A stretch of DNA of 64,000 nucleotides from an uncultured Acidobacteriota bacterium (GCA_963821435.1 CAWGDR010000004.1:878199-942198); one strand, 5' to 3'. Counted from the stretch's first letter, positions 1 through 64,000 are shown. Made by a program: numbers and translations. The notes: generated by a model not told the origin, from the letters alone.

Positions 1-796
1 CCGACGTGTAGGCGTCGCCCGGGTAGGGCGTCAGCTCCCGCCAGGTGTCGTTGTTCAGCGTGGCGCGGAAGGAGCCGGAGAAGTTGTTTCCGCCCGACTT
101 CGTGACCGTGTTGACGACGCCGCCGGTGAAGCGCCCGTACTCGGCGGAGACGCCGGAGGAGACCGTCGTCGTCTCCTGGACCGCGTCCTCGACGAAGAGG
201 TTGAACGGCGTCCCGCGGATGTTGTCCTGGATGCTCGCGCCGTTCACCGTCATGACGTTCTCGAACGAGCTCGCGCCCGAGATCGTCACGGCGCCGTTCG
301 GCCCGTTCTGGTTCACGCCCGGCGCGAGGGCCACCGCGGAGATCAGCGTCCGCGCGACGGGGAGCTTGTTCATCGTCTCCGACGTGTACGTCGCGGCGTC
401 CGCGGCGCTCGTCGAGACCTGCTCGGAGCGGGCGATGACCGTCGCCGTCGCCTCCACCGCCTTCAGGCTCATGACCGCGTTGACCGTCACCTTCTGCGAC
501 GCGCCGACGCGGACGGTCTCCTCGTGCGGGCTGAAGCCGGAGATGTCCATCCGGATCGTGTAGCTGCCCGGCGGGAGGTTCGCGAGGTAGTAGTCGCCGT
601 TCACGGAGGTGACCGTGGTGCGGACGCCCTGGAGGTTCGGGGATTTCGCCGTGACCGAGACGCCCGGCAGCCCCTGCCCCTCGTTCTCGACCCTCCCGGA
701 AATGCTCCCGGTCGGGATCCCCTGTGCGAGTGCCGCCGAAGCGCCGGCCACGAGGGCCAGCACGACGACGAACTGGAGGACTCGTGTTCTTTGCAT
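1..796 (-). CDS. TonB-dependent receptor, N-terminal part (carboxypeptidase-regulatory-like domain + plug). Partial: continues beyond window start.
   Basis: Minus-strand ATG at 796-794 with AGGAGA RBS. Translation MQRTRVLQFVVVLALVAGASAALAQG... gives a signal peptide, then GSISGRVENEGQGLPGVSVTA...GDYYLANLPPGSYTIRMDISGF (CarbopepD_reg-like), then plug-like sequence. No stop before position 1. Confidence 0.6.
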   Translation of the reverse strand, partial: MQRTRVLQFVVVLALVAGASAALAQGIPTGSISGRVENEGQGLPGVSVTAKSPNLQGVRTTVTSVNGDYYLANLPPGSYTIRMDISGFSPHEETVRVGASQKVTVNAVMSLKAVEATATVIARSEQVSTSAADAATYTSETMNKLPVARTLISAVALAPGVNQNGPNGAVTISGASSFENVMTVNGASIQDNIRGTPFNLFVEDAVQETTTVSSGVSAEYGRFTGGVVNTVTKSGGNNFSGSFRATLNNDTWRELTPYPGDAYTS

Positions 797-1095
797 CGTA
801 CTTCTCTCCTTCCTCGGAGGAGCCGTTTTGCAAGCCGAGTGCCGCGGGGGAGACTCGATCTCGGCCCGAATCGCCTCGTCGTAAGTGGCGCTCTGTCAAC
901 GCGCGCGACGGGGCGCCGGCCGGATCGCGGCGTGACGAACGGCTCCGGGCGCGGGACGAAGAGCGCGCTTCGCGTGGCGGAGCTTCGGTCGAAGGTCCGG
1001 GCGCGGCCGCGGGCGCGAATCGCGTGCGGCCGTTCGGAGAACCGGAGAGAAACCGGGATGCCGGAGCGGTCTCCGCCGGCGGAGAGGGCGCGCCG

Positions 1096-1863
1096 TCAGT
1101 GTCCCGGCTTGCGGAAGCCCTTCAGGCGGCTCTTGTAGGAGCCTCCCACCGTGAGCCTCGTGCCGTCGGCGAGGACGAGAGCGACCTCGCCGTTGAACCA
1201 CGGGTGGACCTCGCGGGCCCGGTTCAGGTTCACGATCGTCGAGCGGTGGATCCGGAGGAAGACCGCCGGGTCGAGCTTCGTCTCGAGCGTGTTCATCGTC
1301 TCGCGGAAGACGTGCGTCTCCTTGCCGACGTGGAGCTTCACGTTGTTCCGGGCCGCCTCGATCCAGTCGATCTCCTGGGTCTTCACGAAGACGCTCTTCC
1401 CGTTCTGCCTCACGAGGAACCAGCGGAGCGGCTCGCGGGGCGGCGGCACGTCCGACAGGAAGGTCTCCATCCTCCGCCGCACCGGGTCCGGAAGCTCCGC
1501 CCCGAGGCGGCTCCGGGCCCGCTGGAGGGCCTCGCGAACGCGCTCGCGGCCGAACGGCTTCAGGATGTAGTCCAGCGCGTTGGCGTCGAACGCGCGGACG
1601 GCGTACTGGTCGTAGGCGGTGACGAAGACGACGGCCGGCGCCTTCTGCGGCCCGAGCATGTCCAGGACCCCGAAGCCGTCGAGACCCGGCATCTGGACGT
1701 CGAGGAAGACGAGGTCCGGATGGACCTCCTCGATGGCCTTCACGGCGGCGAGGCCGTCGCCGCACTCGCCGACGACTTCCACGTCGGGCTGGTCCGCGAG
1801 CTGCTTTTTGACCCAGTCCCTCGCGTTGGGTTCGTCGTCCACGATCAGCGTTCGGATCGTCAT
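1096..1863 (-). CDS. LytTR-family two-component response regulator
   Basis: REC domain (LIVDDEPNARD...FLDVQMPGLDGF) followed by a C-terminal LytTR DNA-binding domain. GGAGGAG RBS before the ATG at 1863. Confidence 0.9.
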   Translation of the reverse strand: MTIRTLIVDDEPNARDWVKKQLADQPDVEVVGECGDGLAAVKAIEEVHPDLVFLDVQMPGLDGFGVLDMLGPQKAPAVVFVTAYDQYAVRAFDANALDYILKPFGRERVREALQRARSRLGAELPDPVRRRMETFLSDVPPPREPLRWFLVRQNGKSVFVKTQEIDWIEAARNNVKLHVGKETHVFRETMNTLETKLDPAVFLRIHRSTIVNLNRAREVHPWFNGEVALVLADGTRLTVGGSYKSRLKGFRKPGH

Positions 1864-1879
1864 GAGACTCCTCCCCCTC

Positions 1880-3019
1880 TCAGCTGGCGATGCGTTCCGC
1901 CTCCTGATACGAAAGAGGTAGGTCCAGGGTTACAAGCAGCCCGCCCTCCGGCTCCCGCCGCGCGTCGAGGCGGGCGCCGTCGCCGTAAAGGTGGCGGAGC
2001 CGCTCCCGCGTCCCCGTGAGGGCCCGGTGGTCGAAGAAGGGGGGGGCGAGCCGTTCCGGCCCGTCCTCGCGGAGGTCGAGGGTGAGACGTCCCTGCCCGG
2101 CGGTGGCCGAGACGGTGAGCCGTCCTGGCCCGGTCCGGCGGCCGATCCCCTGCCCGAGCGCGAATTCGGCGAGCGGCACGAGGATCAGCCGCGGCACCAG
2201 GGCGCCGCGGGCGGCCGCGGTCGCCGCGCACGCCGCCGAGAGCCGGTCGGTGAATCGCGTCGTCTCGATCTTCAGGTAGAGGTCGAGGGTGCGGAGCTCG
2301 CTCTCCAGGGAGACGAAGTCGCCGCTCTCCTTCTCGAACGTCATCCGCAGGAGGTCGCCGAGGCGGACCACGAGCCCGGCGGCGGCGTCCGGGTTCCTGT
2401 CCACGAGGGGGAGGATCGTGTTCAGCGTCGAGAAGAAGAAGGGGGGATTCAGCTGGGTCTTCAGCGTGTCGAGCCGGGCGGCCGCGAGCTCGGCCTCGAG
2501 CGACAGGAGGGTCCGCTCCTCCTCGCGGGACCGGCGCGCGTTCTCGAGGCCCCAGAAGATGGCCACGATCGCGGCATAGACCGGCAGCCGGCCCCACCCC
2601 TGCGCGAGGAACTTCACGGGAAGCGCGGCGAACGCCGCGAGGGGCGGGATCGCGAGGTCCTGCGTCGCGAGGAGGAGGAAGACGAAGAGGAACTGGTGGG
2701 CCGCGGCGAAGAGGACGAATCCCAGGGCGTGGGCGAGGAGGTCGCGGGCCACGTGCGGACGCCTGATCGGGAAGCGCCGGAAGAAGCGGTAGAGAAGCGG
2801 CGTGAGGGCGAACCAGGCGGTGGCCGCCAGAAGGCCTCCCCAGAGGTAGGCCCAGGCCGGGCCGGGAGGCGGGAACTTCGACTTGAGGTCCGGGATCATC
2901 GAGCGCGCGGTCTCGAAGGTGAGGCGCTGGGAGCCCCGGAAGAGCCCGAGCAGGACGAAGGCCGCGGCGACGAGGATCGCCGGGCGTACCCTCGCGCGCG
3001 GAACCTCACGCCACGGCAT
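1880..3019 (-). CDS. Sensor histidine kinase, LytS/YehU type (His_kinase pfam06580-like)
   Basis: N-terminal multi-TM region. [17 protein letters not shown] motif (QLxPHFLFNxLN signature) and a C-terminal HATPase-like region. Stop lies 17 bp upstream of the RR gene. Confidence 0.85.
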
Positions 3020-4151
3020 GGCGGCTCTCGGCCGGAAGCTCTCCGCCGCCGACGCCCTCCGGGACGCTGGCGTGGCGGAGGAACGGAACGACGAAAATCG
3101 CCTCGACGCCGCCGCCGGGCCGGTCGGCGAGCGAGAAGAGGTGGCGCTCCCCGTACAGCTGCCGGAGGCGAGCCTTCGTGTTCGCGACGCCGACGCCCGT
3201 GGACCCCGCCGACTTGCGGCGCGGAAGGCCGGGACCGTCGTCCCGCACCGCGAGGGCGAGGCGGCTCCCGGTGCGGCGGGCGAGGATCTCGATGTTCACG
3301 GGCCCGGGCCTCGCCGCGACGCCGTGCTTGATCGCGTTCTCGACGAGCGGCTGGAGGACCAGGCTCGGGACCGCGGCCTCCCGGGTCGCGGGGTCGATGG
3401 TCCATGTGACCGTCAGCCGGTCCTCGAACCGCGTCCGCTCGATGTCGAGGTAGCGCGACAGGAACGAGAGCTCGGTCTCGAGGGAGACGAAGGGGCCGGG
3501 GCCCGTCCGGAGCCCGATCCGGACCAGCTCGCCGAGGTCGACGAGCGTCCGCGTGGCGGCCTCGGGCCGCGTGTAGAGGAGCGGGAGAATCGTGTTGAGC
3601 GTATTGAAGAGAAAGTGCGGCTGGAGCTGCATCTGGAGCGCCGTGAGCCGGGCGCCGGCGAGCTGCGCGTCCAGCCGCGACGCGGCGAGCTCGCGCTCGC
3701 GCGTTCCCCGGAGCAGCGAAAGGGCCCAGAGCGCCCCGAGGAGGCCGACGTACGTCAGGACGTTGAAGTGCGAGAAGAGGCCGAGGCTGAGCCAGAGCTC
3801 CCGCCGGATCGTCGGAAGGTCGAGCGGCTCGGCGAGGATCAGGTTGTAGACGGCGTAGTTCAGGACGGTCTGCGCGACCGGGAAGAAGACGAGCCCGGCG
3901 AGGTGCGCCGCCGCGACCCCGGGGCGCCGGAGGTCCCAAAGGGGAAACCGGCGGCAGAGGGCGACTACGGCGGGGGCGAGCGCGAGCCAGACCCCCGCCC
4001 GGAGGAACTCGCGCCAGGCGACCGGTCCGAACGCATACGGCGTCAGGCTCGTCCCCTGGAACCAGCGCTCCACCGCGTTCAGGAGGCCGACGGCGAGGAA
4101 CCCGGCGACGAGCGCCGGCGCGGTTCGCGAGAAGGGCGGGACGCGATCCAC
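3006..4151 (-). CDS. Second sensor histidine kinase, LytS/YehU type
   Basis: [20 protein letters not shown] motif and multi-TM N-terminus. GTG start. The 3' end overlaps the downstream kinase by 14 bp. Confidence 0.85.
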
Positions 4152-4346
4152 GGGGGACGAGTATCCGACGGCCGGGACGGATCCCGGCGCTCCCCGGGGA
4201 CGAAAGGGTGGATTTCCAGGACGAAGCGCGGTCCGGACGGGACAAAACGTCAGGGGGAGCGGCCGGCAGCCCCGGATCCCCCTAGAATGCGGGAACCGAC
4301 CCGCCCGCGCTTTCGTAAGAATTCGAGGGAACCGAGAAAGGACGCG

Positions 4347-4820
4347 ATGTACTACGTCATCGGAGCCAACGGCCAGCAGTACGGTCCGGTCGACGAAGCG
4401 ACCCTTCGAGGGTGGATTGCCGAGGGCCGGGTGGGCTCGCAGAGCCTCTCGTTCCGGACGGGCGAAGCCAGCTGGGTGCCGCTCTCGACGCGGGCCGAGT
4501 TCCAGGCGTCGTTCACCCAGCCGGCGGCCGCCTCCGTCTCTGCGGCCCTCCCGGCCGCGTACGCTCCCGCCGCCGCCTCGCAGGTCGCGCCGCAGCCGAT
4601 GGGCGGGGATGGGCCGAAGGACTGGCTCACGACGCTGCTCCTGTCGGTCTTCCTCGGCACGTTCGGCGTCGACCGGTTCTACCTCGGCCAGGTGGGGCTG
4701 GGGCTCTTCAAGCTCTTCACGCTCGGCGGCTGCGGGATCTGGTGGCTGGTCGACGTGATCCTCATCGCGACCGGCGCGATCCGGGACGCCCGGGGCCGCC
4801 CGCTCGTCAAGAACAACTGA
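4347..4820 (+). CDS. TM2 domain membrane protein with N-terminal DUF4339/GYF-like domain
   Basis: ATG at 4347 (the long upstream ORF has no plausible start). [29 protein letters not shown] is DUF4339-like. C-terminal [27 protein letters not shown]...[10 protein letters not shown] matches a TM2 domain. Confidence 0.75.
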
Positions 4821-4907
4821 GCCGGCGGGCCGCGCATTCCACCTGCAGGCGGGATAAAGTAAGGGCGGGGCGCTCCCCCGGGAACGTGCGCCCGCCGGAG
4901 GAACTCA

Positions 4908-5852
4908 ATGAAATCCCGCACCACGAGGCTTGCAGGAGCCGCGCTCACCGCCGCTCTCCTGCTCGGCTCCGCCGCCGCCTTCGCCATCGCCCAGGGGCGC
5001 ATCCAGGGGACCGTCACCGACGGCACGGGGAAGCCGATCCCGGACGTGAAGGTCATCATCACGACGAAGGAGCTCATCAAGTTCAGGCTGGAGACGAAGA
5101 CCGACAAGGACGGCCACTGGGCCGCGATCGTCGGCGACGCCACAAAGAAGTACATCTATCACTTCGAGAAGACGGACTACATCCCGTACGAGGAAGAGAA
5201 GAAGATCGGAATCGGCTCGAACGAGACCTGGGACATCAAGCTCCTGACGAAGGAGCAGGCGATCCAGACGGGCGCGATCGAGGTCAAGGCCGACCCGTAC
5301 ATCGAGGCGTACAACGCCGCCGTCGAGCTCTTCCGGGCCGACGACGTGGCGGGCGCGCTCGCGAAGGCCGAGGAGGCCATCAAGATCGCGCCCGAGAAGG
5401 GGAACGGGTACGACCTCGCCGCGAAGATCGCCCACAAGGCGAAGAACTGGGACAAGGTCATCGAGTACGGCGAGAAGGCGCTCGCGATCGAGCCCGACAA
5501 CGTCGCCCTCTACCCCGTTCTGATGGACGCGTACCGGGCGAAGGGCGACAAGGCGAAGCTGGCCGAGTACGAGAAGAAGTTCGCGGCCGCGAACCCGGAC
5601 AACCCGGACATCCTCTACAACCAGGCGGTCGAGCTCTACAACAAGAACGACTTCAAGGGGGCCGAGCCGATCCTGCGGAAGGTCGTCGAGCTGAAGCCCG
5701 ACTTCGCGAAGGCGCAGTTCCTCCTCGGGATGACGTGCGTGAACACGAACAAGATCCCGGACATGAAGAAGCACCTGAACGAGTACATCAAACTCGACCC
5801 GAAGGGCGCCGACGTGAGCACCGCCAAGGAAATGCTCGACGCCTTCAAATGA
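4908..5852 (+). CDS. Secreted protein: carboxypeptidase-regulatory-like N-domain + TPR repeats
   Basis: Signal peptide. GRIQGTVTDGTGKPIPDVKVIITTKE...KTDKDGHWAAIV is CarbopepD_reg-like, followed by TPR-like helical repeats. Lys-rich with lower GC than surroundings. Confidence 0.8.
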   Translation: MKSRTTRLAGAALTAALLLGSAAAFAIAQGRIQGTVTDGTGKPIPDVKVIITTKELIKFRLETKTDKDGHWAAIVGDATKKYIYHFEKTDYIPYEEEKKIGIGSNETWDIKLLTKEQAIQTGAIEVKADPYIEAYNAAVELFRADDVAGALAKAEEAIKIAPEKGNGYDLAAKIAHKAKNWDKVIEYGEKALAIEPDNVALYPVLMDAYRAKGDKAKLAEYEKKFAAANPDNPDILYNQAVELYNKNDFKGAEPILRKVVELKPDFAKAQFLLGMTCVNTNKIPDMKKHLNEYIKLDPKGADVSTAKEMLDAFK

Positions 5853-5864
5853 GGGCCGGCTGAG

Positions 5865-6494
5865 TTGGCCGCCGGCCCCGTCATCATCGGCGTCGCCGGC
5901 GGCACCGGCTCGGGAAAGACGACCGTCGCCCAGGCGATCCTGAGGCACGTCGGCGACGGGAGGATGTCGGTCCTCTTCCACGACGCCTACTACCGGGACT
6001 TCGTCGACCTTCCGAAGGACGTTCTCGACCGGAAGAACTTCGACCACCCCGACTCGCTCGAGACCGAGCTCCTGATCCGCCACGTGAAGGCGCTGAAGCA
6101 GGGGAGGGCCGTCGAGGCGCCGATCTACGACTTCCGGATCCACCGGCGCGCGGCCGAGACGCGGCGGGTCGAGCCGACGCGCGTCGTCCTCGTCGAAGGG
6201 ATCCTCATCTTCGCCGAGCCGGAGCTCCGGACGCTCTTCGACGTGAAGATCTTCGTCGACACCGACGCGGACATCCGGCTGATCCGCCGGATCCGGCGGG
6301 ACATCGCGGAGCGCGGCCGGACGCTCGAGAGCGTCGTCGAGCAGTACCAGGCCACCGTCCGGCCGATGCACCTCGAGTTCGTCGAGCCGTCCAAGCGCTA
6401 CGCCGACCTGATCGTCCCGGAAGGGGGCGAGAACGCCGTCGCGATGGAGTTCCTCTTCGCCCGCCTCGAGCAGCTCTTCAGAGAGGAGGCCTGA
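5865..6494 (+). CDS. udk: Uridine kinase
   Basis: P-loop IIGVAGGTGSGKTT and full-length udk-like sequence. TTG start. Confidence 0.9.
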   Translation: MAAGPVIIGVAGGTGSGKTTVAQAILRHVGDGRMSVLFHDAYYRDFVDLPKDVLDRKNFDHPDSLETELLIRHVKALKQGRAVEAPIYDFRIHRRAAETRRVEPTRVVLVEGILIFAEPELRTLFDVKIFVDTDADIRLIRRIRRDIAERGRTLESVVEQYQATVRPMHLEFVEPSKRYADLIVPEGGENAVAMEFLFARLEQLFREEA

Positions 6495-6886
6495 TGTTTT
6501 GCTTTCGCCGCCTCGCTTTCGTCGCTTTGTTGTTGACGGGCGCCGCCGCGGCAGCACCAAGGACCAATGCCCGAATCGAAGGGACGGTCACCGACCAGGC
6601 AGGAAAGCCGGTGCCGGGGGTCAAGATCGTCATCACCACGAAGGCCGTGTCCACATTCAAGATGGAAACCACGACCGACAAGGGCGGCCATTGGTCGGCG
6701 CTCCTCGGCGACGCCACCCGGACGTACACCTACCGCTTTGAGAAGGCAGGGTACCTGCCGGTCGAGGCCGAATGGAAAGTCCCGGCCGGGTTCCCGAACG
6801 ATGCCGATCCGAACAGGAGTTCGAGCCTGTGGGTTCGCAACGTTCAGCTCGTCGCCCAGGAGCCGGCCGCCAAGGACGCGAAATGA
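6494..6886 (+). CDS. Small secreted CarbopepD_reg-like protein (paralog of the N-domain of 4908..5852)
   Basis: GAGAGGAGG RBS. ATG overlaps the udk stop (TGATG). ARIEGTVTDQAGKPVPGVKIVITTKAVSTFKMETTTDKGGHWSALLGDATRTYTYRFEKAGY aligns with GRIQGTVTDGTGKPIPDVKVIITTKE...KTDKDGHWAAIVGDATKKYIYHFEKTDY. Confidence 0.65.
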   Translation: MFCFRRLAFVALLLTGAAAAAPRTNARIEGTVTDQAGKPVPGVKIVITTKAVSTFKMETTTDKGGHWSALLGDATRTYTYRFEKAGYLPVEAEWKVPAGFPNDADPNRSSSLWVRNVQLVAQEPAAKDAK

Positions 6887-8358
6887 GCGTTCGCCGCTCC
6901 GTCGCCGCTCTCGCTCTGGCAGCGGCTCTATCTCACTGCGCGACCGCCGCGCCGCCCGATCCGGCGGCACGCCTCGCGGGACGGGCGATGGGGGAGACGC
7001 CGCTCGTCGCCGACGTGAAGGAGCTGTGCGACCGGGTGGGGGGGAGGCCGACCGGCTCGGCCGCGAACGCGCGCGCGGTGGAGTGGATCGCCGCCCGCTT
7101 CCGCGCGGCCGGGGCGGACACCGTGACGCTCGAGGCCGCGGAGGTTCCGTACCTCTGGCTGCCGGGCTCCGCGGAGGCGGAGGCGGTCTCGCCCGAGAGC
7201 TTCCCGCTCCGCGTCGCGGCCTGCCCCGAGGCCCCCTCGACGCCCGGCGTCCTGACGGCGCGGCTCGTCGACGCGGGAGAGGGGACGCCCGCCGACTACG
7301 CGAAGCTCGGCGGGAAGACGCAGGGGGCGATCGCCCTCGTCCGGGCGAAGGAGATGAAGAGCGCGGACGACCTCTTCGGCGAGTACGTCCGGAACGGACC
7401 GCTCCTCTCGGCGGCGAAGGCGGCCGGCGTCTCCGCGATCCTCCTCCAGTCGACGCGGCCGAAGGGGCTCCTCTACCGGCACCCGATGTCCCTCGGGCGG
7501 GAAATGGCCCCCCTTCCGGTCGCGATGGTCGCGCGCGAGCAGGCCGCCCGCCTCCAGCGGCTCGCCGGGACAAGCGACGTGATCGTGCGGCTCTCGATCG
7601 TGAACCGGACGGGTCCGGCCTACGAGGCGAAGAACGTCGTGGCCGACATCCGGGGGAGCGAGAAGCCGGAGGAGATCGTCCTCCTCGGCGCCCACCTCGA
7701 CTCGTGGGATCTCGGGACGGGGGCGAACGACAACGGCATCAACGTCGCGCTCCTCGTCGACGTCCTCCGCGGGATCCGGGAGCTCGGCCTCGCGCCGAAG
7801 CGGACGATCCGGCTCGTCGCCTTCAACGCCGAGGAGCAGGGGTTGTGGGGCTCGGCCGGCTACGTGAAGCGGCACGCCGCCGAGCTGGGGCGGCACGCCG
7901 TGGCCGTGATCTTCGACGTCGGCTCGGGGCGGACGACCGGCTTCTACCTCAACGGGCGGGAAGAGCTGAGGGCGCCGCTCGACAGGGCGCTCGCCCCGGT
8001 GGCGGGCCTGGACGCCTCGCGGCACTCCAAGGACGGCGTGGACGGCACCGACAACTTCGACTTTCTCCTCTCCGGCGTCCCGAACCTCGTCGCGGACCAG
8101 GACTGGGAGCCGTACCTTCCCGACTACCACGCCGAGTCGGACACCTTCGACGCCGTCGACGCCCGCGAGGCGCGGGCGAACGCCGCGATCGCCGCGGCGG
8201 TCGTCTGGGGCTTCGCGAACGCCGACGGATTCCCCGCGCCGCGCCAGACCCGGGCCGAGGTCGAGAAGCTCCTCGTCGACGCGAAGCTCGTCGACCAGAT
8301 GAAGGCCTTCGGCCAGTGGGAGGAGTGGAAGGCCGGGACGCGGGGCGTCTCGAAGTAG
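6883..8358 (+). CDS. M28-family (PA-domain) aminopeptidase, secreted
   Basis: Signal peptide. PA domain region. M28 metal ligands HLDSW...NDNG...EEQGLWGS...DYH. The ATG overlaps the upstream stop (ATGA). Confidence 0.85.
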   Translation: MSVRRSVAALALAAALSHCATAAPPDPAARLAGRAMGETPLVADVKELCDRVGGRPTGSAANARAVEWIAARFRAAGADTVTLEAAEVPYLWLPGSAEAEAVSPESFPLRVAACPEAPSTPGVLTARLVDAGEGTPADYAKLGGKTQGAIALVRAKEMKSADDLFGEYVRNGPLLSAAKAAGVSAILLQSTRPKGLLYRHPMSLGREMAPLPVAMVAREQAARLQRLAGTSDVIVRLSIVNRTGPAYEAKNVVADIRGSEKPEEIVLLGAHLDSWDLGTGANDNGINVALLVDVLRGIRELGLAPKRTIRLVAFNAEEQGLWGSAGYVKRHAAELGRHAVAVIFDVGSGRTTGFYLNGREELRAPLDRALAPVAGLDASRHSKDGVDGTDNFDFLLSGVPNLVADQDWEPYLPDYHAESDTFDAVDAREARANAAIAAAVVWGFANADGFPAPRQTRAEVEKLLVDAKLVDQMKAFGQWEEWKAGTRGVSK

Positions 8359-8371
8359 CACCCGGTGCCGG

Positions 8372-9130
8372 CTAGCGCCCGTCCGCCTCGACCCGGGTCC
8401 AGACGAGGGGCTGGAACTTGCGGAATTCCACGGCGTGCGTCACGCGGCCGCCCGCGTCGGTCACGAACAGCCACTCTCCCGGGCTGCCGGAGAGAACGAA
8501 GGCGTCGGGGGCGAGAGGAATGAAGGGCCTGGGCGGCCGGGACTCGCGTCCCCCGTACAGTCGGCCGTCGCGCCATTCGACGCGGAAGGTCCAGCCGTCG
8601 GGGAGGAGCCGGTATCGTCCCGCCAGCCTGGGCCAGCCCGCGCCCGAGACCGCCTGCGGAATGGGATCCCGCGGCACGACCGATGTGTGCGAGGCCACCA
8701 TCTTCCATCCGGCGCCCGATCGGCGAAACGTGTCGGTGACGCGATAGCCCGTCGTCAACGTCTGGCCGAAGACGGATTCGCTCTCATCCGCCAGGAAGCG
8801 CACGACGGCGAAGCCGGAGAATTCCAGCACGGTCAGCTCTCTGACGGCGATCGTGCCTGCGAGCCCCGGGGGCAGCGGCCTCAGTTCGTCGAGAAACTGC
8901 CGCTTGCTCAGGACCTGCCCCTCTTCGGACGTGTAGACGCAGGCGGGATCCATCACGCGGTCCCAAACGTCCTTCCCGCCTCCGGCGACGGACGTCATGA
9001 GGGCCTGCTCGGTTTCCTGGAACCAGCGGACGGTTTCGGCCGACGGCTTGGCCCGATCCTCCGATTGCGCCCGGTCGCAAACCGCCAGAGCCGCGACCGC
9101 GAGCGCGAGCCGCACGCGAAATCCTGACAT
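8372..9130 (-). CDS. Secreted DUF4440/SnoaL-like (NTF2-fold) protein
   Basis: Start chosen at ATG 9130 (MSGFRVRLALAVAALAV signal peptide, GGAGG RBS) rather than the ORF maximum at 9193. NTF2-like fold pattern. Confidence 0.6.
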   Translation of the reverse strand: MSGFRVRLALAVAALAVCDRAQSEDRAKPSAETVRWFQETEQALMTSVAGGGKDVWDRVMDPACVYTSEEGQVLSKRQFLDELRPLPPGLAGTIAVRELTVLEFSGFAVVRFLADESESVFGQTLTTGYRVTDTFRRSGAGWKMVASHTSVVPRDPIPQAVSGAGWPRLAGRYRLLPDGWTFRVEWRDGRLYGGRESRPPRPFIPLAPDAFVLSGSPGEWLFVTDAGGRVTHAVEFRKFQPLVWTRVEADGR

Positions 9131-9223
9131 CGACTTGCCTCCGGGGCGGTGGGCCGCCCGTCCGAGAGAGAGCGTACGGACCGAAATGGACAACGCCGAT
9201 CCCCGTTTGAGCTTCGGCGAGGC

Positions 9224-10330
9224 CTAGACGCGAAGATCGTCCGGGTGCGAGGCGCGGAGGCGCGCTTCCGCCTCGCCGATCGCCCCGTCCCGGACGAGGG
9301 CGGCGAGCGACTCTTCCATCGTCACCATCCCGAGCCGGCGGCCGAGCGTCATCTCGTTGTGGAGGTGGTGGAGCTGGCCCTTCCGGATGTGCGCGCGGAT
9401 CGCGTCGGTCGCGAGGAGGATCTCGACGGCGGCGGCGCGCCCGGCGCCGTCCTTCCGGGGGACGAGCTGCTGGCAGACGACGGCCGAGAGGCAGAGCGAG
9501 AGCTGCTGCCGCACCTGCGTCTGCTGCCCGGGCGGGAAGAGGTCGAGGATGCGGTGGATCGACTGGGGCGCGTCGTTCGTGTGGACCGTCGTCAGGACGA
9601 GGTGGCCGGTCTCGGCGGCCGTCAGGACGGCCCGCGCCGTCTTCTCGTCGCGCATCTCGCCCACGAGGAGGACGTCGGGGTCCTGCCGGAGGGCCGCGAC
9701 GAGGGCGGTCGCGAAGTCGGGGGCGTCGGTGCCGACCTCGATCTGCTCGACGACGCTCCGGCGGTGGCGGTGCTCGTACTCGACCGGGTCCTCGATCGTG
9801 ACGACGTGCAGCCTCTCTTCGGCCACGATCCGGTCGACGAGCGCGGCGAGGGTCGTCGTCTTCCCCGAGCCGGTCGCGCCGGTGACGAGGAGGAGGCCTC
9901 GCGTCGCGCGGGTCAGGTCGTGGAGGGAGGCGGGGAGGCCCAGCTCGGCGAGGGTCGGAATCCGCTTCGGGAGGACGCGGATCGCGGCCGCCTCGCCCGC
10001 CTGCGTCCGGTGGACGTTCATCCGGAAGCGGCCGAGCGCGGGGACCTTGAGGGAGAGGTCGGCCGAGCCCGTCTCGGCCACCCGGCGTCTCCGCTCGGCG
10101 GAGAGGGCGGGGCGGACGAGGTCGCGGACGGCTTCGGGACCGAGCGGGTCGCCGGGGAGCGGCTCGAGCCGGCCGTGGATCCGGACGGCGGGGGGAGCGC
10201 CGGGGGCGAGGAGGAGATCCGTGGCGCCGCGCCGGACGGTTTCGGCGAGGAGCGCGGCGAGCGCCGCGGAGGGCTCCGCGGCCGCGCGGGGCGGAGCCGG
10301 GCTCTCCGGCCCGGGCTCGTCGCCCCGCAC
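9224..10330 (-). CDS. pilT: Type IV pilus retraction ATPase PilT/PilU
   Basis: Walker [10 protein letters not shown]. Asp-box, His-box, and the PilT signature ...[23 protein letters not shown] start. Confidence 0.9.
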
Positions 10331-10458
10331 CAGCTCGAGGCTCTCGCCCCCGCCCGGCGGCGTTGAGCGTCCGGATCAGCCGGTTCAGGTCCTCGGTCTC
10401 CACGAGCGGAGTGTACGAAGGCCGGGGCCCCGGTGTCGCGCCCGGGCCGTCTCCTACA

Positions 10459-11785
10459 ATGCGGAAAGTGGCCACGTTTCCTCCCGTTCCCGAGCAGCTC
10501 GACCTTCTTCTGAAGGGGGCCGAGGACTGCGTCCAGCGCGAGGAGCTGGAGAAGAAGCTCCATCGCGCGGCGAAGACGGGTAAGCCGCTCCGCGTGAAAG
10601 TCGGCTTCGACCCGTCCGCGCCCGACCTCCATCTCGGTCACACGGTGGTCTTCCGGAAGATGCGGCACTTCCAGGAGCTGGGGCACGAGGTGGTCTTCCT
10701 GATCGGCGACTTCACCGGGATGATCGGCGACCCGTCCGGGAAGAAGCTGACGCGCCCGCAGCTCTCGAAGGAGGACGTCGCGCGGAACGCGGAGACCTAC
10801 AAGGCGCAGGTCTTCAAGATCCTCGACCCGGAGGCGACCGTCGTCGACTTCAACTCCCGCTGGCTGTCGGCCCTCGGCGCCGAGGGAATGGTCAAGCTCG
10901 CCGCGAAGTACACCGTCGCGCGCCTCCTCGAGCGGGACGACTTCGCGAAGCGCTTCGCGGCGCAGAAGCCGATCGCCGTCCACGAGCTCCTCTACCCGCT
11001 CTGCCAGGGGTACGACTCGGTCGCGCTCACGGCCGACGTCGAGCTCGGCGGGACGGACCAGCTCTTCAACCTCCTCGTCGGCCGCGACCTGATGCGCGAG
11101 TGGGGGCAGGAGCCCCAGGTCGTCATGACGCTGCCGCTCCTCGTCGGGACCGACGGCGTCGAGAAGATGTCGAAGTCGCTCGGAAACCAGGTCGGCGTGG
11201 CCGACCCGCCCGACGAGATCTACGGCAAGGTGATGTCGATCTCCGACGACACCATGTGGAGCTACTGGACGCTCCTGACCGATCTGCGTCCCTCCGAAAT
11301 CGACGCGCTGAGGGCCGAGGTGGCCGAAGGAAAGGCCCACCCCAAGAAAGTGAAGATGCAGCTGGCCCGTCGCCTGGTGTCGGACTTTCACGGTCCGGAG
11401 GCGGCGATCCGTGCGGAGGAGCAGTTCGAGAAACGCTTATGCCGGGGCTCCTGGAGCCGTCGAGGGGGAAATCTTCAAGGTCACGAAGACGATGGACTCG
11501 GGTTTGAAGACCGAGAATTCGGTAACGCAGCCCATCGTCGACGTTCTCGTCGAATCCGGTCTCGCGGCCAGCAAGAACATCGCCCGCCAGAAGATCCGCG
11601 AGGGGGCGGTCGCGACTTCCGAAGACGGCATCAGCTGGCGCAAGGTCGAAAGCGCCGCCGAACCATTCACGGTTCGAACCGGAGCCGCCCGGCACCTGCG
11701 CCTCGGAAAACGATTCAAGCGAATCGAGCTGACCGAATCACCTTCTAAGAACCCTTCTTCGTTCTCCTCGGAGAGCCCGTCATGA
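10459..11785 (+). CDS. tyrS: Tyrosine--tRNA ligase (catalytic domain + C-terminal S4 domain) with an apparent 1-bp frameshift near 11437-11448
   Basis: Catalytic domain (HLGHTVV..., KMSKS) in frame 1 ends after AEEQFEKRL. The S4 domain ([26 protein letters not shown]) continues in frame 2 up to the stop at 11785. The switch point lies at a G/C homopolymer. Confidence 0.8.
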
Positions 11786-12604
11786 AGAATCCTCGACGCT
11801 TGGCTCGCCGCCCGACGGCGCTCGTCGTCGGGGGGCGCGGCCGGATGGGGCGCCTCTTCGCGCGCTGGCTGAAGGGGCGGGGCTACCGCGTTCTCGTGGC
11901 GGACCCGGCGGGCGCTCCGGCCGGCTTCGCGAAGGGGAGCCTCGACGCCGCGGCGGACGCCGACGTCGTCGTGGTGGCGGCCTCGCTCGCGCGCGTCGCC
12001 GGCGTCCTCTCCGAGGTGGTCGCGCGGCGGCCGAAGGGGCTCGTCTTCGACATCGCCTCCGTCAAGACGCCGCTTCTTCCGGTCCTCGAGGAGGCGGTCC
12101 GGCGCGGCCACGCCGTCGCCTCGGTCCACCCGATGTTCGGGCCCGGACGTGGCGTCCTTCCGCGGGCACGACCTGATCGTCTGCGACTGCGGAAACGCCG
12201 CCGCCGCCCGCCGGACGCGGGCGCTCTTTTCGGGCTCCGGGGTGAAGGTCGCCTCGATGACGCTCGCGGAGCACGATCCCTGGGTGGCCCGGACGATGGG
12301 GCTGACGCACGCCCTCGCCCTCGGCGTGGCGGCGGCGCTCGCCGTCCTCGACGTCGAGGTGAAGAAGCTGGACGGCCGCGCGTCGACGTCGTTCCGGCGG
12401 CTCGTGGAGCTCGTCGAGCCGATCCTCGAGCAGGAGACCGAGCTGACCCGGACGATCCAGACGGGGAACCCGCACAGCGAGGAGGCGCTCCTGCAGCTCG
12501 AGAGGGAGATGACGGCGGTCAGGAAGCTCCTCTTCCACGAGCCCCCCGAGCGCCTCGACGCCGCGCTCACCGGCCTTCGCAGGGCGCTCCGCCGGCCGCG
12601 GTGA
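11782..12604 (+). CDS. tyrA: Prephenate dehydrogenase (TyrA) with an apparent 1-bp frameshift near 12141-12147
   Basis: N-terminal Rossmann fold (LVVGGRGRMGRLFARWL...) up to HPMFGPG in frame 1. The rest (ASFRGHDLIVCDCGN...LTHALALG...) is in frame 2 (12149..12604). Removing one G restores MFGPDVASFRGHDLIV. ATG overlaps the tyrS stop (ATGA). Confidence 0.7.
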
Positions 12605-13014
12605 GCGGGCGGGGCGTCTCGCCTTCCGTCCGGCGCCTCGCCGCGGCGGCGCTCGCGTCGGCGGCCCTGGCCGCGCTCGCGGCGAGAGGGCTCGTCTTCG
12701 ACGCTCCCCTGCGCCTCTCGCTCGCGTCGGCCGGGCGCTTCTGGCGGGCCTCGCGGGCGTCCCGGCTGCTGAACGCTTCGGCATTCCGGAGGGACGCGGA
12801 GTTCGCGAGCGCCGTCATCGCGCTCGACCGGCAGGCGCCGCTCGACGCCGACGTCAGCCTCGTCCTCCCGCCCGCGCTCCCGGACGCCGACGCGGAGGGA
12901 AAGCGGCGCGCGGCCGCGCTCGTCCTCGCACCGAGGCGGGTCGTTCTCGCGCGCGGAGAGACGGGGACGGCGAGCTTCCGGATCCGCCCGGTCCCGCGGG
13001 AGGGGGCGCCGTGA
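12601..13014 (+). CDS. Hypothetical protein (putative signal peptide)
   Basis: GTG overlapping the tyrA stop (GTGA). Ala/Leu-rich N-terminus. No recognisable domain. The frame may be a GC-content artefact. Confidence 0.3.
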   Translation: MSGRGVSPSVRRLAAAALASAALAALAARGLVFDAPLRLSLASAGRFWRASRASRLLNASAFRRDAEFASAVIALDRQAPLDADVSLVLPPALPDADAEGKRRAAALVLAPRRVVLARGETGTASFRIRPVPREGAP

Positions 13015-14066
13015 GCCGGGCCGCTGCGACGGTCCTCGGACTCCTGACGGCGGCCCTCGGACTCCTGACGGTGGCCGCGCTCCTCTCCGTCGCCCTCGTC
13101 GCCGTCCGGCAGCCGTTCGGGCCGGGGGACTACGTGGCCATCTGGGGGCTCAAGGCGCGGGCGCTCGAGAGGTCCGGGGACGTCGCCGCGCTCTTCCGCG
13201 TCGACCCGGCCGGCGCGTCCTCCCACCCCGAGTACCCGCCTCTCTGGCCGGCGCTCCTCGCGGCGTGGGGGCGCGTCGCCGGGGGGTACGACGACCTCGT
13301 CGTGACGCCGCTCTGGCCGGTCCTGGCGCTCGCCGCGTCGCTCCTCGCCGCGCGCGCGACCGCCGCCCCACCCTGGGGGCGCGCGCTCGCAGCCGCCGTC
13401 GTGGCGCTCCTTCCGTACTGGCGCCTCGACCTCGGCTACGCGGAAGGACTCCTCGCCGTCCTCCTCCTCGCCGCGCTCGGCGAGGTGCCGCGTCTCTCGT
13501 CGTCCCGCTTCGCGCCGCTCCGGCTCGCGCTCTTCCTGACGCTGGCCGCCTGGACGAAGCAGGAGGGAGCCCTCGCCGCGGCGCTCTTCGCGGCGGCGCT
13601 CGCGGCGTCCGGACGCCGGCGGGACGCGGGGCGCATCCTCGCCGCGGTGGTCCTCCTCGGCATCCTGCCGTGGCTCCTCGTTCTCGGGCGCCTGGGGCCG
13701 GGCCTCGGGCGCGCGGATTTCGATCCGCTCGGCTTCTCCTTCGCGAAGCTGGCGGCGGCGGGGGGAGCGCTCGGGCGCGAGGCGCTTCGTCCCGGGCTGC
13801 CTTGGCTCGCCGGCGCGGCCCTCCTCCTCGCGCTTGCGCCCGGGACGTGGCGGCGGAGGCGCGGGATGCTGGCGGCCGTTTTCGCCTACGCCGTTCTCCT
13901 CTTCGTCTCGTTCGGCTTCACGACGCGGGATCCCGCCTGGCTCGTCGCCTGGTCCTGGGACCGGCTGGCGTTCGTGATGGCCGCGGTGCTCGTCCCCGTT
14001 CTGGCCGAGGCCGTCACCGAGCCATTCGCCGAACCGTCGACCGAGCCTCTCGCCGGGGCCGCATGA
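13011..14066 (+). CDS. Polytopic membrane protein (likely glycosyltransferase-associated, GT39/83-like membrane domain)
   Basis: About 10 hydrophobic segments. Same strand and overlapping (ATGA) the downstream GT39 gene. Confidence 0.55.
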   Translation: MSRAAATVLGLLTAALGLLTVAALLSVALVAVRQPFGPGDYVAIWGLKARALERSGDVAALFRVDPAGASSHPEYPPLWPALLAAWGRVAGGYDDLVVTPLWPVLALAASLLAARATAAPPWGRALAAAVVALLPYWRLDLGYAEGLLAVLLLAALGEVPRLSSSRFAPLRLALFLTLAAWTKQEGALAAALFAAALAASGRRRDAGRILAAVVLLGILPWLLVLGRLGPGLGRADFDPLGFSFAKLAAAGGALGREALRPGLPWLAGAALLLALAPGTWRRRRGMLAAVFAYAVLLFVSFGFTTRDPAWLVAWSWDRLAFVMAAVLVPVLAEAVTEPFAEPSTEPLAGAA

Positions 14067-15727
14067 GAACGCCCGGCGCCGAAAGGATCTGGCTCGCGGC
14101 GCTCGCGGTGATCGTCGCCCTCGTCGTCGTTCTCTCCCACGCCGACGCCCGGAATGACTCCGTCACCGCGGACGAGCCGGTCCACCTCGCCGCCGCTCTC
14201 GCCCAGACCGCAGGGGGCGGGTGGAGCCTGAACCTCGAGCATCCGCCTCTCGCCAAGGAGCTCTTCGGCCGGGCCGCCCGCCTCTCGGGGGCGCGGGACG
14301 GCCCGCTCTCTTTCCGGTCGTTCTTCCGGTCCTGCCAGGACGTTCTCTTCCGGAACCGCGGCGGCGTCGCCGTGGACAGCGTCCTTCTTCCGGCCCGGGC
14401 CGTCACGATCGGGTTCTTCGCCATGCTGATCGTGGCGTCGTTCGCGGCGGCCGGGGGAGGAGGGGCCGGCCTCCTCGCGGCCGCCCTCGTGGCGGGAGAA
14501 GCGGCCTTCTTTCCGCACGGACATCTCGCGACGACCGACGTTCCCTTTGCGGCGCTCGGCGTCGCGGCCGTCGCGGCGACGCTCCGGCTCCGCGACAAGC
14601 CCTCGTTCTCTAACGCGCTTCTCGCGGCGGTTCTCCTGTCGCTCGCGGCGTTGACGAAGTTCACGGGGCTCCTTCTTCTCCCCGCCGCGGCGTTCCTTCT
14701 CCTCCTGCCGGGGCCCGCGGGGGGCGAGAGCCGCCGCCACAACGTGGTCACTTTCGCGATCGGCCTTCCTCTCCTCGCGGCCCTTCTCACGGCGGGGCTC
14801 CTCCGTCTCTGGAACCCCCCGTCCCCGCGCGAGAGCCTCGCGGTTCTCTCGGGCCTCTACCGGCTGCCGCCGGAGGACCGGGCACGGGTCGAGGCGATCG
14901 GCGCCGTCGATCCTGCGTCGGCCCGGTACGCCGCCGGCCTCCTCGTGAACCTCCGCCAGGCCGAGGCAGGCCGGCAGACGTGGTACCTCGGAAACGTGAC
15001 GGGACATCCCTCCGCGGCGTACCACCCGGTGGCTCTCGTCGTCACCGCCCCGGCGATCTGGCTCGCCCTCGTTGCCGCGGGGGCCGCCTTCGCGTTCGGG
15101 CGCGGCGCCCCGTTTCGCGCGCGGGCACTCCTTCTTTCCGGAGCGCTCGTCTTCCTCCTCTCGCTTCCCGGCCCGCGCATCGGGGTCCGGCACGTTCTCC
15201 TGCCGGCCGCGCTGATCTCGGCGGGAGCGGCGGCGGCGCTGGCGGCGAGGGTGGCCCCCCGCCTGCTCCGGAGCGTCGTCCTTCTCGGCGCCGCCCTTTC
15301 GCTCGTCCCACTCGCCCTCGGCCGGACGATCGGCCGCGAGGGGCTCGCGGCGCGATTCTTCGCACGCCCGGCGGTCGCCGACTCGAACCTCGACTGGGGG
15401 CAGGACCTCCTCCGCCTCGGGCGGGAGCTCCCGGCCCGGGGCCTGAAGCCGGAATCTCTCGCGATCGCCTACTTCGGAGGGGACGAGCCCGCCGTGCGGA
15501 TTCCGGCCGCCGCGGACCTCCTGCGCGGCGGCTCGCTCGAGGGGCGCCGACTCCTCGCCGTCTCGCGCCAACTCCTCCTCGTCGGCCCCGAGGCCGCCCT
15601 CGATCCCGAGGGGGTGCCGGGCGCGCGCGCCGCCGTCGCCGCGACCCGGGACCCCCGCGCGCGGTTCCTATTCCGGGCGGGGAACTCGATCGACGTCTTC
15701 GAGACTCAGCCCGCCGGGAGCCGGTAG
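14063..15727 (+). CDS. Glycosyltransferase family 39 (ArnT/PMT_2-like) membrane protein
   Basis: NDSVTADEPVHLAAALAQTAGGGWSLNLEHPPLAKELF matches the PMT_2 DE...H...HPPL.K region. Multi-TM. Confidence 0.75.
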   Translation: MRTPGAERIWLAALAVIVALVVVLSHADARNDSVTADEPVHLAAALAQTAGGGWSLNLEHPPLAKELFGRAARLSGARDGPLSFRSFFRSCQDVLFRNRGGVAVDSVLLPARAVTIGFFAMLIVASFAAAGGGGAGLLAAALVAGEAAFFPHGHLATTDVPFAALGVAAVAATLRLRDKPSFSNALLAAVLLSLAALTKFTGLLLLPAAAFLLLLPGPAGGESRRHNVVTFAIGLPLLAALLTAGLLRLWNPPSPRESLAVLSGLYRLPPEDRARVEAIGAVDPASARYAAGLLVNLRQAEAGRQTWYLGNVTGHPSAAYHPVALVVTAPAIWLALVAAGAAFAFGRGAPFRARALLLSGALVFLLSLPGPRIGVRHVLLPAALISAGAAAALAARVAPRLLRSVVLLGAALSLVPLALGRTIGREGLAARFFARPAVADSNLDWGQDLLRLGRELPARGLKPESLAIAYFGGDEPAVRIPAAADLLRGGSLEGRRLLAVSRQLLLVGPEAALDPEGVPGARAAVAATRDPRARFLFRAGNSIDVFETQPAGSR

Positions 15728-16629
15728 GGGCGCGCCGGGATCGTCCCGGGAGAGAAGCGCCGGAGGGCTTCTCTCAGCATCTGGCCGGGGGTCCCGCCTT
15801 TCGGGTGCTGTCCGAGGATCTCGAGGGCGAGCGCGAGCGTCTCCCGGACCCGCGTCTCGTCGAGCGACTCGAGGGGGAGCGCGCCGTCGCGCTTCCCGAG
15901 CTTCGACCCGTCGAGCCCGAGGACGAGCGGGAGGTGGGCGTACGCCGGCGTCGGAAGGCCGAGCGCGCGCTGGAGCGCGATCTGGCGGGCCGTCGAGGAG
16001 AGGAGGTCCGCGCCCCGGACGACCTGCGTCACCCCCTGCGCCGCGTCGTCGACGACGACCGCGAGCTGGTAGGCGAAGGGGCCGTCGGCGCGCTTCACGA
16101 CGAAGTCGCCGACGATCTCACCGACGCTTTCGGAAAGGGGGCCGAGGAGAAGATCCTCGAAATTGAAGAGGCCGGGGGGGACGCGGAAGCGATAGGCACG
16201 GGCGGTCTTTCCAGGCGGAAGACCATCCCGGCAAGTGCCGGGGTAGACCGCCGCGGTCCCCGCCGCGTCCGCTTCGTCGCTCGCCACGGGAGCCGACGCA
16301 GCGCGGAGGAGATCGGCGCGTGAGCACGCGCAGGCGTAGATCATTCTCTTTCCAAGAAGATCTTCCAGCGCCGCTTCGTAGTGCGCGAGACGTCCGGACT
16401 GGAAGATCACGTCCCCGTCCCACGCCAGGCCGTAGCGCTCGAGCGTGCGCAGGATGTCGTCGGCCGAGCCGGGCACGACGCGCGGCGTGTCGAGATCTTC
16501 CATGCGCACGATCCAGCGTCCGCCGGCGGTGCGCGCGAAGAGCCACGACCCGACTGCGGCGACGAGGCTCCCGAGGTGGAGCGGCCCCGTCGGGGACGGT
16601 GCGAAGCGGCCGGTGGCCGGAGACGTCAC
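15706..16629 (-). CDS. gluQ: Glutamyl-Q tRNA(Asp) synthetase
   Basis: Truncated class-I GluRS catalytic core: RFAPSPTGPLHLGSL (HIGH-like) ... KLGKRDG (KMSKS-like). About 300 aa with no anticodon-binding domain. Confidence 0.85.
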   Translation of the reverse strand: MTSPATGRFAPSPTGPLHLGSLVAAVGSWLFARTAGGRWIVRMEDLDTPRVVPGSADDILRTLERYGLAWDGDVIFQSGRLAHYEAALEDLLGKRMIYACACSRADLLRAASAPVASDEADAAGTAAVYPGTCRDGLPPGKTARAYRFRVPPGLFNFEDLLLGPLSESVGEIVGDFVVKRADGPFAYQLAVVVDDAAQGVTQVVRGADLLSSTARQIALQRALGLPTPAYAHLPLVLGLDGSKLGKRDGALPLESLDETRVRETLALALEILGQHPKGGTPGQMLREALRRFSPGTIPARPYRLPAG

Positions 16630-16701
16630 GCGCCGAGTCTACGGAGGGCCCGAAGAGGGAGCGGGCGGCGGCGCCAAGGCACGTCGGGGGTTCTCGCCGG
16701 C

Positions 16702-16730
16702 TTGACGCGGGCGGAGCCGAACCTTACGAT
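16702..16730 (+). promoter_or_regulatory. Putative sigma70-like promoter for tRNA-Asn
   Basis: TTGACG (16702-16707), 17-bp spacer, TACGAT (16725-16730), about 60 nt upstream of the tRNA. Confidence 0.3.
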
Positions 16731-16793
16731 CCGCCGCTCCCCGCCGGGTGGCCGCCCGCCGGGGCGCCTCGCGCTCTTTGCCACGGCCACCGA

Positions 16794-17150
<357 letters not shown>

Positions 17151-17210
17151 TGCTGAGATGAGGCCGCTGGAGCGACTGACGGTCGCGTACTAAGCGCAAG
17201 GCGCAACACA

Positions 17211-18164
17211 CTAGGCGCCTCCTAGGTGTTCTTTGAAGTGGAAGCCGCGCACTTCGATGAACTTAAGCACGAGCCAGTGGAGGGCATGATTGACTTGAGC
17301 CGAAAGGTCGGTCGACCAGCTGAAGACTGGTGAGGTGCCATCCGCCCCGGTTAGCTCGAAGAAGTACGCCTGAGAAGCGGCGTCCGCGAAGTAGAAACGT
17401 GACTCCCGCATGTTGTTGCCACGCGAGAGCATGGGGACGCCGAACCGAGGCTGTGAAAAAGCCAGCTGATAACCGCGCGCGAGTTCTTTGACGTCGTAGT
17501 GAAAAGAGACCTTGTTTCGAACAAAGAACAACGCTTTGTTTAGGGGATCCGAGGAAAGCTCACCGGCCGCCGCGTCGACGATTGCTCGCCACGCCTTCTT
17601 TCCCGGCTTAGGACAGACGCGTTGAACTTCCTTAAACAGCCGTCCCTTCAGGACAGTGGGATGAGCGCGAATCACTTCAAGAAGCTCGTGCATTATGCCG
17701 ACCAGTGTGCGGAACAAGTGCGCTTCGAGCCCTGCGTATTGACCGCGGTGGGTTGAAGGGATGACTGGGTCCGGCACTGGTATCTCCGAGAGGAGCACCT
17801 GGCTGAGGACAACATCTTTAAGATCGTCGTGAATGACGGCGAGAGCAAGGAAGAATCCGCACTCCTCACGTGTAGCGTCGGCGCTGGGCTCGAAGGCCTC
17901 TTTCGGGAAGGACTCGAGCGATACGAGCGCGTCGGTGTGTTGTGCGTATGTCACAGTTTCGGGTGGACGCCGCCTAACGATATCGCGATCAGCGGCGCGC
18001 GCGGCGAGGCTGCCGCAACGCGTCGCCAGGCCGCCGTCCCTTTTTTGAGCCGGATCCGAAGAGAACTTCAACCCAGGGAGTCTGCAGAAGCGCGGGCGTA
18101 TACCGAAGCCGCAGCCCCGAACGATTTCGGTGAGCGTGAGCGAGCACGTCCCTGCGCGCCACAC
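17211..18164 (-). CDS. Hypothetical protein (start uncertain; internal candidates GTG 17954 / ATG 17693)
   Basis: Long ORF whose 3' two-thirds lie in distinctly lower-GC DNA. No recognisable domain. The maximal start would overlap the divergent neighbour. Confidence 0.4.
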   Translation of the reverse strand: MWRAGTCSLTLTEIVRGCGFGIRPRFCRLPGLKFSSDPAQKRDGGLATRCGSLAARAADRDIVRRRPPETVTYAQHTDALVSLESFPKEAFEPSADATREECGFFLALAVIHDDLKDVVLSQVLLSEIPVPDPVIPSTHRGQYAGLEAHLFRTLVGIMHELLEVIRAHPTVLKGRLFKEVQRVCPKPGKKAWRAIVDAAAGELSSDPLNKALFFVRNKVSFHYDVKELARGYQLAFSQPRFGVPMLSRGNNMRESRFYFADAASQAYFFELTGADGTSPVFSWSTDLSAQVNHALHWLVLKFIEVRGFHFKEHLGGA

Positions 18165-18225
18165 GCGGAGTCACCTGCACGTCCGTCATGCGCCCACTCT
18201 GAATCGGCAGATACACTCCGTCCCA

Positions 18226-19797
18226 ATGGCTGATCGTCCGGCGCCTCCCATGGATCTGGTCGTCGTTCTCCTGCACGGCATCGGCGATATCGCGCCTGGA
18301 CAGGTGGTCGAGGCGGTCGTGCGGACGCTGCAGAAGCGGCTCGGCGCCGACGTCGCGCAGCCGGCGCGGCCGCTTTCAACCGGTGTCGATAAGCAGGCCG
18401 GCGACCACGCGCGCGTCGCGAGCACCGAACTCGCCTGGCGCGGCCGGAACATCGCGATCGTCGAATTCAACTGGACGACCGTCGCCGGCAAGATCCGGCT
18501 GTTGCGACCGCTCGACGCGCTGGCGAAGTTCGCCGCGTTTCTCGCGGAGTTCCCACGCGTCGGTGCATCGGCGCGCCACCCGCGTCTGCAGAAGGTGGCC
18601 GCGTGGGCCGGCGCATTTCAGCGCGGCCTGCTGCTGGTGACCCTCGCTGCCGTTGCCGCGTCGGTCATTGAAATCGTGTTGCGCACGGACATGGCGGAGC
18701 GCGTCGCCGTGACGGCTCAGCGCGCGCTCACGCCGGGCGATCACCCGCTCGAAATCGAGACGCTCTTCGGCACCGTGCCGATCAAAATGTCGCCGGGCGA
18801 GGTGACGAAGTCTCCCAACGTGCTGGCCGCGGCGATGGCGGTCATGTGGTCGAGTCGCGAGCTGCTCGAGCGGCGGGAGCTCTGCACGCTTGCCGTGCAG
18901 ACTTTGTATTTCACCGCCTTCCTCTACTACACGGTGCTCGTGGTCGGATACATCTACTTCCTGCCGATCCACCTGATCCAGCGGATCCGTGGCCGCCGCC
19001 TCTCCGCCGCCAACGGACTGTGGCGCACGCTGGCCGTGAGCTCATTCGTCATGTTCCTTGTCTCGCTGGCGGCATTCGAGCTCCCCGTCTTCGCACTTTG
19101 CGCCGCCGCCTTCGTCCGACATCCCGAAACGTTCGGCGTGACCAGCGCGTGGGATCTCTCTTTCTACGCAGCAGTCGCCGGCTTCACCGGCTGGCTGCTG
19201 CTCCGCGTTTCCGCCGCGATCTCCAATCTCCTCCGCGACGTAATTCATTATCTGGCGCCCGACGCGAGCGGGTCGCTGCTCCCCCATCAACGCAAGATCC
19301 GCGAAGAGCTGGCGCAGCTGCTCACGACGCTGACGAAGACCGGCCCGGCACGCCTGGTCCTCGTCGCCCACAGCCTCGGAACCGTGATCGTCACCGACAT
19401 GCTGTGCTGGCGCGCGCACGAAACGACGACGACGCCCGCCGTGACCATCGACCTCGTCACCGCCGGCTCGCCGCTGCGCCGCACCATCGCGCGTCTTCTT
19501 CCCGACCGCCCGCGTCCGCTCGACCTGCGCGACGAGCTCCGCCGTGCCGGCGTCGAACGCTGGTTCAACTACCACCGCCTGCTCGACTACGTTGGCCAGG
19601 CCCTGACGTGGTCTGCGCTACCGCTCGACCTGGTCGGCTGGCCGCGAAAGCCCGGCGATCCGACGTCGGGGATCCGCGATCGGCTTCTCACGCCGCGTTG
19701 GCGGTGGCCGCTGTTTCACGCCGAGTATTGGAGCGATCCGCGGTTCTTGAAGGCGATTGCGGAAGAGGTGGTCATGATGCGGTTAGGAGAGGTGTAG
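18226..19797 (+). CDS. Membrane-embedded alpha/beta-hydrolase (lipase/esterase-like)
   Basis: N-terminal VVVLLHGIGD (oxyanion-hole HG). A central block of 4-5 TM helices. LVLVAHSLGTVIV (GHSLG nucleophile elbow) and later conserved D/H residues. Confidence 0.6.
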   Translation: MADRPAPPMDLVVVLLHGIGDIAPGQVVEAVVRTLQKRLGADVAQPARPLSTGVDKQAGDHARVASTELAWRGRNIAIVEFNWTTVAGKIRLLRPLDALAKFAAFLAEFPRVGASARHPRLQKVAAWAGAFQRGLLLVTLAAVAASVIEIVLRTDMAERVAVTAQRALTPGDHPLEIETLFGTVPIKMSPGEVTKSPNVLAAAMAVMWSSRELLERRELCTLAVQTLYFTAFLYYTVLVVGYIYFLPIHLIQRIRGRRLSAANGLWRTLAVSSFVMFLVSLAAFELPVFALCAAAFVRHPETFGVTSAWDLSFYAAVAGFTGWLLLRVSAAISNLLRDVIHYLAPDASGSLLPHQRKIREELAQLLTTLTKTGPARLVLVAHSLGTVIVTDMLCWRAHETTTTPAVTIDLVTAGSPLRRTIARLLPDRPRPLDLRDELRRAGVERWFNYHRLLDYVGQALTWSALPLDLVGWPRKPGDPTSGIRDRLLTPRWRWPLFHAEYWSDPRFLKAIAEEVVMMRLGEV

Positions 19798-19856
19798 GGG
19801 GCGTTGGGCGCAGGCGGAGTTTGTTCAGCCGCAAGTGCCGCAGTCTCGCCTCGTCG

Positions 19857-19884
19857 TGGAGGGGTGCAATGGGAATTGCGGCAA
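19857..19884 (-). repeat. REP-like hairpin element
   Basis: gaggggtgcaatgggaattgcgg, reverse orientation. Confidence 0.6.
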
Positions 19885-19995
19885 GCGCGAGGAGGGGAGG
19901 CAACGCATAGATAGATCTCGTAGTGCAAGAATGCCAGTCAGGCCGGACGGAACCGAGAAAGCCGGCGAACAGGGCCGGACTTTCTAGGCGAGATA

Positions 19996-20026
19996 GGCCC
20001 CGGGAATTCCCATTGCGCCCCTACAG
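19996..20026 (+). repeat. REP-like hairpin element
   Basis: ggccccgggaattcccattgcgcccctacag. Confidence 0.7.
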
Positions 20027-20162
20027 TGGCACGCAGGAGGACGGGAAGGGCCGCCGGGGGACTGCCGCCTCGCGGCGGCCAGAAAGAGCGCATGAAGGGC
20101 TCCTGACCGGCCAGAATGTCCGTTTACGGGACCGGATTCAGAGCGCGAGACCCTGGTCCGTG

Positions 20163-20204
20163 CGCGCCAGCGGCCCCGGCAGCTTCCATTGCACCCCTAC
20201 AACG
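20163..20204 (+). repeat. REP-like hairpin element with gcgccag leader (degenerate)
   Basis: gcgcgccagcggccccggcagcttccattgcacccctacaac. Confidence 0.55.
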
Positions 20205-20281
20205 CATTGCAGCTCAGGGACCGGGGAACGTGCCGCGTTGAAGCCTGGCTGTAGCGACCGAGGCCGCTGGCGCTAGAATTC

Positions 20282-20724
20282 GTGAAAGCCGACAAGGGGA
20301 GTCCGATGCCGACGAAAGAGCCGCTTCGCATCGAGATGACGCTCGCCGCCGGCCCGGAGGCCGACGCCCGCGTCCTGGACGCCGATGCCCGGAACCTGAA
20401 GCGCCAGATCGAAGGACTCGGCGCCAGTCGGTCTCCCTCGTCTCGGCGGGGCCCGCCCCTGCGGGCACGCGCTCCCCCGAGATGGTGGCCGCCGGCAGGC
20501 TCCTCGTCGGGCTCCTGCCGACGCTCCTCCCGAAGCTGATCGACTTTCTCCAGAGCTGGCTCCCGAACCGCGAGAACCGGACCGTGAAGTTCAAGGTGTC
20601 GGACGGCAGCCGGTCCGTGGAGTTCGAGTACGCGCCCTCGCTGATGTCCAAGGACGACGCGCTGGCCTTGATCGCCGGCATGAAGGACGCCGCGCGGGAC
20701 GGCGGGAAGAACGCCGCGCGCTGA
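20282..20724 (+). pseudogene. Small hypothetical protein upstream of the caspase gene, split over two frames
   Basis: 20282..20539 and 20482..20724 overlap in different frames. The C-terminal part (TVKFKVSDGSRSVEFEYAPSLMSKDDALALIAGMKDAARDG) looks like a folded alpha+beta domain. Confidence 0.4.
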
Positions 20725-20758
20725 GCGCGGCCCGGAGTCGGGAGAACCCGGAGCGAGG

Positions 20759-22727
20759 ATGGCCGGCAAGTACGCCCTCCTGATCGGCACGAGTTCCTGC
20801 TTTGCCGATGCGCGCTTTCCCGCGCTCGAGAAGCCGTCGAAGGACGTCGCCGACCTCGAGGCCGTCCTCAAGGACACGTCGATCGGAGGTTTCGACGAAG
20901 TCCGCGCTCTTCTCGATCCAACGTGCAAGAAGGCGCGCCGCGAGGTCCCGCCACTTCGCCGGCCGGAAGCCGGATGACCTCGTCCTCCTCTTCTTCGCCG
21001 GACACGGCGTGAAGGACGACTACGGAAAGCTTTACCGAATCTCGGCCGACACCGACCGTGACCTCCTGACGGGACGGCCCTCGGCGCCGACTTCGCAACA
21101 CCCAGGAGATGGACCAGAGCCGCAGCCGGAGGCAGGCTCTCTGCTCCTCGATTGCTGCCACAGCGGGGCGCTCGCCGAAGGGGTCCGGGCTGCGGACGCA
21201 TCCGCCGGAGCTCTCGAGGCCTTTACGGGCCGCGGGACAGGCAAGGTAATTATCACGGCCTCCGACTCGTACGAGTTCGCATGGGAGAGGGGCGAGACCC
21301 CGGCCGGATTCGAGAACTCGCTCTTTACGCACTTCCTCGTAGACGGCCTTAGGACCGGGAAGGCCGACGTGAACGGGGACGGCATCGTGACTCTTGACGA
21401 GCTCTACAAGTACGTCCACCAAAAGGTCGTTGAGAAGACTTCGAGCAAGACCCCTCAATGGAAACTCGCGGGCGCCGCGGGTGACATCGAGATCGCGCGA
21501 AACCCGGCGCCCAGCACCCCGCTCCCCAGGGAGCTGGCTGACATGCTGAACAACCGTTCCCACAATATAGGGAACTACTTATTGCCGATCTCAAGAGAGT
21601 TGTTGAAGGGGATCATCTGGGCTTGCGGCGAACGGCCATCGAGACCCTTGAACAGTTATCCCACGACAAAGATCGTCGCGTCAGGGAGCTTGGAATCGAG
21701 GCGCTAAAGGAGCATTCAGACGTGTCGGCTGCGGCCGCGATGCCTCCCTTGTCGTCGCCCGGCATTGATCTCCCGAAGACTCCTCCTGCGAAGATCGTCT
21801 CGGAATCAACTGCCCTCATCCCGTCTGGGCCTGCGGTGAGTGGAGATACCGAAGTGCTGGCGGGGCGGTGGCGAGTCGATCGGGAACTGGGTCGAGGCGG
21901 ATTCGGTGTTGTCTTCTTGGCATTTTCGATCTTCACCTGGAGCAGACCCAGGCGGTCAAAGTGCTCGACCCCGCGATGGTGGGCCGGCCGGAGCTTTTGA
22001 AGCGATTTGGCCGGGCAGTGGCGCTGATGCGAAAGCTCGTGCATCCGCGAATAGTCCGGGTATTCGATTACGTGGAAGAAGCGGACAAGAAGCTGGCGCT
22101 GTTCAGCATGGAGTACGTTGAGGGAAGCAGCGTGCGGCTTCTCTTGGAGGCGTCGAGGGTTCGGAAGGAAGTGTGCCACTTGACCTGAAGTCTGAAGATC
22201 CTGATGCAGGTACTTGAGGCGCTTCAGGAGGCGCACGGAAACGGCGTCTTACACCGGGACGTGACACCCGCGAACATTCTGCTCGGCAGGCAGAACAGCA
22301 AAAGATCTTCTTGCGAATCCGTCCGGACTTGGCTCTCGATGTAAAGCTCGTCGACTTTGGTATCGCTGGGGCCATTGAGCGGAGCGAGCTATCCCAGAGG
22401 AGCCGGGTCCTGGGCACAGCAGCTTACGTAGCGCCCGAGGTGCTATTGGAGGGACGATCGATCGGCGCAGGAGTGGACGTGTACGGGGTCGGGGCGGTGG
22501 CTTACGAACTGCTGCTCGGGCGGCCGCCGGTGGGAAGGTTCGAGGGATTACGCGAAGTCCGAGCAGAGATAGACCCACGACTTGACGAGCTGGTTCTGGC
22601 AATGCTCGCTACGGACCCCGACAAGAGACCTTCGGCCGCAGAAGCCCGGGGAAAGATTGAGGCCGCTCGCGAGGAAACGAAAAAAGAAAGTCGTAGAGCC
22701 GTGGGAAGGTCAGAGCCCCCCCCATAA
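20759..22727 (+). pseudogene. Caspase-like (peptidase C14) - HEAT repeat - Ser/Thr protein kinase fusion, disrupted by at least 5 frameshifts and one in-frame TGA
   Basis: Caspase p20: YALLIGTSSCFADARFPAL..., FAGHG (His), LLDCCHSGAL (Cys). HEAT repeats: RTAIETLEQLSHDKDRRVRELGIEALKE. Kinase: GRGGFGVVFLA, AVKVL, HRDVTPANILL, VDFGIA, YVAPE. The pieces are spread over three frames. Confidence 0.7.
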
Positions 22728-22974
22728 AGGAACAGGGCGATGCAGAGTCGGCGACTTCCTCGCCGCCGCAAAATCCACCGGAGCCGGAGCATGAACCCAC
22801 GAGACCCGGCTCGATGGAGCCGAGGCCGAGCTGTTCGGAGCCGCCCAAGTCACGAAGGCCGTGCGCGGGCTGGCGCGGGCCTTGGCGGCTTGATGAGTCT
22901 AGCAGTGCTAAATGTGGCTGACTCGAGACTCTGGGAAGGAAGTGTCGGAACAACAACCCACTCCTGCCGCTATG

Positions 22975-23095
22975 CCGACCTCGCGCGGCGACACGAGACC
23001 AGACGTGACCAATACCACCGTGCCGACCTCGCGCGGCGACACGAGACCACAAGCGACCAATACCACCGTGCCGACCTCGCGCGCCGATACCAAGA
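22975..23095 (+). repeat. 48-bp tandem repeat, about 2.5 copies
   Basis: ccgacctcgcgcggcgacacgagacca[ga/ca]cg[t/a]gaccaataccaccgtg twice, then ccgacctcgcgcgccgataccaag. Encodes PTSRGDTRP(D/Q)(V/A)TNTTV. Confidence 0.8.
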
Positions 23096-23678
23096 TTGCC
23101 TCAGCGCCTGCGAAGATGAAGGCAACGGCGCCTCCTTCGCCGCCGACAAAGACTGCCGCGTCCAACACGATGAGTGAACTTCAGAATGCCTGCGATGGCG
23201 GAGAGGCCAACGCGTGCACAAACCTCGGCATTAGGTACGAGAATGGAAAAGGAGTCGATCCGGATTTCCCTCGGCGGTGGAGCTCTACAAGAAGGGCTGC
23301 ATCGGCGACAACGCTGATTCCTGCACTTATCTAGCGACGATGTACCAGGAAGGAAGAGGAGGCAAAAAGAATTTGTCCTCAGCATTGGCGTATTATCGAA
23401 GGGGCTGCGACGGTGGAAGCTTTCTTGGCTGCAGCGGGCTCGGCAAGACTCTACGAATCTGGTGGAGGGGGAATCGAGCGGGATTTCCCTCTCGCGGTGG
23501 AGTACGACAAGAAAGGCTGCATCGGCGACTTCGCTAGTGCCTGTTCCTTTCTAGGAGCGATGTACGAGTACGGAAGAGGAGTCGAAAAGAATCGCCCTCT
23601 GGCAGTGGTGTATTACCGAAGGGGTTGTGACGGTGGAGACGCTTATGGCTGCACCCAACTGAGGCGGCTTGGTCACGG

Positions 23679-23707
23679 TGTAGGGGCGCAATGGGGATTA
23701 CGACGCC
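23679..23707 (-). repeat. REP-like hairpin element
   Basis: gtaggggcgcaatggggattacgacgccc. Confidence 0.6.
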
Positions 23708-23728
23708 CTTTGGCGCGTGCGGACGAGT

Positions 23729-23750
23729 GTAGGGGTGCAATGTCGCCGCC
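23729..23750 (-). repeat. REP-like element, partial
   Basis: gtaggggtgcaatgtcgccgcc. Confidence 0.4.
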
Positions 23751-23817
23751 TGTAAAGGCAGCGTTCCAGCCAATGGGAGTCCGGCGGGTCTGATCCCGGA
23801 TTCTTCGTCAGGGATAG

Positions 23818-23848
23818 TTTAGGGGCGCAATGGAAATTGCGGCCCGCG
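23818..23848 (-). repeat. REP-like hairpin element
   Basis: tttaggggcgcaatggaaattgcggcccgcg. Immediately precedes composite copy A. Confidence 0.6.
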
Positions 23849-23859
23849 TCGAATTCGAA

Positions 23860-24359
23860 AGTGGGGTGGCAGTTTCGCGGAGGTCGTAGAACTCCCTGGT
23901 GTAACCGAGTCATTCAGAGGCAGTTCCGGGCTGAGAACGAGTTGAATATTCTCTGTTCCTCTCGAGAACTTGGTTCGCCCAGCCGACGGAATGGGAGCCA
24001 CTCTTCTCCCCCGCGAACTTCAGTGTAGGTCCGCGGTTAACAGATGCCCCGCGATCCACGTCGCGGGGTTTCGCGTCTGAAGAGCGTGTAGTCAGGAGCG
24101 TTTCCGGGCGCCGCATCTGGCGCGGGCCGTTCTCTGCCGTCTTGAAACTGAGAACGGTCGCCAACGTTGAGTGGCCGAATATCGGGCGTGACGGCGCTCT
24201 CTGACGGCCTGAAATGTCAACAGCGCCTGAGAGCGGTTAACAGGTCTGGCTGGCGAAAGAGGGCGTGGTTAACAGCAACCCGGGTTTGCGCCAAGGTGAG
24301 GGCGTCACTCTGGCCTCTACGCGCCACAGCCCCCGGCAATTCCCATTGCGCCCCTACAG
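23860..24359 (+). repeat. Composite att-like repeat, copy A (P-arm module 0 + hairpin + diverged core + modules 1 and 2 + terminal REP 24329-24359)
   Basis: gtggggtggcagtttcgcgg...cattcagaggcagttccgggctgagaacgagttgaatattctc...ggttcgcccagccgacggaatgggagccactcttctcccccgcgaac...gtccgcggttaacagatgccccgcgatccacgtcgcggggtttcgcgtc... Collinear with copy 0 from the core onward. Confidence 0.8.
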
Positions 24360-24644
24360 CTTCCGATCTCCTTGCCTTCAGCGAAGACATCTCACCTCTC
24401 GGATAGTCCTCACGCCCTTCGGATAGGGTGTAAGAGACGCCGCCCCCGCGCTCCTCTCGCTCTGAAGTATGGGAGGAAGCCTTCTCCCCTGAACGACTTC
24501 CTCTCCCCTGGTCGGAGCTGCAGAGGGCTTCGGATGTGAGTGGCCCACGGGTTGCGGATTCGGCAGGAGGAGGAATTTGGGAAATCGCGCCATTCAACGT
24601 TGTTCCACCAGGGCGCAAGGTGCGGATCTAAGAAAGGAGAGGTT

Positions 24645-25871
24645 ATGAACACGACGAGAAGAACGACTACCGACTTGCTCGGAGGCTTAATGCTCTGGTT
24701 CGTCTTTGCCCTGCTTTTCCTTCCCGTGCTTGCAGGAAGGGCGGACGCTAGCGACCGCATCTACTGGACCGATGCGGTAGCCGGCACGATCCAGCGAGCG
24801 AATCTCGACGGCTCGGGTGTCGAAACTCTGGTAACGGGTCTATCCGAACCCCAAGGAATTGCCATCGATGTGGCAGGTGGCAGGATCTACTGGGTTGAGA
24901 TCGGAAGTTCCCTGAAGATCCGCCGGGCCAATCTGGACGGGTCTGGAATGGAGGATCTCGTGGGGTCCGTCGGTCCAGTCGGAATCGCGCTGGATCTGGC
25001 CGGCGGCAAGATGTATTGGACCGATGTGTTCGTGAACGGAGGAATTCAGCGAGCGAACCTGGACGGCTCGGGTGTAGAAGACCTCGTGCCTATCGTGGCC
25101 GATCGCGAGGGAATTGCTTTGGACTTGGCTGGCCGCAAGATGTACTGGACGGACCGGAGTTCGGGAGCGAGCACGATTCAGCGGGCCAACCTAGACGGTT
25201 ACGAGGGCGAAATCCTGATAGCGATAGGGCTCATCGATCCTCGGGGTATCGCTCTCGACGTGGGCGGCGACAAGATGTACTGGACGGACACTCAAGCCGG
25301 CAAGATCCAGCGCGCCAGTCTGAGCGGCTTCGCTGTGGAAGATCTCTTGGTCTCCGGATTGGTGAATCCAGCCGGAATTGCTTTGGACCTTGCTGACGAA
25401 AGAATGTATTGGACCGATTTCGGTACGCAGAAGATCCAGCGAGCCAAACTGGACGGCTCGGGCGTGGAAGACGTCGTGACGGGGCTTTCGATCCCGGTTG
25501 GCATTGTAATCGGACCGGGTCCCAGCGTCGTAACCGTTGACGTCGATATCAAACCCGGCGGCTTTCCGAACAGCATTAATCCGAGGAACCGGGGGGAGAT
25601 TCCGGTAGCCATCCTTTCGACAGCCAGCTTTGATGCGACCGCCGTCGCCGCGGCCAAGGTCCGCTTTGGTGCGACGGGTAATGAAGCGGCCCCCCTTCGG
25701 TCTGCCCTGGAGGATGTCGATGGCGATGGGACCGTCGATCTCACCCTGCACTTCAGCACTCAGGCCACTGGAATTCAGTGCGGTCATACCGCTGCCTTCC
25801 TTACGGGAGAGACCGTCAGCGGAAAGCTGATCCAGGGGTCCGACTCCATCACGACGGTGGGCTGCAAGTAG
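24645..25871 (+). CDS. Secreted six-bladed YWTD (LDL-receptor class B) beta-propeller protein
   Basis: AAGGAGAGG RBS and signal peptide. Six repeats of (R/K)IYWTD...IQRANLDGSG.E.LV. C-terminal beta-rich domain ending in C. Confidence 0.8.
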   Translation: MNTTRRTTTDLLGGLMLWFVFALLFLPVLAGRADASDRIYWTDAVAGTIQRANLDGSGVETLVTGLSEPQGIAIDVAGGRIYWVEIGSSLKIRRANLDGSGMEDLVGSVGPVGIALDLAGGKMYWTDVFVNGGIQRANLDGSGVEDLVPIVADREGIALDLAGRKMYWTDRSSGASTIQRANLDGYEGEILIAIGLIDPRGIALDVGGDKMYWTDTQAGKIQRASLSGFAVEDLLVSGLVNPAGIALDLADERMYWTDFGTQKIQRAKLDGSGVEDVVTGLSIPVGIVIGPGPSVVTVDVDIKPGGFPNSINPRNRGEIPVAILSTASFDATAVAAAKVRFGATGNEAAPLRSALEDVDGDGTVDLTLHFSTQATGIQCGHTAAFLTGETVSGKLIQGSDSITTVGCK

Positions 25872-26016
25872 CGGGCGTGCCTGTTCGTCGGAGCAAGGTG
25901 ACGAGGGGCTGAAAGGGGGCGCTCTCGCTGCGCGCCCCTCAGCCCTGATGATTCCTGTCGCAACGTGACGGAGCCTAGGAAACCGGAAGAAAGGACTACG
26001 CGTACTAGGCGAAGGC

Positions 26017-26039
26017 GAACCCGGCAATTTCCGTTGAAG
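26017..26039 (+). repeat. Degenerate REP-like element
   Basis: gaacccggcaatttccgttgaag. Confidence 0.3.
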
Positions 26040-26084
26040 TTTCTCAAAGACTCTGCGCACCGCGGGATAACCCATACATGAGAA

Positions 26085-26365
26085 AGCAGTTTGGGCCTGA
26101 GAACGGGTTGAATGATCTCTGTTCGGTCTGAGAACGAAGTTCGCGCAGCGGACCGACTGCGGAGCCATCTCCTTTACCTGCGAATCGCCACCCGTTTTGC
26201 AGCCCAGCCGACCGCGCGAAAACCTCGCGGGGGTTCGCGTCTAAACCCCAAACTGTCAAAACGATTCTCCCGATGATCTCCACGGGATACCGCAATTCCC
26301 ATTGCACCCCTAGAAGGGCGTGACTCTGGTCTCGACGCGCCACAACCCCCGCAATTTCCATTGCG
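26085..26365 (+). repeat. Composite att-like repeat, copy D (hairpin + core 26147-26157 + diverged module 1 + two REPs at 26281-26306 and 26321-26365)
   Basis: ggcctgagaacgggttgaatgatctc...gaagttcgcgcagcggaccgactgcggagcca. Then ...cgcgaaaacctcgcgggggttcgcgtctaaa..., ccgcaattcccattgcacccctag and ctggtctcgacgcgccacaacccccgcaatttccattgcgg. Confidence 0.75.
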
Positions 26366-26382
26366 GTCCTGAACCTGAGGGC

Positions 26383-27012
26383 CTAGAAGAGGATTCCGAT
26401 GCTCACTGGGATGAACTTGAACTTGGCGGGGGGGGGCGACGAGTACGGAGAGCGCGTCGCCCGCGTGGCCGGAACGCCCGGCGGCGCGCCCTCGACCGTG
26501 ATGCGCTCGAGGGAGATCTCGTGGTAACGGCCCTCGACAAAGATCGAGAGCTTGCCGGCGACAAACGCGACGCCGACGCCCGCGTTCCACCCGAACTCGG
26601 TCTGCGAGGACGACAGCGAGAAGCCCGCCCCTTCGGCCGAGAACTTGACGTTGTAGATGCCCACGCCGCCGAGAGCGTAGAGCTTGACGATGGCGATCCG
26701 GAGGCCGACGACGAGGTTCGCGTTCCCGTCCACAATCTGTGCTGAGCCGCTGGAGTTCTGGGGGTCGGGCTTCAACGAGAAATGCTGGTAATCGCCGTCG
26801 ACGCGGAGTCCGAGCGGCAGCGTGGGAAGCTCGTAATTCAGGACGAGACCCCCGTGATAGCCGGTGTCGAAGGCATTGGAGGCGTTGCTGGTTGGGATGG
26901 AAACGCCTCCCGTGAAACCGAACTGGAACCCGCCCGTGCCCTGTGCAGCGGCTGGTGCGGCAAACGGGACGGCGGCGGCGAACAGGAGCCGCGCGAGCAG
27001 GAGCTTCTTCAT
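26383..27012 (-). CDS. Outer-membrane beta-barrel protein (OmpA-like beta-barrel/OmpW-like family)
   Basis: Start at MKKLLLARLLFAAAVPFAAPAAAQG (GAAGGAGAT RBS), not the ORF maximum. Alternating amphipathic beta-strands. C-terminal aromatic residue (...GILF). Confidence 0.75.
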   Translation of the reverse strand: MKKLLLARLLFAAAVPFAAPAAAQGTGGFQFGFTGGVSIPTSNASNAFDTGYHGGLVLNYELPTLPLGLRVDGDYQHFSLKPDPQNSSGSAQIVDGNANLVVGLRIAIVKLYALGGVGIYNVKFSAEGAGFSLSSSQTEFGWNAGVGVAFVAGKLSIFVEGRYHEISLERITVEGAPPGVPATRATRSPYSSPPPAKFKFIPVSIGILF

Positions 27013-27152
27013 TGGATCTCCTTCGAGGGTGCCCTCCAGCACGCGAAACCCGCTGCCCTCATGGTACGCCCGAAGCGGCCCACGCACGAGAAGTGGGAGC
27101 GGAGTCGCCGGTCTCTACGCGCCACTTCCCACCGCCAAGATGCGCTGCGACC

Positions 27153-27177
27153 CATAGGGGTGTCATGGGAATTACGG
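27153..27177 (-). repeat. REP-like element (degenerate)
   Basis: cataggggtgtcatgggaattacgg. Confidence 0.45.
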
Positions 27178-27194
27178 TTCGCATCGAAACTAGG

Positions 27195-27742
27195 AGAAGT
27201 GAGGTGGCAGTATCACGCAGGCTCAGCGCACCGCGGAGCAAGGTATTCAGTCAGAAGCGGTCCCGGGCTGAGAACGGGTTGAATGTTCTCTGCTCGGCCT
27301 GAGAACGCGGTTCGCCCAGCCGACCGACTGCGGAGCCACAATTCTCCCCGCGAACTTGAGATGGTTTCGCGGTTAACAGGTACCCCGCGATTCACGTCGC
27401 GGGGTTTTGCGTCTAAAGGGCGTGTGGTCAGAAGGGTTTGCGAGTGGCGCGCCCATCGGGCCGCAGAACGTCGCTTGAAACAGAGAACGGCGCGGCGCAC
27501 TCGAGGAGTCGTTCTCGGGCACGCCGACGCTCTTTGCCGGTCTGAAATGTCGAGAGCGGCTGAGAGCGGTTAACAGGTGGGACGAGGCGCCATCGCGCTG
27601 GTTAACAGCTCGCGGCGCGTTGCGATCTGACTCAGGTCTCTACGCGTCATAGCCCCCGGCAATTCCGATTGCGCCCCTACACCCCCCGGCAATTCCCATT
27701 GCGCCCCTACAGCCCCCGGCAATTCCGATTGCGCCCCTACAG
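27195..27742 (+). repeat. Composite att-like repeat, copy B, the most complete (module 0, hairpin, core 27328-27338, modules 1 and 2, then three tandem REPs at 27651-27682, 27683-27712 and 27713-27742)
   Basis: ...gggctgagaacgggttgaatgttctctgctcggcctgagaacgcggttcgcccagccgaccgactgcggagccacaattctccccgcgaacttgag...cgcggttaacaggtaccccgcgattcacgtcgcggggttttgcgtctaaaggg...gagagcggttaacaggtggg...ctggttaacagctcg...(cccccggcaattcc[g/c]attgcgcccctaca[c/g])x3. Confidence 0.85.
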
Positions 27743-27836
27743 ATACACACGATGTAAGCCTGCGCCAATGTTCATCGAAGTTCTATGCCCAAGGCCGAGC
27801 GGAACTCTTATGCGAAGATGATTCAGAAGTCACGGA

Positions 27837-28727
27837 TCAGTCAACAACGGTTTCGCGGAACAGTACAACTCTCTTCTCAGTTCCCTTAGCTTTAAACATT
27901 GCTGTATCGGCATTTTTGAAAAGGGTGTCAGCCGTTTCTCCATCTGCGGGATAGATGGCAATACCGATACTAGCTCTTATGGAAAGAACAATCCCATCAA
28001 ACTCGCAGGTCTCGGCAATCCGATTAACCATCTTCTCTGCAAGGCGGGTCACATCGGCTTCTTGCTTGACTTCCAATAAAAGGCACACAAACTCGTCGCC
28101 TCCCCAGCGACTGACCGTGTCTTGGTCGCGGAGAAAAGACTGTAAACGGTTTGCCATCATGAGCAGCACCTTGTCTCCCAAACCATGACCATAAGCGTCG
28201 TTAACGCTCTTGAAGTTGTCGATGTCAATAAACAGGATGGCGAGCCCCCAACCATGCCGCTTTGCCTGTCTCAACCCCCGGTCGAGATCCTGTTCAAATG
28301 ACACACGATTCGGAAGGCCTGTGAGTGCATCCCGAAGTGAAGATCTTCGTGTTTCTTTCTCTTTAGCCTGGGACTTCGATAAATCGTCGCGCACTTCGGC
28401 CAGATCGGTCTTCGTGTCGGCGAGTTCGGCTTCGATGACTACTCGTTCAGACACCTCTTTGGCAAGTTCGATGTTAGCCTGATGCAAATCATCTGCGGCT
28501 CCCGCCACTTTGTGCTCGACATCTTCATTCTGAATGATAGCCGCTTCGATGGTCCGAACAGGGATATTGTCTTCTACCCCTTGCTGTAGAACTTCATTTA
28601 TCGAGGTGAGTTCGGTTGCAGCGTGCTTGACGCGTTTTGTGATGTTCTTGTTCTTGTTAAGCACACGTGCGAGCGAAACTCTCTTGGCGTGCACGAGTTT
28701 TTTGGAATCTTTCGATTTTGATTTCAT
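27837..28727 (-). CDS. GGDEF-domain diguanylate cyclase with N-terminal coiled coil
   Basis: RDALTGLPNR...IDIDNFKSVND..GH..GD..L...RWGGDEF (intact GGDEF A-site). AT-rich (~45% GC), sharply below the window average. Confidence 0.9.
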   Translation of the reverse strand: MKSKSKDSKKLVHAKRVSLARVLNKNKNITKRVKHAATELTSINEVLQQGVEDNIPVRTIEAAIIQNEDVEHKVAGAADDLHQANIELAKEVSERVVIEAELADTKTDLAEVRDDLSKSQAKEKETRRSSLRDALTGLPNRVSFEQDLDRGLRQAKRHGWGLAILFIDIDNFKSVNDAYGHGLGDKVLLMMANRLQSFLRDQDTVSRWGGDEFVCLLLEVKQEADVTRLAEKMVNRIAETCEFDGIVLSIRASIGIAIYPADGETADTLFKNADTAMFKAKGTEKRVVLFRETVVD

Positions 28728-29147
28728 AAGTATTCTCTATTGCATAGAGCGGGCTAACTGGTAGTAGACGGACGTTGACCGTGGTGAATAGGCCGAAGAT
28801 TCGTCGGTGTAGTGAGGAGCCGGGAAACCCGTTCACCCGGTCGGAAGTCCCTGCTCGGCCACGTCTTCTGATTGGCGACCGGATGCGGGGGCCGGAGCGT
28901 TAAGCCGACGAAGCGTCGGCCTAGTGCCGTCGGTGTTAGGCCGACGATCGGGGGGTCAGAGCGCATCGTGGGGGCTCCGGACACCGCGTCCTCCTGCCTG
29001 GTTCAGGATGTGAGTGTAGATCATGGTGACCGCCTCCTTTCGATCCGGCGGCGGAGGAGTCGAATTGGCCCGAAATGGGGCGTCCGTGGACCGCCCGAAG
29101 GCCGGCAGGAGGGAACCTCTTCCACTCGGCGTGGCTTTCGCGCTCTC

Positions 29148-29530
29148 TTTAGGGGCGCAATGGGAATTGCCGGGGGCTATCTCGCCAGGAACCCAGGACC
29201 CGAGTTTCCTCTGTTCCGGCCGGCCAGACTGGTCTTCCACCCAGCGCCGGCCCGGGGAGCGAGGAGGCTCGGGGTCGACTGAGGCACGTATGCGTCTGTT
29301 CCGGCACGCTATGGGGTTCTGGCGAGGCACAGGGGTTTCCGCGTGGAGCGTCGAGGTCCGCTGATTCTCTGCCTCTGAAACTGAGAACGGCAAGCCTCGC
29401 TCGGAGCGCCAGATTCGTGCCTGACCGCGCTCTCTGACGGCCCGAAATGTCGAGAGCGGCTGAAAGCGGTTGGCAGGCCCAGCGGGGCGAGGCTCCGCTG
29501 GTTAACAGACTCTTCAATGCCGGGATGAGG
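29148..29530 (+). repeat. Degenerate composite repeat, copy I (reverse REP 29148-29176 + 33-bp tail + decayed module 1 + module 2)
   Basis: tttaggggcgcaatgggaattgccggggg then ctatctcgccaggaacccaggacccgagtttcc. Then ...ggggtttccgcgtggagcg...ctgaaactgagaacgg...ctctctgacggcccgaaatgtcgagagcggctgaaagcggttggcagg...ctggttaacagac. Confidence 0.6.
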
Positions 29531-29543
29531 CGCATCCCGCCCC

Positions 29544-29903
29544 TCAGGACCGCGGAGACTCCCGGTAGCGCGTCAGCACCCAGACGACGAGGATGGCCAG
29601 GCCCGCGCCGATGAAGAACGTTCGCGCAGGCGAGCCGAGGCTTGCGCCTAGCAAACGCGGCATGGCGAGCACGAGGACGACTCCGACGACGAGCTCGACC
29701 ATCCCATGGATTGGAAACGGAATCACTTTCAGGAGGCCAAGCGGAAAGCGTGTGAGAAGTGTCATGAGGAGATGGACGACCGCGAGCCCCCAAGCAACGG
29801 CCGCGACGTAGCCACCGAGCCCGAAGAAGAATGGCGCGAGAAGGAAGACGGCTACGGTGGCGAGATCGAGAAAGCCATGGAGACGGTCGTTCAAGAGATT
29901 CAT
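29544..29903 (-). CDS. Small integral membrane protein (4 TM), unknown function
   Basis: Four hydrophobic helices in 119 aa. No recognisable family. Confidence 0.5.
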   Translation of the reverse strand: MNLLNDRLHGFLDLATVAVFLLAPFFFGLGGYVAAVAWGLAVVHLLMTLLTRFPLGLLKVIPFPIHGMVELVVGVVLVLAMPRLLGASLGSPARTFFIGAGLAILVVWVLTRYRESPRS

Positions 29904-30055
29904 GAGTTCATTATCGCGTGCGTACCGAAGCGGCGGCCCCGGATGACCGGACGGCGGGGCTCCGCTGAGAAACGCCCCGCCGCCCTTGGATGCCTCACAT
30001 CTTGCGGGGCGTCCTCTTCCGCTCTAAGAAAGGAACCGTTCCCTGGTAGCCTCCG

Positions 30056-30361
30056 TCACGACTTCACGATCAGGTTGTTCTTTACGGTCTTGACACCCTT
30101 CACGCCCCTGGCGAGCTCACCGGCCTTGTCCTTGGCCGCCTGAGAGTTGACGAAGCCGCTCAGCTGCACGGTGTCCTTGTAGCTTGTCACGCTGATCTGA
30201 AACGACTTGAGAAAATCATCAGCGGCGAGGGCGGTCTTGACTTCCGTCGTGATGACGGTGTTGTCGACGTACTGTCCCGTGCTCTCGTGTGTCGGCGTGG
30301 ACGCGCAGCCGGCAAAGCTTGCGACCAGCACCAGCGGCATACACGTAGCCGAGGAGGACAT
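30056..30361 (-). CDS. BON-domain (OsmY-like) lipoprotein; possible N-terminal extension to 30374 in another frame (1-bp frameshift in the signal peptide)
   Basis: Lipobox LVASFAGC. BON domain: VTSYKDTVQLSGFVNSQAAKDKAGELARGVKGVKTVKNNL. The upstream ATG at 30374 (MKKLNVLLG...) is out of frame by 1. Confidence 0.7.
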   Translation of the reverse strand: MSSSATCMPLVLVASFAGCASTPTHESTGQYVDNTVITTEVKTALAADDFLKSFQISVTSYKDTVQLSGFVNSQAAKDKAGELARGVKGVKTVKNNLIVKS

Positions 30362-30526
30362 TCAGCTTCTTCATGGAGGAATTCCCCTTTCGTTGTTTCG
30401 TAGCAAAATCGATTGCTGCGAGACTGCCGTGCCCGAACCTGCCGTGAGGGGCAGCGAAAGCCGTCTCGACCTGCGCGACACCGGTGATTCAGATACCTTG
30501 CCGTCGCCCGGCAAGGTTGTGAGTGG

Positions 30527-30676
30527 CTACCCGACTCTCCGTCCCTGAACGAGCTGGATCACGATCACGACGATCGCGATGACCAGCAGGATGTGAATGA
30601 ACCCGCCCATGGTGTACGAGGTCACCAGGCCGAGCAGCCAGAGGACGAGAAGAATGACGAAGATGGTCCAGAGCAT
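30527..30676 (-). CDS. Small membrane protein (49 aa)
   Basis: MLWTIFVILLVLWLLGLVTSYTMGGFIHILLVIAIVVIVIQLVQGRRVG. Perfect AAGGAGG RBS. Not in the ORF track because it is under 60 aa. Confidence 0.5.
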   Translation of the reverse strand: MLWTIFVILLVLWLLGLVTSYTMGGFIHILLVIAIVVIVIQLVQGRRVG

Positions 30677-30757
30677 GGAACCCTCCTTTCTCTGGGGAAT
30701 TCGCCTGGGTCGGCTGTGCCGAGCCGGGCGGTCAAGTTCCTGAAGTTCTTCTCGTCT

Positions 30758-32408
<1,651 letters not shown>

Positions 32409-32411
32409 GGC

Positions 32412-32774
32412 TCACTTCCCTTTCATACCGCCGATACCGAGCGCGGGACCGGGCGAGAACGCAGGACCGTTCGCCTCGGCGGCTTTTTCGATACCGGTGA
32501 TCGGCGCTTCGGTGAACAGGTAGCGGCGCAGCATCTGATCGAAATGCGCGCTGTGACGCCGGATCCACTCCATCAGCATCGTCGCGTGCTCGATCTCTTC
32601 GTTCTTGTTGTGAAGCAGCACATCCTTCAACGGTGGATCGGCACACGCGTCAGCGCGTTGCTGGTACCAGTCGATTGCCTGCAGCTCCTCCATCAGGCTG
32701 ACGATCGCGCGGTGCATCTCGCGCGTCTCCCCCGACAGGAGCTCCGGCGGCTCGTGAAAGGTGTCACTCGTCAT
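32412..32774 (-). CDS. Encapsulated ferritin-like cargo protein (EncFtn) with C-terminal encapsulin targeting peptide
   Basis: Start at MTSDTF (GGAGAA RBS). ...HRAIVSLMEELQAIDWYQQRADACADPPLKDVLLHNKNEEIEHATMLMEWIRR...YLFTE is the EncFtn core. The C-terminal ...PALGIGGMKGK resembles the family-1 cargo-loading peptide. Stop lies 4 nt before the encapsulin start. Confidence 0.85.
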   Translation of the reverse strand: MTSDTFHEPPELLSGETREMHRAIVSLMEELQAIDWYQQRADACADPPLKDVLLHNKNEEIEHATMLMEWIRRHSAHFDQMLRRYLFTEAPITGIEKAAEANGPAFSPGPALGIGGMKGK

Positions 32775-33305
32775 ACCGTTCTCCAGAAGGAAGGGGCCGG
32801 GTGGAAGTCCCCGGCCGGTGGGTAGGCCATCCACGGGTAGAGGTCGAGGGGCAGGACGCCCCCAAGCTCAGCGGTTCGGTCGGCCGCGAGCACCGTGGAG
32901 AGAGTGTTGAGCATGAGCACTCCTAGACGCACACCTTGTCCGAGGTAACCGCAGGATTCTTCTTCTTCAGATTCACTCGGGATCTCCTTTGGCTCCGGCC
33001 CTTAGTCGCAATTCGGCGGCCACTTCTTCTGCAGGCGCGGGGCTTCATGCCGCCCCTCGCCTCTGCGCGGCTACAGGGGCGTTCCGGCCACCGATGGGGG
33101 ACGAGAGAGCTCAAGTGCTTGCAGCGCAGGCTGTTCTTGAGGAATGACGGGCTCAATCAAAGATGAAGTGCGCTCGAGACGAAGGGCCTCTTTTCCGGGC
33201 CCCCTCCCGTGAGCGCCTCTTGAGCTCGCCGTGCATGGAAGAGCCGAGCCGTGCTTCTGCCCGACCTGGTTGCAGTCTCTTCCGTTCCCGTTGAAGGAGA
33301 TACAT

Positions 33306-33342
33306 CTCGGGCGCCACAGGCCCCCGGCAATTCCCATTGCAC
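33306..33342 (+). repeat. REP-like hairpin element with gcgccacag leader
   Basis: ctcgggcgccacaggcccccggcaattcccattgcac. Confidence 0.65.
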
Positions 33343-33475
33343 GACAGCAGTAGAGCGAGTGTTCGCGGGAGCGCGCACAGCTGCGCAGTCGCCGGCGAGA
33401 GGCCAGTTCGTTCTCTTCTCTCCCGCGGTCTATGCGGGCACCTGCATTGCGGGGTCCACCACAGGAGGCCCCAGC

Positions 33476-34042
33476 ATGGACACCCAGACCGCCCTCATCG
33501 TCGTCGCTGCGTTGGCGGTTCTCGCCCTCGCCGCGCTCGTCTTCGTCCTCGTCAACGTCAGAAGGAAGCGAACAGTACATCTGAAGCAGCGCTTCGGCCC
33601 CGAGTACGACCACACGGTGACCGCGCAGGGAGGCTCGCGCAAGGCGGAGGCCCGCCTCGAGGAGAGAGAGAAACGTGTCGAGAAGCTGAAGATCAAGCCA
33701 GTGCCTCCCGAGCTGCGCGACCGGTTTTTGAACTCGTGGCGCCATGTGCAGGCGCACTTCGTCGACGAGCCGGGCGCCGCCGTCGTCGAGGCCGACGGCC
33801 TCGTCCGCAAGGTAATGGAGTCCCGCGGGTACCCGATGGGGAGCTTCGAGCAGAGGGCGGATGACGTCTCCGTCGACCACCCGCATCTCATGGCGAACTA
33901 CCGCGCCGCGCACGAGATCGCACTGAAGAAGGATCGGGGCGAGGCCTCCACCGAGGACCTGAGGCAGGCGTTCGTCCACTACCGCGCGCTCTTCGAGGAG
34001 CTCCTCGAGGTGCCGGAACTCGTGGAGATGAAACGTGGTTAA
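33476..34042 (+). CDS. Hypothetical protein with one N-terminal TM helix
   Basis: ATG 33476 preceded by an AGGAGG RBS. N-terminal TM, then a helical soluble domain with no recognisable family. A partial duplicate of its C-terminus lies just downstream (34058-34143). Confidence 0.5.
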   Translation: MDTQTALIVVAALAVLALAALVFVLVNVRRKRTVHLKQRFGPEYDHTVTAQGGSRKAEARLEEREKRVEKLKIKPVPPELRDRFLNSWRHVQAHFVDEPGAAVVEADGLVRKVMESRGYPMGSFEQRADDVSVDHPHLMANYRAAHEIALKKDRGEASTEDLRQAFVHYRALFEELLEVPELVEMKRG

Positions 34043-34163
34043 GACACAATCGCTGGAGCCTGCGGCGACGAGGTCTCGACGGAGGACCTGCGGCAAGCGA
34101 TGAGACGCTACAGAACTTTCTTCGACCGCCTTCTTGCCGTCTGACACCAGAGATCGGGGCCAT

Positions 34164-34217
34164 GGCGCGCGGGATTGCCGAGGGCTATCTCGCCAGGAAC
34201 CCAGGACCCGAGTTTCC
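34164..34217 (-). repeat. REP-like element (degenerate) + shared 33-bp tail
   Basis: ggcgcgcgggattgccgaggg followed by ctatctcgccaggaacccaggacccgagtttcc. The same tail sits at 29177-29209. Confidence 0.5.
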
Positions 34218-34322
34218 AGCGACCTCTCACATCCTCCATGGGTCCGTAGTCGGGAAGGCGGCGTCGGCTCGTTGTTTCCGACGCGTGTCTCGAGGACATC
34301 GGCGATCTAGACTGAGGGCCGG

Positions 34323-35177
34323 ATGAGGTTCAAGCCTTCCGTTTTCAAGTCGGCGCCGGTCGTGTTCGTGCGGCGGATCATCACCGACTTCCGGAAGAAC
34401 CAGGGGTTCCTCCTCGCCAGCGCGGTCGCGTACAACACGCTCCTCTCCATCGTCCCCCTCTTCGTGGTCCTCCTCGTCGTGCTCTCGCATTTCGTCGACG
34501 AGCAGCTTCTGCTCAGGACCGTCTCCAGCTACGTCGAGTTGCTGCTGCCGGGGCGCTCCGCGGCCATCACGGATCAGGTCGCCGGCCTGCTCGCTCACCG
34601 CGAGGTAATCGCGGGCGTCGGCGGGTTGGCGCTTCTCTTCTTCAGCTCGATCGCCTTCACGGTCCTCGAGAGCGCCATGTCGGTGATCTTCTTCCACCGC
34701 TCGACCCACCCGCGTCACTTTCTTCTTTCAGCGGTCATCCCGTATCTGTTCATCATGGCGCTCGGCACGGGCCTGCTCCTCGTGACCGTCATCAGCGGCG
34801 CCCTCCGGGTGGTCGGCCGCGACGTGATCGAGCTGTTCGGCCGCGAGTGGCGCCTCGCAGGACTCTCCCGCGGGCTGCTCTGGTTCCTCGGCGTCGCAGG
34901 CCTCGCATTGCTTCTCACGGCGTTCTACATGGTCATGCCCGTCGGCCGCCTCCGGTTTCGCCATGCGCTGGCCGGAGGCGTCATCGCGACCGCGCTCTGG
35001 GAAATCGTGCGCCGGGCGCTCGCCTGGTATTTCATGACGCTGTCGATGGTGGACGTCGTCTACGGCCCCCTCGCAACCTCGATCGGCGTCCTCGTTTCTC
35101 TCGAGGCAGCGGCCCTCATCCTCCTCGTCGGAGCGCAGGTCATCGCCGAGCTCGAGCGCAAGCGGCGGAAGCGTTGA
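34323..35177 (+). CDS. YihY/BrkB family membrane protein
   Basis: Six TM helices with the typical YihY pattern: AVAYNTLLSIVPLFVVLL...LGT.LL. Confidence 0.85.
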   Translation: MRFKPSVFKSAPVVFVRRIITDFRKNQGFLLASAVAYNTLLSIVPLFVVLLVVLSHFVDEQLLLRTVSSYVELLLPGRSAAITDQVAGLLAHREVIAGVGGLALLFFSSIAFTVLESAMSVIFFHRSTHPRHFLLSAVIPYLFIMALGTGLLLVTVISGALRVVGRDVIELFGREWRLAGLSRGLLWFLGVAGLALLLTAFYMVMPVGRLRFRHALAGGVIATALWEIVRRALAWYFMTLSMVDVVYGPLATSIGVLVSLEAAALILLVGAQVIAELERKRRKR

Positions 35178-35318
35178 TTTGGCTCCCGTGACGGCCGCGA
35201 CGCTCGGGAAACGGCCGCGAGCTTTCCCCTCGTCGGGGTCTCTCCTCGTCGCGTCGGGGAGCACGGTGACGGGCCGAACGAAGCAGGCGGCCGTCGTGCG
35301 GGCGGGCGGGGGTCGGCC

Positions 35319-35356
35319 GGAAAGCCGCCGTTTCAAAGCCCGTTGAAACGCTTTCC
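35319..35356 (+). other. Nested near-perfect hairpin
   Basis: GGAAAG c cgc CGTTTCAA agcccg TTGAAACG CTTTCC. No U-tract follows. Intergenic position. Confidence 0.3.
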
Positions 35357-35475
35357 GAGTCGGCGATGGTGGCGACGACGAAAAGCGTTGCTACACGGCC
35401 GCTTCGGCCTGTTCGGTTCGATTCCCCGACCGGCACGGCTCCTGCTCTATGTCTTTCGAGAAGGGAGAAAAGATC

Positions 35476-35556
35476 ATGGAAACCATCCTCATCATCCTTG
35501 TCGTGCTCTTCCTGTTCGGAGGCGGCGGCTACTACTGGACCCGCCGGCGCGGGTAG
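35476..35556 (+). CDS. Tiny membrane peptide (26 aa), speculative
   Basis: METILIILVVLFLFGGGGYYWTRRRG. AAGGGAGAAAAG upstream. Confidence 0.3.
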   Translation: METILIILVVLFLFGGGGYYWTRRRG

Positions 35557-35674
35557 TGCCTGGGAGAGGGTTCACGTCCTGGGCGGGCACGCCGTCGCAG
35601 GGCTCCGAGACGATCGAGGGCACGAATACGACGGAATGCGTCGGTCCGGGCGCCTTTGCAGAAAGGGACACCCC

Positions 35675-35878
35675 ATGAAGAAGCAGGAACTTGATGGAAA
35701 GGTCAAGAAGGTCAAGGGGAAAGCCAAAGAAACGGTCGGGATCCTCACCGGCAACAAGAAGATGGAACACGAGGGTTCTCTTCAACGTGCCGCCGGTGCG
35801 ATCCAGGAGGGGCTCGGCAGAGCCGGCCGGAAGGTCGGCGAGGCCATCACCGATCTCGGAAACGCCATCAAGAAGTAA
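35675..35878 (+). CDS. CsbD-family general stress protein
   Basis: MKKQELDGKVKKVKGKAKETVGILTGNKKMEHEGSLQRAAGAIQEGLGRAGRKVGEAITDLGNAIKK is the canonical CsbD pattern. Confidence 0.8.
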   Translation: MKKQELDGKVKKVKGKAKETVGILTGNKKMEHEGSLQRAAGAIQEGLGRAGRKVGEAITDLGNAIKK

Positions 35879-36085
35879 CGGCACCCCTCGAACGCGCCAG
35901 TCCGATCTGCTCGCAAATTCACGGAGTCGCCCGAACGGACCCGTCCGCGGGTCCTTCGGTGGGGGGTGCATTCGAGTTCCGACCGACGCGGCAAGCGCGT
36001 CCATACCCGCCGCGATGTGGGGATCGACAACCGACGCTTCGAAGGCAAGAAGTGATCCTGAGCGTTCACGCGAAAGGAACTTGCT

Positions 36086-36367
36086 ATGACAGTGTCATTG
36101 CCCGCACTTCTGGTTCTCATCGTGATCGCCGCTGTCTGCGGCGCCGTCGGAAAGGCGATCGCGGGCAGTGCTCGTGGCGGGCTGGTCGTTTCGACTGTCC
36201 TGGGCTTCATCGGGGCTCTCCTCGGGCCCTGGGTGGCCCGGCAGATGAAGCTCCCGGAGCCGCTGATGGTCACGATCGGCGGGCATCCATTCCCGGTCCT
36301 GTGGTCCATCATCGGCGCTGCCCTTTTCGTGGCGATCATTCACCTGTTCTCGCGACGGAGGTGGTAA
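36086..36367 (+). CDS. GlsB/YeaQ/YmgE-family stress membrane protein
   Basis: Three TM helices with G-rich motifs typical of the family. Confidence 0.8.
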   Translation: MTVSLPALLVLIVIAAVCGAVGKAIAGSARGGLVVSTVLGFIGALLGPWVARQMKLPEPLMVTIGGHPFPVLWSIIGAALFVAIIHLFSRRRW

Positions 36368-36387
36368 CGACGCCTCTGAGACGCGGT

Positions 36388-36642
36388 TGGGGGCCGAGAA
36401 CGGGTTGAATGTTCTCAGTGCGGCCTGAGAACGCGGTTCGTCAAGCCGATCGACTGGGGAGCCACTCTTCTCCCCCGCGAACTCCAGTGAGGTCCGCAGT
36501 TAACAGATGCCTCGCGAGGTCCCTCACGGGGTTTCGTGTCTAAAGGGCGTGTCGTCAGAAGGGTTTCCGAGTAGCGCGTCGAGGCTTGCCTCTGGTCTCT
36601 GCGCGCCACGGTCCCCGTAATTCCGATTGCACCCCTACACCT
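36388..36642 (+). repeat. Composite att-like repeat, copy E (hairpin, core variant ctggggagcca at 36464-36474, module 1, terminal REP 36591-36642; module 2 absent)
   Basis: ggccgagaacgggttgaatgttctcagtgcggcctgagaacgcggttcgtcaagccgatcgactggggagccactcttctcccccgcgaactccag...gtccgcagttaacagatgcctcgcgaggtccctcacggggtttcgtgtctaaaggg...ctctggtctctgcgcgccacggtccccgtaattccgattgcacccctacacc. Confidence 0.8.
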
Positions 36643-36821
36643 TGAAGGTTCACCTGCATCTGACTGGGTGTTTTACTTCCGGGGCGGCACAAGGTACGTT
36701 CCATGAAAGCCGGCGCGGCTGCCGTCGCCGAAGATCCCGTTGCCTCGGATTCGAGGCTTCACCAGGACTCGTGCCCGGAGCGCCAGCGGTCGAGCGCTCC
36801 AAGACCGAGAGCTAGAGCGAG

Positions 36822-37991
36822 TTGAAGATCAGGCCAGCGAGATCGGCGGGAAAACGGGCTCGCCCGTGGTATCCGGACTTTCACGCGCTGTGGGACCGCG
36901 TGCTCTACGAACACGCTTCGCCAGTGCGCGTTGGGTTCGCGGTCGGAGTCGGCGTTCTGGTCGGCTGCAGCCCGTTTATCGGTCTTCAGGTCGCGATCGC
37001 GGCGCTTCTCGCAATCGCTTTCCGACTCAACAAGCTGGCGGTGTTCCTGGGGCTTCAGATCTCGGCTCCACCGCTCCTACCTCTCGTACTCTTCGTCGGA
37101 GCGCAGCTCGGGGAGCTCGTTCGGCACGGCCATCTTCTTCCGATGGACTTGGAGGCGCTCCGGGCGATGCCGACGAGAGAGCTCGTCCACCTTCTCTTCT
37201 TCGACCTCCTGGCGGGAGGGACATTGCTCGGGCTCGTACTCGGGACAGCACTCGGAACGGTGGCCGCGAGAACGGCGACGCGCAGGGCCCCGCCAGAGTT
37301 CCGTCTCTCCCGCGACGAGATGGTGCAACTTGGGGCTCGACTCCCCGCCTTGCCCTTTAACCTCCGTCAGTACGCCCGGTGGAAGATCCTCTTCGACCCG
37401 GTCTACGCGGTTGTCGCCTCCCGGCTGAAGGGCGTCCGCGAGACCCTCGATCTCGGAGCAGGGTTGGGGATCATGGCCGCGGTGCTCGTTCATCGTGATC
37501 CGGAACGGCGTGTCGTTGCCGTGGAGTGGGATGCACGAAAGGTGGCCGGGGCCAGGCAATTCCTCTCCGGGCTGCCACAGATTGATGTCGTTTGCGCCGA
37601 TGCGTGGTTCTTTCCGACCGCTCCGGTCGAGTCGATTCTCTTGCTCGACGTCCTTCATTACGGCGAACCGTTCGCTCAGGACGCCTGGCTTGGCCGGTGT
37701 GCGTCTGCGCTGAAACCGGGAGGACTGCTGATCGTCCGAGAGCATGACGCGTCTCCCAGAGGGACATTGGCGGAAGGGTTCGAGAGACTTGCGGTCAAAC
37801 TCGGCTGGAACCGAGGTCACGGTTTCCATCCTCGGAGAACGATCGATCTCGTCCATCGGCTCGAGAGTCTCGGTCTGGACGTCGAGACAATCAACAAAGG
37901 TCTTGCAATGGCCGGTCTCACGCTTATTGTCGCGCGAAAGTCGTTCGCGGCCGGGTCTTTTCCCTGTTTCTTGGTCCAGGGAGATTCTTGA
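36822..37991 (+). CDS. DUF2062 membrane domain fused to a class I SAM-dependent methyltransferase
   Basis: TTG start after an in-frame TAG. RPWYPDFH...VGFAVGVGVLVGCSPFIGLQ is DUF2062-like. C-terminal LDLGAGLGIMAAVL (motif I) ... LLLDVLHY ... GGLLIV is a methyltransferase fold. Confidence 0.7.
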   Translation: MKIRPARSAGKRARPWYPDFHALWDRVLYEHASPVRVGFAVGVGVLVGCSPFIGLQVAIAALLAIAFRLNKLAVFLGLQISAPPLLPLVLFVGAQLGELVRHGHLLPMDLEALRAMPTRELVHLLFFDLLAGGTLLGLVLGTALGTVAARTATRRAPPEFRLSRDEMVQLGARLPALPFNLRQYARWKILFDPVYAVVASRLKGVRETLDLGAGLGIMAAVLVHRDPERRVVAVEWDARKVAGARQFLSGLPQIDVVCADAWFFPTAPVESILLLDVLHYGEPFAQDAWLGRCASALKPGGLLIVREHDASPRGTLAEGFERLAVKLGWNRGHGFHPRRTIDLVHRLESLGLDVETINKGLAMAGLTLIVARKSFAAGSFPCFLVQGDS

Positions 37992-38027
37992 AAAGGGCGT
38001 AGATTTCGTTTCGTTCGAAGGCTTCGG

Positions 38028-38297
38028 TTGGAGCTGGGAGGACCGCTCCATGAAGAGAACAGAAGGCAACTGGCGGCGATCAGGTATGGACCGCCGTGGG
38101 CTTGGAGAGGCCAGTTGAGACTTCCCTTCAGCGACCCAGGAGCTCAGCAGAACCGGCCGGTCTTCGAGCCGCTGCGGGATGTCGAGTACTTTCGCCGCTT
38201 CATCCTCGACGGCTGGACCGTATCGTGGCCGAGCGGCGCCGACATCGCTCCCGAAACGCTCCACGCCTACGTCGGTCAGGACCGAGTGGTCGCCTGA
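38028..38297 (+). CDS. DUF2442-family small protein
   Basis: ...VFEPLRDVEYFRRFILDGWTVSWPSGADIAPETLHA matches the DUF2442 C-terminal signature. The stop codon lies inside the first bases of composite copy F. Confidence 0.45.
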   Translation: MELGGPLHEENRRQLAAIRYGPPWAWRGQLRLPFSDPGAQQNRPVFEPLRDVEYFRRFILDGWTVSWPSGADIAPETLHAYVGQDRVVA

Positions 38298-38645
38298 GAA
38301 CGGGCCGGGCGTTCTCCGCTCGGTCTGAGAACCGGGTTCGCCAGGCCCACCGACTGCGGAGCCAGACTTTCCTCCAGCGGACTTCAAGAGCGTCCGCGGT
38401 TAACAGATGCCCCGCGAGATCTCTCGCGGGGTAAAGCGTCTAGAGCTCATTTGTAAGAAGGGTTTCCGCGAGGCCCGTCGATGCGGGCTGGTCCTCTGCC
38501 GCTCGACCCGAGAACGGTGGCCATCGCTGAAAGGGTCGATTTCGGGCGTGAAGTCGCTCTCAAACGGCCAGGAAAGTCGAGAGTGGCTGAAAGCGGTTAA
38601 CCGTCTTGGGGCCTGAAAAAAGGGCGGCTAACAGCCGCTGATCGA
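38293..38645 (+). repeat. Composite att-like repeat, copy F (hairpin, core 38354-38364, modules 1 and 2; no terminal REP)
   Basis: gcctgagaacgggccgggcgttctccgctcggtctgagaaccgggttcgccaggcccaccgactgcggagccagactttcc...gtccgcggttaacagatgccccgcgagatctctcgcggggtaaagcgtctag...gctgaaagcggttaaccgtc...ggctaacagcc. Confidence 0.75.
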
Positions 38646-38799
38646 CTCGGCGTCGCCGCCCCCGACATCCGACTCACTGAGTACGTCGATGATCCCCTCC
38701 CTCATAAGCCACTTTCCCTTCATCGAGTCTCCTTTTCTGCATCCATTAGGAGAACTCACACTCTCCAGGAATCTGTTTTCAGGGTGCACGTCACATTCC

Positions 38800-39342
38800 T
38801 CACCAAACCTTATCCGAACGTGCCTGCTGTACGGCGGCGCGGCTCGCCTGGGGCGTGCGCGCATGTCGGCGTCGCAGGAACGCGTCGAGCGACCACGGCC
38901 CCGGCCCGGCGGCCAGGAGGTAGATGCAGGTCATGAACTGCGCATAATCAGAGCGGATCTCGTGCAAGACCGCCCAGACTCCGACCTTGGGGGGCGCCGG
39001 CGGCAGGGGCAGCGGCGAGGTGCCCAGGTAGAGCGAAATCTTGGTGGAGAGCATCGCCACGATCATCTCGACAATGAAGGGGATGCTCAGCAGCCGCGTG
39101 CCAAACCCCATCATCAACAGAAGGCCGCCGCCGATCTCGAGCACGGCGATCGCGGGAGCGAGTACTTCGGGCATCGGCATCCCAAGCTTGGTGAAGCGGC
39201 CGACGCCCTGATTCACATAGACGAATTTGAGCAGGCCCTCCCACAGGAAGACGCCTCCTGCCATCAGGCGCAGGGCAATTGTCGCCTTGGGGGCGTCGGT
39301 CGGCGGTTCGGCAAGAAACTTCCAGGCATCACGAATAGTCAT
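38800..39342 (-). CDS. DoxX-family membrane protein
   Basis: LRLMAGGVFLWEGLLKF...LEIGGGLLLMMG... is the DoxX pattern. 4 TM. Confidence 0.8.
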   Translation of the reverse strand: MTIRDAWKFLAEPPTDAPKATIALRLMAGGVFLWEGLLKFVYVNQGVGRFTKLGMPMPEVLAPAIAVLEIGGGLLLMMGFGTRLLSIPFIVEMIVAMLSTKISLYLGTSPLPLPPAPPKVGVWAVLHEIRSDYAQFMTCIYLLAAGPGPWSLDAFLRRRHARTPQASRAAVQQARSDKVW

Positions 39343-39367
39343 GTTCAGCTCCTTTGGACCAGCCGGT

Positions 39368-39859
39368 TCAGAACCCGTGCATGGTCGTCATCGTTGGTTC
39401 GGGTTCATTCGTTGCGAGCTCGACAACCCAGCCGGTCACCTCATTCGTGCCGGAGCCGCTGTCGGCGGTCCGCGATTCCCTTCTCACCATGATCCTGCAA
39501 GGACCCGTCTCCGGGTAGGCCGTCGTCCAGAGGTACTTCTTTCGCGCGGCGCAGGTCACGCTCGACCCATCGCGCTCGTAACGCACCTCTCGATGCTCGC
39601 GATCGAACACGAGCCCAGGGACGGCGAGCGACTCCGTGTACCAGCTCCCCTCGAACGATTCGTCGAAAAGATCGACGGCGAGACGCGCGGTTCCCGATCT
39701 CTCGTCGACCTCGAAATGAGTGCCCGTGACTTTCATCTCGGGCGGGAGGTTCCGATCTAGGACTGCGACTGAGGCGGCGGATGCGGGAACCGAGGAGGCG
39801 CACGCAGCCACCATCGCGAAGACGATCAGAGCCCTTCCGGTCAGATGATTTCCGTTCAT
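39368..39859 (-). CDS. Secreted hypothetical protein
   Basis: Start chosen at MNGNHLTGRALIVFAMVAACASSVPASAAS (AAAGGAG RBS at 9-nt spacing). Signal peptide. No recognisable domain. Confidence 0.5.
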   Translation of the reverse strand: MNGNHLTGRALIVFAMVAACASSVPASAASVAVLDRNLPPEMKVTGTHFEVDERSGTARLAVDLFDESFEGSWYTESLAVPGLVFDREHREVRYERDGSSVTCAARKKYLWTTAYPETGPCRIMVRRESRTADSGSGTNEVTGWVVELATNEPEPTMTTMHGF

Positions 39860-40087
39860 GATGTTCATCTCCTTTCGGCCGATCGTGGTGTCCACGCCGG
39901 CAACGAGAGAAGAACTGACGAGGAGACGCTTTATTCCGCGTCGAAGGGATTCGTTGTCAGGGTCGACAGATCGGCCAGGGCCCTGATGACTTCCACGCCG
40001 CCGAGCCGTTTCTCCGGGAATTTATTCCGCAGCTCACAGTTCTTCACATGGAGGAGGAATCGAGGAGAGAATGAAGATCGGCCGGTG

Positions 40088-40633
40088 ACTGTGAACCCCG
40101 TAACGCGGAGCGGCGAGGAGCCGCCTGGCTTCGAGGAGCTGGCAATGCCTTTGTTCGGCTCGCTCTACAACTTCGCTCACTGGCTCACCCGTAACCGTGA
40201 CGAGGCGGAGGATTTGGTGCAGGAAACGTTCGCGAAGGCTCTGCGCGGGTTCCCGTCGTTTCAGCTGGAGACGAGCTTCAAGTCGTGGATCTTTCGCATC
40301 CTGAAGAACACATTCCTGACGTCCCGCGCGGGGCTTCGCGCGCATCCCATGGAGCCGCTCGCATCCGATGACGACGAGGACGCATTCGCCGCCGCGACGG
40401 AGACGCCGGAGGCGATTCTTATTGGGCGTGTGAGCCGGGAGCTCATTCGCGGCGCAATGGAGGCTCTTTCTCCGTCGTTCCGCGAGGCCGTGATCCTGAG
40501 AGACGTCGAGGGCCTGACGTATCAGGAGATCGCGGAGGCGCTCTCGATCCCGGTCGGCACCGTGATGTCGCGTCTGGCGCGCGGTCGGCGCGACATCCGG
40601 AGACACGTCGAGCGCAAGGTCGGAGGGAAATGA
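40088..40633 (+). CDS. ECF (sigma-70 family, group IV) RNA polymerase sigma factor
   Basis: Region 2: DEAEDLVQETFAKALRGF...WIFRILKNTFL. Region 4: EAVILRDVEGLTYQEIAEALSIPVGTVMSRLARGR. Start uncertain (GTG 40088 or ATG 40145). Confidence 0.8.
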   Translation, partial: TVNPVTRSGEEPPGFEELAMPLFGSLYNFAHWLTRNRDEAEDLVQETFAKALRGFPSFQLETSFKSWIFRILKNTFLTSRAGLRAHPMEPLASDDDEDAFAAATETPEAILIGRVSRELIRGAMEALSPSFREAVILRDVEGLTYQEIAEALSIPVGTVMSRLARGRRDIRRHVERKVGGK

Positions 40634-41388
40634 TGGTCTGTGAAACGTGGGGCCGGCGACTCGATCGATACCTCGACGGGGAGCTCCCCGACTCAGACAT
40701 AACCGCGCTCGAGGCACACCTGAAGGGTTGCACGTCCTGCGCCACGGAAGCGCTGACCCGGCGCGAGCTGCAGCTCGCAATTCGGGAGGCCGGAGCGACG
40801 TTTAGGCCGAGCCCCACGTTTCGTGCCCGCGTGGAGCGGGCCGCGAGACGGCGGAGTCCGGCAACGCGCTCCGCGCTCTGGCTCTTGCCGCTCGCAGCGA
40901 CTCTTCTCGCCGGCGTCGCCCTCGTCGCGCTCCGCGGCGGGCGGGAAACGGCTGGGAACTTCGGATTGAGGGAGGCGGTCGACCTCCACGTCACCGAGCT
41001 CGCGAGCACCGTGCCGCCCGACGTCGTGTCTTCCGATTCGCACACCGTGAAGCCGTGGTTCGAGGGAAAGCTTCCGTTCACGTTCGATCTGCCGGAGCTT
41101 TCTCAATCCTCCTTTGAACTCCTGGGCGGACGGGTGGTCTGGATCGACCAGATGCCTGCGGCGCACCTCTTATTCCGCGTGCGCCGGCATCGCGTCTCCG
41201 TCTTCGTGCTACAGGAGGGGCCCGGCGCGACCCAGACCCTGCGCGACCTGGGGCCGGATACCAGGGTGCGGTCCTTCAGGGTGCTCTCCTTCGCCGATCG
41301 TGGCCTTCGGTATGTGATCGTTGCCGACACGGGCCCGGAGGACCTCGACGACCTCGCACACAGGCTGCGGGGAACGGGAGGAGCCTGA
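40630..41388 (+). CDS. Anti-sigma factor (zf-HC2 N-domain, single TM, periplasmic domain)
   Basis: LEAHLKGCTSCATE is a zf-HC2 motif. A TM helix (LWLLPLAATLLAGVALVAL) follows. ATG overlaps the sigma-factor stop (ATGA). Confidence 0.75.
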   Translation: MMVCETWGRRLDRYLDGELPDSDITALEAHLKGCTSCATEALTRRELQLAIREAGATFRPSPTFRARVERAARRRSPATRSALWLLPLAATLLAGVALVALRGGRETAGNFGLREAVDLHVTELASTVPPDVVSSDSHTVKPWFEGKLPFTFDLPELSQSSFELLGGRVVWIDQMPAAHLLFRVRRHRVSVFVLQEGPGATQTLRDLGPDTRVRSFRVLSFADRGLRYVIVADTGPEDLDDLAHRLRGTGGA

Positions 41389-41539
41389 GAGTCGCAACAT
41401 CAAGAGCCGCAGGGTACGAGCCTTCGGGGAAAGGGCGGCTGCAGGGTCAAGCAATGCGATGAGCGGGCGCCCGCGCGGGAAGGACATTCTTGGGCCCGCA
41501 ATCGCCGTCTAGTTGCGTGTCTCGAGAGCGGCTGAGAGC

Positions 41540-41625
41540 TGTGCCTCGCCAGAATCCCATATGGATGGCCGAACAGAGGCCTACATGCCTCAGCCGATTG
41601 AGGTTCTAGCGTTTCCCGAGACCTT
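41540..41625 (+). repeat. Repeat family X, copy 1 (fused to a module-2 fragment at 41515-41540)
   Basis: tgtgcctcgccagaatcccatatggatggccgaacagaggcctacatgcctcagccgattgaggttctagcg. About 80% identical to 53423-53503. Confidence 0.6.
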
Positions 41626-41761
41626 CTTCTTCTGGCTCGTTCTCGCCCTGAGGTGAAGGATGTCAGGGCTGGGAAGGCATTTGAGGCCCTGAAAGTGGCG
41701 GCGACCAAGGCGGAATAGCCAAGAGAGATCTCTGCGCTGGGGAGGAGTCCTGGTCCGCGCG

Positions 41762-42247
41762 AGTGGGGTAGCAGTTTCAGGGGCGTGACGCGAGGCCCGA
41801 GGTAACTGATTCATTGAGATGCGGTTGTAGGCTGAGAACGGGTTGACTGTTCTCTGTTCGGCCCGAGAACACGGTTCGTGTAGCCGACCGACTGGGGAGC
41901 CACTCATCTCCCCCGCGAACTTCAGCGAGGTCCGTGGTTAACAGATGCCCTGCGAGTTCCTTCGCGGGGTTTCGCGTCTAAAGGGCGTGTGGTGAGAAGG
42001 GTTTCCGCGCAAACGGTTGACGCGGGCCTGTTCTGGGCAGCTGGAACTGAGACCGCGAGTGACGCGCCAGAAGCCTCCCCTCGCCCTGCAAGCTGCTCTC
42101 AGACGCCTCGAAATGTCGAGAGCGGCTAAGACCGGTTAACAGGCAAGTCGAGGTGGCGTCGCGCTGGTTAACAGCCCGTGCCGCGTTGCGATCTGACTCT
42201 GGTCTCTAAACGCCGCAGCCCCCGGCAATTCCCATTGCGGCCCTACA
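41762..42247 (+). repeat. Composite att-like repeat, copy C (module 0, hairpin, core variant ctggggagcca at 41892-41902, modules 1 and 2, terminal REP 42218-42247)
   Basis: agtggggtagcagtttcagggg...ggctgagaacgggttgactgttctctgttcggcccgagaacacggttcgtgtagccgaccgactggggagccactcatctcccccgcgaacttcag...gtccgtggttaacagatgccctgcgagttccttcgcggggtttcgcgtctaaaggg...ctaagaccggttaacaggc...ctggttaacagcc...ctctggtctctaaacgccgcagcccccggcaattcccattgcggccctacagg. Confidence 0.85.
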
Positions 42248-42343
42248 GGTAAGGTCGCCGGGGCCCGTTCTTTACGGGCTCCCGGGACGGGCGAAGGCGG
42301 CTACCATCGCCAGCTGCTCTCGAGAAGCAGGTCAATGAATGGC

Positions 42344-43951
42344 CTACGAAGCCGCGCCTCCCGGCGGCGCGGCGTCAAGACTAGCCGAAGAGCAAAGTCG
42401 GCCTATGCGCACTTCGGCCTCCTTCTCGCCCTCCCACTCGTGCGTGAACATGCCCACGAGCTGGTCCTGTTCGGCGAGAAGTTGATCCATGTCCGAAGTC
42501 AGAACCGCCGCAAGGAATGATTCGAGAGTGCTGATCGTGAGTGAGTTCGTCTCGCGAGTGATGGCTTTCAAAGCGCCGGCTATCGGCGACGTCCGAGTCT
42601 CTCGCCGAAAGCAGGCCTCGAGGCGGCGCTCGAAGTCCAGCCGCTGCAGGAGCGCAACGATGCCATCGGAGGCGAAGTTTCGCCGGAAGAACGCTCTTTG
42701 AACGAGAAACTCGAACCAATCCAATCTTGGATCGCCGAGACCGTAATCGGGGCAGGTAACCGTGCCCCGGAGGCGGCCCTCATGGCGGAGTCGGGACTCG
42801 ATGGGCGTTCCGGCGTATGGCAGCATCTTGCAGAAATTGATTGGAAAGTAGCCGTCGTCACCGGCGATGCGAAGGAACTCGATATTGCTCCGGACCGAGT
42901 CAATTGTGGAGGAGGGATCAAAGAGCATGAAGCCGATTGCCAGGGCGACGTCGTGGTGCTTGAGCAGCTCGATCGCCGAGAGATTCTGAGCGACCGTAGT
43001 GCGCTTGTTGAGGCACCGCAGGCCCGTCGCATTCCCTGACTCGACGCCTAGATACACTGCGATCAGGCCATGTTCCATCATGAGCGCGAGGCGATCCGAT
43101 TCGAGGTCATCGACGCGGCAGGAGATCTTCCAAGCCACCTTTCCTGCAAGGCCCGAGCGTGAGAGGTCCGCTAGAAATGTGTTCATCCAGATCCGCTGCG
43201 ATGGTGACCGGGCTGCAAAGTCGTCGTCCTGAAAGGAGAAGAAGCGGACATTCTTCTCGTTATAGAGGCGGAGCATTTCGTCCACGACTGCCTGCGGTGA
43301 ACGTACGCGCCGCAGGTCGCCTTCCGACGCACCATAGAACTGTCTGATACTGCAGAAGGCGCAGTCGAAAAGGCAGCCACGACTGGCCAGCATTGCGGCC
43401 ATGTTTATGCCGTCGGCGATTTGCTGGGGTTCGTCTCGATGAAGGAGAGGTAGAGCGTCCAGGTCAGGCAGCAGGGGGCGGGGGCGGGTGATCGTGATCT
43501 TGTCGCCGGCCCGAAACGCGAGGCCTGCAATCCGCCCCCAGCTCTCGGGAGTGTCCAGGCTTGCGAGAAGTTCCAGAAGCGTTATCTCACCCTCAAACCG
43601 GACGATGCTGTCGAGTTCCGGCATAAGGGTCAGCGTGTCCTCGGGCCGAAGGCTGGGGAAGTGGCCGCCCGCGGTGAAGTGAACGGAGACACCGCTCTCC
43701 CGGAGAAGGCGCATGAGGGAGCCGAATTCGTCGAGGGAGTACTGGAAAATGAGGGAGAAGCCTACCAAGCGGGGCTTGAAGCGCTGGACCGCATGCAGGA
43801 CGGCCTGATCGTTGCCGGGGCTGAATGGTACGAGAACCGCTGTGAGGCCATGGGCTCGTAGATAGGCAATGATCGAACGGAGGCCGAGGTTTTCCTGGCG
43901 CTCGTAACCGATTAGTACGACGTCGGCTGCGGAAGTGTCGCGTAGGTTCAT
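42344..43951 (-). CDS. B12-binding domain radical SAM enzyme (class B rSAM)
   Basis: N-terminal cobalamin-binding Rossmann-like domain. Radical SAM cluster motif ASRGCLFDCAFCS (CxxxCxxC). About 150-aa C-terminal extension. Confidence 0.85.
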   Translation of the reverse strand: MNLRDTSAADVVLIGYERQENLGLRSIIAYLRAHGLTAVLVPFSPGNDQAVLHAVQRFKPRLVGFSLIFQYSLDEFGSLMRLLRESGVSVHFTAGGHFPSLRPEDTLTLMPELDSIVRFEGEITLLELLASLDTPESWGRIAGLAFRAGDKITITRPRPLLPDLDALPLLHRDEPQQIADGINMAAMLASRGCLFDCAFCSIRQFYGASEGDLRRVRSPQAVVDEMLRLYNEKNVRFFSFQDDDFAARSPSQRIWMNTFLADLSRSGLAGKVAWKISCRVDDLESDRLALMMEHGLIAVYLGVESGNATGLRCLNKRTTVAQNLSAIELLKHHDVALAIGFMLFDPSSTIDSVRSNIEFLRIAGDDGYFPINFCKMLPYAGTPIESRLRHEGRLRGTVTCPDYGLGDPRLDWFEFLVQRAFFRRNFASDGIVALLQRLDFERRLEACFRRETRTSPIAGALKAITRETNSLTISTLESFLAAVLTSDMDQLLAEQDQLVGMFTHEWEGEKEAEVRIGRLCSSASLDAAPPGGAAS

Positions 43952-44069
43952 GGTGTCACCCCGCTCAGGAAGGCGATTCGCGATGACGGCGAGCGCCGGG
44001 AGGCAAAGCGTTGGCGGCAGGCATGCTCACGGTCCGGGTGTCAGAGCCTGCCGCCAACGAGTGAAGTCG

Positions 44070-44273
44070 CTACTTGATGGGCATGTTCAGGATGCCGGCG
44101 AGATCCCTCACTTTCTCGGCCTGAATTGTGGCGATCTGAGTGTTCAGCTTCGTCTGGACTTCGTTGAACTTTGCGACGCGTTCCTTATCCAGACTGAACC
44201 ACCACGGAATCGGATCCCAGGGAATCGGTTTGTGCAGCAGAAGGAAGAGATTCTGAAGCTGCAGTTCGGTCAT
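44070..44273 (-). CDS. Small Trp/Pro-rich protein (67 aa) directly upstream of the rSAM gene
   Basis: MTELQLQNLFLLLHKPIPWDPIPWWFSLDKERVAKFNEVQTKLNTQIATIQAEKVRDLAGILNMPIK. GAGG 9 nt upstream. 118-bp gap to the rSAM start on the same strand. Confidence 0.4.
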   Translation of the reverse strand: MTELQLQNLFLLLHKPIPWDPIPWWFSLDKERVAKFNEVQTKLNTQIATIQAEKVRDLAGILNMPIK

Positions 44274-44816
44274 TGTGAACGACCTCAGGCTAGAGGAAGC
44301 TGCCCGATACGCGCCAACCCGGTACCGGGTTCAAACGGGTGAGGGAGGGTTGGCTCCCGACCACGACAGCGGTATCACCTCCTTTCATGCCGGCCGCCGG
44401 AGGCGCAGCTGCCGCGTACGGGAAGGAGTCGTGCCGAGCCCCGGTCAGCAGTGAAGAAAGGTCAACCAGCGGCGGCCAGCAGGACGATCGGCCGGGCGAA
44501 GTGTCCGACAAGCCGGCGCCAACGAGATGACGGCGTAGAGTCCCGATGAAAGGGGCTGCTATGCGGATGGCGGTCCATGGGTGGCTCCTGTCCAGGTGAT
44601 GGGAGCTGATAGGCCCTTCAAACGGCGTTTTGTAGCGAAGGTGGAACGAATCCACTCGAAGCTGAATACTCCGATAGAACGTGGGGTGATCTCCGCTCTC
44701 GGTCAAGGGCTGGAAGGCACTAGACGTTGCTTTCGCGGACAAATGCCAGCGACAAACCTGGTCAGTGGGCGAATTAGCCCGGGATCGCTGGCACAGACGC
44801 CAAACGCCATCGCCTC

Positions 44817-44843
44817 GAGGGGTGCAATGGGAGTTGCGGCCCG
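44817..44843 (-). repeat. REP-like hairpin element
   Basis: gaggggtgcaatgggagttgcggcccg. Confidence 0.55.
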
Positions 44844-45033
44844 TCTTGGCGCGCAGAAAGCAGGGTGTCGCTTTCTCTCCTCCCCTCGGCGCGCATACGT
44901 TAGCTAACGGCAGCGCCCTCCGCTGATCTTCGTGACGGCCCTCCAGGCTGCTGTTCGAACGAGCACCACCTCCAGCAGCATGGCCAGGACCGTACTTGGA
45001 TCAACTCGGCCGTGATCCGGACCCGGCCCGCAC

Positions 45034-45666
45034 GTGCGGGCGAACCGCTGTCAGCGATTCATCACGGTGCTCGTCGCGCCGCGGGTCTACCTTCGCGGAA
45101 AGGTGCCGGGGTTCGACAAGACCGTCTCGTACGAGGACCTCATTAACCACTTCGAGTGCGCCGACGTCGTGCCCGCGCGCACCCACTTCAAGACGGCGGT
45201 GCTCCGCGGGGCGATCGAGAAGGCGATCCTTGGCTATCAGTTCGAGGAGGACGCGCCTGTCACGCAGTTCTGGAAGCGGTACTGGGAGCGTTCTCAGACG
45301 CTCGCGCCCGATCTAGACATGAAGAAGCCCGTGGGCCTGCCGGCATCATCCAGCTTCGTCTACTTTCGGCCCGGGCGGATGCCGAGAGGGAGCTATCTCG
45401 TTCACAAGATGGCCCACGGCCTTATCGACATTCAGTTCGATGGTATGGCGGAGAAGCTGAGCGAGCTGCGTGCGCATTACGGGCCTTCGCTTGAGTCAAG
45501 TATGCGGATCACGCGAGCGGCGAAATCGGGTGTAGTCCGGATCGACGTTCCGAAACTTCGCCCGACGTACGATGCCGAGGAACAACTCGAGAAGATTGAT
45601 GAATGCCTGCGCCAGGCGACGGAGTTTCTCGCGTGGTTCCGTCGCGTGAGAAAGCGGGCTGACTGA
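45034..45666 (+). CDS. Hypothetical protein, no recognisable domain (GTG start uncertain)
   Basis: Good coding pattern in 210 codons (moderate GC; Lys/Glu/Phe/Tyr content atypical for GC-frame artefacts). Confidence 0.45.
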   Translation: MRANRCQRFITVLVAPRVYLRGKVPGFDKTVSYEDLINHFECADVVPARTHFKTAVLRGAIEKAILGYQFEEDAPVTQFWKRYWERSQTLAPDLDMKKPVGLPASSSFVYFRPGRMPRGSYLVHKMAHGLIDIQFDGMAEKLSELRAHYGPSLESSMRITRAAKSGVVRIDVPKLRPTYDAEEQLEKIDECLRQATEFLAWFRRVRKRAD

Positions 45667-45783
45667 CGCGGCGGGCACGAGCAAGGCCGCCGCAACGCGG
45701 GCCTGGACAGCTTACGAGTAGATTGATTAATCCACGGGTTGACGGCCCGCGTCGTGGTGCGGCTTGGCCCCTGTCGTGACGCG

Positions 45784-45831
45784 CGACAGTCACCGGTAAT
45801 TGCCATTGCGCCCCTGCACGCCCCTGCACAG
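45784..45831 (+). repeat. REP-like element with duplicated gcccctgcac tail
   Basis: cgacagtcaccggtaattgccattgcgcccctgcacgcccctgcacag. Confidence 0.55.
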
Positions 45832-45860
45832 TCCAGCGTCTGGAATGGTAGAATCATGCC

Positions 45861-46106
45861 ATGAGATCTGCCATAGATTCTGTCGGACGCGTCGTGATCC
45901 CGAAGGCGCTCCGGGACCGCCTCGGGCTCGGACGCGGACGGGCCATCGAGATCAGCGAACACGACGGGAAAATCGAGATCGAGCCGCTCTCGACCCCCAT
46001 GTCGCTCGTGGGCCGCCGTGGAAGGTCGGTCGCCGTGCCACAGGGCCGCCTGCCGGCGCTCACCGATGAGGTCGTGCGCGCCACCATCGAGCGCTCCCGC
46101 CGGTGA
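45861..46106 (+). CDS. vapB: Type II antitoxin, AbrB/MazE/SpoVT fold (VapB-like)
   Basis: MRSAIDSVGRVVIPKALRDRLGL..GRAIEI is a swapped-hairpin beta-barrel DNA-binding motif. Overlaps the PIN gene by 4 bp. Confidence 0.8.
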   Translation: MRSAIDSVGRVVIPKALRDRLGLGRGRAIEISEHDGKIEIEPLSTPMSLVGRRGRSVAVPQGRLPALTDEVVRATIERSRR

Positions 46107-46507
46107 TTGCCATCGACACCAGTGTCGTCGTCGCCGGCTTCGCGTCGTGGCACGAGGGCCATGGTCCCGCGGCCGCCGTCTTGAGCAGAGGCCCGCGTGT
46201 CCCGGCCCACGTCCTGGTCGAAACGTACTCTGTCCTCACGCGCCTCCCGCCGCCGCACAGGGCGCCCTCAGATATCGTCACGGCCTTTCTCGCGCAGCGA
46301 TTCCGTCAAACCCCTTTGACGCTCGCGCCCCGGGCCTGGCTGAGGCTTCTGGATCAGGCCGCCGAGCTCGGCGTCACCGGCGGTGCCGTGTATGACGCTC
46401 TCGTCGCGGCAACGGCTCGTCACGCGGGAGCTACCCTGCTGACGCGCGACCGGCGCGCCATCGCCGTCTACGAGAAGATGGGCGTTGCGTACGAGCTTGT
46501 CTTCTGA
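46103..46507 (+). CDS. vapC: PIN-domain toxin VapC
   Basis: MIAIDTSVVVA... (first acidic D), ...YDALVAATA... (conserved D), ...LLTRDRR (third D). About 134 aa. Confidence 0.85.
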   Translation: MIAIDTSVVVAGFASWHEGHGPAAAVLSRGPRVPAHVLVETYSVLTRLPPPHRAPSDIVTAFLAQRFRQTPLTLAPRAWLRLLDQAAELGVTGGAVYDALVAATARHAGATLLTRDRRAIAVYEKMGVAYELVF

Positions 46508-46537
46508 CCGGTTCCGGGGCAAGAAGACCGCGGAACC

Positions 46538-46710
46538 GAAAACGAGTTGAATCGCAGTTCTCCAAACAGAGAACGGTTTCGCGCATCCGACCGACTTCGG
46601 AGCCACTCATTTTCCCCGCGAACTTGAGATGCGTTCGCGGTTAACACGTACCCCGCGAGATCCCTCGCGGGGTTTCGTGCCTAAAGGGCGTGTAGTCAGA
46701 AGGGATTCCG
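46538..46710 (+). repeat. Composite att-like repeat, copy G (hairpin, core variant cttcggagcca at 46595-46605, module 1 only)
   Basis: gaaaacgagttgaatcgcagttctccaaacagagaacggtttcgcgcatccgaccgacttcggagccactcattttccccgcgaacttgagatgcgttcgcggttaacacgtaccccgcgagatccctcgcggggtttcgtgcctaaagggcgtgtagtcagaagggattccgcg. Confidence 0.75.
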
Positions 46711-46780
46711 CGCGGTGTGCCGGATCGCGCTCGAAGGTCCCCGAGGCACTGTAGACGTACACGCGGACGCGGCCCGGGAT

Positions 46781-48856
46781 TCACCGCCGCGGACGCTCGA
46801 TCAGCACGATGTCCGACTGTTCCTGCGTCCGTTCCAGGACGATCTCTCTCCCATCCGGAGAGACGTCGAAGTCGCATACGTCGAAGTCCGGGGCGAGAGC
46901 GGTGACCTGATGTTCGGCGCCGCCCGCCAGGTCGACGAGCCACAGGTCCTTGTGACTGATCTTTCCACGCAGGACCAGGAGCGACCGGCCCTGCGGCATG
47001 AAAGCGACGTGTCTCGCGCCTCGGGTCAGCGTCAAGGCGGGCTGAGGATACGCGCTGGCGTCGGCCCGGACCGCCTTGACCGGGAACGTCGTGCCGACGT
47101 CTGCCCCCGAGAACGCCACGATCTCGCCATCGGGAGACCACGCCGGGTCGCGGGAGTGCTCGGTCAGAAACGACGTCGGGGGACGACCGTCCAGCGGAAC
47201 GACGAACAGGTGCGGGATCCTTTCCGTAACGGCGGTCACCGTCAGGGAGTCCCCGTCCGGCGCCCATGCTGGAGCACCTTGCAGCTCGAGCGCACTCGTG
47301 ACGATTCGCGCGTCTGTGCCGTCCGCATTGACGACGTAAAGCGACGTGCTTCCGCCCTGCCTCACCGAGAACGCGATGCGACGTCCATCTCGCCGGATCT
47401 CGGGAGCCCCGATGATGCGTGCCTCCGTCGCGCTCCAGAGCTCGGTGGACGCGCCCGCCTGCAGCTTCCAGATGCTGTCGCTGGCGCCCTTCGAGGAGAC
47501 GTACAACAGGAACCCGGGACCCAACCTGGGGAATCTGCCGTCGCCGGTGGTCAGCGAGATCCGGCGGGCGTCCGACATTTCGGCTCGCGTGCCGGCGATC
47601 GGCACGCGCCAGAGCGTGCTCTTCGGGCTCGCCAACGTTGCCACGATGCGCAGGCCGTCGGCGCTCGCTGCGAGCGAGGTATAGCTGTCGACGCCCGGAC
47701 CGACGCGGCCGGGCCTGCGCCCATCGGCGTCGACGGCGTAGATCCAGGGCCCGGAGCCGCCCGAGTCGGTCGCGAGGTAGAGCAGCGTCCGGGCGTCCAG
47801 GAAGACCGGGTGGCTCACCATCGCGTCATGGTGGGTGATCCGTTCGGGCGCGCCTCCTGCCGGCCTGATGCGCCAGAGGTCCAGGTGGTCGGGCAGCGAG
47901 CCCTGGACGAAGTAGACGAACGCGTCGTCCGGAGACCAGCGGAGGAAGTGACCGTGGAGACCGGGGGGGGCGGAGAAGATCTGGCGCGCGTCCGACGGCC
48001 GGCCTGAATCGCGCACGAACATCGGATCGCCGGGCCCGGGCGTGTGGTAGACGAGACGTACGCCTTCGCGGGACCAGTCGAACTCGGAGACGCCCTCCAG
48101 ATAGGGGCGTGGCTGTCCGCCGAGGAGCGGTACCGCGAAGACGCTGATGTCTTGCTGACTCGAGCCGCCATGCACACGCGCCCAATACGTCACGAGGCTC
48201 CCATCGGGTGAGAACCCCAGCGTTCGGACCGACGAGTTGACGATCTCCGGGGCGGCACCGTGGGTCAGGTTGATGAACTGACCCGTTCCAACCTGCGTCA
48301 CCCAGACGTCCATCCGCCCGTCGCGGTCGGACTGAAATGCCACGAACCTCCCGTCGCGCGAGATCGTCGCGGCCTGCTCGATCCCGTCGAAGTCGGCCAA
48401 CCTCAGGGAGCGGGAGCCGGCCAGCGGGGCCTCCCGCGTGGACTCGCGCTTCTGCAATTGCCAGAGGGTCGCGGCTGCCGCAAGAACGGCCGCCGCCGCG
48501 CCCAGCAGCCAGATGGGAAGCCGCCGGGGCCCCACCGCCGCGCCGGCCGGCTTGAGATCGCGCTCGGCCTCCGCATTCACCCCGTGCTGCCGTGCCGGCT
48601 GGCCTTCCGTGACGGGTTGCGCCCGGTCCTGGGCGGCCTCGGCGGCGACCACGGTCAGGCTTCTGCTACTCGCCCAGGCGTCGACCTCGGCCCGAAACGC
48701 ATAGACCGACCCCATCTTGTCGTGAAGGTGACGGTGGACCGGTAGCCCTTCCCGCTTCTCCCATCGCTGCACCGTGGTGACGTCGCGCTTCAGATACGCG
48801 GCGATCTCCTTCCACGAATCAAGCCGGTCCGCCGGCGGGTGTTTGGCGTCGGCCAT
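46781..48856 (-). CDS. Transcriptional regulator: N-terminal winged-helix (OmpR/trans_reg_C-like), TM helix, periplasmic TolB-like beta-propeller (PD40 repeats)
   Basis: DSWKEIAAYLKRDVTTVQRWEKREGLPVHR is wHTH-like. TM segment PIWLLGAAAAVLAAAATLW. Repeated WSPDG/FSPDG PD40 motifs. Confidence 0.8.
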   Translation of the reverse strand: MADAKHPPADRLDSWKEIAAYLKRDVTTVQRWEKREGLPVHRHLHDKMGSVYAFRAEVDAWASSRSLTVVAAEAAQDRAQPVTEGQPARQHGVNAEAERDLKPAGAAVGPRRLPIWLLGAAAAVLAAAATLWQLQKRESTREAPLAGSRSLRLADFDGIEQAATISRDGRFVAFQSDRDGRMDVWVTQVGTGQFINLTHGAAPEIVNSSVRTLGFSPDGSLVTYWARVHGGSSQQDISVFAVPLLGGQPRPYLEGVSEFDWSREGVRLVYHTPGPGDPMFVRDSGRPSDARQIFSAPPGLHGHFLRWSPDDAFVYFVQGSLPDHLDLWRIRPAGGAPERITHHDAMVSHPVFLDARTLLYLATDSGGSGPWIYAVDADGRRPGRVGPGVDSYTSLAASADGLRIVATLASPKSTLWRVPIAGTRAEMSDARRISLTTGDGRFPRLGPGFLLYVSSKGASDSIWKLQAGASTELWSATEARIIGAPEIRRDGRRIAFSVRQGGSTSLYVVNADGTDARIVTSALELQGAPAWAPDGDSLTVTAVTERIPHLFVVPLDGRPPTSFLTEHSRDPAWSPDGEIVAFSGADVGTTFPVKAVRADASAYPQPALTLTRGARHVAFMPQGRSLLVLRGKISHKDLWLVDLAGGAEHQVTALAPDFDVCDFDVSPDGREIVLERTQEQSDIVLIERPRR

Positions 48857-49048
48857 GCCTGCTTCAGCCTAGCCCAAGCCTGGAATCAGGGGAAGGCGTT
48901 CTCTCTCCAGGGCCAGTTCGCGGCAATCGACGGCATCCCGAGGCGATTCGACGCATCCCGCGAGGTCGCCGTGGAATGCCCCTGGACGCGCCTGAGTCGC
49001 AGTCCCAAATTGGCGAACGGCTCGCAGGAGCCGAAAAAGGAGGTCCTC

Positions 49049-49576
49049 ATGCGAAAGATTCTGAAGTCGGCACTGATCCTGGTGGCAGCCCTCTGCGCCG
49101 GGAGCATCCGGGCAACGCCACCGTCCGGATTTGCGGGGACGACCCTCGCCCTGGGTCGTTTCGGCAACATTTCCGTCAAGCTCCGTGCGTTCCTGCCCGA
49201 GAGCGCCCGGTCCGGGGAGCACGAGGAGGACGACGACGCCTTCTGGTCCTCGATCCAGCGGACGCGGGGAGACTCCGATCTGTACGTGCAGAACAACGTC
49301 TGGGCGCCGGGCGGAACTACCGGCTGGCACAGTCACCCGGGGCACAGCCTGATCATCGTCACCTCCGGCGCCGTGACCGCCTACGAGGCCGACGATCCGT
49401 CCTGCACACCTCGCGTCTACACGGTTGGGATGGGCTTCGTCGATCATGGCGGCGACCACGTGCACGTCGTCAGGAACGAGGGGTCGGTGGAGGCGCGAAC
49501 GGTCGCGGTGCAGCTGGTTCCGGCCGGCGCCACGAGGCGAATCGACGCCGTGGCTCCTTTCGCCTGCGGGTTCTGA
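49049..49576 (+). CDS. Secreted cupin-domain protein
   Basis: AAAAAGGAGG RBS and signal peptide. Cupin motifs G.TGWHSHPGHSLIIVTSG...HVV.NEG. Confidence 0.7.
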   Translation: MRKILKSALILVAALCAGSIRATPPSGFAGTTLALGRFGNISVKLRAFLPESARSGEHEEDDDAFWSSIQRTRGDSDLYVQNNVWAPGGTTGWHSHPGHSLIIVTSGAVTAYEADDPSCTPRVYTVGMGFVDHGGDHVHVVRNEGSVEARTVAVQLVPAGATRRIDAVAPFACGF

Positions 49577-49765
49577 CGACGGGCTCCACTTTCAGGGTGT
49601 GACGAACAGACGGGAGCCGGAACGTAACAGGCTGTCAGCTGCGGCGCTGGCAGCCGTTTTCGTTTCTCAGTTCGGGGTTGAGAGAGGGGCGGATTTTCGC
49701 TCGCGCGGTTATCCGCAATTCCCTCGGCGGGAATCGACAAGCCGGGCGCGCGTATCGAGAATAGC

Positions 49766-49796
49766 CTGTAGGGGCGCGATGGGAATCACGGCGCCC
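49766..49796 (-). repeat. REP-like hairpin element
   Basis: ctgtaggggcgcgatgggaatcacggcgccc. Confidence 0.55.
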
Positions 49797-49885
49797 GTTA
49801 GCGAGCCCAGACGAGCGGCATCTACCACCATGAAGCCTCCGGGTGGGCACACGTCGAGCGACGTTGCCCCTCGGGTGATGACCTT

Positions 49886-50917
49886 TCAGGAGGCTAGTTG
49901 AACGCGCACGGCCAGCCGCGGCTCCGCATCGAGGTACTGGACACGAAACGGTAAGTCCATCGGGGTTTCTCCCGACCTTCCGCGGGGAGGCGGGATGGCG
50001 GAGAGATACGCCGGAGTCCGGCCGAAGTAGATTTCCGCCTGCGTCGCTCCGCCGAGCGCCTGATGCGGGCGGAGGGACGAGTAGTGGACGAGGCCCAGCT
50101 CCAGCTTCTCCATCAGGTCTTGCGCCACGAGCGGCCGTAACAGTCGGAGGCCAAGCGTGTCCTTCAGCGTCCGCCAGAAGCGTTCGACCAGGGCGATCGA
50201 GCCCTTCTTCCCGATTGCCCCGAACCTCTGCCTTATCCCGAGCCTGTGCAGCTTCCAGCGAAAGACGTGACCCGTGAAACAGCATGCCTGATCCGAGACG
50301 AAGTGCGCCGGCCGTCCATGCCTTTTCGCTGCCCCAGAAACGAAGCGGGCCATCTCCGCGGCAGAGGGCTCCTTCATGAACACCGTTTCCGAGAGCGGCA
50401 TCCGGGAGACCACATCGAAGACGGCCCCGACCTTGATCGTCACGATCCCGAATAGGCTCCTGACGTCGGTCAGGTCCACCATCCAGATGTGGTTCGGGCG
50501 TCGAGCCGCGACGGCTCTCCCCGTGGCCGAGCCCTTCTCGGAAAGCAGGGGAGACGGGCGCCGCTCCTTCCGGATCCGCCCCACCGTTCTCGCCGACAAC
50601 TTCCAGCCTGCCCGCGCCAGCGTCGGTGCGATCAGCTCGTTTCCACCGAAGCCCGCCAGCTCCATCGTCTTCACGAGCGCTCTCACAACGTCGGCGAAGC
50701 GCCGAACGGGAGGATTCGGTCCAATGAGGGGACGTCGAGCAGGACGTAGGGCCTCTCCGTCGGCGCCCGGCGACTCCATCTCACAGCGTGCGATCGAGTC
50801 TGCCGAAACGCGAAACATCCTTGCCGTCTCGGGTTGCGAAAGACCGAGAAGATTCCTGATTCGCAGAATCCGGAATCGCTCCTCGGGCCTGTAATGCGGA
50901 CGGTGCCGCTCCGGCAC
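49886..50917 (-). mobile_element. IS481-like transposase (HTH + rve integrase-core DDE domain)
   Basis: N-terminal HTH (FRILRIRNLLGLSQPETARMFRVSADSI). rve core: HIWMVDLTDV (D) ... HFVSDQACCF (D) ... downstream E. GTG start. Terminal inverted repeats not identified. Confidence 0.8.
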
Positions 50918-51255
50918 CTTATCCCAGCGGGCTCCCAGGATCTCGGCAGCCTAGCGCGGCATCCTGAGGAGTAAGGTGCACTCTTCGGCCCTTTCGAACA
51001 GACGCGCCACAGTGGTCCCCGAGTCCCGGAGCCGACCGAGGGCCGAGCCAAGCGCGAGACCAAGAAGGTTTGTAGCGCGCCAGAGGGCTGAACGCGCTGC
51101 CTGATGGACCGAACAACCTCCGCCACGATCGCCGGGAAGGCGAAGTCGACTGTACTGAATGGAACGCAAAGATGGTCCCCGTCCGGGCAGAATGCCAGGG
51201 TGGCCGGGCGGAACCGATGAAACCGGGGGACACGACTGCACCTTCCTGGTGAGTT

Positions 51256-51287
51256 AGCCCCCGGCAATTCCCATAGCACTCCTACAG
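51256..51287 (+). repeat. REP-like hairpin element (contains the stop codon of 51282..53402)
   Basis: agcccccggcaattcccatagcactcctacag. Confidence 0.6.
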
Positions 51288-53402
51288 CGAACCGCGGCCC
51301 TGCGCGGCGGCCTGCAGCTTTCGTCGCAGGTCGAGGGCCTCGGCGGGGGCCTTCGCCTCGAGGATCGACATCTCCTGCCGCGCGGCCTCCTGCTGACCCG
51401 CGGCCAGGTAGAGTTGCGTCAACAGGACGCGGCCGCCGTGGTCGTCGCCGTCGCGGTCCAGGCCCTGGCGCAGCGCAGCGATCGCGTCCTCGAACCGGCG
51501 CGAGCGAGCGAGGAGGCGCGCCAGTTGATGGCGTACCAGCCGGGAGGCCGGATCGAGCCGCAGCGATTCGCGGTAGCGCTCGAGAGCCTCGTCGACTCGC
51601 CCCAGCTGCGCGAGGACAGTGCCCAGGTCGCCCAGCGTGGGGGCGTGGCCGGGCTCGAGGCGCACGGCCTCCTCCAGCGCGTGCCGAGCCTCCTCGAGCC
51701 GTCCCAGTTGGGCGAGGGTGAGGCCGGTGTTGCGGTATCCGGCGGCGCTTCGGGGCGCGAGGCGGATCGCCTCGCCGTACTCGGCGAGCGCGCCCTCGAC
51801 GTTCCCGCGGGCTTCGAGGGAATTGCCAAGGTTGTTGTGAGTGTCCGGGTCGCCCGGGTCGGCGGCCGCGGCGCGCCGAAAGGCATCCAGCGCCGCCTCG
51901 GCGTCACCGGGGCGGGAGAGCCGCGTCAGGGCGACGCCGAGCGCATTGAGGGCAGCGGCGGAGCCGGGCCTCAGGCGAACGGCCTCCCGGAGGTGAGGCT
52001 CCGCCCCGGCCACGTCGCCCGAATCCAGCAGCGCCGCGCCGAGCAGCCTCTCCGCCACATGGTTGTCGCGCGTCACCTCCAGCGCGTGACGGAAGAGGGT
52101 CACGCTGTCGTGCCAGGTGCCGACCTGCTCCCGCGCGACAGGGACGAGCGCCAGGAGAAAGACGCCGCCCGCCGCGACGAGCGCACGGCCCGCCAGGGCG
52201 TGGAGCCGCAGAAGCTGCCGCGCGCCTTCCGCGAGAGCGAGACTGAGCCCGACGTAGGGCACGTAGGTGTAGCGGTCGGCCAGGGCCTGCTCACCCACCT
52301 GCACCAGGCCGATGACCGGGACGAGGCTCCCGACGAACCAGAGCCAGCCCACGAGCAGGAACGGGAAGCGCCGGCGCGTGTGCCAGGCGCCCCAGGTCAG
52401 GGCCAAAAGGAGCAGGACCGAGCCGCCGAGGACGAACGGAGGCGGGGCGCCGGGGTGCGGGTAGAAGACGGCCAGGCCGGCAGGCCGGAAGAACATCCCG
52501 AGATAGGCGACGAGCGCGACCGCGGCGTTGCCCAGGCGCTCGGGCAGCGAGAGCGCTCCCAGACTCGACACGGCGCCGCCGGCGCGCTGCGCGGCGAAGG
52601 TGACGGCGCCCGACAGGGCGGAGAGGGCCAGCAGGGGGAGCTTCTCGACGAGGAGGGGCCGTACTCGTGCGACGTCCGGCGCGACGTCGAGCGGCAGCCG
52701 GCCGAGCGGCCACACGTCGAGCAGCAGCATCAGGAACGGGGCCGTGACCGCCATCGGCTTCGCCATCAGCGCCAGCGCGAAGAGCAGCGCGACAACGGCG
52801 AGGCGGAGAGGGCCACGGGAAGCGGGCGGCCGGCGCGCGTACGCGGTGTAGGCCCCGAGGGTGAGCCAGAGCAGCAGGGCACAGAGCACGTCCTTGCGCT
52901 CGGAGACCCAGGCCACCGACTCCACGTGGGCCGGGTGCCAGGCGAAGAGGGCCGCCACGGCCGTCGCGACGCCGACGCTGCCAGTCCAGGCGCGGACCAG
53001 CAGGAGCAGAAGCACCGCGGAGACGACGTGGAGCACCAGGCTCGTCCCGTGATGGCCGCCCGGGGAGAGGCCGAAGAGCTGCGCGTCCACCATGTGAGAG
53101 AGCCAGGTCAACGGGTGCCAGTTGGAGGCGTGCGTCGTGCCGAAGGCCCATGCAGCGCTGCCGGCCGTCAGGCCGCGGAGCACGTGGGGATTGTCCCGGA
53201 CGTAGGCCGGGTCGTCGTAGTTGACGAAGTCGAAGCCGAGCACGGGGAAGAAGACCCAGGCTGCCACCAGGGACACCAGGAGCGCTGCGAGGGCCGTCCA
53301 GGCGACGCGCTGGTCGCGGGAGGGTTTCGGGGGGCCGGGGGCAGCGGGTCGAGTGGCCTTCGAACGGGGCCTGCGACGGGTCATGGGCCGCAGGATAGCC
53401 AA
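51282..53402 (-). CDS. Membrane glycosyltransferase-like protein (GT39/PMT-type N-domain, DUF1736-like) with C-terminal TPR repeats
   Basis: N-terminal multi-TM domain with FDFVNYDDPAYVRDNPHV...HMVDAQLFGL..GHH..S. At least 9 C-terminal TPR units (ALNALG..., EAIRLAP..., etc.). Confidence 0.75.
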   Translation of the reverse strand: MAILRPMTRRRPRSKATRPAAPGPPKPSRDQRVAWTALAALLVSLVAAWVFFPVLGFDFVNYDDPAYVRDNPHVLRGLTAGSAAWAFGTTHASNWHPLTWLSHMVDAQLFGLSPGGHHGTSLVLHVVSAVLLLLLVRAWTGSVGVATAVAALFAWHPAHVESVAWVSERKDVLCALLLWLTLGAYTAYARRPPASRGPLRLAVVALLFALALMAKPMAVTAPFLMLLLDVWPLGRLPLDVAPDVARVRPLLVEKLPLLALSALSGAVTFAAQRAGGAVSSLGALSLPERLGNAAVALVAYLGMFFRPAGLAVFYPHPGAPPPFVLGGSVLLLLALTWGAWHTRRRFPFLLVGWLWFVGSLVPVIGLVQVGEQALADRYTYVPYVGLSLALAEGARQLLRLHALAGRALVAAGGVFLLALVPVAREQVGTWHDSVTLFRHALEVTRDNHVAERLLGAALLDSGDVAGAEPHLREAVRLRPGSAAALNALGVALTRLSRPGDAEAALDAFRRAAAADPGDPDTHNNLGNSLEARGNVEGALAEYGEAIRLAPRSAAGYRNTGLTLAQLGRLEEARHALEEAVRLEPGHAPTLGDLGTVLAQLGRVDEALERYRESLRLDPASRLVRHQLARLLARSRRFEDAIAALRQGLDRDGDDHGGRVLLTQLYLAAGQQEAARQEMSILEAKAPAEALDLRRKLQAAAQGRGSL

Positions 53403-53422
53403 ACCGTCCGGCCTCGCGCGCG

Positions 53423-53503
53423 TGTGCCTCGCCAGAATCCCATAGGGTGCCCGAATGAAGGCGTAGGTGCCTCAGCGGATTGAGGTTCCTGCGCTCCCCG
53501 GGC
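53423..53503 (+). repeat. Repeat family X, copy 2
   Basis: gcgtgtgcctcgccagaatcccatagggtgcccgaatgaaggcgtaggtgcctcagcggattgaggttcctgcg. Confidence 0.6.
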
Positions 53504-53851
53504 CGGCGCCCTCTGACCTAATCTCGGCCCGGACCAGGAAACGGGGAGAAAACCTTGTCAATCAGTCACCTGGAACGCGCCGACCCTTTTTGTCCGCGAA
53601 AGCAACATTTCCCGATCCTCTCGCCCTTGACAGAGAATGAATCGCATTTCACATTATGCGTGGCCCATCCGCTCATTGGAGGTCATGATCGTGGGGTGGT
53701 TCATTCGTCTTGCCGACGCGGCGCCCACCCCGATGCAACCGCCACTCGGAGGTCGGCGATGGGGGTCACCCCGTTTGACCCCCGAAATGGAAGTTCCTAT
53801 CCCCGACCGTGCACCCTAATATGTGATGGCAGCCAAAGAGAGGTATCCAGA

Positions 53852-54193
53852 ATGATCAAGAAGAGTTCAATCTTGCTGACAATTTTAGTCTTCGTCGCGG
53901 TTAGTTTGTCTGGCTGTCAGAGAGCCAAGGTCGGAGTTGATGAAAAGCAGGTTGCAGGGTTCAAATCCAAAACGTTCTTCAATGACAGCGAAAACGTGGA
54001 GGTGACGTTAGCTTCCGATGGGCTAAACACGATCGTAGCCGTTCCCAAAGCTGTCATCGCGCGGCGAAACCAGATCGGTGATGACGAGCTTAGTTGTTTA
54101 GCGAAGTGCGCAAAGATCGCAGACCTTGAAAGCCGCCTGAATTGTATACTCCTATGCCCGGTGTCGAAGAGCTACCAGGTATTCATTTACTGA
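53852..54193 (+). CDS. Small lipoprotein, Cys-rich C-terminus, AT-rich
   Basis: AGAGAGG RBS. Signal peptide with lipobox LSGC. 113 aa. GC far below the window average. Confidence 0.55.
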   Translation: MIKKSSILLTILVFVAVSLSGCQRAKVGVDEKQVAGFKSKTFFNDSENVEVTLASDGLNTIVAVPKAVIARRNQIGDDELSCLAKCAKIADLESRLNCILLCPVSKSYQVFIY

Positions 54194-54255
54194 ATCCCAA
54201 CCCATGGGGCTCGAACGCAAGGAGTCCACTGAATTCAGATACCGAGAGCGTGACC

Positions 54256-54298
54256 CTGATCTCTTCGCGCCACAGCGCCCCGTATTTTCGATTGCACC
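54256..54298 (+). repeat. REP-like element (degenerate) with tctcttcgcgccacag leader
   Basis: ctgatctcttcgcgccacagcgccccgtattttcgattgcacc. Confidence 0.45.
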
Positions 54299-54343
54299 GC
54301 GACACTTGACGCGTCAAGAGGCGGCCCATAGATTCCGCTCACG

Positions 54344-56110
54344 ATGAAGAGGATGGTGCCCGACATCCACTTCTGTCGGAGCGCGACCGGGGGCCGCCTC
54401 GCCTTCGCGACCTTTGGCGAGGGGCCCGTCCTGCTGATCACGCCCCCATGGATCAGCAGCCTCGAGGTCCAGCTCGAAGACCCCGCCTGGATGGGGTTCT
54501 TCTCCAGGCTGGCCCGCCACCACACCGTGCTGGTCTACGACAAGCAGGGGTGCGGGCTCTCGGAGCGCGAGCGCACCGATTTCAGCTGGGAGCGCGACGT
54601 CGAGGATGCCGAGACCGTCGTCGACCAGCTCGCCCCCGGCCGGCTCTCGATCTTCGGAGCGTCGCAGGGTGGCCCGATCGCGATCGCCTATGCGGTACGG
54701 CGTCGCGAGCAGGTGGACAAGCTCGTTCTCTACGCCACCTACGCACGCGGGGCCGATATCTCCCGGGACGGCGGAGCTTCCTTCGTCGACCTGGTGCGAT
54801 CGAACTGGGGCCTCGGCTCCCGCACGATGGCGGCGCTTTTCCTGCCCGAGAACCTCGACGATCCGACGGCGCTCGGCGTCGTCCTCAAGTGGGAGCGGGC
54901 CGCCGCCACCCGCGAGATGGCGACCCGTCTTCTCGAAGCCCTGTTCTCTTGGGATCTCTCACCGCTCCTGTCGGAAGTTTCGGTGCCGACGCTCGTGCTC
55001 CACCGGCGCGGCGATAAGGCGTTCCACACCGGACTCGGGCGGGACCTGGCCGCTGGCATCCCCAAGGCGCGCTTCGTACTGCTCGAGGGCGGCGGCCACC
55101 TCCCGTGGTACGGAGACTGCGATGCCGTGCTGTCGTCCGTCGCCGAGTTTCTCGGAGATGACGTCGCCGACACCCTCCGCCCCGTCGAGATGGACGCCGC
55201 CGGCACCGCCGTCGCCGACGGGGCCCCGGCGGAGGGGCGGCCGGCCGTCGCCTCGGACGGCTTCGCCTTTCAGGTGGTCCACCGTGATCTCCTGCGGGAG
55301 CACGGGCAGCTGCAACTCGACCGGTGCCGCATCGGCCTCGCCCAGGTCTCGCTGTCGGTGGATTTCTTCGAGGCCACGTCCTCTGGCATGCTGGCCCTGC
55401 GACGCGGGCGGGTCGACGAGGTGCGGCGAAAGCTCGCGGCGATGGTCACCACCGCCCGGAGCGACCGCGTCGACCTGCTCTTGCTTCCCGAACTCGCGGT
55501 CGACCTGAAGGTTGATGCTTTGAGAGCGGACCTCCTGGCACTTGCGGCCGAGACCGGAATGACGATCGTGCCGGGGTCCTATCACGACGTCGCGGGCCGA
55601 CGGAACGTGGCCACCGTGGTCGGCCCGGAGGGAATCCTCTGGGAGCAGGACAAACAGCTGCCGGCCATCCTGCACGTCGACGGGCAGCGGATGGAGGAGG
55701 CCATCCCCCCCGGTCCCAAGCCGATTCTCGTGGCCAACACCCGGTTCGGGCGGGTCGCCATCGCCATCTGCCGCGACTTCCTCGACCTCGACCTGCGCGT
55801 GGCCCTCCGGCACTGCACGCCGGCGGTGGACATCGTCCTCAACCCGGCGTTCACGCCGGTAACGGCTGATTTCCAGGCCGCCCACTTCGAAGCGCGGCGC
55901 TCGATCTACGCCTACTGCTTCTTCTGCAACGTGGCGGAGTTTGGTGGCTCCTCGATCAACACCCCCGAGAAGGACCGCACGAACCGCACCCTGCCGGTGG
56001 GCCAGGAGGGGCTGCTGTGGAAGGACATCGACCTCATCGGCCTGCGTGAGGAGCGCCAGAAGTGGGCCGAGCTCCGGGGCCGGTCAGGGTTCATCCAGAG
56101 CACGCGCTGA
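54344..56110 (+). CDS. Fusion protein: N-terminal alpha/beta-hydrolase + C-terminal carbon-nitrogen hydrolase (nitrilase superfamily)
   Basis: N-terminal LLITPPWIS...IFGASQGG (nucleophile elbow GxSxG) ...LVLHRRGD...GGGH. C-terminal LLLPELAV (catalytic Glu region) ... RVAIAICRDF (catalytic Cys). Confidence 0.75.
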   Translation: MKRMVPDIHFCRSATGGRLAFATFGEGPVLLITPPWISSLEVQLEDPAWMGFFSRLARHHTVLVYDKQGCGLSERERTDFSWERDVEDAETVVDQLAPGRLSIFGASQGGPIAIAYAVRRREQVDKLVLYATYARGADISRDGGASFVDLVRSNWGLGSRTMAALFLPENLDDPTALGVVLKWERAAATREMATRLLEALFSWDLSPLLSEVSVPTLVLHRRGDKAFHTGLGRDLAAGIPKARFVLLEGGGHLPWYGDCDAVLSSVAEFLGDDVADTLRPVEMDAAGTAVADGAPAEGRPAVASDGFAFQVVHRDLLREHGQLQLDRCRIGLAQVSLSVDFFEATSSGMLALRRGRVDEVRRKLAAMVTTARSDRVDLLLLPELAVDLKVDALRADLLALAAETGMTIVPGSYHDVAGRRNVATVVGPEGILWEQDKQLPAILHVDGQRMEEAIPPGPKPILVANTRFGRVAIAICRDFLDLDLRVALRHCTPAVDIVLNPAFTPVTADFQAAHFEARRSIYAYCFFCNVAEFGGSSINTPEKDRTNRTLPVGQEGLLWKDIDLIGLREERQKWAELRGRSGFIQSTR

Positions 56111-56145
56111 CGCGCCCGGGAGGCGTCGTCAAGCCGGCTCGTGTC

Positions 56146-56171
56146 GAGGCGCAATGGAAATTGCGGCCCGC
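56146..56171 (-). repeat. REP-like hairpin element
   Basis: gaggcgcaatggaaattgcggcccgc. Confidence 0.55.
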
Positions 56172-56190
56172 ATCTTCAACGTTGTGCTGA

Positions 56191-57968
56191 TCATTGAACC
56201 GGGCCCTTGCCATTCCCAAGCGGCCGCAAGCGCTGCATGGCCAGTGCGAGCATTGCCGCTTCCGGAGAACTCGGGCAAAGATTATCTTCGCCTGGCGGTG
56301 CGCCGGTCGCCGTCGGCTGTAGGCAATGCTGCTGCAAATAGCGAGAGACGCTCAGAAAGTCATCCAACGGTAGTCGGGCAGCTTCCAGCAGCGCGGCCGG
56401 GAGTGCGCTCACCGCCGCATCAATCGGTCCTGTACCAGTAGCGCCTTTGCGCCAAAGAATGTACGGAACCTTGCGAAGTGCGGGGTCCTGCCAGGGATTG
56501 CTGACGCCGAACGCGGCGAACACTGCCGGCATCGCCGGCGCATGATCGCCGAGAAATAGCAGCACACCGGGACGCTCAGTGTTTTCAAGGCCTTCGATGA
56601 TGCAGCCTGCCATCGCCGCCGCGTTTCGGGCGTGGTAGAGATAGCGCTGAAGCTGCAGATCGATCTTCTCCGGTAAATGAAGATTCTCGGTATCAGCAGG
56701 TTGCAATGCCCCCGTCTCGCCACGATCGAAGCTCCAGGGGCCGTGATTTTCCATCGTGACCGCGAAAATGAAGCGCGGCTTGTCGCTCTTCTCCAGCAAG
56801 GCCCGGATCTTCCTGACACACCGCCTGATCGCTCACGTATGGGCCATCGAACGTGGCATTTCTGGAAGTCGGTGAGCGACAGAAATGTATCGAATCCGAG
56901 CCGCGGGTAGGCCTGGTGCCGGCGCCAGAAGGTGGCATGAAAGGGATGGATGGCTGTCGTCTCGTAGCCAAGCGCCTTCAGGTGCCAGGGAATCGCGGCT
57001 ATCGGCGCCGTGACCACGGTCAGGTACGGATAGTCCATCTCGGCGCCAAACAAGGTCGCGGGGACGCCGGTCAGGAGTGAAAACTCGGTACGCAAGGTGG
57101 CCCCTCCGTAGGTATCCACCGTCGCCATGCCGTATTGTGCCGTCGCTTTCATCTGATCCCACAACGCATAGGCGGACGGTGAGAATGCCGCATCCAGAAC
57201 GCGGAAGTCGAAGAAGGCTTCGCTCTGAATGACGATGAGATTCGGCAGAGCCCCACGAGCATTCGTTGGAGTGCCTTTGGATGCGGACAGCTGATTGATA
57301 GAGCGCCAGGTCGGCAGCCGGAACGACCTGCGGCACAAAATAGCTCTGAGCGGCGGAATTGATGAGCGTCGCGATCAGGCCATTCTGCTTCACCGACGAC
57401 ATCGGATCGTGATGATCGAATGCCGGTAGAGGGCCCGGTATACGCGCTGCAGCGGGGCGCGGGGCATCAAGAGCGGCGGCTGTATTTGCCACAGCAGGAG
57501 AAGACCTGCCGTGATGGAGACTGCCGTCCAGCGTTTGTCCTTCATGAGTGGTCGTTCGAGCCGAACCGCCCACAACGCGAGAGCCAGTACCCCAAGGCAC
57601 AACGGGATAAAGAACCACTGTTCTCGAAGATACTTTTCGAACAGGACGGGATTTGCCAGCACCTGACCAAATACGATGAAGTCGGAAGCGACGACCGGCT
57701 GGCTTATGATCGAAAACTTGAAGTTGTTACCGAGTGTAATTGCGATGAAAACGACGACCGTCAGCATTGTTGCGGAGAGTGCGCGCCTCACGATCAAGAG
57801 AAATGCGAGGAAGAAGTAGGCGACGGGCAAGCCGTTCAGGAATAGTGCCGTCGGTGTTAGACGCTCAAAAGCCGAGTCCGGCCTGGGTACCGCAATGGCC
57901 GTACAAAGCACAATCGTGCCCAACAGGGCGAAGAGAACAATACTCTTGCGGTGATGAGCGAGAATCAT
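56191..57968 (-). pseudogene. LTA-synthase/phosphoglycerol-transferase family protein (N-terminal TM domain + sulfatase domain), split into at least 4 frames
   Basis: 57390..57968 is a 5-TM N-domain. 56409..57338 holds ...PNLIVIQSEAFFDFR..., the sulfatase-domain start. 56191..56799 holds ...FAVTMENHGPW...LLFLGDHAPA, the C-terminal part. Confidence 0.6.
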
Positions 57969-58284
57969 TACAGATCGACTCTGATCACTGGTTCGTATTG
58001 TGCAAGTGAAACCAGCTTATCCCGTCGCGTAGCGCCTTCCTGGTAAGGCGCGGTGGGAATCGGAGTCCGTTCCGTGCTTTCTCGCACGTGAAGAACATCG
58101 TCGACACGGACGAGGTCTTGACCGGTATCTACATACGCCGGCATCCTGTCGTTCATTGCATCGACGATTATCTCACCCGAGTGCGTCGGCTTGCCGTGGC
58201 GCGGCCGCTCGGCATGCAGAGATCGGAGGATTCCGACGTTCGGCGCCTATGTGGGGTGGCCGTTTCGCCGAGATGACATGCTTC

Positions 58285-58385
58285 CCGGTCTAACGGAGTC
58301 ATTCAGAGGCAGTTCCAGGCTGATATCAATTGAACGTTCTCTGTGCGGCCTGAGAACTAGGTTCGCGCGGCTGACCGACCGCCGG
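58285..58385 (+). repeat. Composite att-like repeat, copy H (P-arm only: module 0 + hairpin + decayed core, then unrelated flank; putative distal end of the array)
   Basis: ggagtcattcagaggcagttccaggctgatatcaattgaacgttctctgtgcggcctgagaactaggttcgcgcggctgaccgaccgccggccc. Confidence 0.65.
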
Positions 58386-58454
58386 CCCTTTTCTTGCAAG
58401 AACTCGTCCCGGAGCGGCCGCCACCTAGGCCGCGACGACCCGAAAGGAGGTTTC

Positions 58455-59063
58455 ATGATGAACAGAATCGTCCGATTTTCGGTTCCGGGGACGGCCGTGC
58501 TGGCTCTCGCGCTGGCGGCCGCACCGCTCTCCGCCCAGGGGACCAAGCCCGAGTCCGGAACGAGTGGGACCGACTGGGAGGCGATGAAGAAGGAGGCGAA
58601 GCAGGACCAGGTCTACGCCACCGCTCATGGCGCCCTCGATCAGCTCCTGAAGGAGAACGCGAAGGCGAAGGAGCTGTTCGAGAAGTCGTACGGCTGGGCC
58701 GCGTTCGACAATCTGAAGATCGGCATCGGCATCTCCGGCGGCGGCGGCAGGGGAGTCGCGATCAACAAGAGCACCGGGCACAGGATCTATATGGAGATGG
58801 GGTCGGCGGGTATCGGGCTGACGCTCGGGGGCAAGAAGTACCAGGTCGTCTTCCTCTTCCAGGACAGCAAGACTTTCAATTCCTTCGTGAACGAGGGATG
58901 GCAGGCAACGGCCGAGGCGAGCGCAACGGCAGGAAAGGGAGGGAGCGGCTCGCAGACGAACTTCGTGAACGGCATGGCGGTTTACCAGCTCGACACCAGG
59001 GGGCTGATGGCCAACGCCGACATATCCGGGACGAAGTACTCCAAGGACGACGACCTCAACTGA
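58455..59063 (+). CDS. SYLF (Ysc84-like, DUF500) lipid-binding domain protein, secreted
   Basis: AAAGGAGG RBS and signal peptide. ...GWAAFDNLKIGIGISGGGGRGVAI...GHRIYMEMGSAGIGLTLGGKKYQVVFLFQ is the SYLF pattern. Confidence 0.8.
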   Translation: MMNRIVRFSVPGTAVLALALAAAPLSAQGTKPESGTSGTDWEAMKKEAKQDQVYATAHGALDQLLKENAKAKELFEKSYGWAAFDNLKIGIGISGGGGRGVAINKSTGHRIYMEMGSAGIGLTLGGKKYQVVFLFQDSKTFNSFVNEGWQATAEASATAGKGGSGSQTNFVNGMAVYQLDTRGLMANADISGTKYSKDDDLN

Positions 59064-59162
59064 ACCGGTCGTTTCCCGTTACGACGGGCTGAGGAGACTC
59101 CTGATCCGCAGGATCCGTGAGCGAGAGTTCGTTCGACGGGGCGGGAACCGGCGTGCGGCCGG

Positions 59163-60266
59163 TCAGGGCGTCTCCGGCTCCTTCTCGGGGCAGCACGGCT
59201 CGAACTGGGACAGCTCGCCGGCGGCGATCCGGGCCTTGCGCCGTTCGTTCTCGCGTTCCATCAGCTCGATCTCGAGCTCCAGTTTCTTGAGCTCGAGCTC
59301 GACCCGCTTCTCCTCGCCCGGCTCGCAGGAGCTGCAGTGGGCCAGCTCGGCTTCGTACAGGAGACCGTCCGTGGGGATGGCGATCTCGGTGCTTCGCCTC
59401 GAGACCTGCCCGACGACGATCGGGCCGAGCTGTTTGAGGATCGCCTGCTTCAGGGCGTCCGGCACGGCGGCGAGATCGATCCAGTTCCCGCCGATCTGCA
59501 CCTCGATCCCGACGAGCCGGGTCGAGAGGCAGTAGACCTCGAAGACGCGCCGGATGAAGTAGGTCACCGCGTGGCAGTGGTTCGAGTTCCGGAGCGTGCG
59601 GAAGGTCGATTCGCCGCTGACCGTTTCCTCGAAGGTGCTCACGACGATGGAGCGCTCGGTCTCGACGGCCTGGGAGCTGATCTCGGCCACGTGGCGGAAG
59701 GACTCGAAGACCGAATCCACATTGAGGTGGTTGCTGACGGAAACCGAGGAGGACGAGGACGACCCGCCGCCGAAGCTGATGATGCCGAGATCGATGCCTC
59801 CGCCCCCGGAGGCCGCGACGGAGCTGGTGCTGGAAAAAGCGGTGCCGAAATCGCTCTTGACGCTCGCCAGCGTGTCGTTGACCCGGCTGACGTACGAGAA
59901 GAAGCTCGAGCGCTGGCTGAACCTGGCCGTCGTGCTGGTGGTGCGGCGATAACGGTCGTATTCGAAGATCTTGACCTCTTCCTGCGGAAGCAGGGTGAGG
60001 CTGTGGACGATCAATCCCTGCTTGCGACCCATCGGGCACATCGCGTGCTCGAACCGGGCGCGGATCCTGATTCCCTGGCGGGCGGCCACCGCCGTCTGGC
60101 CGGTGCGCAGCTCGTATTCCCGGAACTCGTAGATCTTGAAGCAGTGCTTCCAGGAGAGCCAGGGAGTGGGCGGCGGGCCGTCGCACCCCTCGTGGAGCGG
60201 GCCCGGATCGCACTCGGGACGCGGAGCCAGCACGACATCGTCCTTGAGATCCGACTTCGCCGCCAT
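59163..60266 (-). CDS. Hypothetical protein, Cys-rich ends + Ser/Gly-rich linker + C-terminal coiled coil
   Basis: Strong GGAAGGAG RBS. 367 aa. CDPGPLHEGCDG ... HCSSCEPGEE ... CCPEKE. No recognisable domain. Confidence 0.55.
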   Translation of the reverse strand: MAAKSDLKDDVVLAPRPECDPGPLHEGCDGPPPTPWLSWKHCFKIYEFREYELRTGQTAVAARQGIRIRARFEHAMCPMGRKQGLIVHSLTLLPQEEVKIFEYDRYRRTTSTTARFSQRSSFFSYVSRVNDTLASVKSDFGTAFSSTSSVAASGGGGIDLGIISFGGGSSSSSSVSVSNHLNVDSVFESFRHVAEISSQAVETERSIVVSTFEETVSGESTFRTLRNSNHCHAVTYFIRRVFEVYCLSTRLVGIEVQIGGNWIDLAAVPDALKQAILKQLGPIVVGQVSRRSTEIAIPTDGLLYEAELAHCSSCEPGEEKRVELELKKLELEIELMERENERRKARIAAGELSQFEPCCPEKEPETP

Positions 60267-60417
60267 GGTTCACTCCTTCCGATGCGATCCCGCCCGCGCC
60301 GCGCGCGCAGACAAAGTGATGCCGGGGATCAGCCGGCGTCAAGGGTTCGACCGGGAGAAAACGTGGCCGCCGCGGACAGATTCCGCGCGTATGATCGTTT
60401 CTGCCTGCGGAATTCGC

Positions 60418-61200
60418 ATGAATGTGCATCGGACCGTCCTTCGAAGACCCGGCCCGGGCGGGGCTCTCGCTCTTCTCCTTGGCGCCGTGTTCGCGATCGC
60501 GGCGGGTTCGTTCCGCTGGACCGGGACGAGCGGTGGCCTCCGCGTCACCATCAGCGACAAGGACGTTGTGGCGGCGGATTCGAAGGGAATCAGGTTGTTC
60601 TCGCTGAGGGAACTGTTTCCCGACTTCAAGTCAGACGATCCTGATGTCGATACGCACTCCGCTATCTACAGGCCGCTCTCTCTGGTCGGACCCTACCTGA
60701 GCCTCGAAAGCAATGGCTCGAGCTTCACGCCCGGGGCCGCCCACGCTTCGATCGAGAACCGGTTCGTCACTCTCGACCTTCGAAAGCGAGAGGGGCCCGT
60801 CTCGTTGACTCGATGGTTCACGGAGGGGCAGCTCGTATCGGCGCTCAAGAACGACCCATTCCTGGCTCAGCAGTCGAAGTTGCCGCTCTCGGGGGTGGAC
60901 TCCCTGGAGGCGTTCGCGACCGCCTTTGCCAGGCTCAACGACTGTCACCTTTCAATCGTTGACGGTCGCCTAGAGAGCTTCGCGTTCCACACACTGAAAG
61001 GTGACGGCCTTGTGGCCGTTCGGTTCGGGATTCCCAACTCTTGTCTCGGCGACAACGAGATTCGCCAGCTGGGCCTCCTCTTGCCGGTACCCCCGTCGCT
61101 CGAGAACGACCTGAAGGCCGCCGCGCAAGGCCGGCATGGCTTTCTGATGAAAGACTCCAGGAAACTCTTTGGCAGCGAATTCTGGATCTCCTTCTCGTAG
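60418..61200 (+). CDS. Hypothetical secreted protein
   Basis: Signal-peptide-like ALALLLGAVFAIAAG. No SD. Start uncertain (60391 or 60418). Confidence 0.45.
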   Translation: MNVHRTVLRRPGPGGALALLLGAVFAIAAGSFRWTGTSGGLRVTISDKDVVAADSKGIRLFSLRELFPDFKSDDPDVDTHSAIYRPLSLVGPYLSLESNGSSFTPGAAHASIENRFVTLDLRKREGPVSLTRWFTEGQLVSALKNDPFLAQQSKLPLSGVDSLEAFATAFARLNDCHLSIVDGRLESFAFHTLKGDGLVAVRFGIPNSCLGDNEIRQLGLLLPVPPSLENDLKAAAQGRHGFLMKDSRKLFGSEFWISFS

Positions 61201-61266
61201 CCACGCGCGGCAGTTGACAGCGCCGGCTGGCCGATCCCAGACTGCCCCCGGTCGAGAGAGACTCCC

Positions 61267-61953
61267 GTGAGAAAACTACCGCTCCTGCTGCTCCTGGTGC
61301 CCGGACTTCTCCTCGGGGATGTCGTGTATCTCAAGGGGGGAGGCAAGTTCGCCGGCCGGATCGTCGAGCAGACCGAGGAACGGATGGTCATCGACATCGG
61401 AGACGGAGTGATCGGCTTCTCGATGGAGCGGGTCGAGGAGATCGTGAAGGGACCCTCACCCCTGGACGAGTACGACGCGCGAGCGAGCAAGCTGGGACCG
61501 CAGGACGTCGACGGCTGGCGCGGTCTGGCCCAGTGGGCGTCGGCGAAGGGACTTTCGGCCCAGTCGCGCGCGGCCTACAAGAAGGTCCTCGCGGCAGCGC
61601 CCGACGACAAAGAGGCCCGGGAGGCGCTGGGGTTCGTCCAGGTCGACGGCCGCTGGCTCACCGAGGAGGAGAGCTACCGGGCCCGCGGTTTCGTCAAGTA
61701 CGACGGCGAGTGGATGACGCCCGCCGAGGTGCAGCTGGCACAAGCCGACGCCGCGAGGGAGCAGGCGCGCGACGAGGCCGACAAGCGCGCTTCGGACGCG
61801 GAGTTCAAGGCCAACATGGACCGGCTGCAGAAGAAGGAAGACGAGAAGCGTGCCCAGGAGGAGCGGGACCGGGCGAACCGCAACCCCGTTTACTGGGGTG
61901 GGTTTGGCTATGGCGTGACGTCCTGGCCGAATCCTGTTGGAGTGCCGAGATGA
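61267..61953 (+). CDS. Hypothetical secreted protein with charged C-terminal helix
   Basis: GTG start. Signal peptide LLLLLVPGLLLG. KRASDAEFKANMDRLQKKEDEKRAQEERDRANR is a charged helical stretch. Confidence 0.5.
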   Translation: MRKLPLLLLLVPGLLLGDVVYLKGGGKFAGRIVEQTEERMVIDIGDGVIGFSMERVEEIVKGPSPLDEYDARASKLGPQDVDGWRGLAQWASAKGLSAQSRAAYKKVLAAAPDDKEAREALGFVQVDGRWLTEEESYRARGFVKYDGEWMTPAEVQLAQADAAREQARDEADKRASDAEFKANMDRLQKKEDEKRAQEERDRANRNPVYWGGFGYGVTSWPNPVGVPR

Positions 61954-62744
61954 GGCCGGGCGGCGGTTCCCCCCACGGGCGCCGAACCGCGGCGGTCCTC
62001 GTCGCGGCCCTGCTGGCCGCTCCCGTCGCCCGGGCCGCCCCTCCCACGCCGGGCGCGCCGTCCGCAAAACCTGGAGCGGCTGCGACGGTCGACGAGATCG
62101 TCGGGCGCTACGTGGCGGCCCGGGGAGGGATCCAGAAGCTGAGAGCCCTCCGGACGTTACGCCAGGAAGGGCGCGTCAGCGCCGGGGCGGGCCGCGAGGG
62201 GCTCGTGACGCGCGAGATCAAGCGCCCCGGGAAGATCCGATTCGAGTTCACCGTCCAGGGCGTGACCAGCGTCTTCGCCTCCGACGGCCAGCGTGGCTGG
62301 AAAGTGTCCCCGCTCGAAGGAGAGATGGGCCCGCGGCCCCTGCCGGAAGAGGTCCTGATCGACGCGAGGGAGCAAGCAGACATCGACGGGCCCCTCGTCG
62401 ACTGGAAGAGCAAGGGGAGTCAGGTCGAGCTCGTCGGCCGCGAAGCGGTCGATGGACGGGACGCTTTCAAGCTGAAGCTCACCCTCAAGAGTGGAGGAGT
62501 GCTTATTGCGTACGTCGACACGGAATCCGCGAACCTGGTCCGGACCGACGCCACCCGGCGGGTGCGCGGGAAGCAGGTCCGGATCGAGACGACCTTCGGC
62601 GACTACCGGAGGACCGGAGGGATCCTCTTCCCTCATCTCGTCGAGGTGAGGGCCGCAGGCCGGCCGCAGGTCCTCCGAATCGTGGTGGAGAAGGTCGAGG
62701 TGAACCCGCCCTTGAGCGACGCGCGCTTCGCACGGCCGGCCTGA
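61950..62744 (+). CDS. LolA-like / outer-membrane lipoprotein-sorting (DUF4292-like) protein
   Basis: ATG overlaps the upstream stop (ATGA). Signal peptide. Beta-rich. ...KIRFEFTVQGVTSVFASDGQRGWKVSP... matches the LolA-fold pattern. Confidence 0.55.
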   Translation: MRPGGGSPHGRRTAAVLVAALLAAPVARAAPPTPGAPSAKPGAAATVDEIVGRYVAARGGIQKLRALRTLRQEGRVSAGAGREGLVTREIKRPGKIRFEFTVQGVTSVFASDGQRGWKVSPLEGEMGPRPLPEEVLIDAREQADIDGPLVDWKSKGSQVELVGREAVDGRDAFKLKLTLKSGGVLIAYVDTESANLVRTDATRRVRGKQVRIETTFGDYRRTGGILFPHLVEVRAAGRPQVLRIVVEKVEVNPPLSDARFARPA

Positions 62745-62799
62745 AGTCGAGCAACGCAGCCACCGGGTCCCCACCGGCGAGCGTGGATGACTGCCCGAT

Positions 62800-63396
62800 C
62801 TACTTCATCTGGCCCAGGAGCTCGGCAAGCAGCGATTGCGCCACGTCTTCGAAGGTGGGCGGCCGGCTCCAGATCGTGTCCGGCGTCCCTCCTTGCTTGT
62901 GGCCGGTTGCTCGGGCGACGCCCGAACTGCCCGATCGAATGCCGTAGAGCGTGATGTCGACATAGGGCGGCGTCGCAGGCGATCCGCGGTCAGCGCGATA
63001 GGGAGTGAACTGATTCACGGTGCCCCAGACCAGGACGTCGGCCCCCAGAGCCCGCGCCACGGCCTCGAGCCGCTTCTGGTCGTGCTCCGTCGGGCGGATC
63101 GACTCGTGTTTGCAGTAAGCGTCCACCTTGGGAGGGCTGATCAGCGAGATCCGATAAGTCTTGACGAGCAGGGCTGTCGAGATCTCGCGCGCCGACTGGC
63201 CGGTGTCCGGGTGCCCGGGTGCTCCGGAGAACGGAAGCACCGCTACCTTCGCACCGGTGAGAGCGAGTGACTTGCTCCCGCGAAGGGAGGAAACGGTGGA
63301 GTCGATGAACGTGCAGCCACTGGCGAACGTGAGCACACCGAGCAACGTCAAACCAGGGACGAGGCGCTTCACGGCTCCGGTCGGGCTCGCTTTCAT
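62800..63396 (-). CDS. Lipoprotein (LpoB-like?)
   Basis: GAGAGGGAAAG RBS. Lipobox LTFASGC. 198 aa. Confidence 0.55.
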   Translation of the reverse strand: MKASPTGAVKRLVPGLTLLGVLTFASGCTFIDSTVSSLRGSKSLALTGAKVAVLPFSGAPGHPDTGQSAREISTALLVKTYRISLISPPKVDAYCKHESIRPTEHDQKRLEAVARALGADVLVWGTVNQFTPYRADRGSPATPPYVDITLYGIRSGSSGVARATGHKQGGTPDTIWSRPPTFEDVAQSLLAELLGQMK

Positions 63397-63539
63397 TCTC
63401 TTTCCCTCTCTTCGACGGGAAGCCGCGAGTCAAGTCCGCGGCGACTTCCGCGACTCGAACCAGTTGCGCAGACGCAAGATGCCATCGGCGGCCGAGAGCG
63501 TCGAGGCGCCGAGCTGGAATGCCTCGTGGGGTGACAGCG

Positions 63540-63997
63540 TCAGTTGTTCGGGGGCCTTTTCGTGCGAAAGCGCGAGCACACGATGGTCCGCCCGGATTTC
63601 CGGAATGAAGGACGAAGTGGCACATCGAGCTTCGCGTATGCCTCGACAACACGAACGGAGAGATCTTCAATTTCACTCGGCGAAGGTTCCCCGCCTGACG
63701 CAGCAGCAAGTAAATCAGCCGTCGCCAAAGCAGCATCTGCCGCATTCTGGATGGGACGCAGTTCACCAAGCGCTCACGACGCGGCGCAACCAGGCGCTCA
63801 AGGCAAAGCCGCAGCGCCTGCGTATCTCCCTCCAAGGCGCGCTCGACTGCTCGACGCGCGAGTTTTCCAGCTTCGCCGTCGAGGACGCTTTGAGCGGCCA
63901 TCGTAGCTTTGTTAAGAGCGCCTCGAGGCCGACCAGGATTGCCCGGTGCAAAGGGTCGGCCCCGCGTTTTTTCAGCGTTTTTACGCGCCGTCTTCAT
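63540..63997 (-). pseudogene. DUF5681-family (phage/plasmid-associated) protein, frameshifted near 63740
   Basis: N-terminal MKTARKNAEKTRGRPFAPGNPGRPRGALNKATMAAQSVLDGEAGKLARRAVERALEGDTQALRLCLERLVAPRRER. The continuation ...ADLLAAASGGEPSPSEIEDLSVRVVEAYAKLDV... is in another frame (63540..63728). Confidence 0.5.
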
Positions 63998-64000
63998 GCT

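Follow-up and report, generated by a model that had tools for sequence, protein, structure and literature searches.

Between 17.2 and 23.9 kb, the DNA that follows a tRNA-Asn gene in the window (the whole analysed stretch of 64,000 nucleotides from an uncultured Acidobacteriota bacterium) is probably the opening segment of a variable region that is a mosaic put together by horizontal transfer, and not one system. It holds two solitary genes, an EACC1-caspase pair and a Sel1-repeat gene, in an order that would read 247-aa gene, membrane-anchored hydrolase, EACC1 with EACC1-type caspase, and Sel1-repeat gene. The host appears to be a Thermoanaerobaculia-like Acidobacteriota MAG. Judged by homology, the small ORF and the caspase gene are the EACC1-caspase two-gene system, which has already been described and is not new. 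The features of the region are:

16794-16868, plus strand: tRNA-Asn (GTT), from ARAGORN and Rfam (tRNA, 75 bits); left anchor of the variable region
16858-17164, plus strand: repeat copy 1, left module border, from self-blastn and alignment; begins in the tRNA 3' end (CTGCGGAGCCA)
17211-17954, minus strand: 247-aa gene of an uncharacterised widespread family, intact, from homologue matches; solitary accessory gene
18226-19797, plus strand: alpha/beta-fold serine hydrolase, 523 aa, intact (LHGIGD ... AHSLG ... D ... H); rare solo gene
19857-20206, both orientations: REP-like palindromic motif (GCAATTCCCATTGCGCCCCTACAG) of about 25 nt in three copies, from a repeat search; between hydrolase and EACC1 gene
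20306-20724, plus strand: EACC1-family gene of 138-139 aa; one frameshift (near 20425), Ser-to-Arg change in the conserved membrane helix
20759-21545, plus strand: caspase (C14) domain of the EACC1-associated type, with His/Cys dyad; four frame changes inside and one at the end (21544)
21546-21853, plus strand: HEAT-like helical segment and Pro/Ser/Ala-rich linker, from three-frame translation; in the same stop-free frame as the kinase start
21854-22727, plus strand: Hanks-type Ser/Thr kinase domain, from alignment to the homologues P0013 and P0016; five frame changes, stop about 25 codons past the C-lobe
22912-23793, plus strand: Sel1-repeat gene with two frame changes; its 3' end enters a REP-like motif at 23679
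23901-24359, plus strand: repeat copy 2, right module border; pseudo-tRNA 3' half, core and about 300 nt

A repeat-bounded insert after tRNA-Asn

The GC content is 0.57-0.70 across 17.0-24.0 kb compared with 0.69-0.78 upstream. This drop, the adjacency to tRNA-Asn and the bounding repeat bear out the original prediction of a foreign insert next to a tRNA. The repeat that follows tRNA-Asn is also conserved in other Acidobacteriota MAGs, and in one related MAG (L088) other genes occupy the DNA downstream of the tRNA.

The segment resembles tRNA-linked genomic islands with direct repeats of the tRNA 3' end in its position at tRNA-Asn, its lower GC and its accessory or conflict cargo. The far border also repeats, in direct orientation, the 3' end of the tRNA with its trailer, and 25 of 26 nucleotides are identical (16862-16887 compared with 23994-24019). 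It differs from such islands in that there is no integrase from 17 to 58 kb and in that the border repeat is about 300-450 nt long and present in at least ten copies, all on one strand. Scans with Pfam and PHROGs of the ORFs from 17 to 63 kb found no integrase, and an rve transposase at 49886-50917 was the only such element. The segment thus has the deviant, repeat-flanked character of a tRNA-integrated island and lacks an integrase next to the att site.

Two genes that stand alone elsewhere

The gene at the left end had been read as a 317-aa ORF at 17211-18164, but its homologues match residues 72-313 only, which corrects it to 247 aa at 17211-17954. The family comprises 784 representative clusters with a typical length of about 247 aa, and the protein has no match in Pfam, PDB, PADLOC or PHROGs. 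No conserved neighbour was found across 80 loci; integrases and resolvases were the commonest neighbours, yet at just 4-5 of the 80.

The hydrolase has an alpha/beta-hydrolase core, an Sm-x-S-x-Sm nucleophile elbow and a Ser-Asp-His triad, and its fold is split by a helical membrane-spanning insertion of about 250 residues. The elbow reads AHSLG and not GHSLG as first given. Hydropathy shows three stretches of strong hydrophobicity, of which one is sized for two helices, so the protein probably has about 3-4 membrane helices instead of the 4-5 predicted. The family is separate and rare with 12 members, and PADLOC gave no match. Its homologues are solo genes in four differing contexts, and no protease was found beside them at these four loci.

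An alpha/beta-hydrolase zymogen that is activated by its partner protease has been characterised in Lysobacter capsici (LcHydrolase/LcCaspase; Evans et al. 2025, bioRxiv 10.1101/2025.11.14.688446). The hydrolase in the window is likewise encoded less than 1 kb from a caspase system, but it belongs to a distinct family, its homologues at the four loci never adjoin proteases, and it is 523 aa long with a membrane insertion where LcHydrolase is a soluble protein of about 290 aa. The size, the membrane helices and the four loci without a protease do not fit a protease-activated zymogen of that kind.

In the original prediction, the genes of 17211-22800 made up a single horizontally acquired sensor/effector defence module in which the hydrolase acts as effector and the small ORF as adaptor. 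It is true that the genes are adjacent inside one repeat-bounded low-GC segment, and alpha/beta hydrolases are known as protease-activated effectors (Evans et al. 2025). Such a module is nevertheless highly improbable, in that tblastn found no co-occurrence of the five components outside the window in 92 fetched loci, the characterised protease-associated hydrolase differs in size and solubility, and the small ORF is itself a known effector. Moreover, hydrolase homologues never adjoin a protease, about 480 nt with REP-like elements separate the hydrolase from the EACC1 gene, and neither the hydrolase nor the 247-aa protein is matched in PADLOC. Co-occurrence of caspase homologues with the upstream genes was looked for in intact EACC1-caspase loci, and neither the 247-aa gene nor the hydrolase was present there. 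Because these two genes are solitary elsewhere and never lie beside caspases, EACC1 or each other, the five components do not form one module, and the divergent pair falls outside the system.

The EACC1-caspase pair

Membership of the small ORF in the EACC1 family is based on profile comparison and transitive matches. The profile of the small-ORF family can be aligned over its full length to the EACC1 domain of the protein P0113, which Pfam verifies (hhalign 97.4%, E 1.6e-11, 117 columns), and two of nine family members match Pfam PF19953 (EACC1) at E 2.7e-4. The window's own sequence is too divergent for a direct match in Pfam, and has none in NCBIfam; the protein of its intact relative at L001:9547-9963, with which it shares 123 of 139 residues (88%) after one frame change, has no direct Pfam match either. 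By these profiles the small ORF is an EACC1 homologue. It has one hydrophobic helix at residues 60-84, MVAAGSLLVGLLPTLLPKLIDFLQS, in which the family alignment shows G64 and P72 to be invariant; the window copy has Arg for Ser beside G64. EACC1 has been described as a pore-forming effector released by protease cleavage (Evans et al. 2025, bioRxiv 10.1101/2025.11.14.688446). In this family the protease converts EACC1 to a toxin that forms pores, so the small ORF is the effector and not the adaptor first proposed; its reading in two frames (shift at about 20425) stands.

The Pfam profile Peptidase_C14 matches the raw window sequence at 20802-21707. After frame correction the caspase reaches 64 bits with this profile and 152.5 bits with NCBIfam NF047832 'caspase, EACC1-associated type' (cutoff 140), where the homologue P0001 scores 165 bits. 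The motifs of the catalytic dyad, FFAGHG (His) and LLDCCHSGA (Cys), can be read as predicted (FAGHG/DCCHSG). The assignment of the caspase gene to a cell-death or conflict system was therefore sound, but the system is not one without a name, given the match to NF047832 and the hhalign result for the small ORF. The small gene precedes the caspase gene in the same order in L001, L002, L092 and two Logan contigs.

The pair corresponds to 'System 4' of Kaur, Burroughs, Iyer & Aravind 2020 (eLife 9:e52696, PMC7159879), who describe it as prevalent among actinobacteria and sporadic among proteobacteria. The likeness extends to both genes. The small 5' gene starts with an alpha+beta part, has a single conserved membrane helix with many small residues and ends in a beta-rich part, and the 3' gene opens with a caspase domain passing NF047832 and probably continues into a variable C-terminal region. 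The window differs in its host, an Acidobacteriota bacterium, in that both genes are frameshifted and are not readable ORFs, and in the C-terminal part, which would be HEAT-like with a Hanks kinase in place of a STAND/Avs sensor or a TM-plus-extracellular domain. Of the HEAT repeats in the original prediction there remains one short, weakly supported HEAT-like helical segment. It is conserved in position, and many caspase homologues match it with 30-41% identity at their residues ~265-320; HEAT detection was sub-threshold only, in P0001 (E 1.8e-4).

The kinase and its possible fusion to the caspase

The frame-corrected kinase scores 147 bits with Pkinase over profile positions 2-257 of 263, and the complete set of Hanks-kinase motifs (G-loop, Lys, HRD, DFG, APE) is present as predicted, in the form GRGGFG, AVKVL, HRDVTPAN, DFG and APE. 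The K-to-T change in HRDVTPAN is common to intact kinase homologues. The nearest of these are membrane Ser/Thr kinases of Acidobacteriota and Chloroflexota with an Lcl_C or FGE-sulfatase C-terminus (P0013-P0043), which have 55-63% identity over the kinase domain and the same unusual catalytic loop. The kinase in the window lacks their N-terminal ~100 residues, coiled coil, TM helix and extracellular domain, and instead trails the caspase in one frame.

A caspase-kinase fusion unique to this locus is plausible but unproven. None of 731 database matches covers both caspase and kinase (query coverage was 48-50% for caspase matches and 39-42% for kinase matches), so the two might be fragments joined by a deletion. 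They would then never have been one gene: the 5' part of an EACC1-type caspase gene would have been fused to an internal piece of a membrane Ser/Thr kinase gene, and both pieces would be dead. This is possible but rather doubtful. It agrees with the parts of the nearest kinases that are missing here, at the N-terminus as well as from the coiled coil to the Lcl_C or FGE-sulfatase C-terminus, and with the comparison to L001, where DNA identity is 80% overall, visibly higher until about 21545, and then collapses as the GC content drops from 0.67 to 0.60. On the other hand, the junction is in frame, with a stop-free stretch from about 21539 to 22000 that joins HEAT, linker and kinase N-lobe, and the break sits exactly between domains, inside the linker. 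The HEAT-like segment is part of the caspase family architecture, and EACC1-type caspases are known to swap C-terminal domains, with about 50 alternatives that include 'signaling enzymes' (Kaur et al. 2020, PMC7159879).

Decay or consensus error

The EACC1, caspase-kinase and Sel1 genes are all unreadable in the sequence as given. There are 13 frame changes, each of 1-2 nt and with no larger deletion among them: one in EACC1, ten in the caspase-kinase gene and two in Sel1. Those in the EACC1 and caspase-kinase genes were mapped against intact homologues and lie, for the latter, at about 20948, 21073, 21099, 21140 and 21544 in caspase and HEAT, and at about 21924, 22172, 22188, 22285 and 22328-22340 in the kinase. 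The pair at 22172 and 22188 is compensating and skips the TGA at 22186-22188. This broken state had been foreseen, with at least five shifts, the TGA and the compensating pair. The Sel1 gene has three 48-nt tandem repeats in its N-terminal region followed by five Sel1 units; three-frame translation places its frame changes near 23260 and 23445, and the frame-corrected sequence scores 98.8 bits.

Decay and bad assembly, the two options in the original prediction, are still the right pair. We lean, if only just, towards very recent genuine decay of the three genes. In the comparison of the window with L001, the caspase has a dN/dS of 0.21 and EACC1 one of 0.16, like the 0.20 of an intact pair, and the third-position bias of the window-specific changes equals that of intact lineages. 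This substitution pattern (dN/dS about 0.2) shows that selection acted until very recently. It speaks against real decay and in favour of consensus errors of a long-read metagenome assembly, which are close to an even prospect; in that case the true locus would comprise three intact genes as one unit, for EACC1, a caspase-HEAT-kinase protein of about 655 aa and a Sel1-repeat protein. Frame correction leaves all three genes complete and sensible, the peptide is kept in every shifted frame, even with three shifts within 70 nt, and the small size of all lesions points the same way. Contig names of related MAGs suggest that the source is a long-read MAG project. Equally dense noise is seen in L002, which was assembled from the source of L001 and carries an identical caspase. 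Against L001 it has 39 mostly 1-2-nt non-homopolymer indels, which break transporter genes, and 357 mismatches, patchy beside clean stretches. However, the 947-kb contig of the window is clean elsewhere, with long ORFs and full-length Pfam matches on both sides; since these flanking and other genes are intact, any noise would have to be limited to about 3.5 kb. In addition, 11 of 162 invariant caspase positions are altered in the window compared with 0-4 in intact homologues, which together with the Ser-to-Arg change in the EACC1 membrane helix fits relaxed constraint, though noise may also produce such changes.

Proposed working of the pair

The characterised pair is EACC1-KrAvs12 of Ktedonobacter racemifer, the only one for which cleavage and pores have been reported (Evans et al. 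2025, bioRxiv 10.1101/2025.11.14.688446). By homology with it, the caspase-like protease would be activated via its variable C-terminal part and would cut EACC1 between the N-terminal autoinhibitory domain and the C-terminal part with membrane helix and beta structure. The freed fragment would oligomerise into membrane pores and kill the cell. The same study draws the analogy with bacterial gasdermin-protease systems, where a neighbouring caspase-like protease strips the autoinhibitory part from a small protein that forms pores; EACC1, a protein of about 130 aa with one membrane helix, has no sequence relation to gasdermins. The Acidobacteriota locus would be peculiar in its variable C-terminal part: a HEAT-like segment and a linker lead to a Hanks Ser/Thr kinase domain there, where the nearest intact relatives have a TM helix and an extracellular domain after a linker.

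An EACC1-caspase pair

The core of the segment belongs to a known protease-effector family that has recently been characterised; its C-terminal domain is possibly new. The remaining genes of the segment are unrelated cargo. The reading region predicted to encode a caspase, HEAT repeats and a kinase is broken as originally described, and ten frame changes were mapped in it by frameshift-aware alignment of intact homologues to the window DNA:

20759 to ~21850, caspase and HEAT-like part, frame changes near 20948, 21073, 21099, 21140 and 21544
21854-22727, kinase, frame changes near 21924, 22172, 22188, 22285 and 22328-22340

The compensating pair suspected in the original prediction corresponds to 22172/22188, and the path through this pair skips the TGA at 22186-22188. 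Programmed frameshifting was rejected because 2 kb would have to contain ten shifts, with three packed into 70 nt. Uncorrected ORF fragments already match Peptidase_C14 and Pkinase. After frame correction the caspase reaches 152.5 bits on NF047832, 'caspase, EACC1-associated type' (cutoff 140), and the kinase aligns to the whole length of the Pkinase profile with 147 bits. The catalytic His/Cys dyad and the full set of Hanks motifs are then all present. The HRDVTPAN motif of the kinase is common to intact homologues and is therefore no sign of decay. The HEAT repeats are the weakest element: one short helical segment, below the threshold of Pfam HEAT_2 in the intact caspase homologue P0001. 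A segment in the equivalent position after the caspase is found in many family members.

The closest intact caspases (P0001 and others) are 541 aa long and about 76% identical to the window caspase, and a 139-aa gene always comes directly before them, as seen in L001, L002, L092 and two Logan contigs. The small ORF read in two frames in the window is this gene with one frameshift near 20425 (123 of 139 residues identical). The small-ORF family has no direct match in Pfam, but it aligns in full length to the Pfam-verified EACC1 domain that is fused to the caspase P0113 (hhalign 97.4%, E 1.6e-11), and two more distant family members match PF19953 directly. It also carries a single membrane helix rich in small residues, which is the defining trait of EACC1. 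A conserved G-T-[RK]-[SG] motif immediately ahead of this helix is the candidate cleavage site. Because of this profile match, the PF19953-matching relatives, the membrane helix and the EACC1-type caspase, the two genes are, as judged from sequence, the EACC1-caspase two-gene system described by Kaur et al. 2020 (PMC7159879). In an example from Ktedonobacter the protease cuts EACC1, and the C-terminal piece set free by the cut makes pores in the membrane and kills the cell (Evans et al. 2025, bioRxiv 10.1101/2025.11.14.688446). The small ORF had been taken for an adaptor; the family alignment and the Ktedonobacter work make it a predicted effector instead. Nor is this a locus without a named defence family, since the caspase passes NF047832 and the small ORF is an EACC1 homologue.

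In relatives the intact pair lies in a conserved chromosomal neighbourhood that does not adjoin a tRNA, with genes for DUF4412, NTP_transferase and DUF4301:

L001 11636-12490 and 18827-20988, neighbourhood of the intact pair
L092 1980-5259, neighbourhood of the intact pair

Because the relatives' neighbourhood is conserved and has no adjoining tRNA, the copy in the window may have been displaced or transferred.

The kinase domain

The caspase-kinase is probably a genuine, lineage-specific fusion. One stop-free frame spans the HEAT-like segment, a Pro/Ser/Ala linker and the N-lobe of the kinase, and the break falls between domains. EACC1-type caspases carry about 50 alternative C-terminal domains including 'signaling enzymes' (Kaur et al. 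2020, PMC7159879), and this variety also speaks for a fusion. Against it, the similarity of the DNA to the L001 lineage, which has the intact reference pair, collapses at ~21545, where GC also falls. It is somewhat doubtful that the caspase and the kinase were only juxtaposed by a deletion. None of the 731 significant hits obtained with the concatenated reading region covers both parts: caspase-type hits cover 48-50% of the query and kinase-type hits 39-42%. The kinases most similar to this one are membrane proteins that have additional residues at the N-terminus and an ectodomain of the Lcl_C or FGE-sulfatase type.

Decay or assembly error

'Decaying or badly assembled' is still the right pair of options for the window genes, with arguments on both sides, and we consider real decay and assembly error about equally probable. 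Very recent or artefactual damage is indicated by dN/dS values against L001 (caspase 0.21, EACC1 0.16) that equal the comparison of two intact genes (0.20), and by window-specific nucleotide changes with the same third-position excess as in intact lineages. All 13 lesions are of 1-2 nt and the peptide sequence is kept in every shifted frame. The same kind of damage is seen in L002, an assembly from the same source. Its caspase is identical to that of L001, and comparison of the first 14.3 kb of each gives 357 mismatches and 39 mostly 1-2-nt non-homopolymer indels, an indel density matching that in the window genes. The differences lie in patches (~900-7800 and 12700-14300) beside clean stretches, with ABC-transporter and P-type ATPase genes fragmented in L002, and are evidence that assemblies of this data source carry consensus noise in patches. 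Real decay, on the other hand, is favoured by the long (947 kb) and otherwise clean contig with intact flanking genes, and by long ORFs and full-length Pfam matches elsewhere in the window. Moreover, 11 of the 162 caspase positions that are invariant in 12 other homologues are changed in the window, compared with 0-4 in leave-one-out controls, and the EACC1 membrane helix has a Ser-to-Arg change.

Scanning the window by GC3 phase for further frameshifted genes gave no discrimination. The profile match of a sulfatase-like ORF (56250-57970, minus strand) covers no more than the first 131 of 301 positions, and the ORF switches GC3 phase twice; it is possibly another frameshifted gene.

Neighbouring genes

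Two genes upstream had been placed in one sensor/effector module with the pair, and a Sel1 gene follows it:

17211-17954, minus strand, 247-aa orphan gene
18226-19797, alpha/beta hydrolase, intact
22912-23793, Sel1 gene with 48-nt tandem repeats, five Sel1 units and two frame changes

The orphan was predicted as a 317-aa protein lacking known domains. The lack of a domain match stands but the real gene is shorter. Its family comprises 784 representative clusters of about 247 aa each, with no match in Pfam, PDB profiles, PADLOC, PHROGs or plasmids. There is no conserved neighbour in 80 metagenomic loci, where integrases and resolvases are commonest (4-5 loci). A single-sequence AF2 model is uninformative (pLDDT 35). 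The hydrolase is rare, with 12 homologues in which LHGIGD, AHSLG, Asp and His are invariant. These are solo genes beside RecQ helicase, transposases, toxin-antitoxin pairs, Fic or unrelated enzymes. A stretch of about 250 residues splits the core; it is made of long helices, of which three or four are hydrophobic. The enzyme also differs from the soluble, protease-activated hydrolase of ~290 aa in Evans et al. 2025, and a zymogen of that type was rejected on architecture and context. Searches with tblastn in all fetched loci found no co-occurrence of the five components outside the window. Because of this, and of the difference from the Evans-type zymogen, the genes of the supposed module are neighbours by chance within a variable region. 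At its start (22950-23090) the Sel1 gene holds three 48-nt tandem repeats, two copies being 94% identical, that encode a Thr/Pro/Arg-rich low-complexity stretch.

Other genes were observed in the window:

24540-25871, plus strand, 443-aa protein with an N-terminal hydrophobic segment and YWTD/LDL-receptor class B beta-propeller repeats, visible as 126-135-nt DNA repeats
30979-31596, truncated alpha/beta hydrolase adjoining the encapsulin gene
31593-32834, minus strand, encapsulin shell protein (Linocin_M18, full length), with an EncFtn-like cargo gene upstream
39845-41388, plus strand, variable-region cargo, ECF-type sigma and zf-HC2 anti-sigma
42344-43951, minus strand, variable-region cargo, B12-binding radical SAM
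45861-46507, plus strand, variable-region cargo, MazE/PIN toxin-antitoxin
49886-50917, minus strand, variable-region cargo, rve transposase

Exact look-ups of the window's own proteins gave no record.

The tRNA-Asn repeat array

The high-GC part of the window ends at a tRNA gene, and long repeat copies follow on the same strand:

16794-16868, tRNA-Asn(GTT)
16858-17164, plus strand, long repeat copy
23901-24359, plus strand, long repeat copy
26076-26380, plus strand, long repeat copy
27245-27681, plus strand, long repeat copy
29333-29531, plus strand, long repeat copy
36377-36582, plus strand, long repeat copy
38292-38601, plus strand, long repeat copy
41802-42248, plus strand, long repeat copy
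46569-46714, plus strand, long repeat copy
58251-58366, plus strand, long repeat copy

GC falls from 0.69-0.78 upstream of the tRNA to 0.57-0.70 downstream. A gluQ-like gene precedes the tRNA, an order that recurs in Thermoanaerobaculia/Acidobacteriota MAGs with 77-89% DNA identity to this part of the window. The segment is exactly the interval bounded by the first two repeat copies, whose core including the last tRNA-Asn bases is identical at 25 of 26 positions (16862-16887 and 23994-24019). Horizontally acquired DNA next to a tRNA is thus a fair description because of the GC fall and the bounding repeat, but no integrase was found by Pfam and PHROGs scans of the ORFs downstream of the tRNA.

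Between 16.9 and 58.4 kb at least ten copies of the 300-450-nt element, all on the same strand, partition 42 kb of accessory genes, and copies are also present in L087-L091, loci of relatives. The element is made up of a pseudo-tRNA 3' half, the core CTGCGGAGCCA and nearly invariant DNA of ~125 nt; copies away from the tRNA open with a tRNA-Asn 3' half that is degenerate and ends in CTGCGGAGCCA. The first ~125 nt are conserved above nearby coding DNA, and this part is nearly invariant across other Acidobacteriota MAGs too, where the element follows tRNA-Asn. Each full copy has three GGTTAACAG sites, the exact reverse complement of the tRNA-Asn anticodon loop (CTGTTAACC). The window has 15 such sites (0.09 expected), one at 16824-16832 on the minus strand and 14 on the plus strand inside repeat copies (e.g. 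16902, 17101 and 17133). This could be a protein-binding palindrome (GTTAAC) or an anticodon-pairing site.

The element could represent a new tRNA-interacting non-coding RNA family, or a new site-specific gene-capture system with a recombinase acting in trans. Single-copy folds are stabler than shuffles (z -2.8 and -4.2) and the overall structure differs among copies; RNAalifold found one of 36 pairs covarying (covariation term +0.94), and no Rfam family matched. Searches of IMG/VR with two patterns gave no match to the element as a phage attP. It is quite unlikely that the segment represents a single 'cassette' in an integrase-less array with its anchor at tRNA-Asn. A REP-like palindromic motif, GCAATTCCCATTGCGCCCCTACAG, occurs in both orientations between genes and also at the 3' end of the long repeat:

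19857-19879
20005-20030
20181-20206
23679-23701
23818-23840
24338-24363
26294-26319
27661-27746, three tandem 30-nt units
29148-29170

Implications

The original prediction holds as an observation, with corrections, and as an interpretation in part: the core is a caspase system but the rest of the module is unrelated to it. The tRNA-Asn-derived repeat array around the segment is the more unusual feature and deserves separate study. Patchy 1-2-nt indel noise in assemblies from the same source means that pseudogene calls in such MAGs need read support. In a more modest new reading, the frameshifts may be errors and the locus a live EACC1 system in which a fused Hanks kinase controls the caspase. 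What had been flagged as a defence-like module that could not be assigned is a recognisable EACC1-caspase system with unrelated neighbours, and should not enter a count of new systems. Were the kinase fusion true, a phosphorylation-type input or output would join the domains that license EACC1 pore formation, and the EACC1 system would extend to Acidobacteriota.
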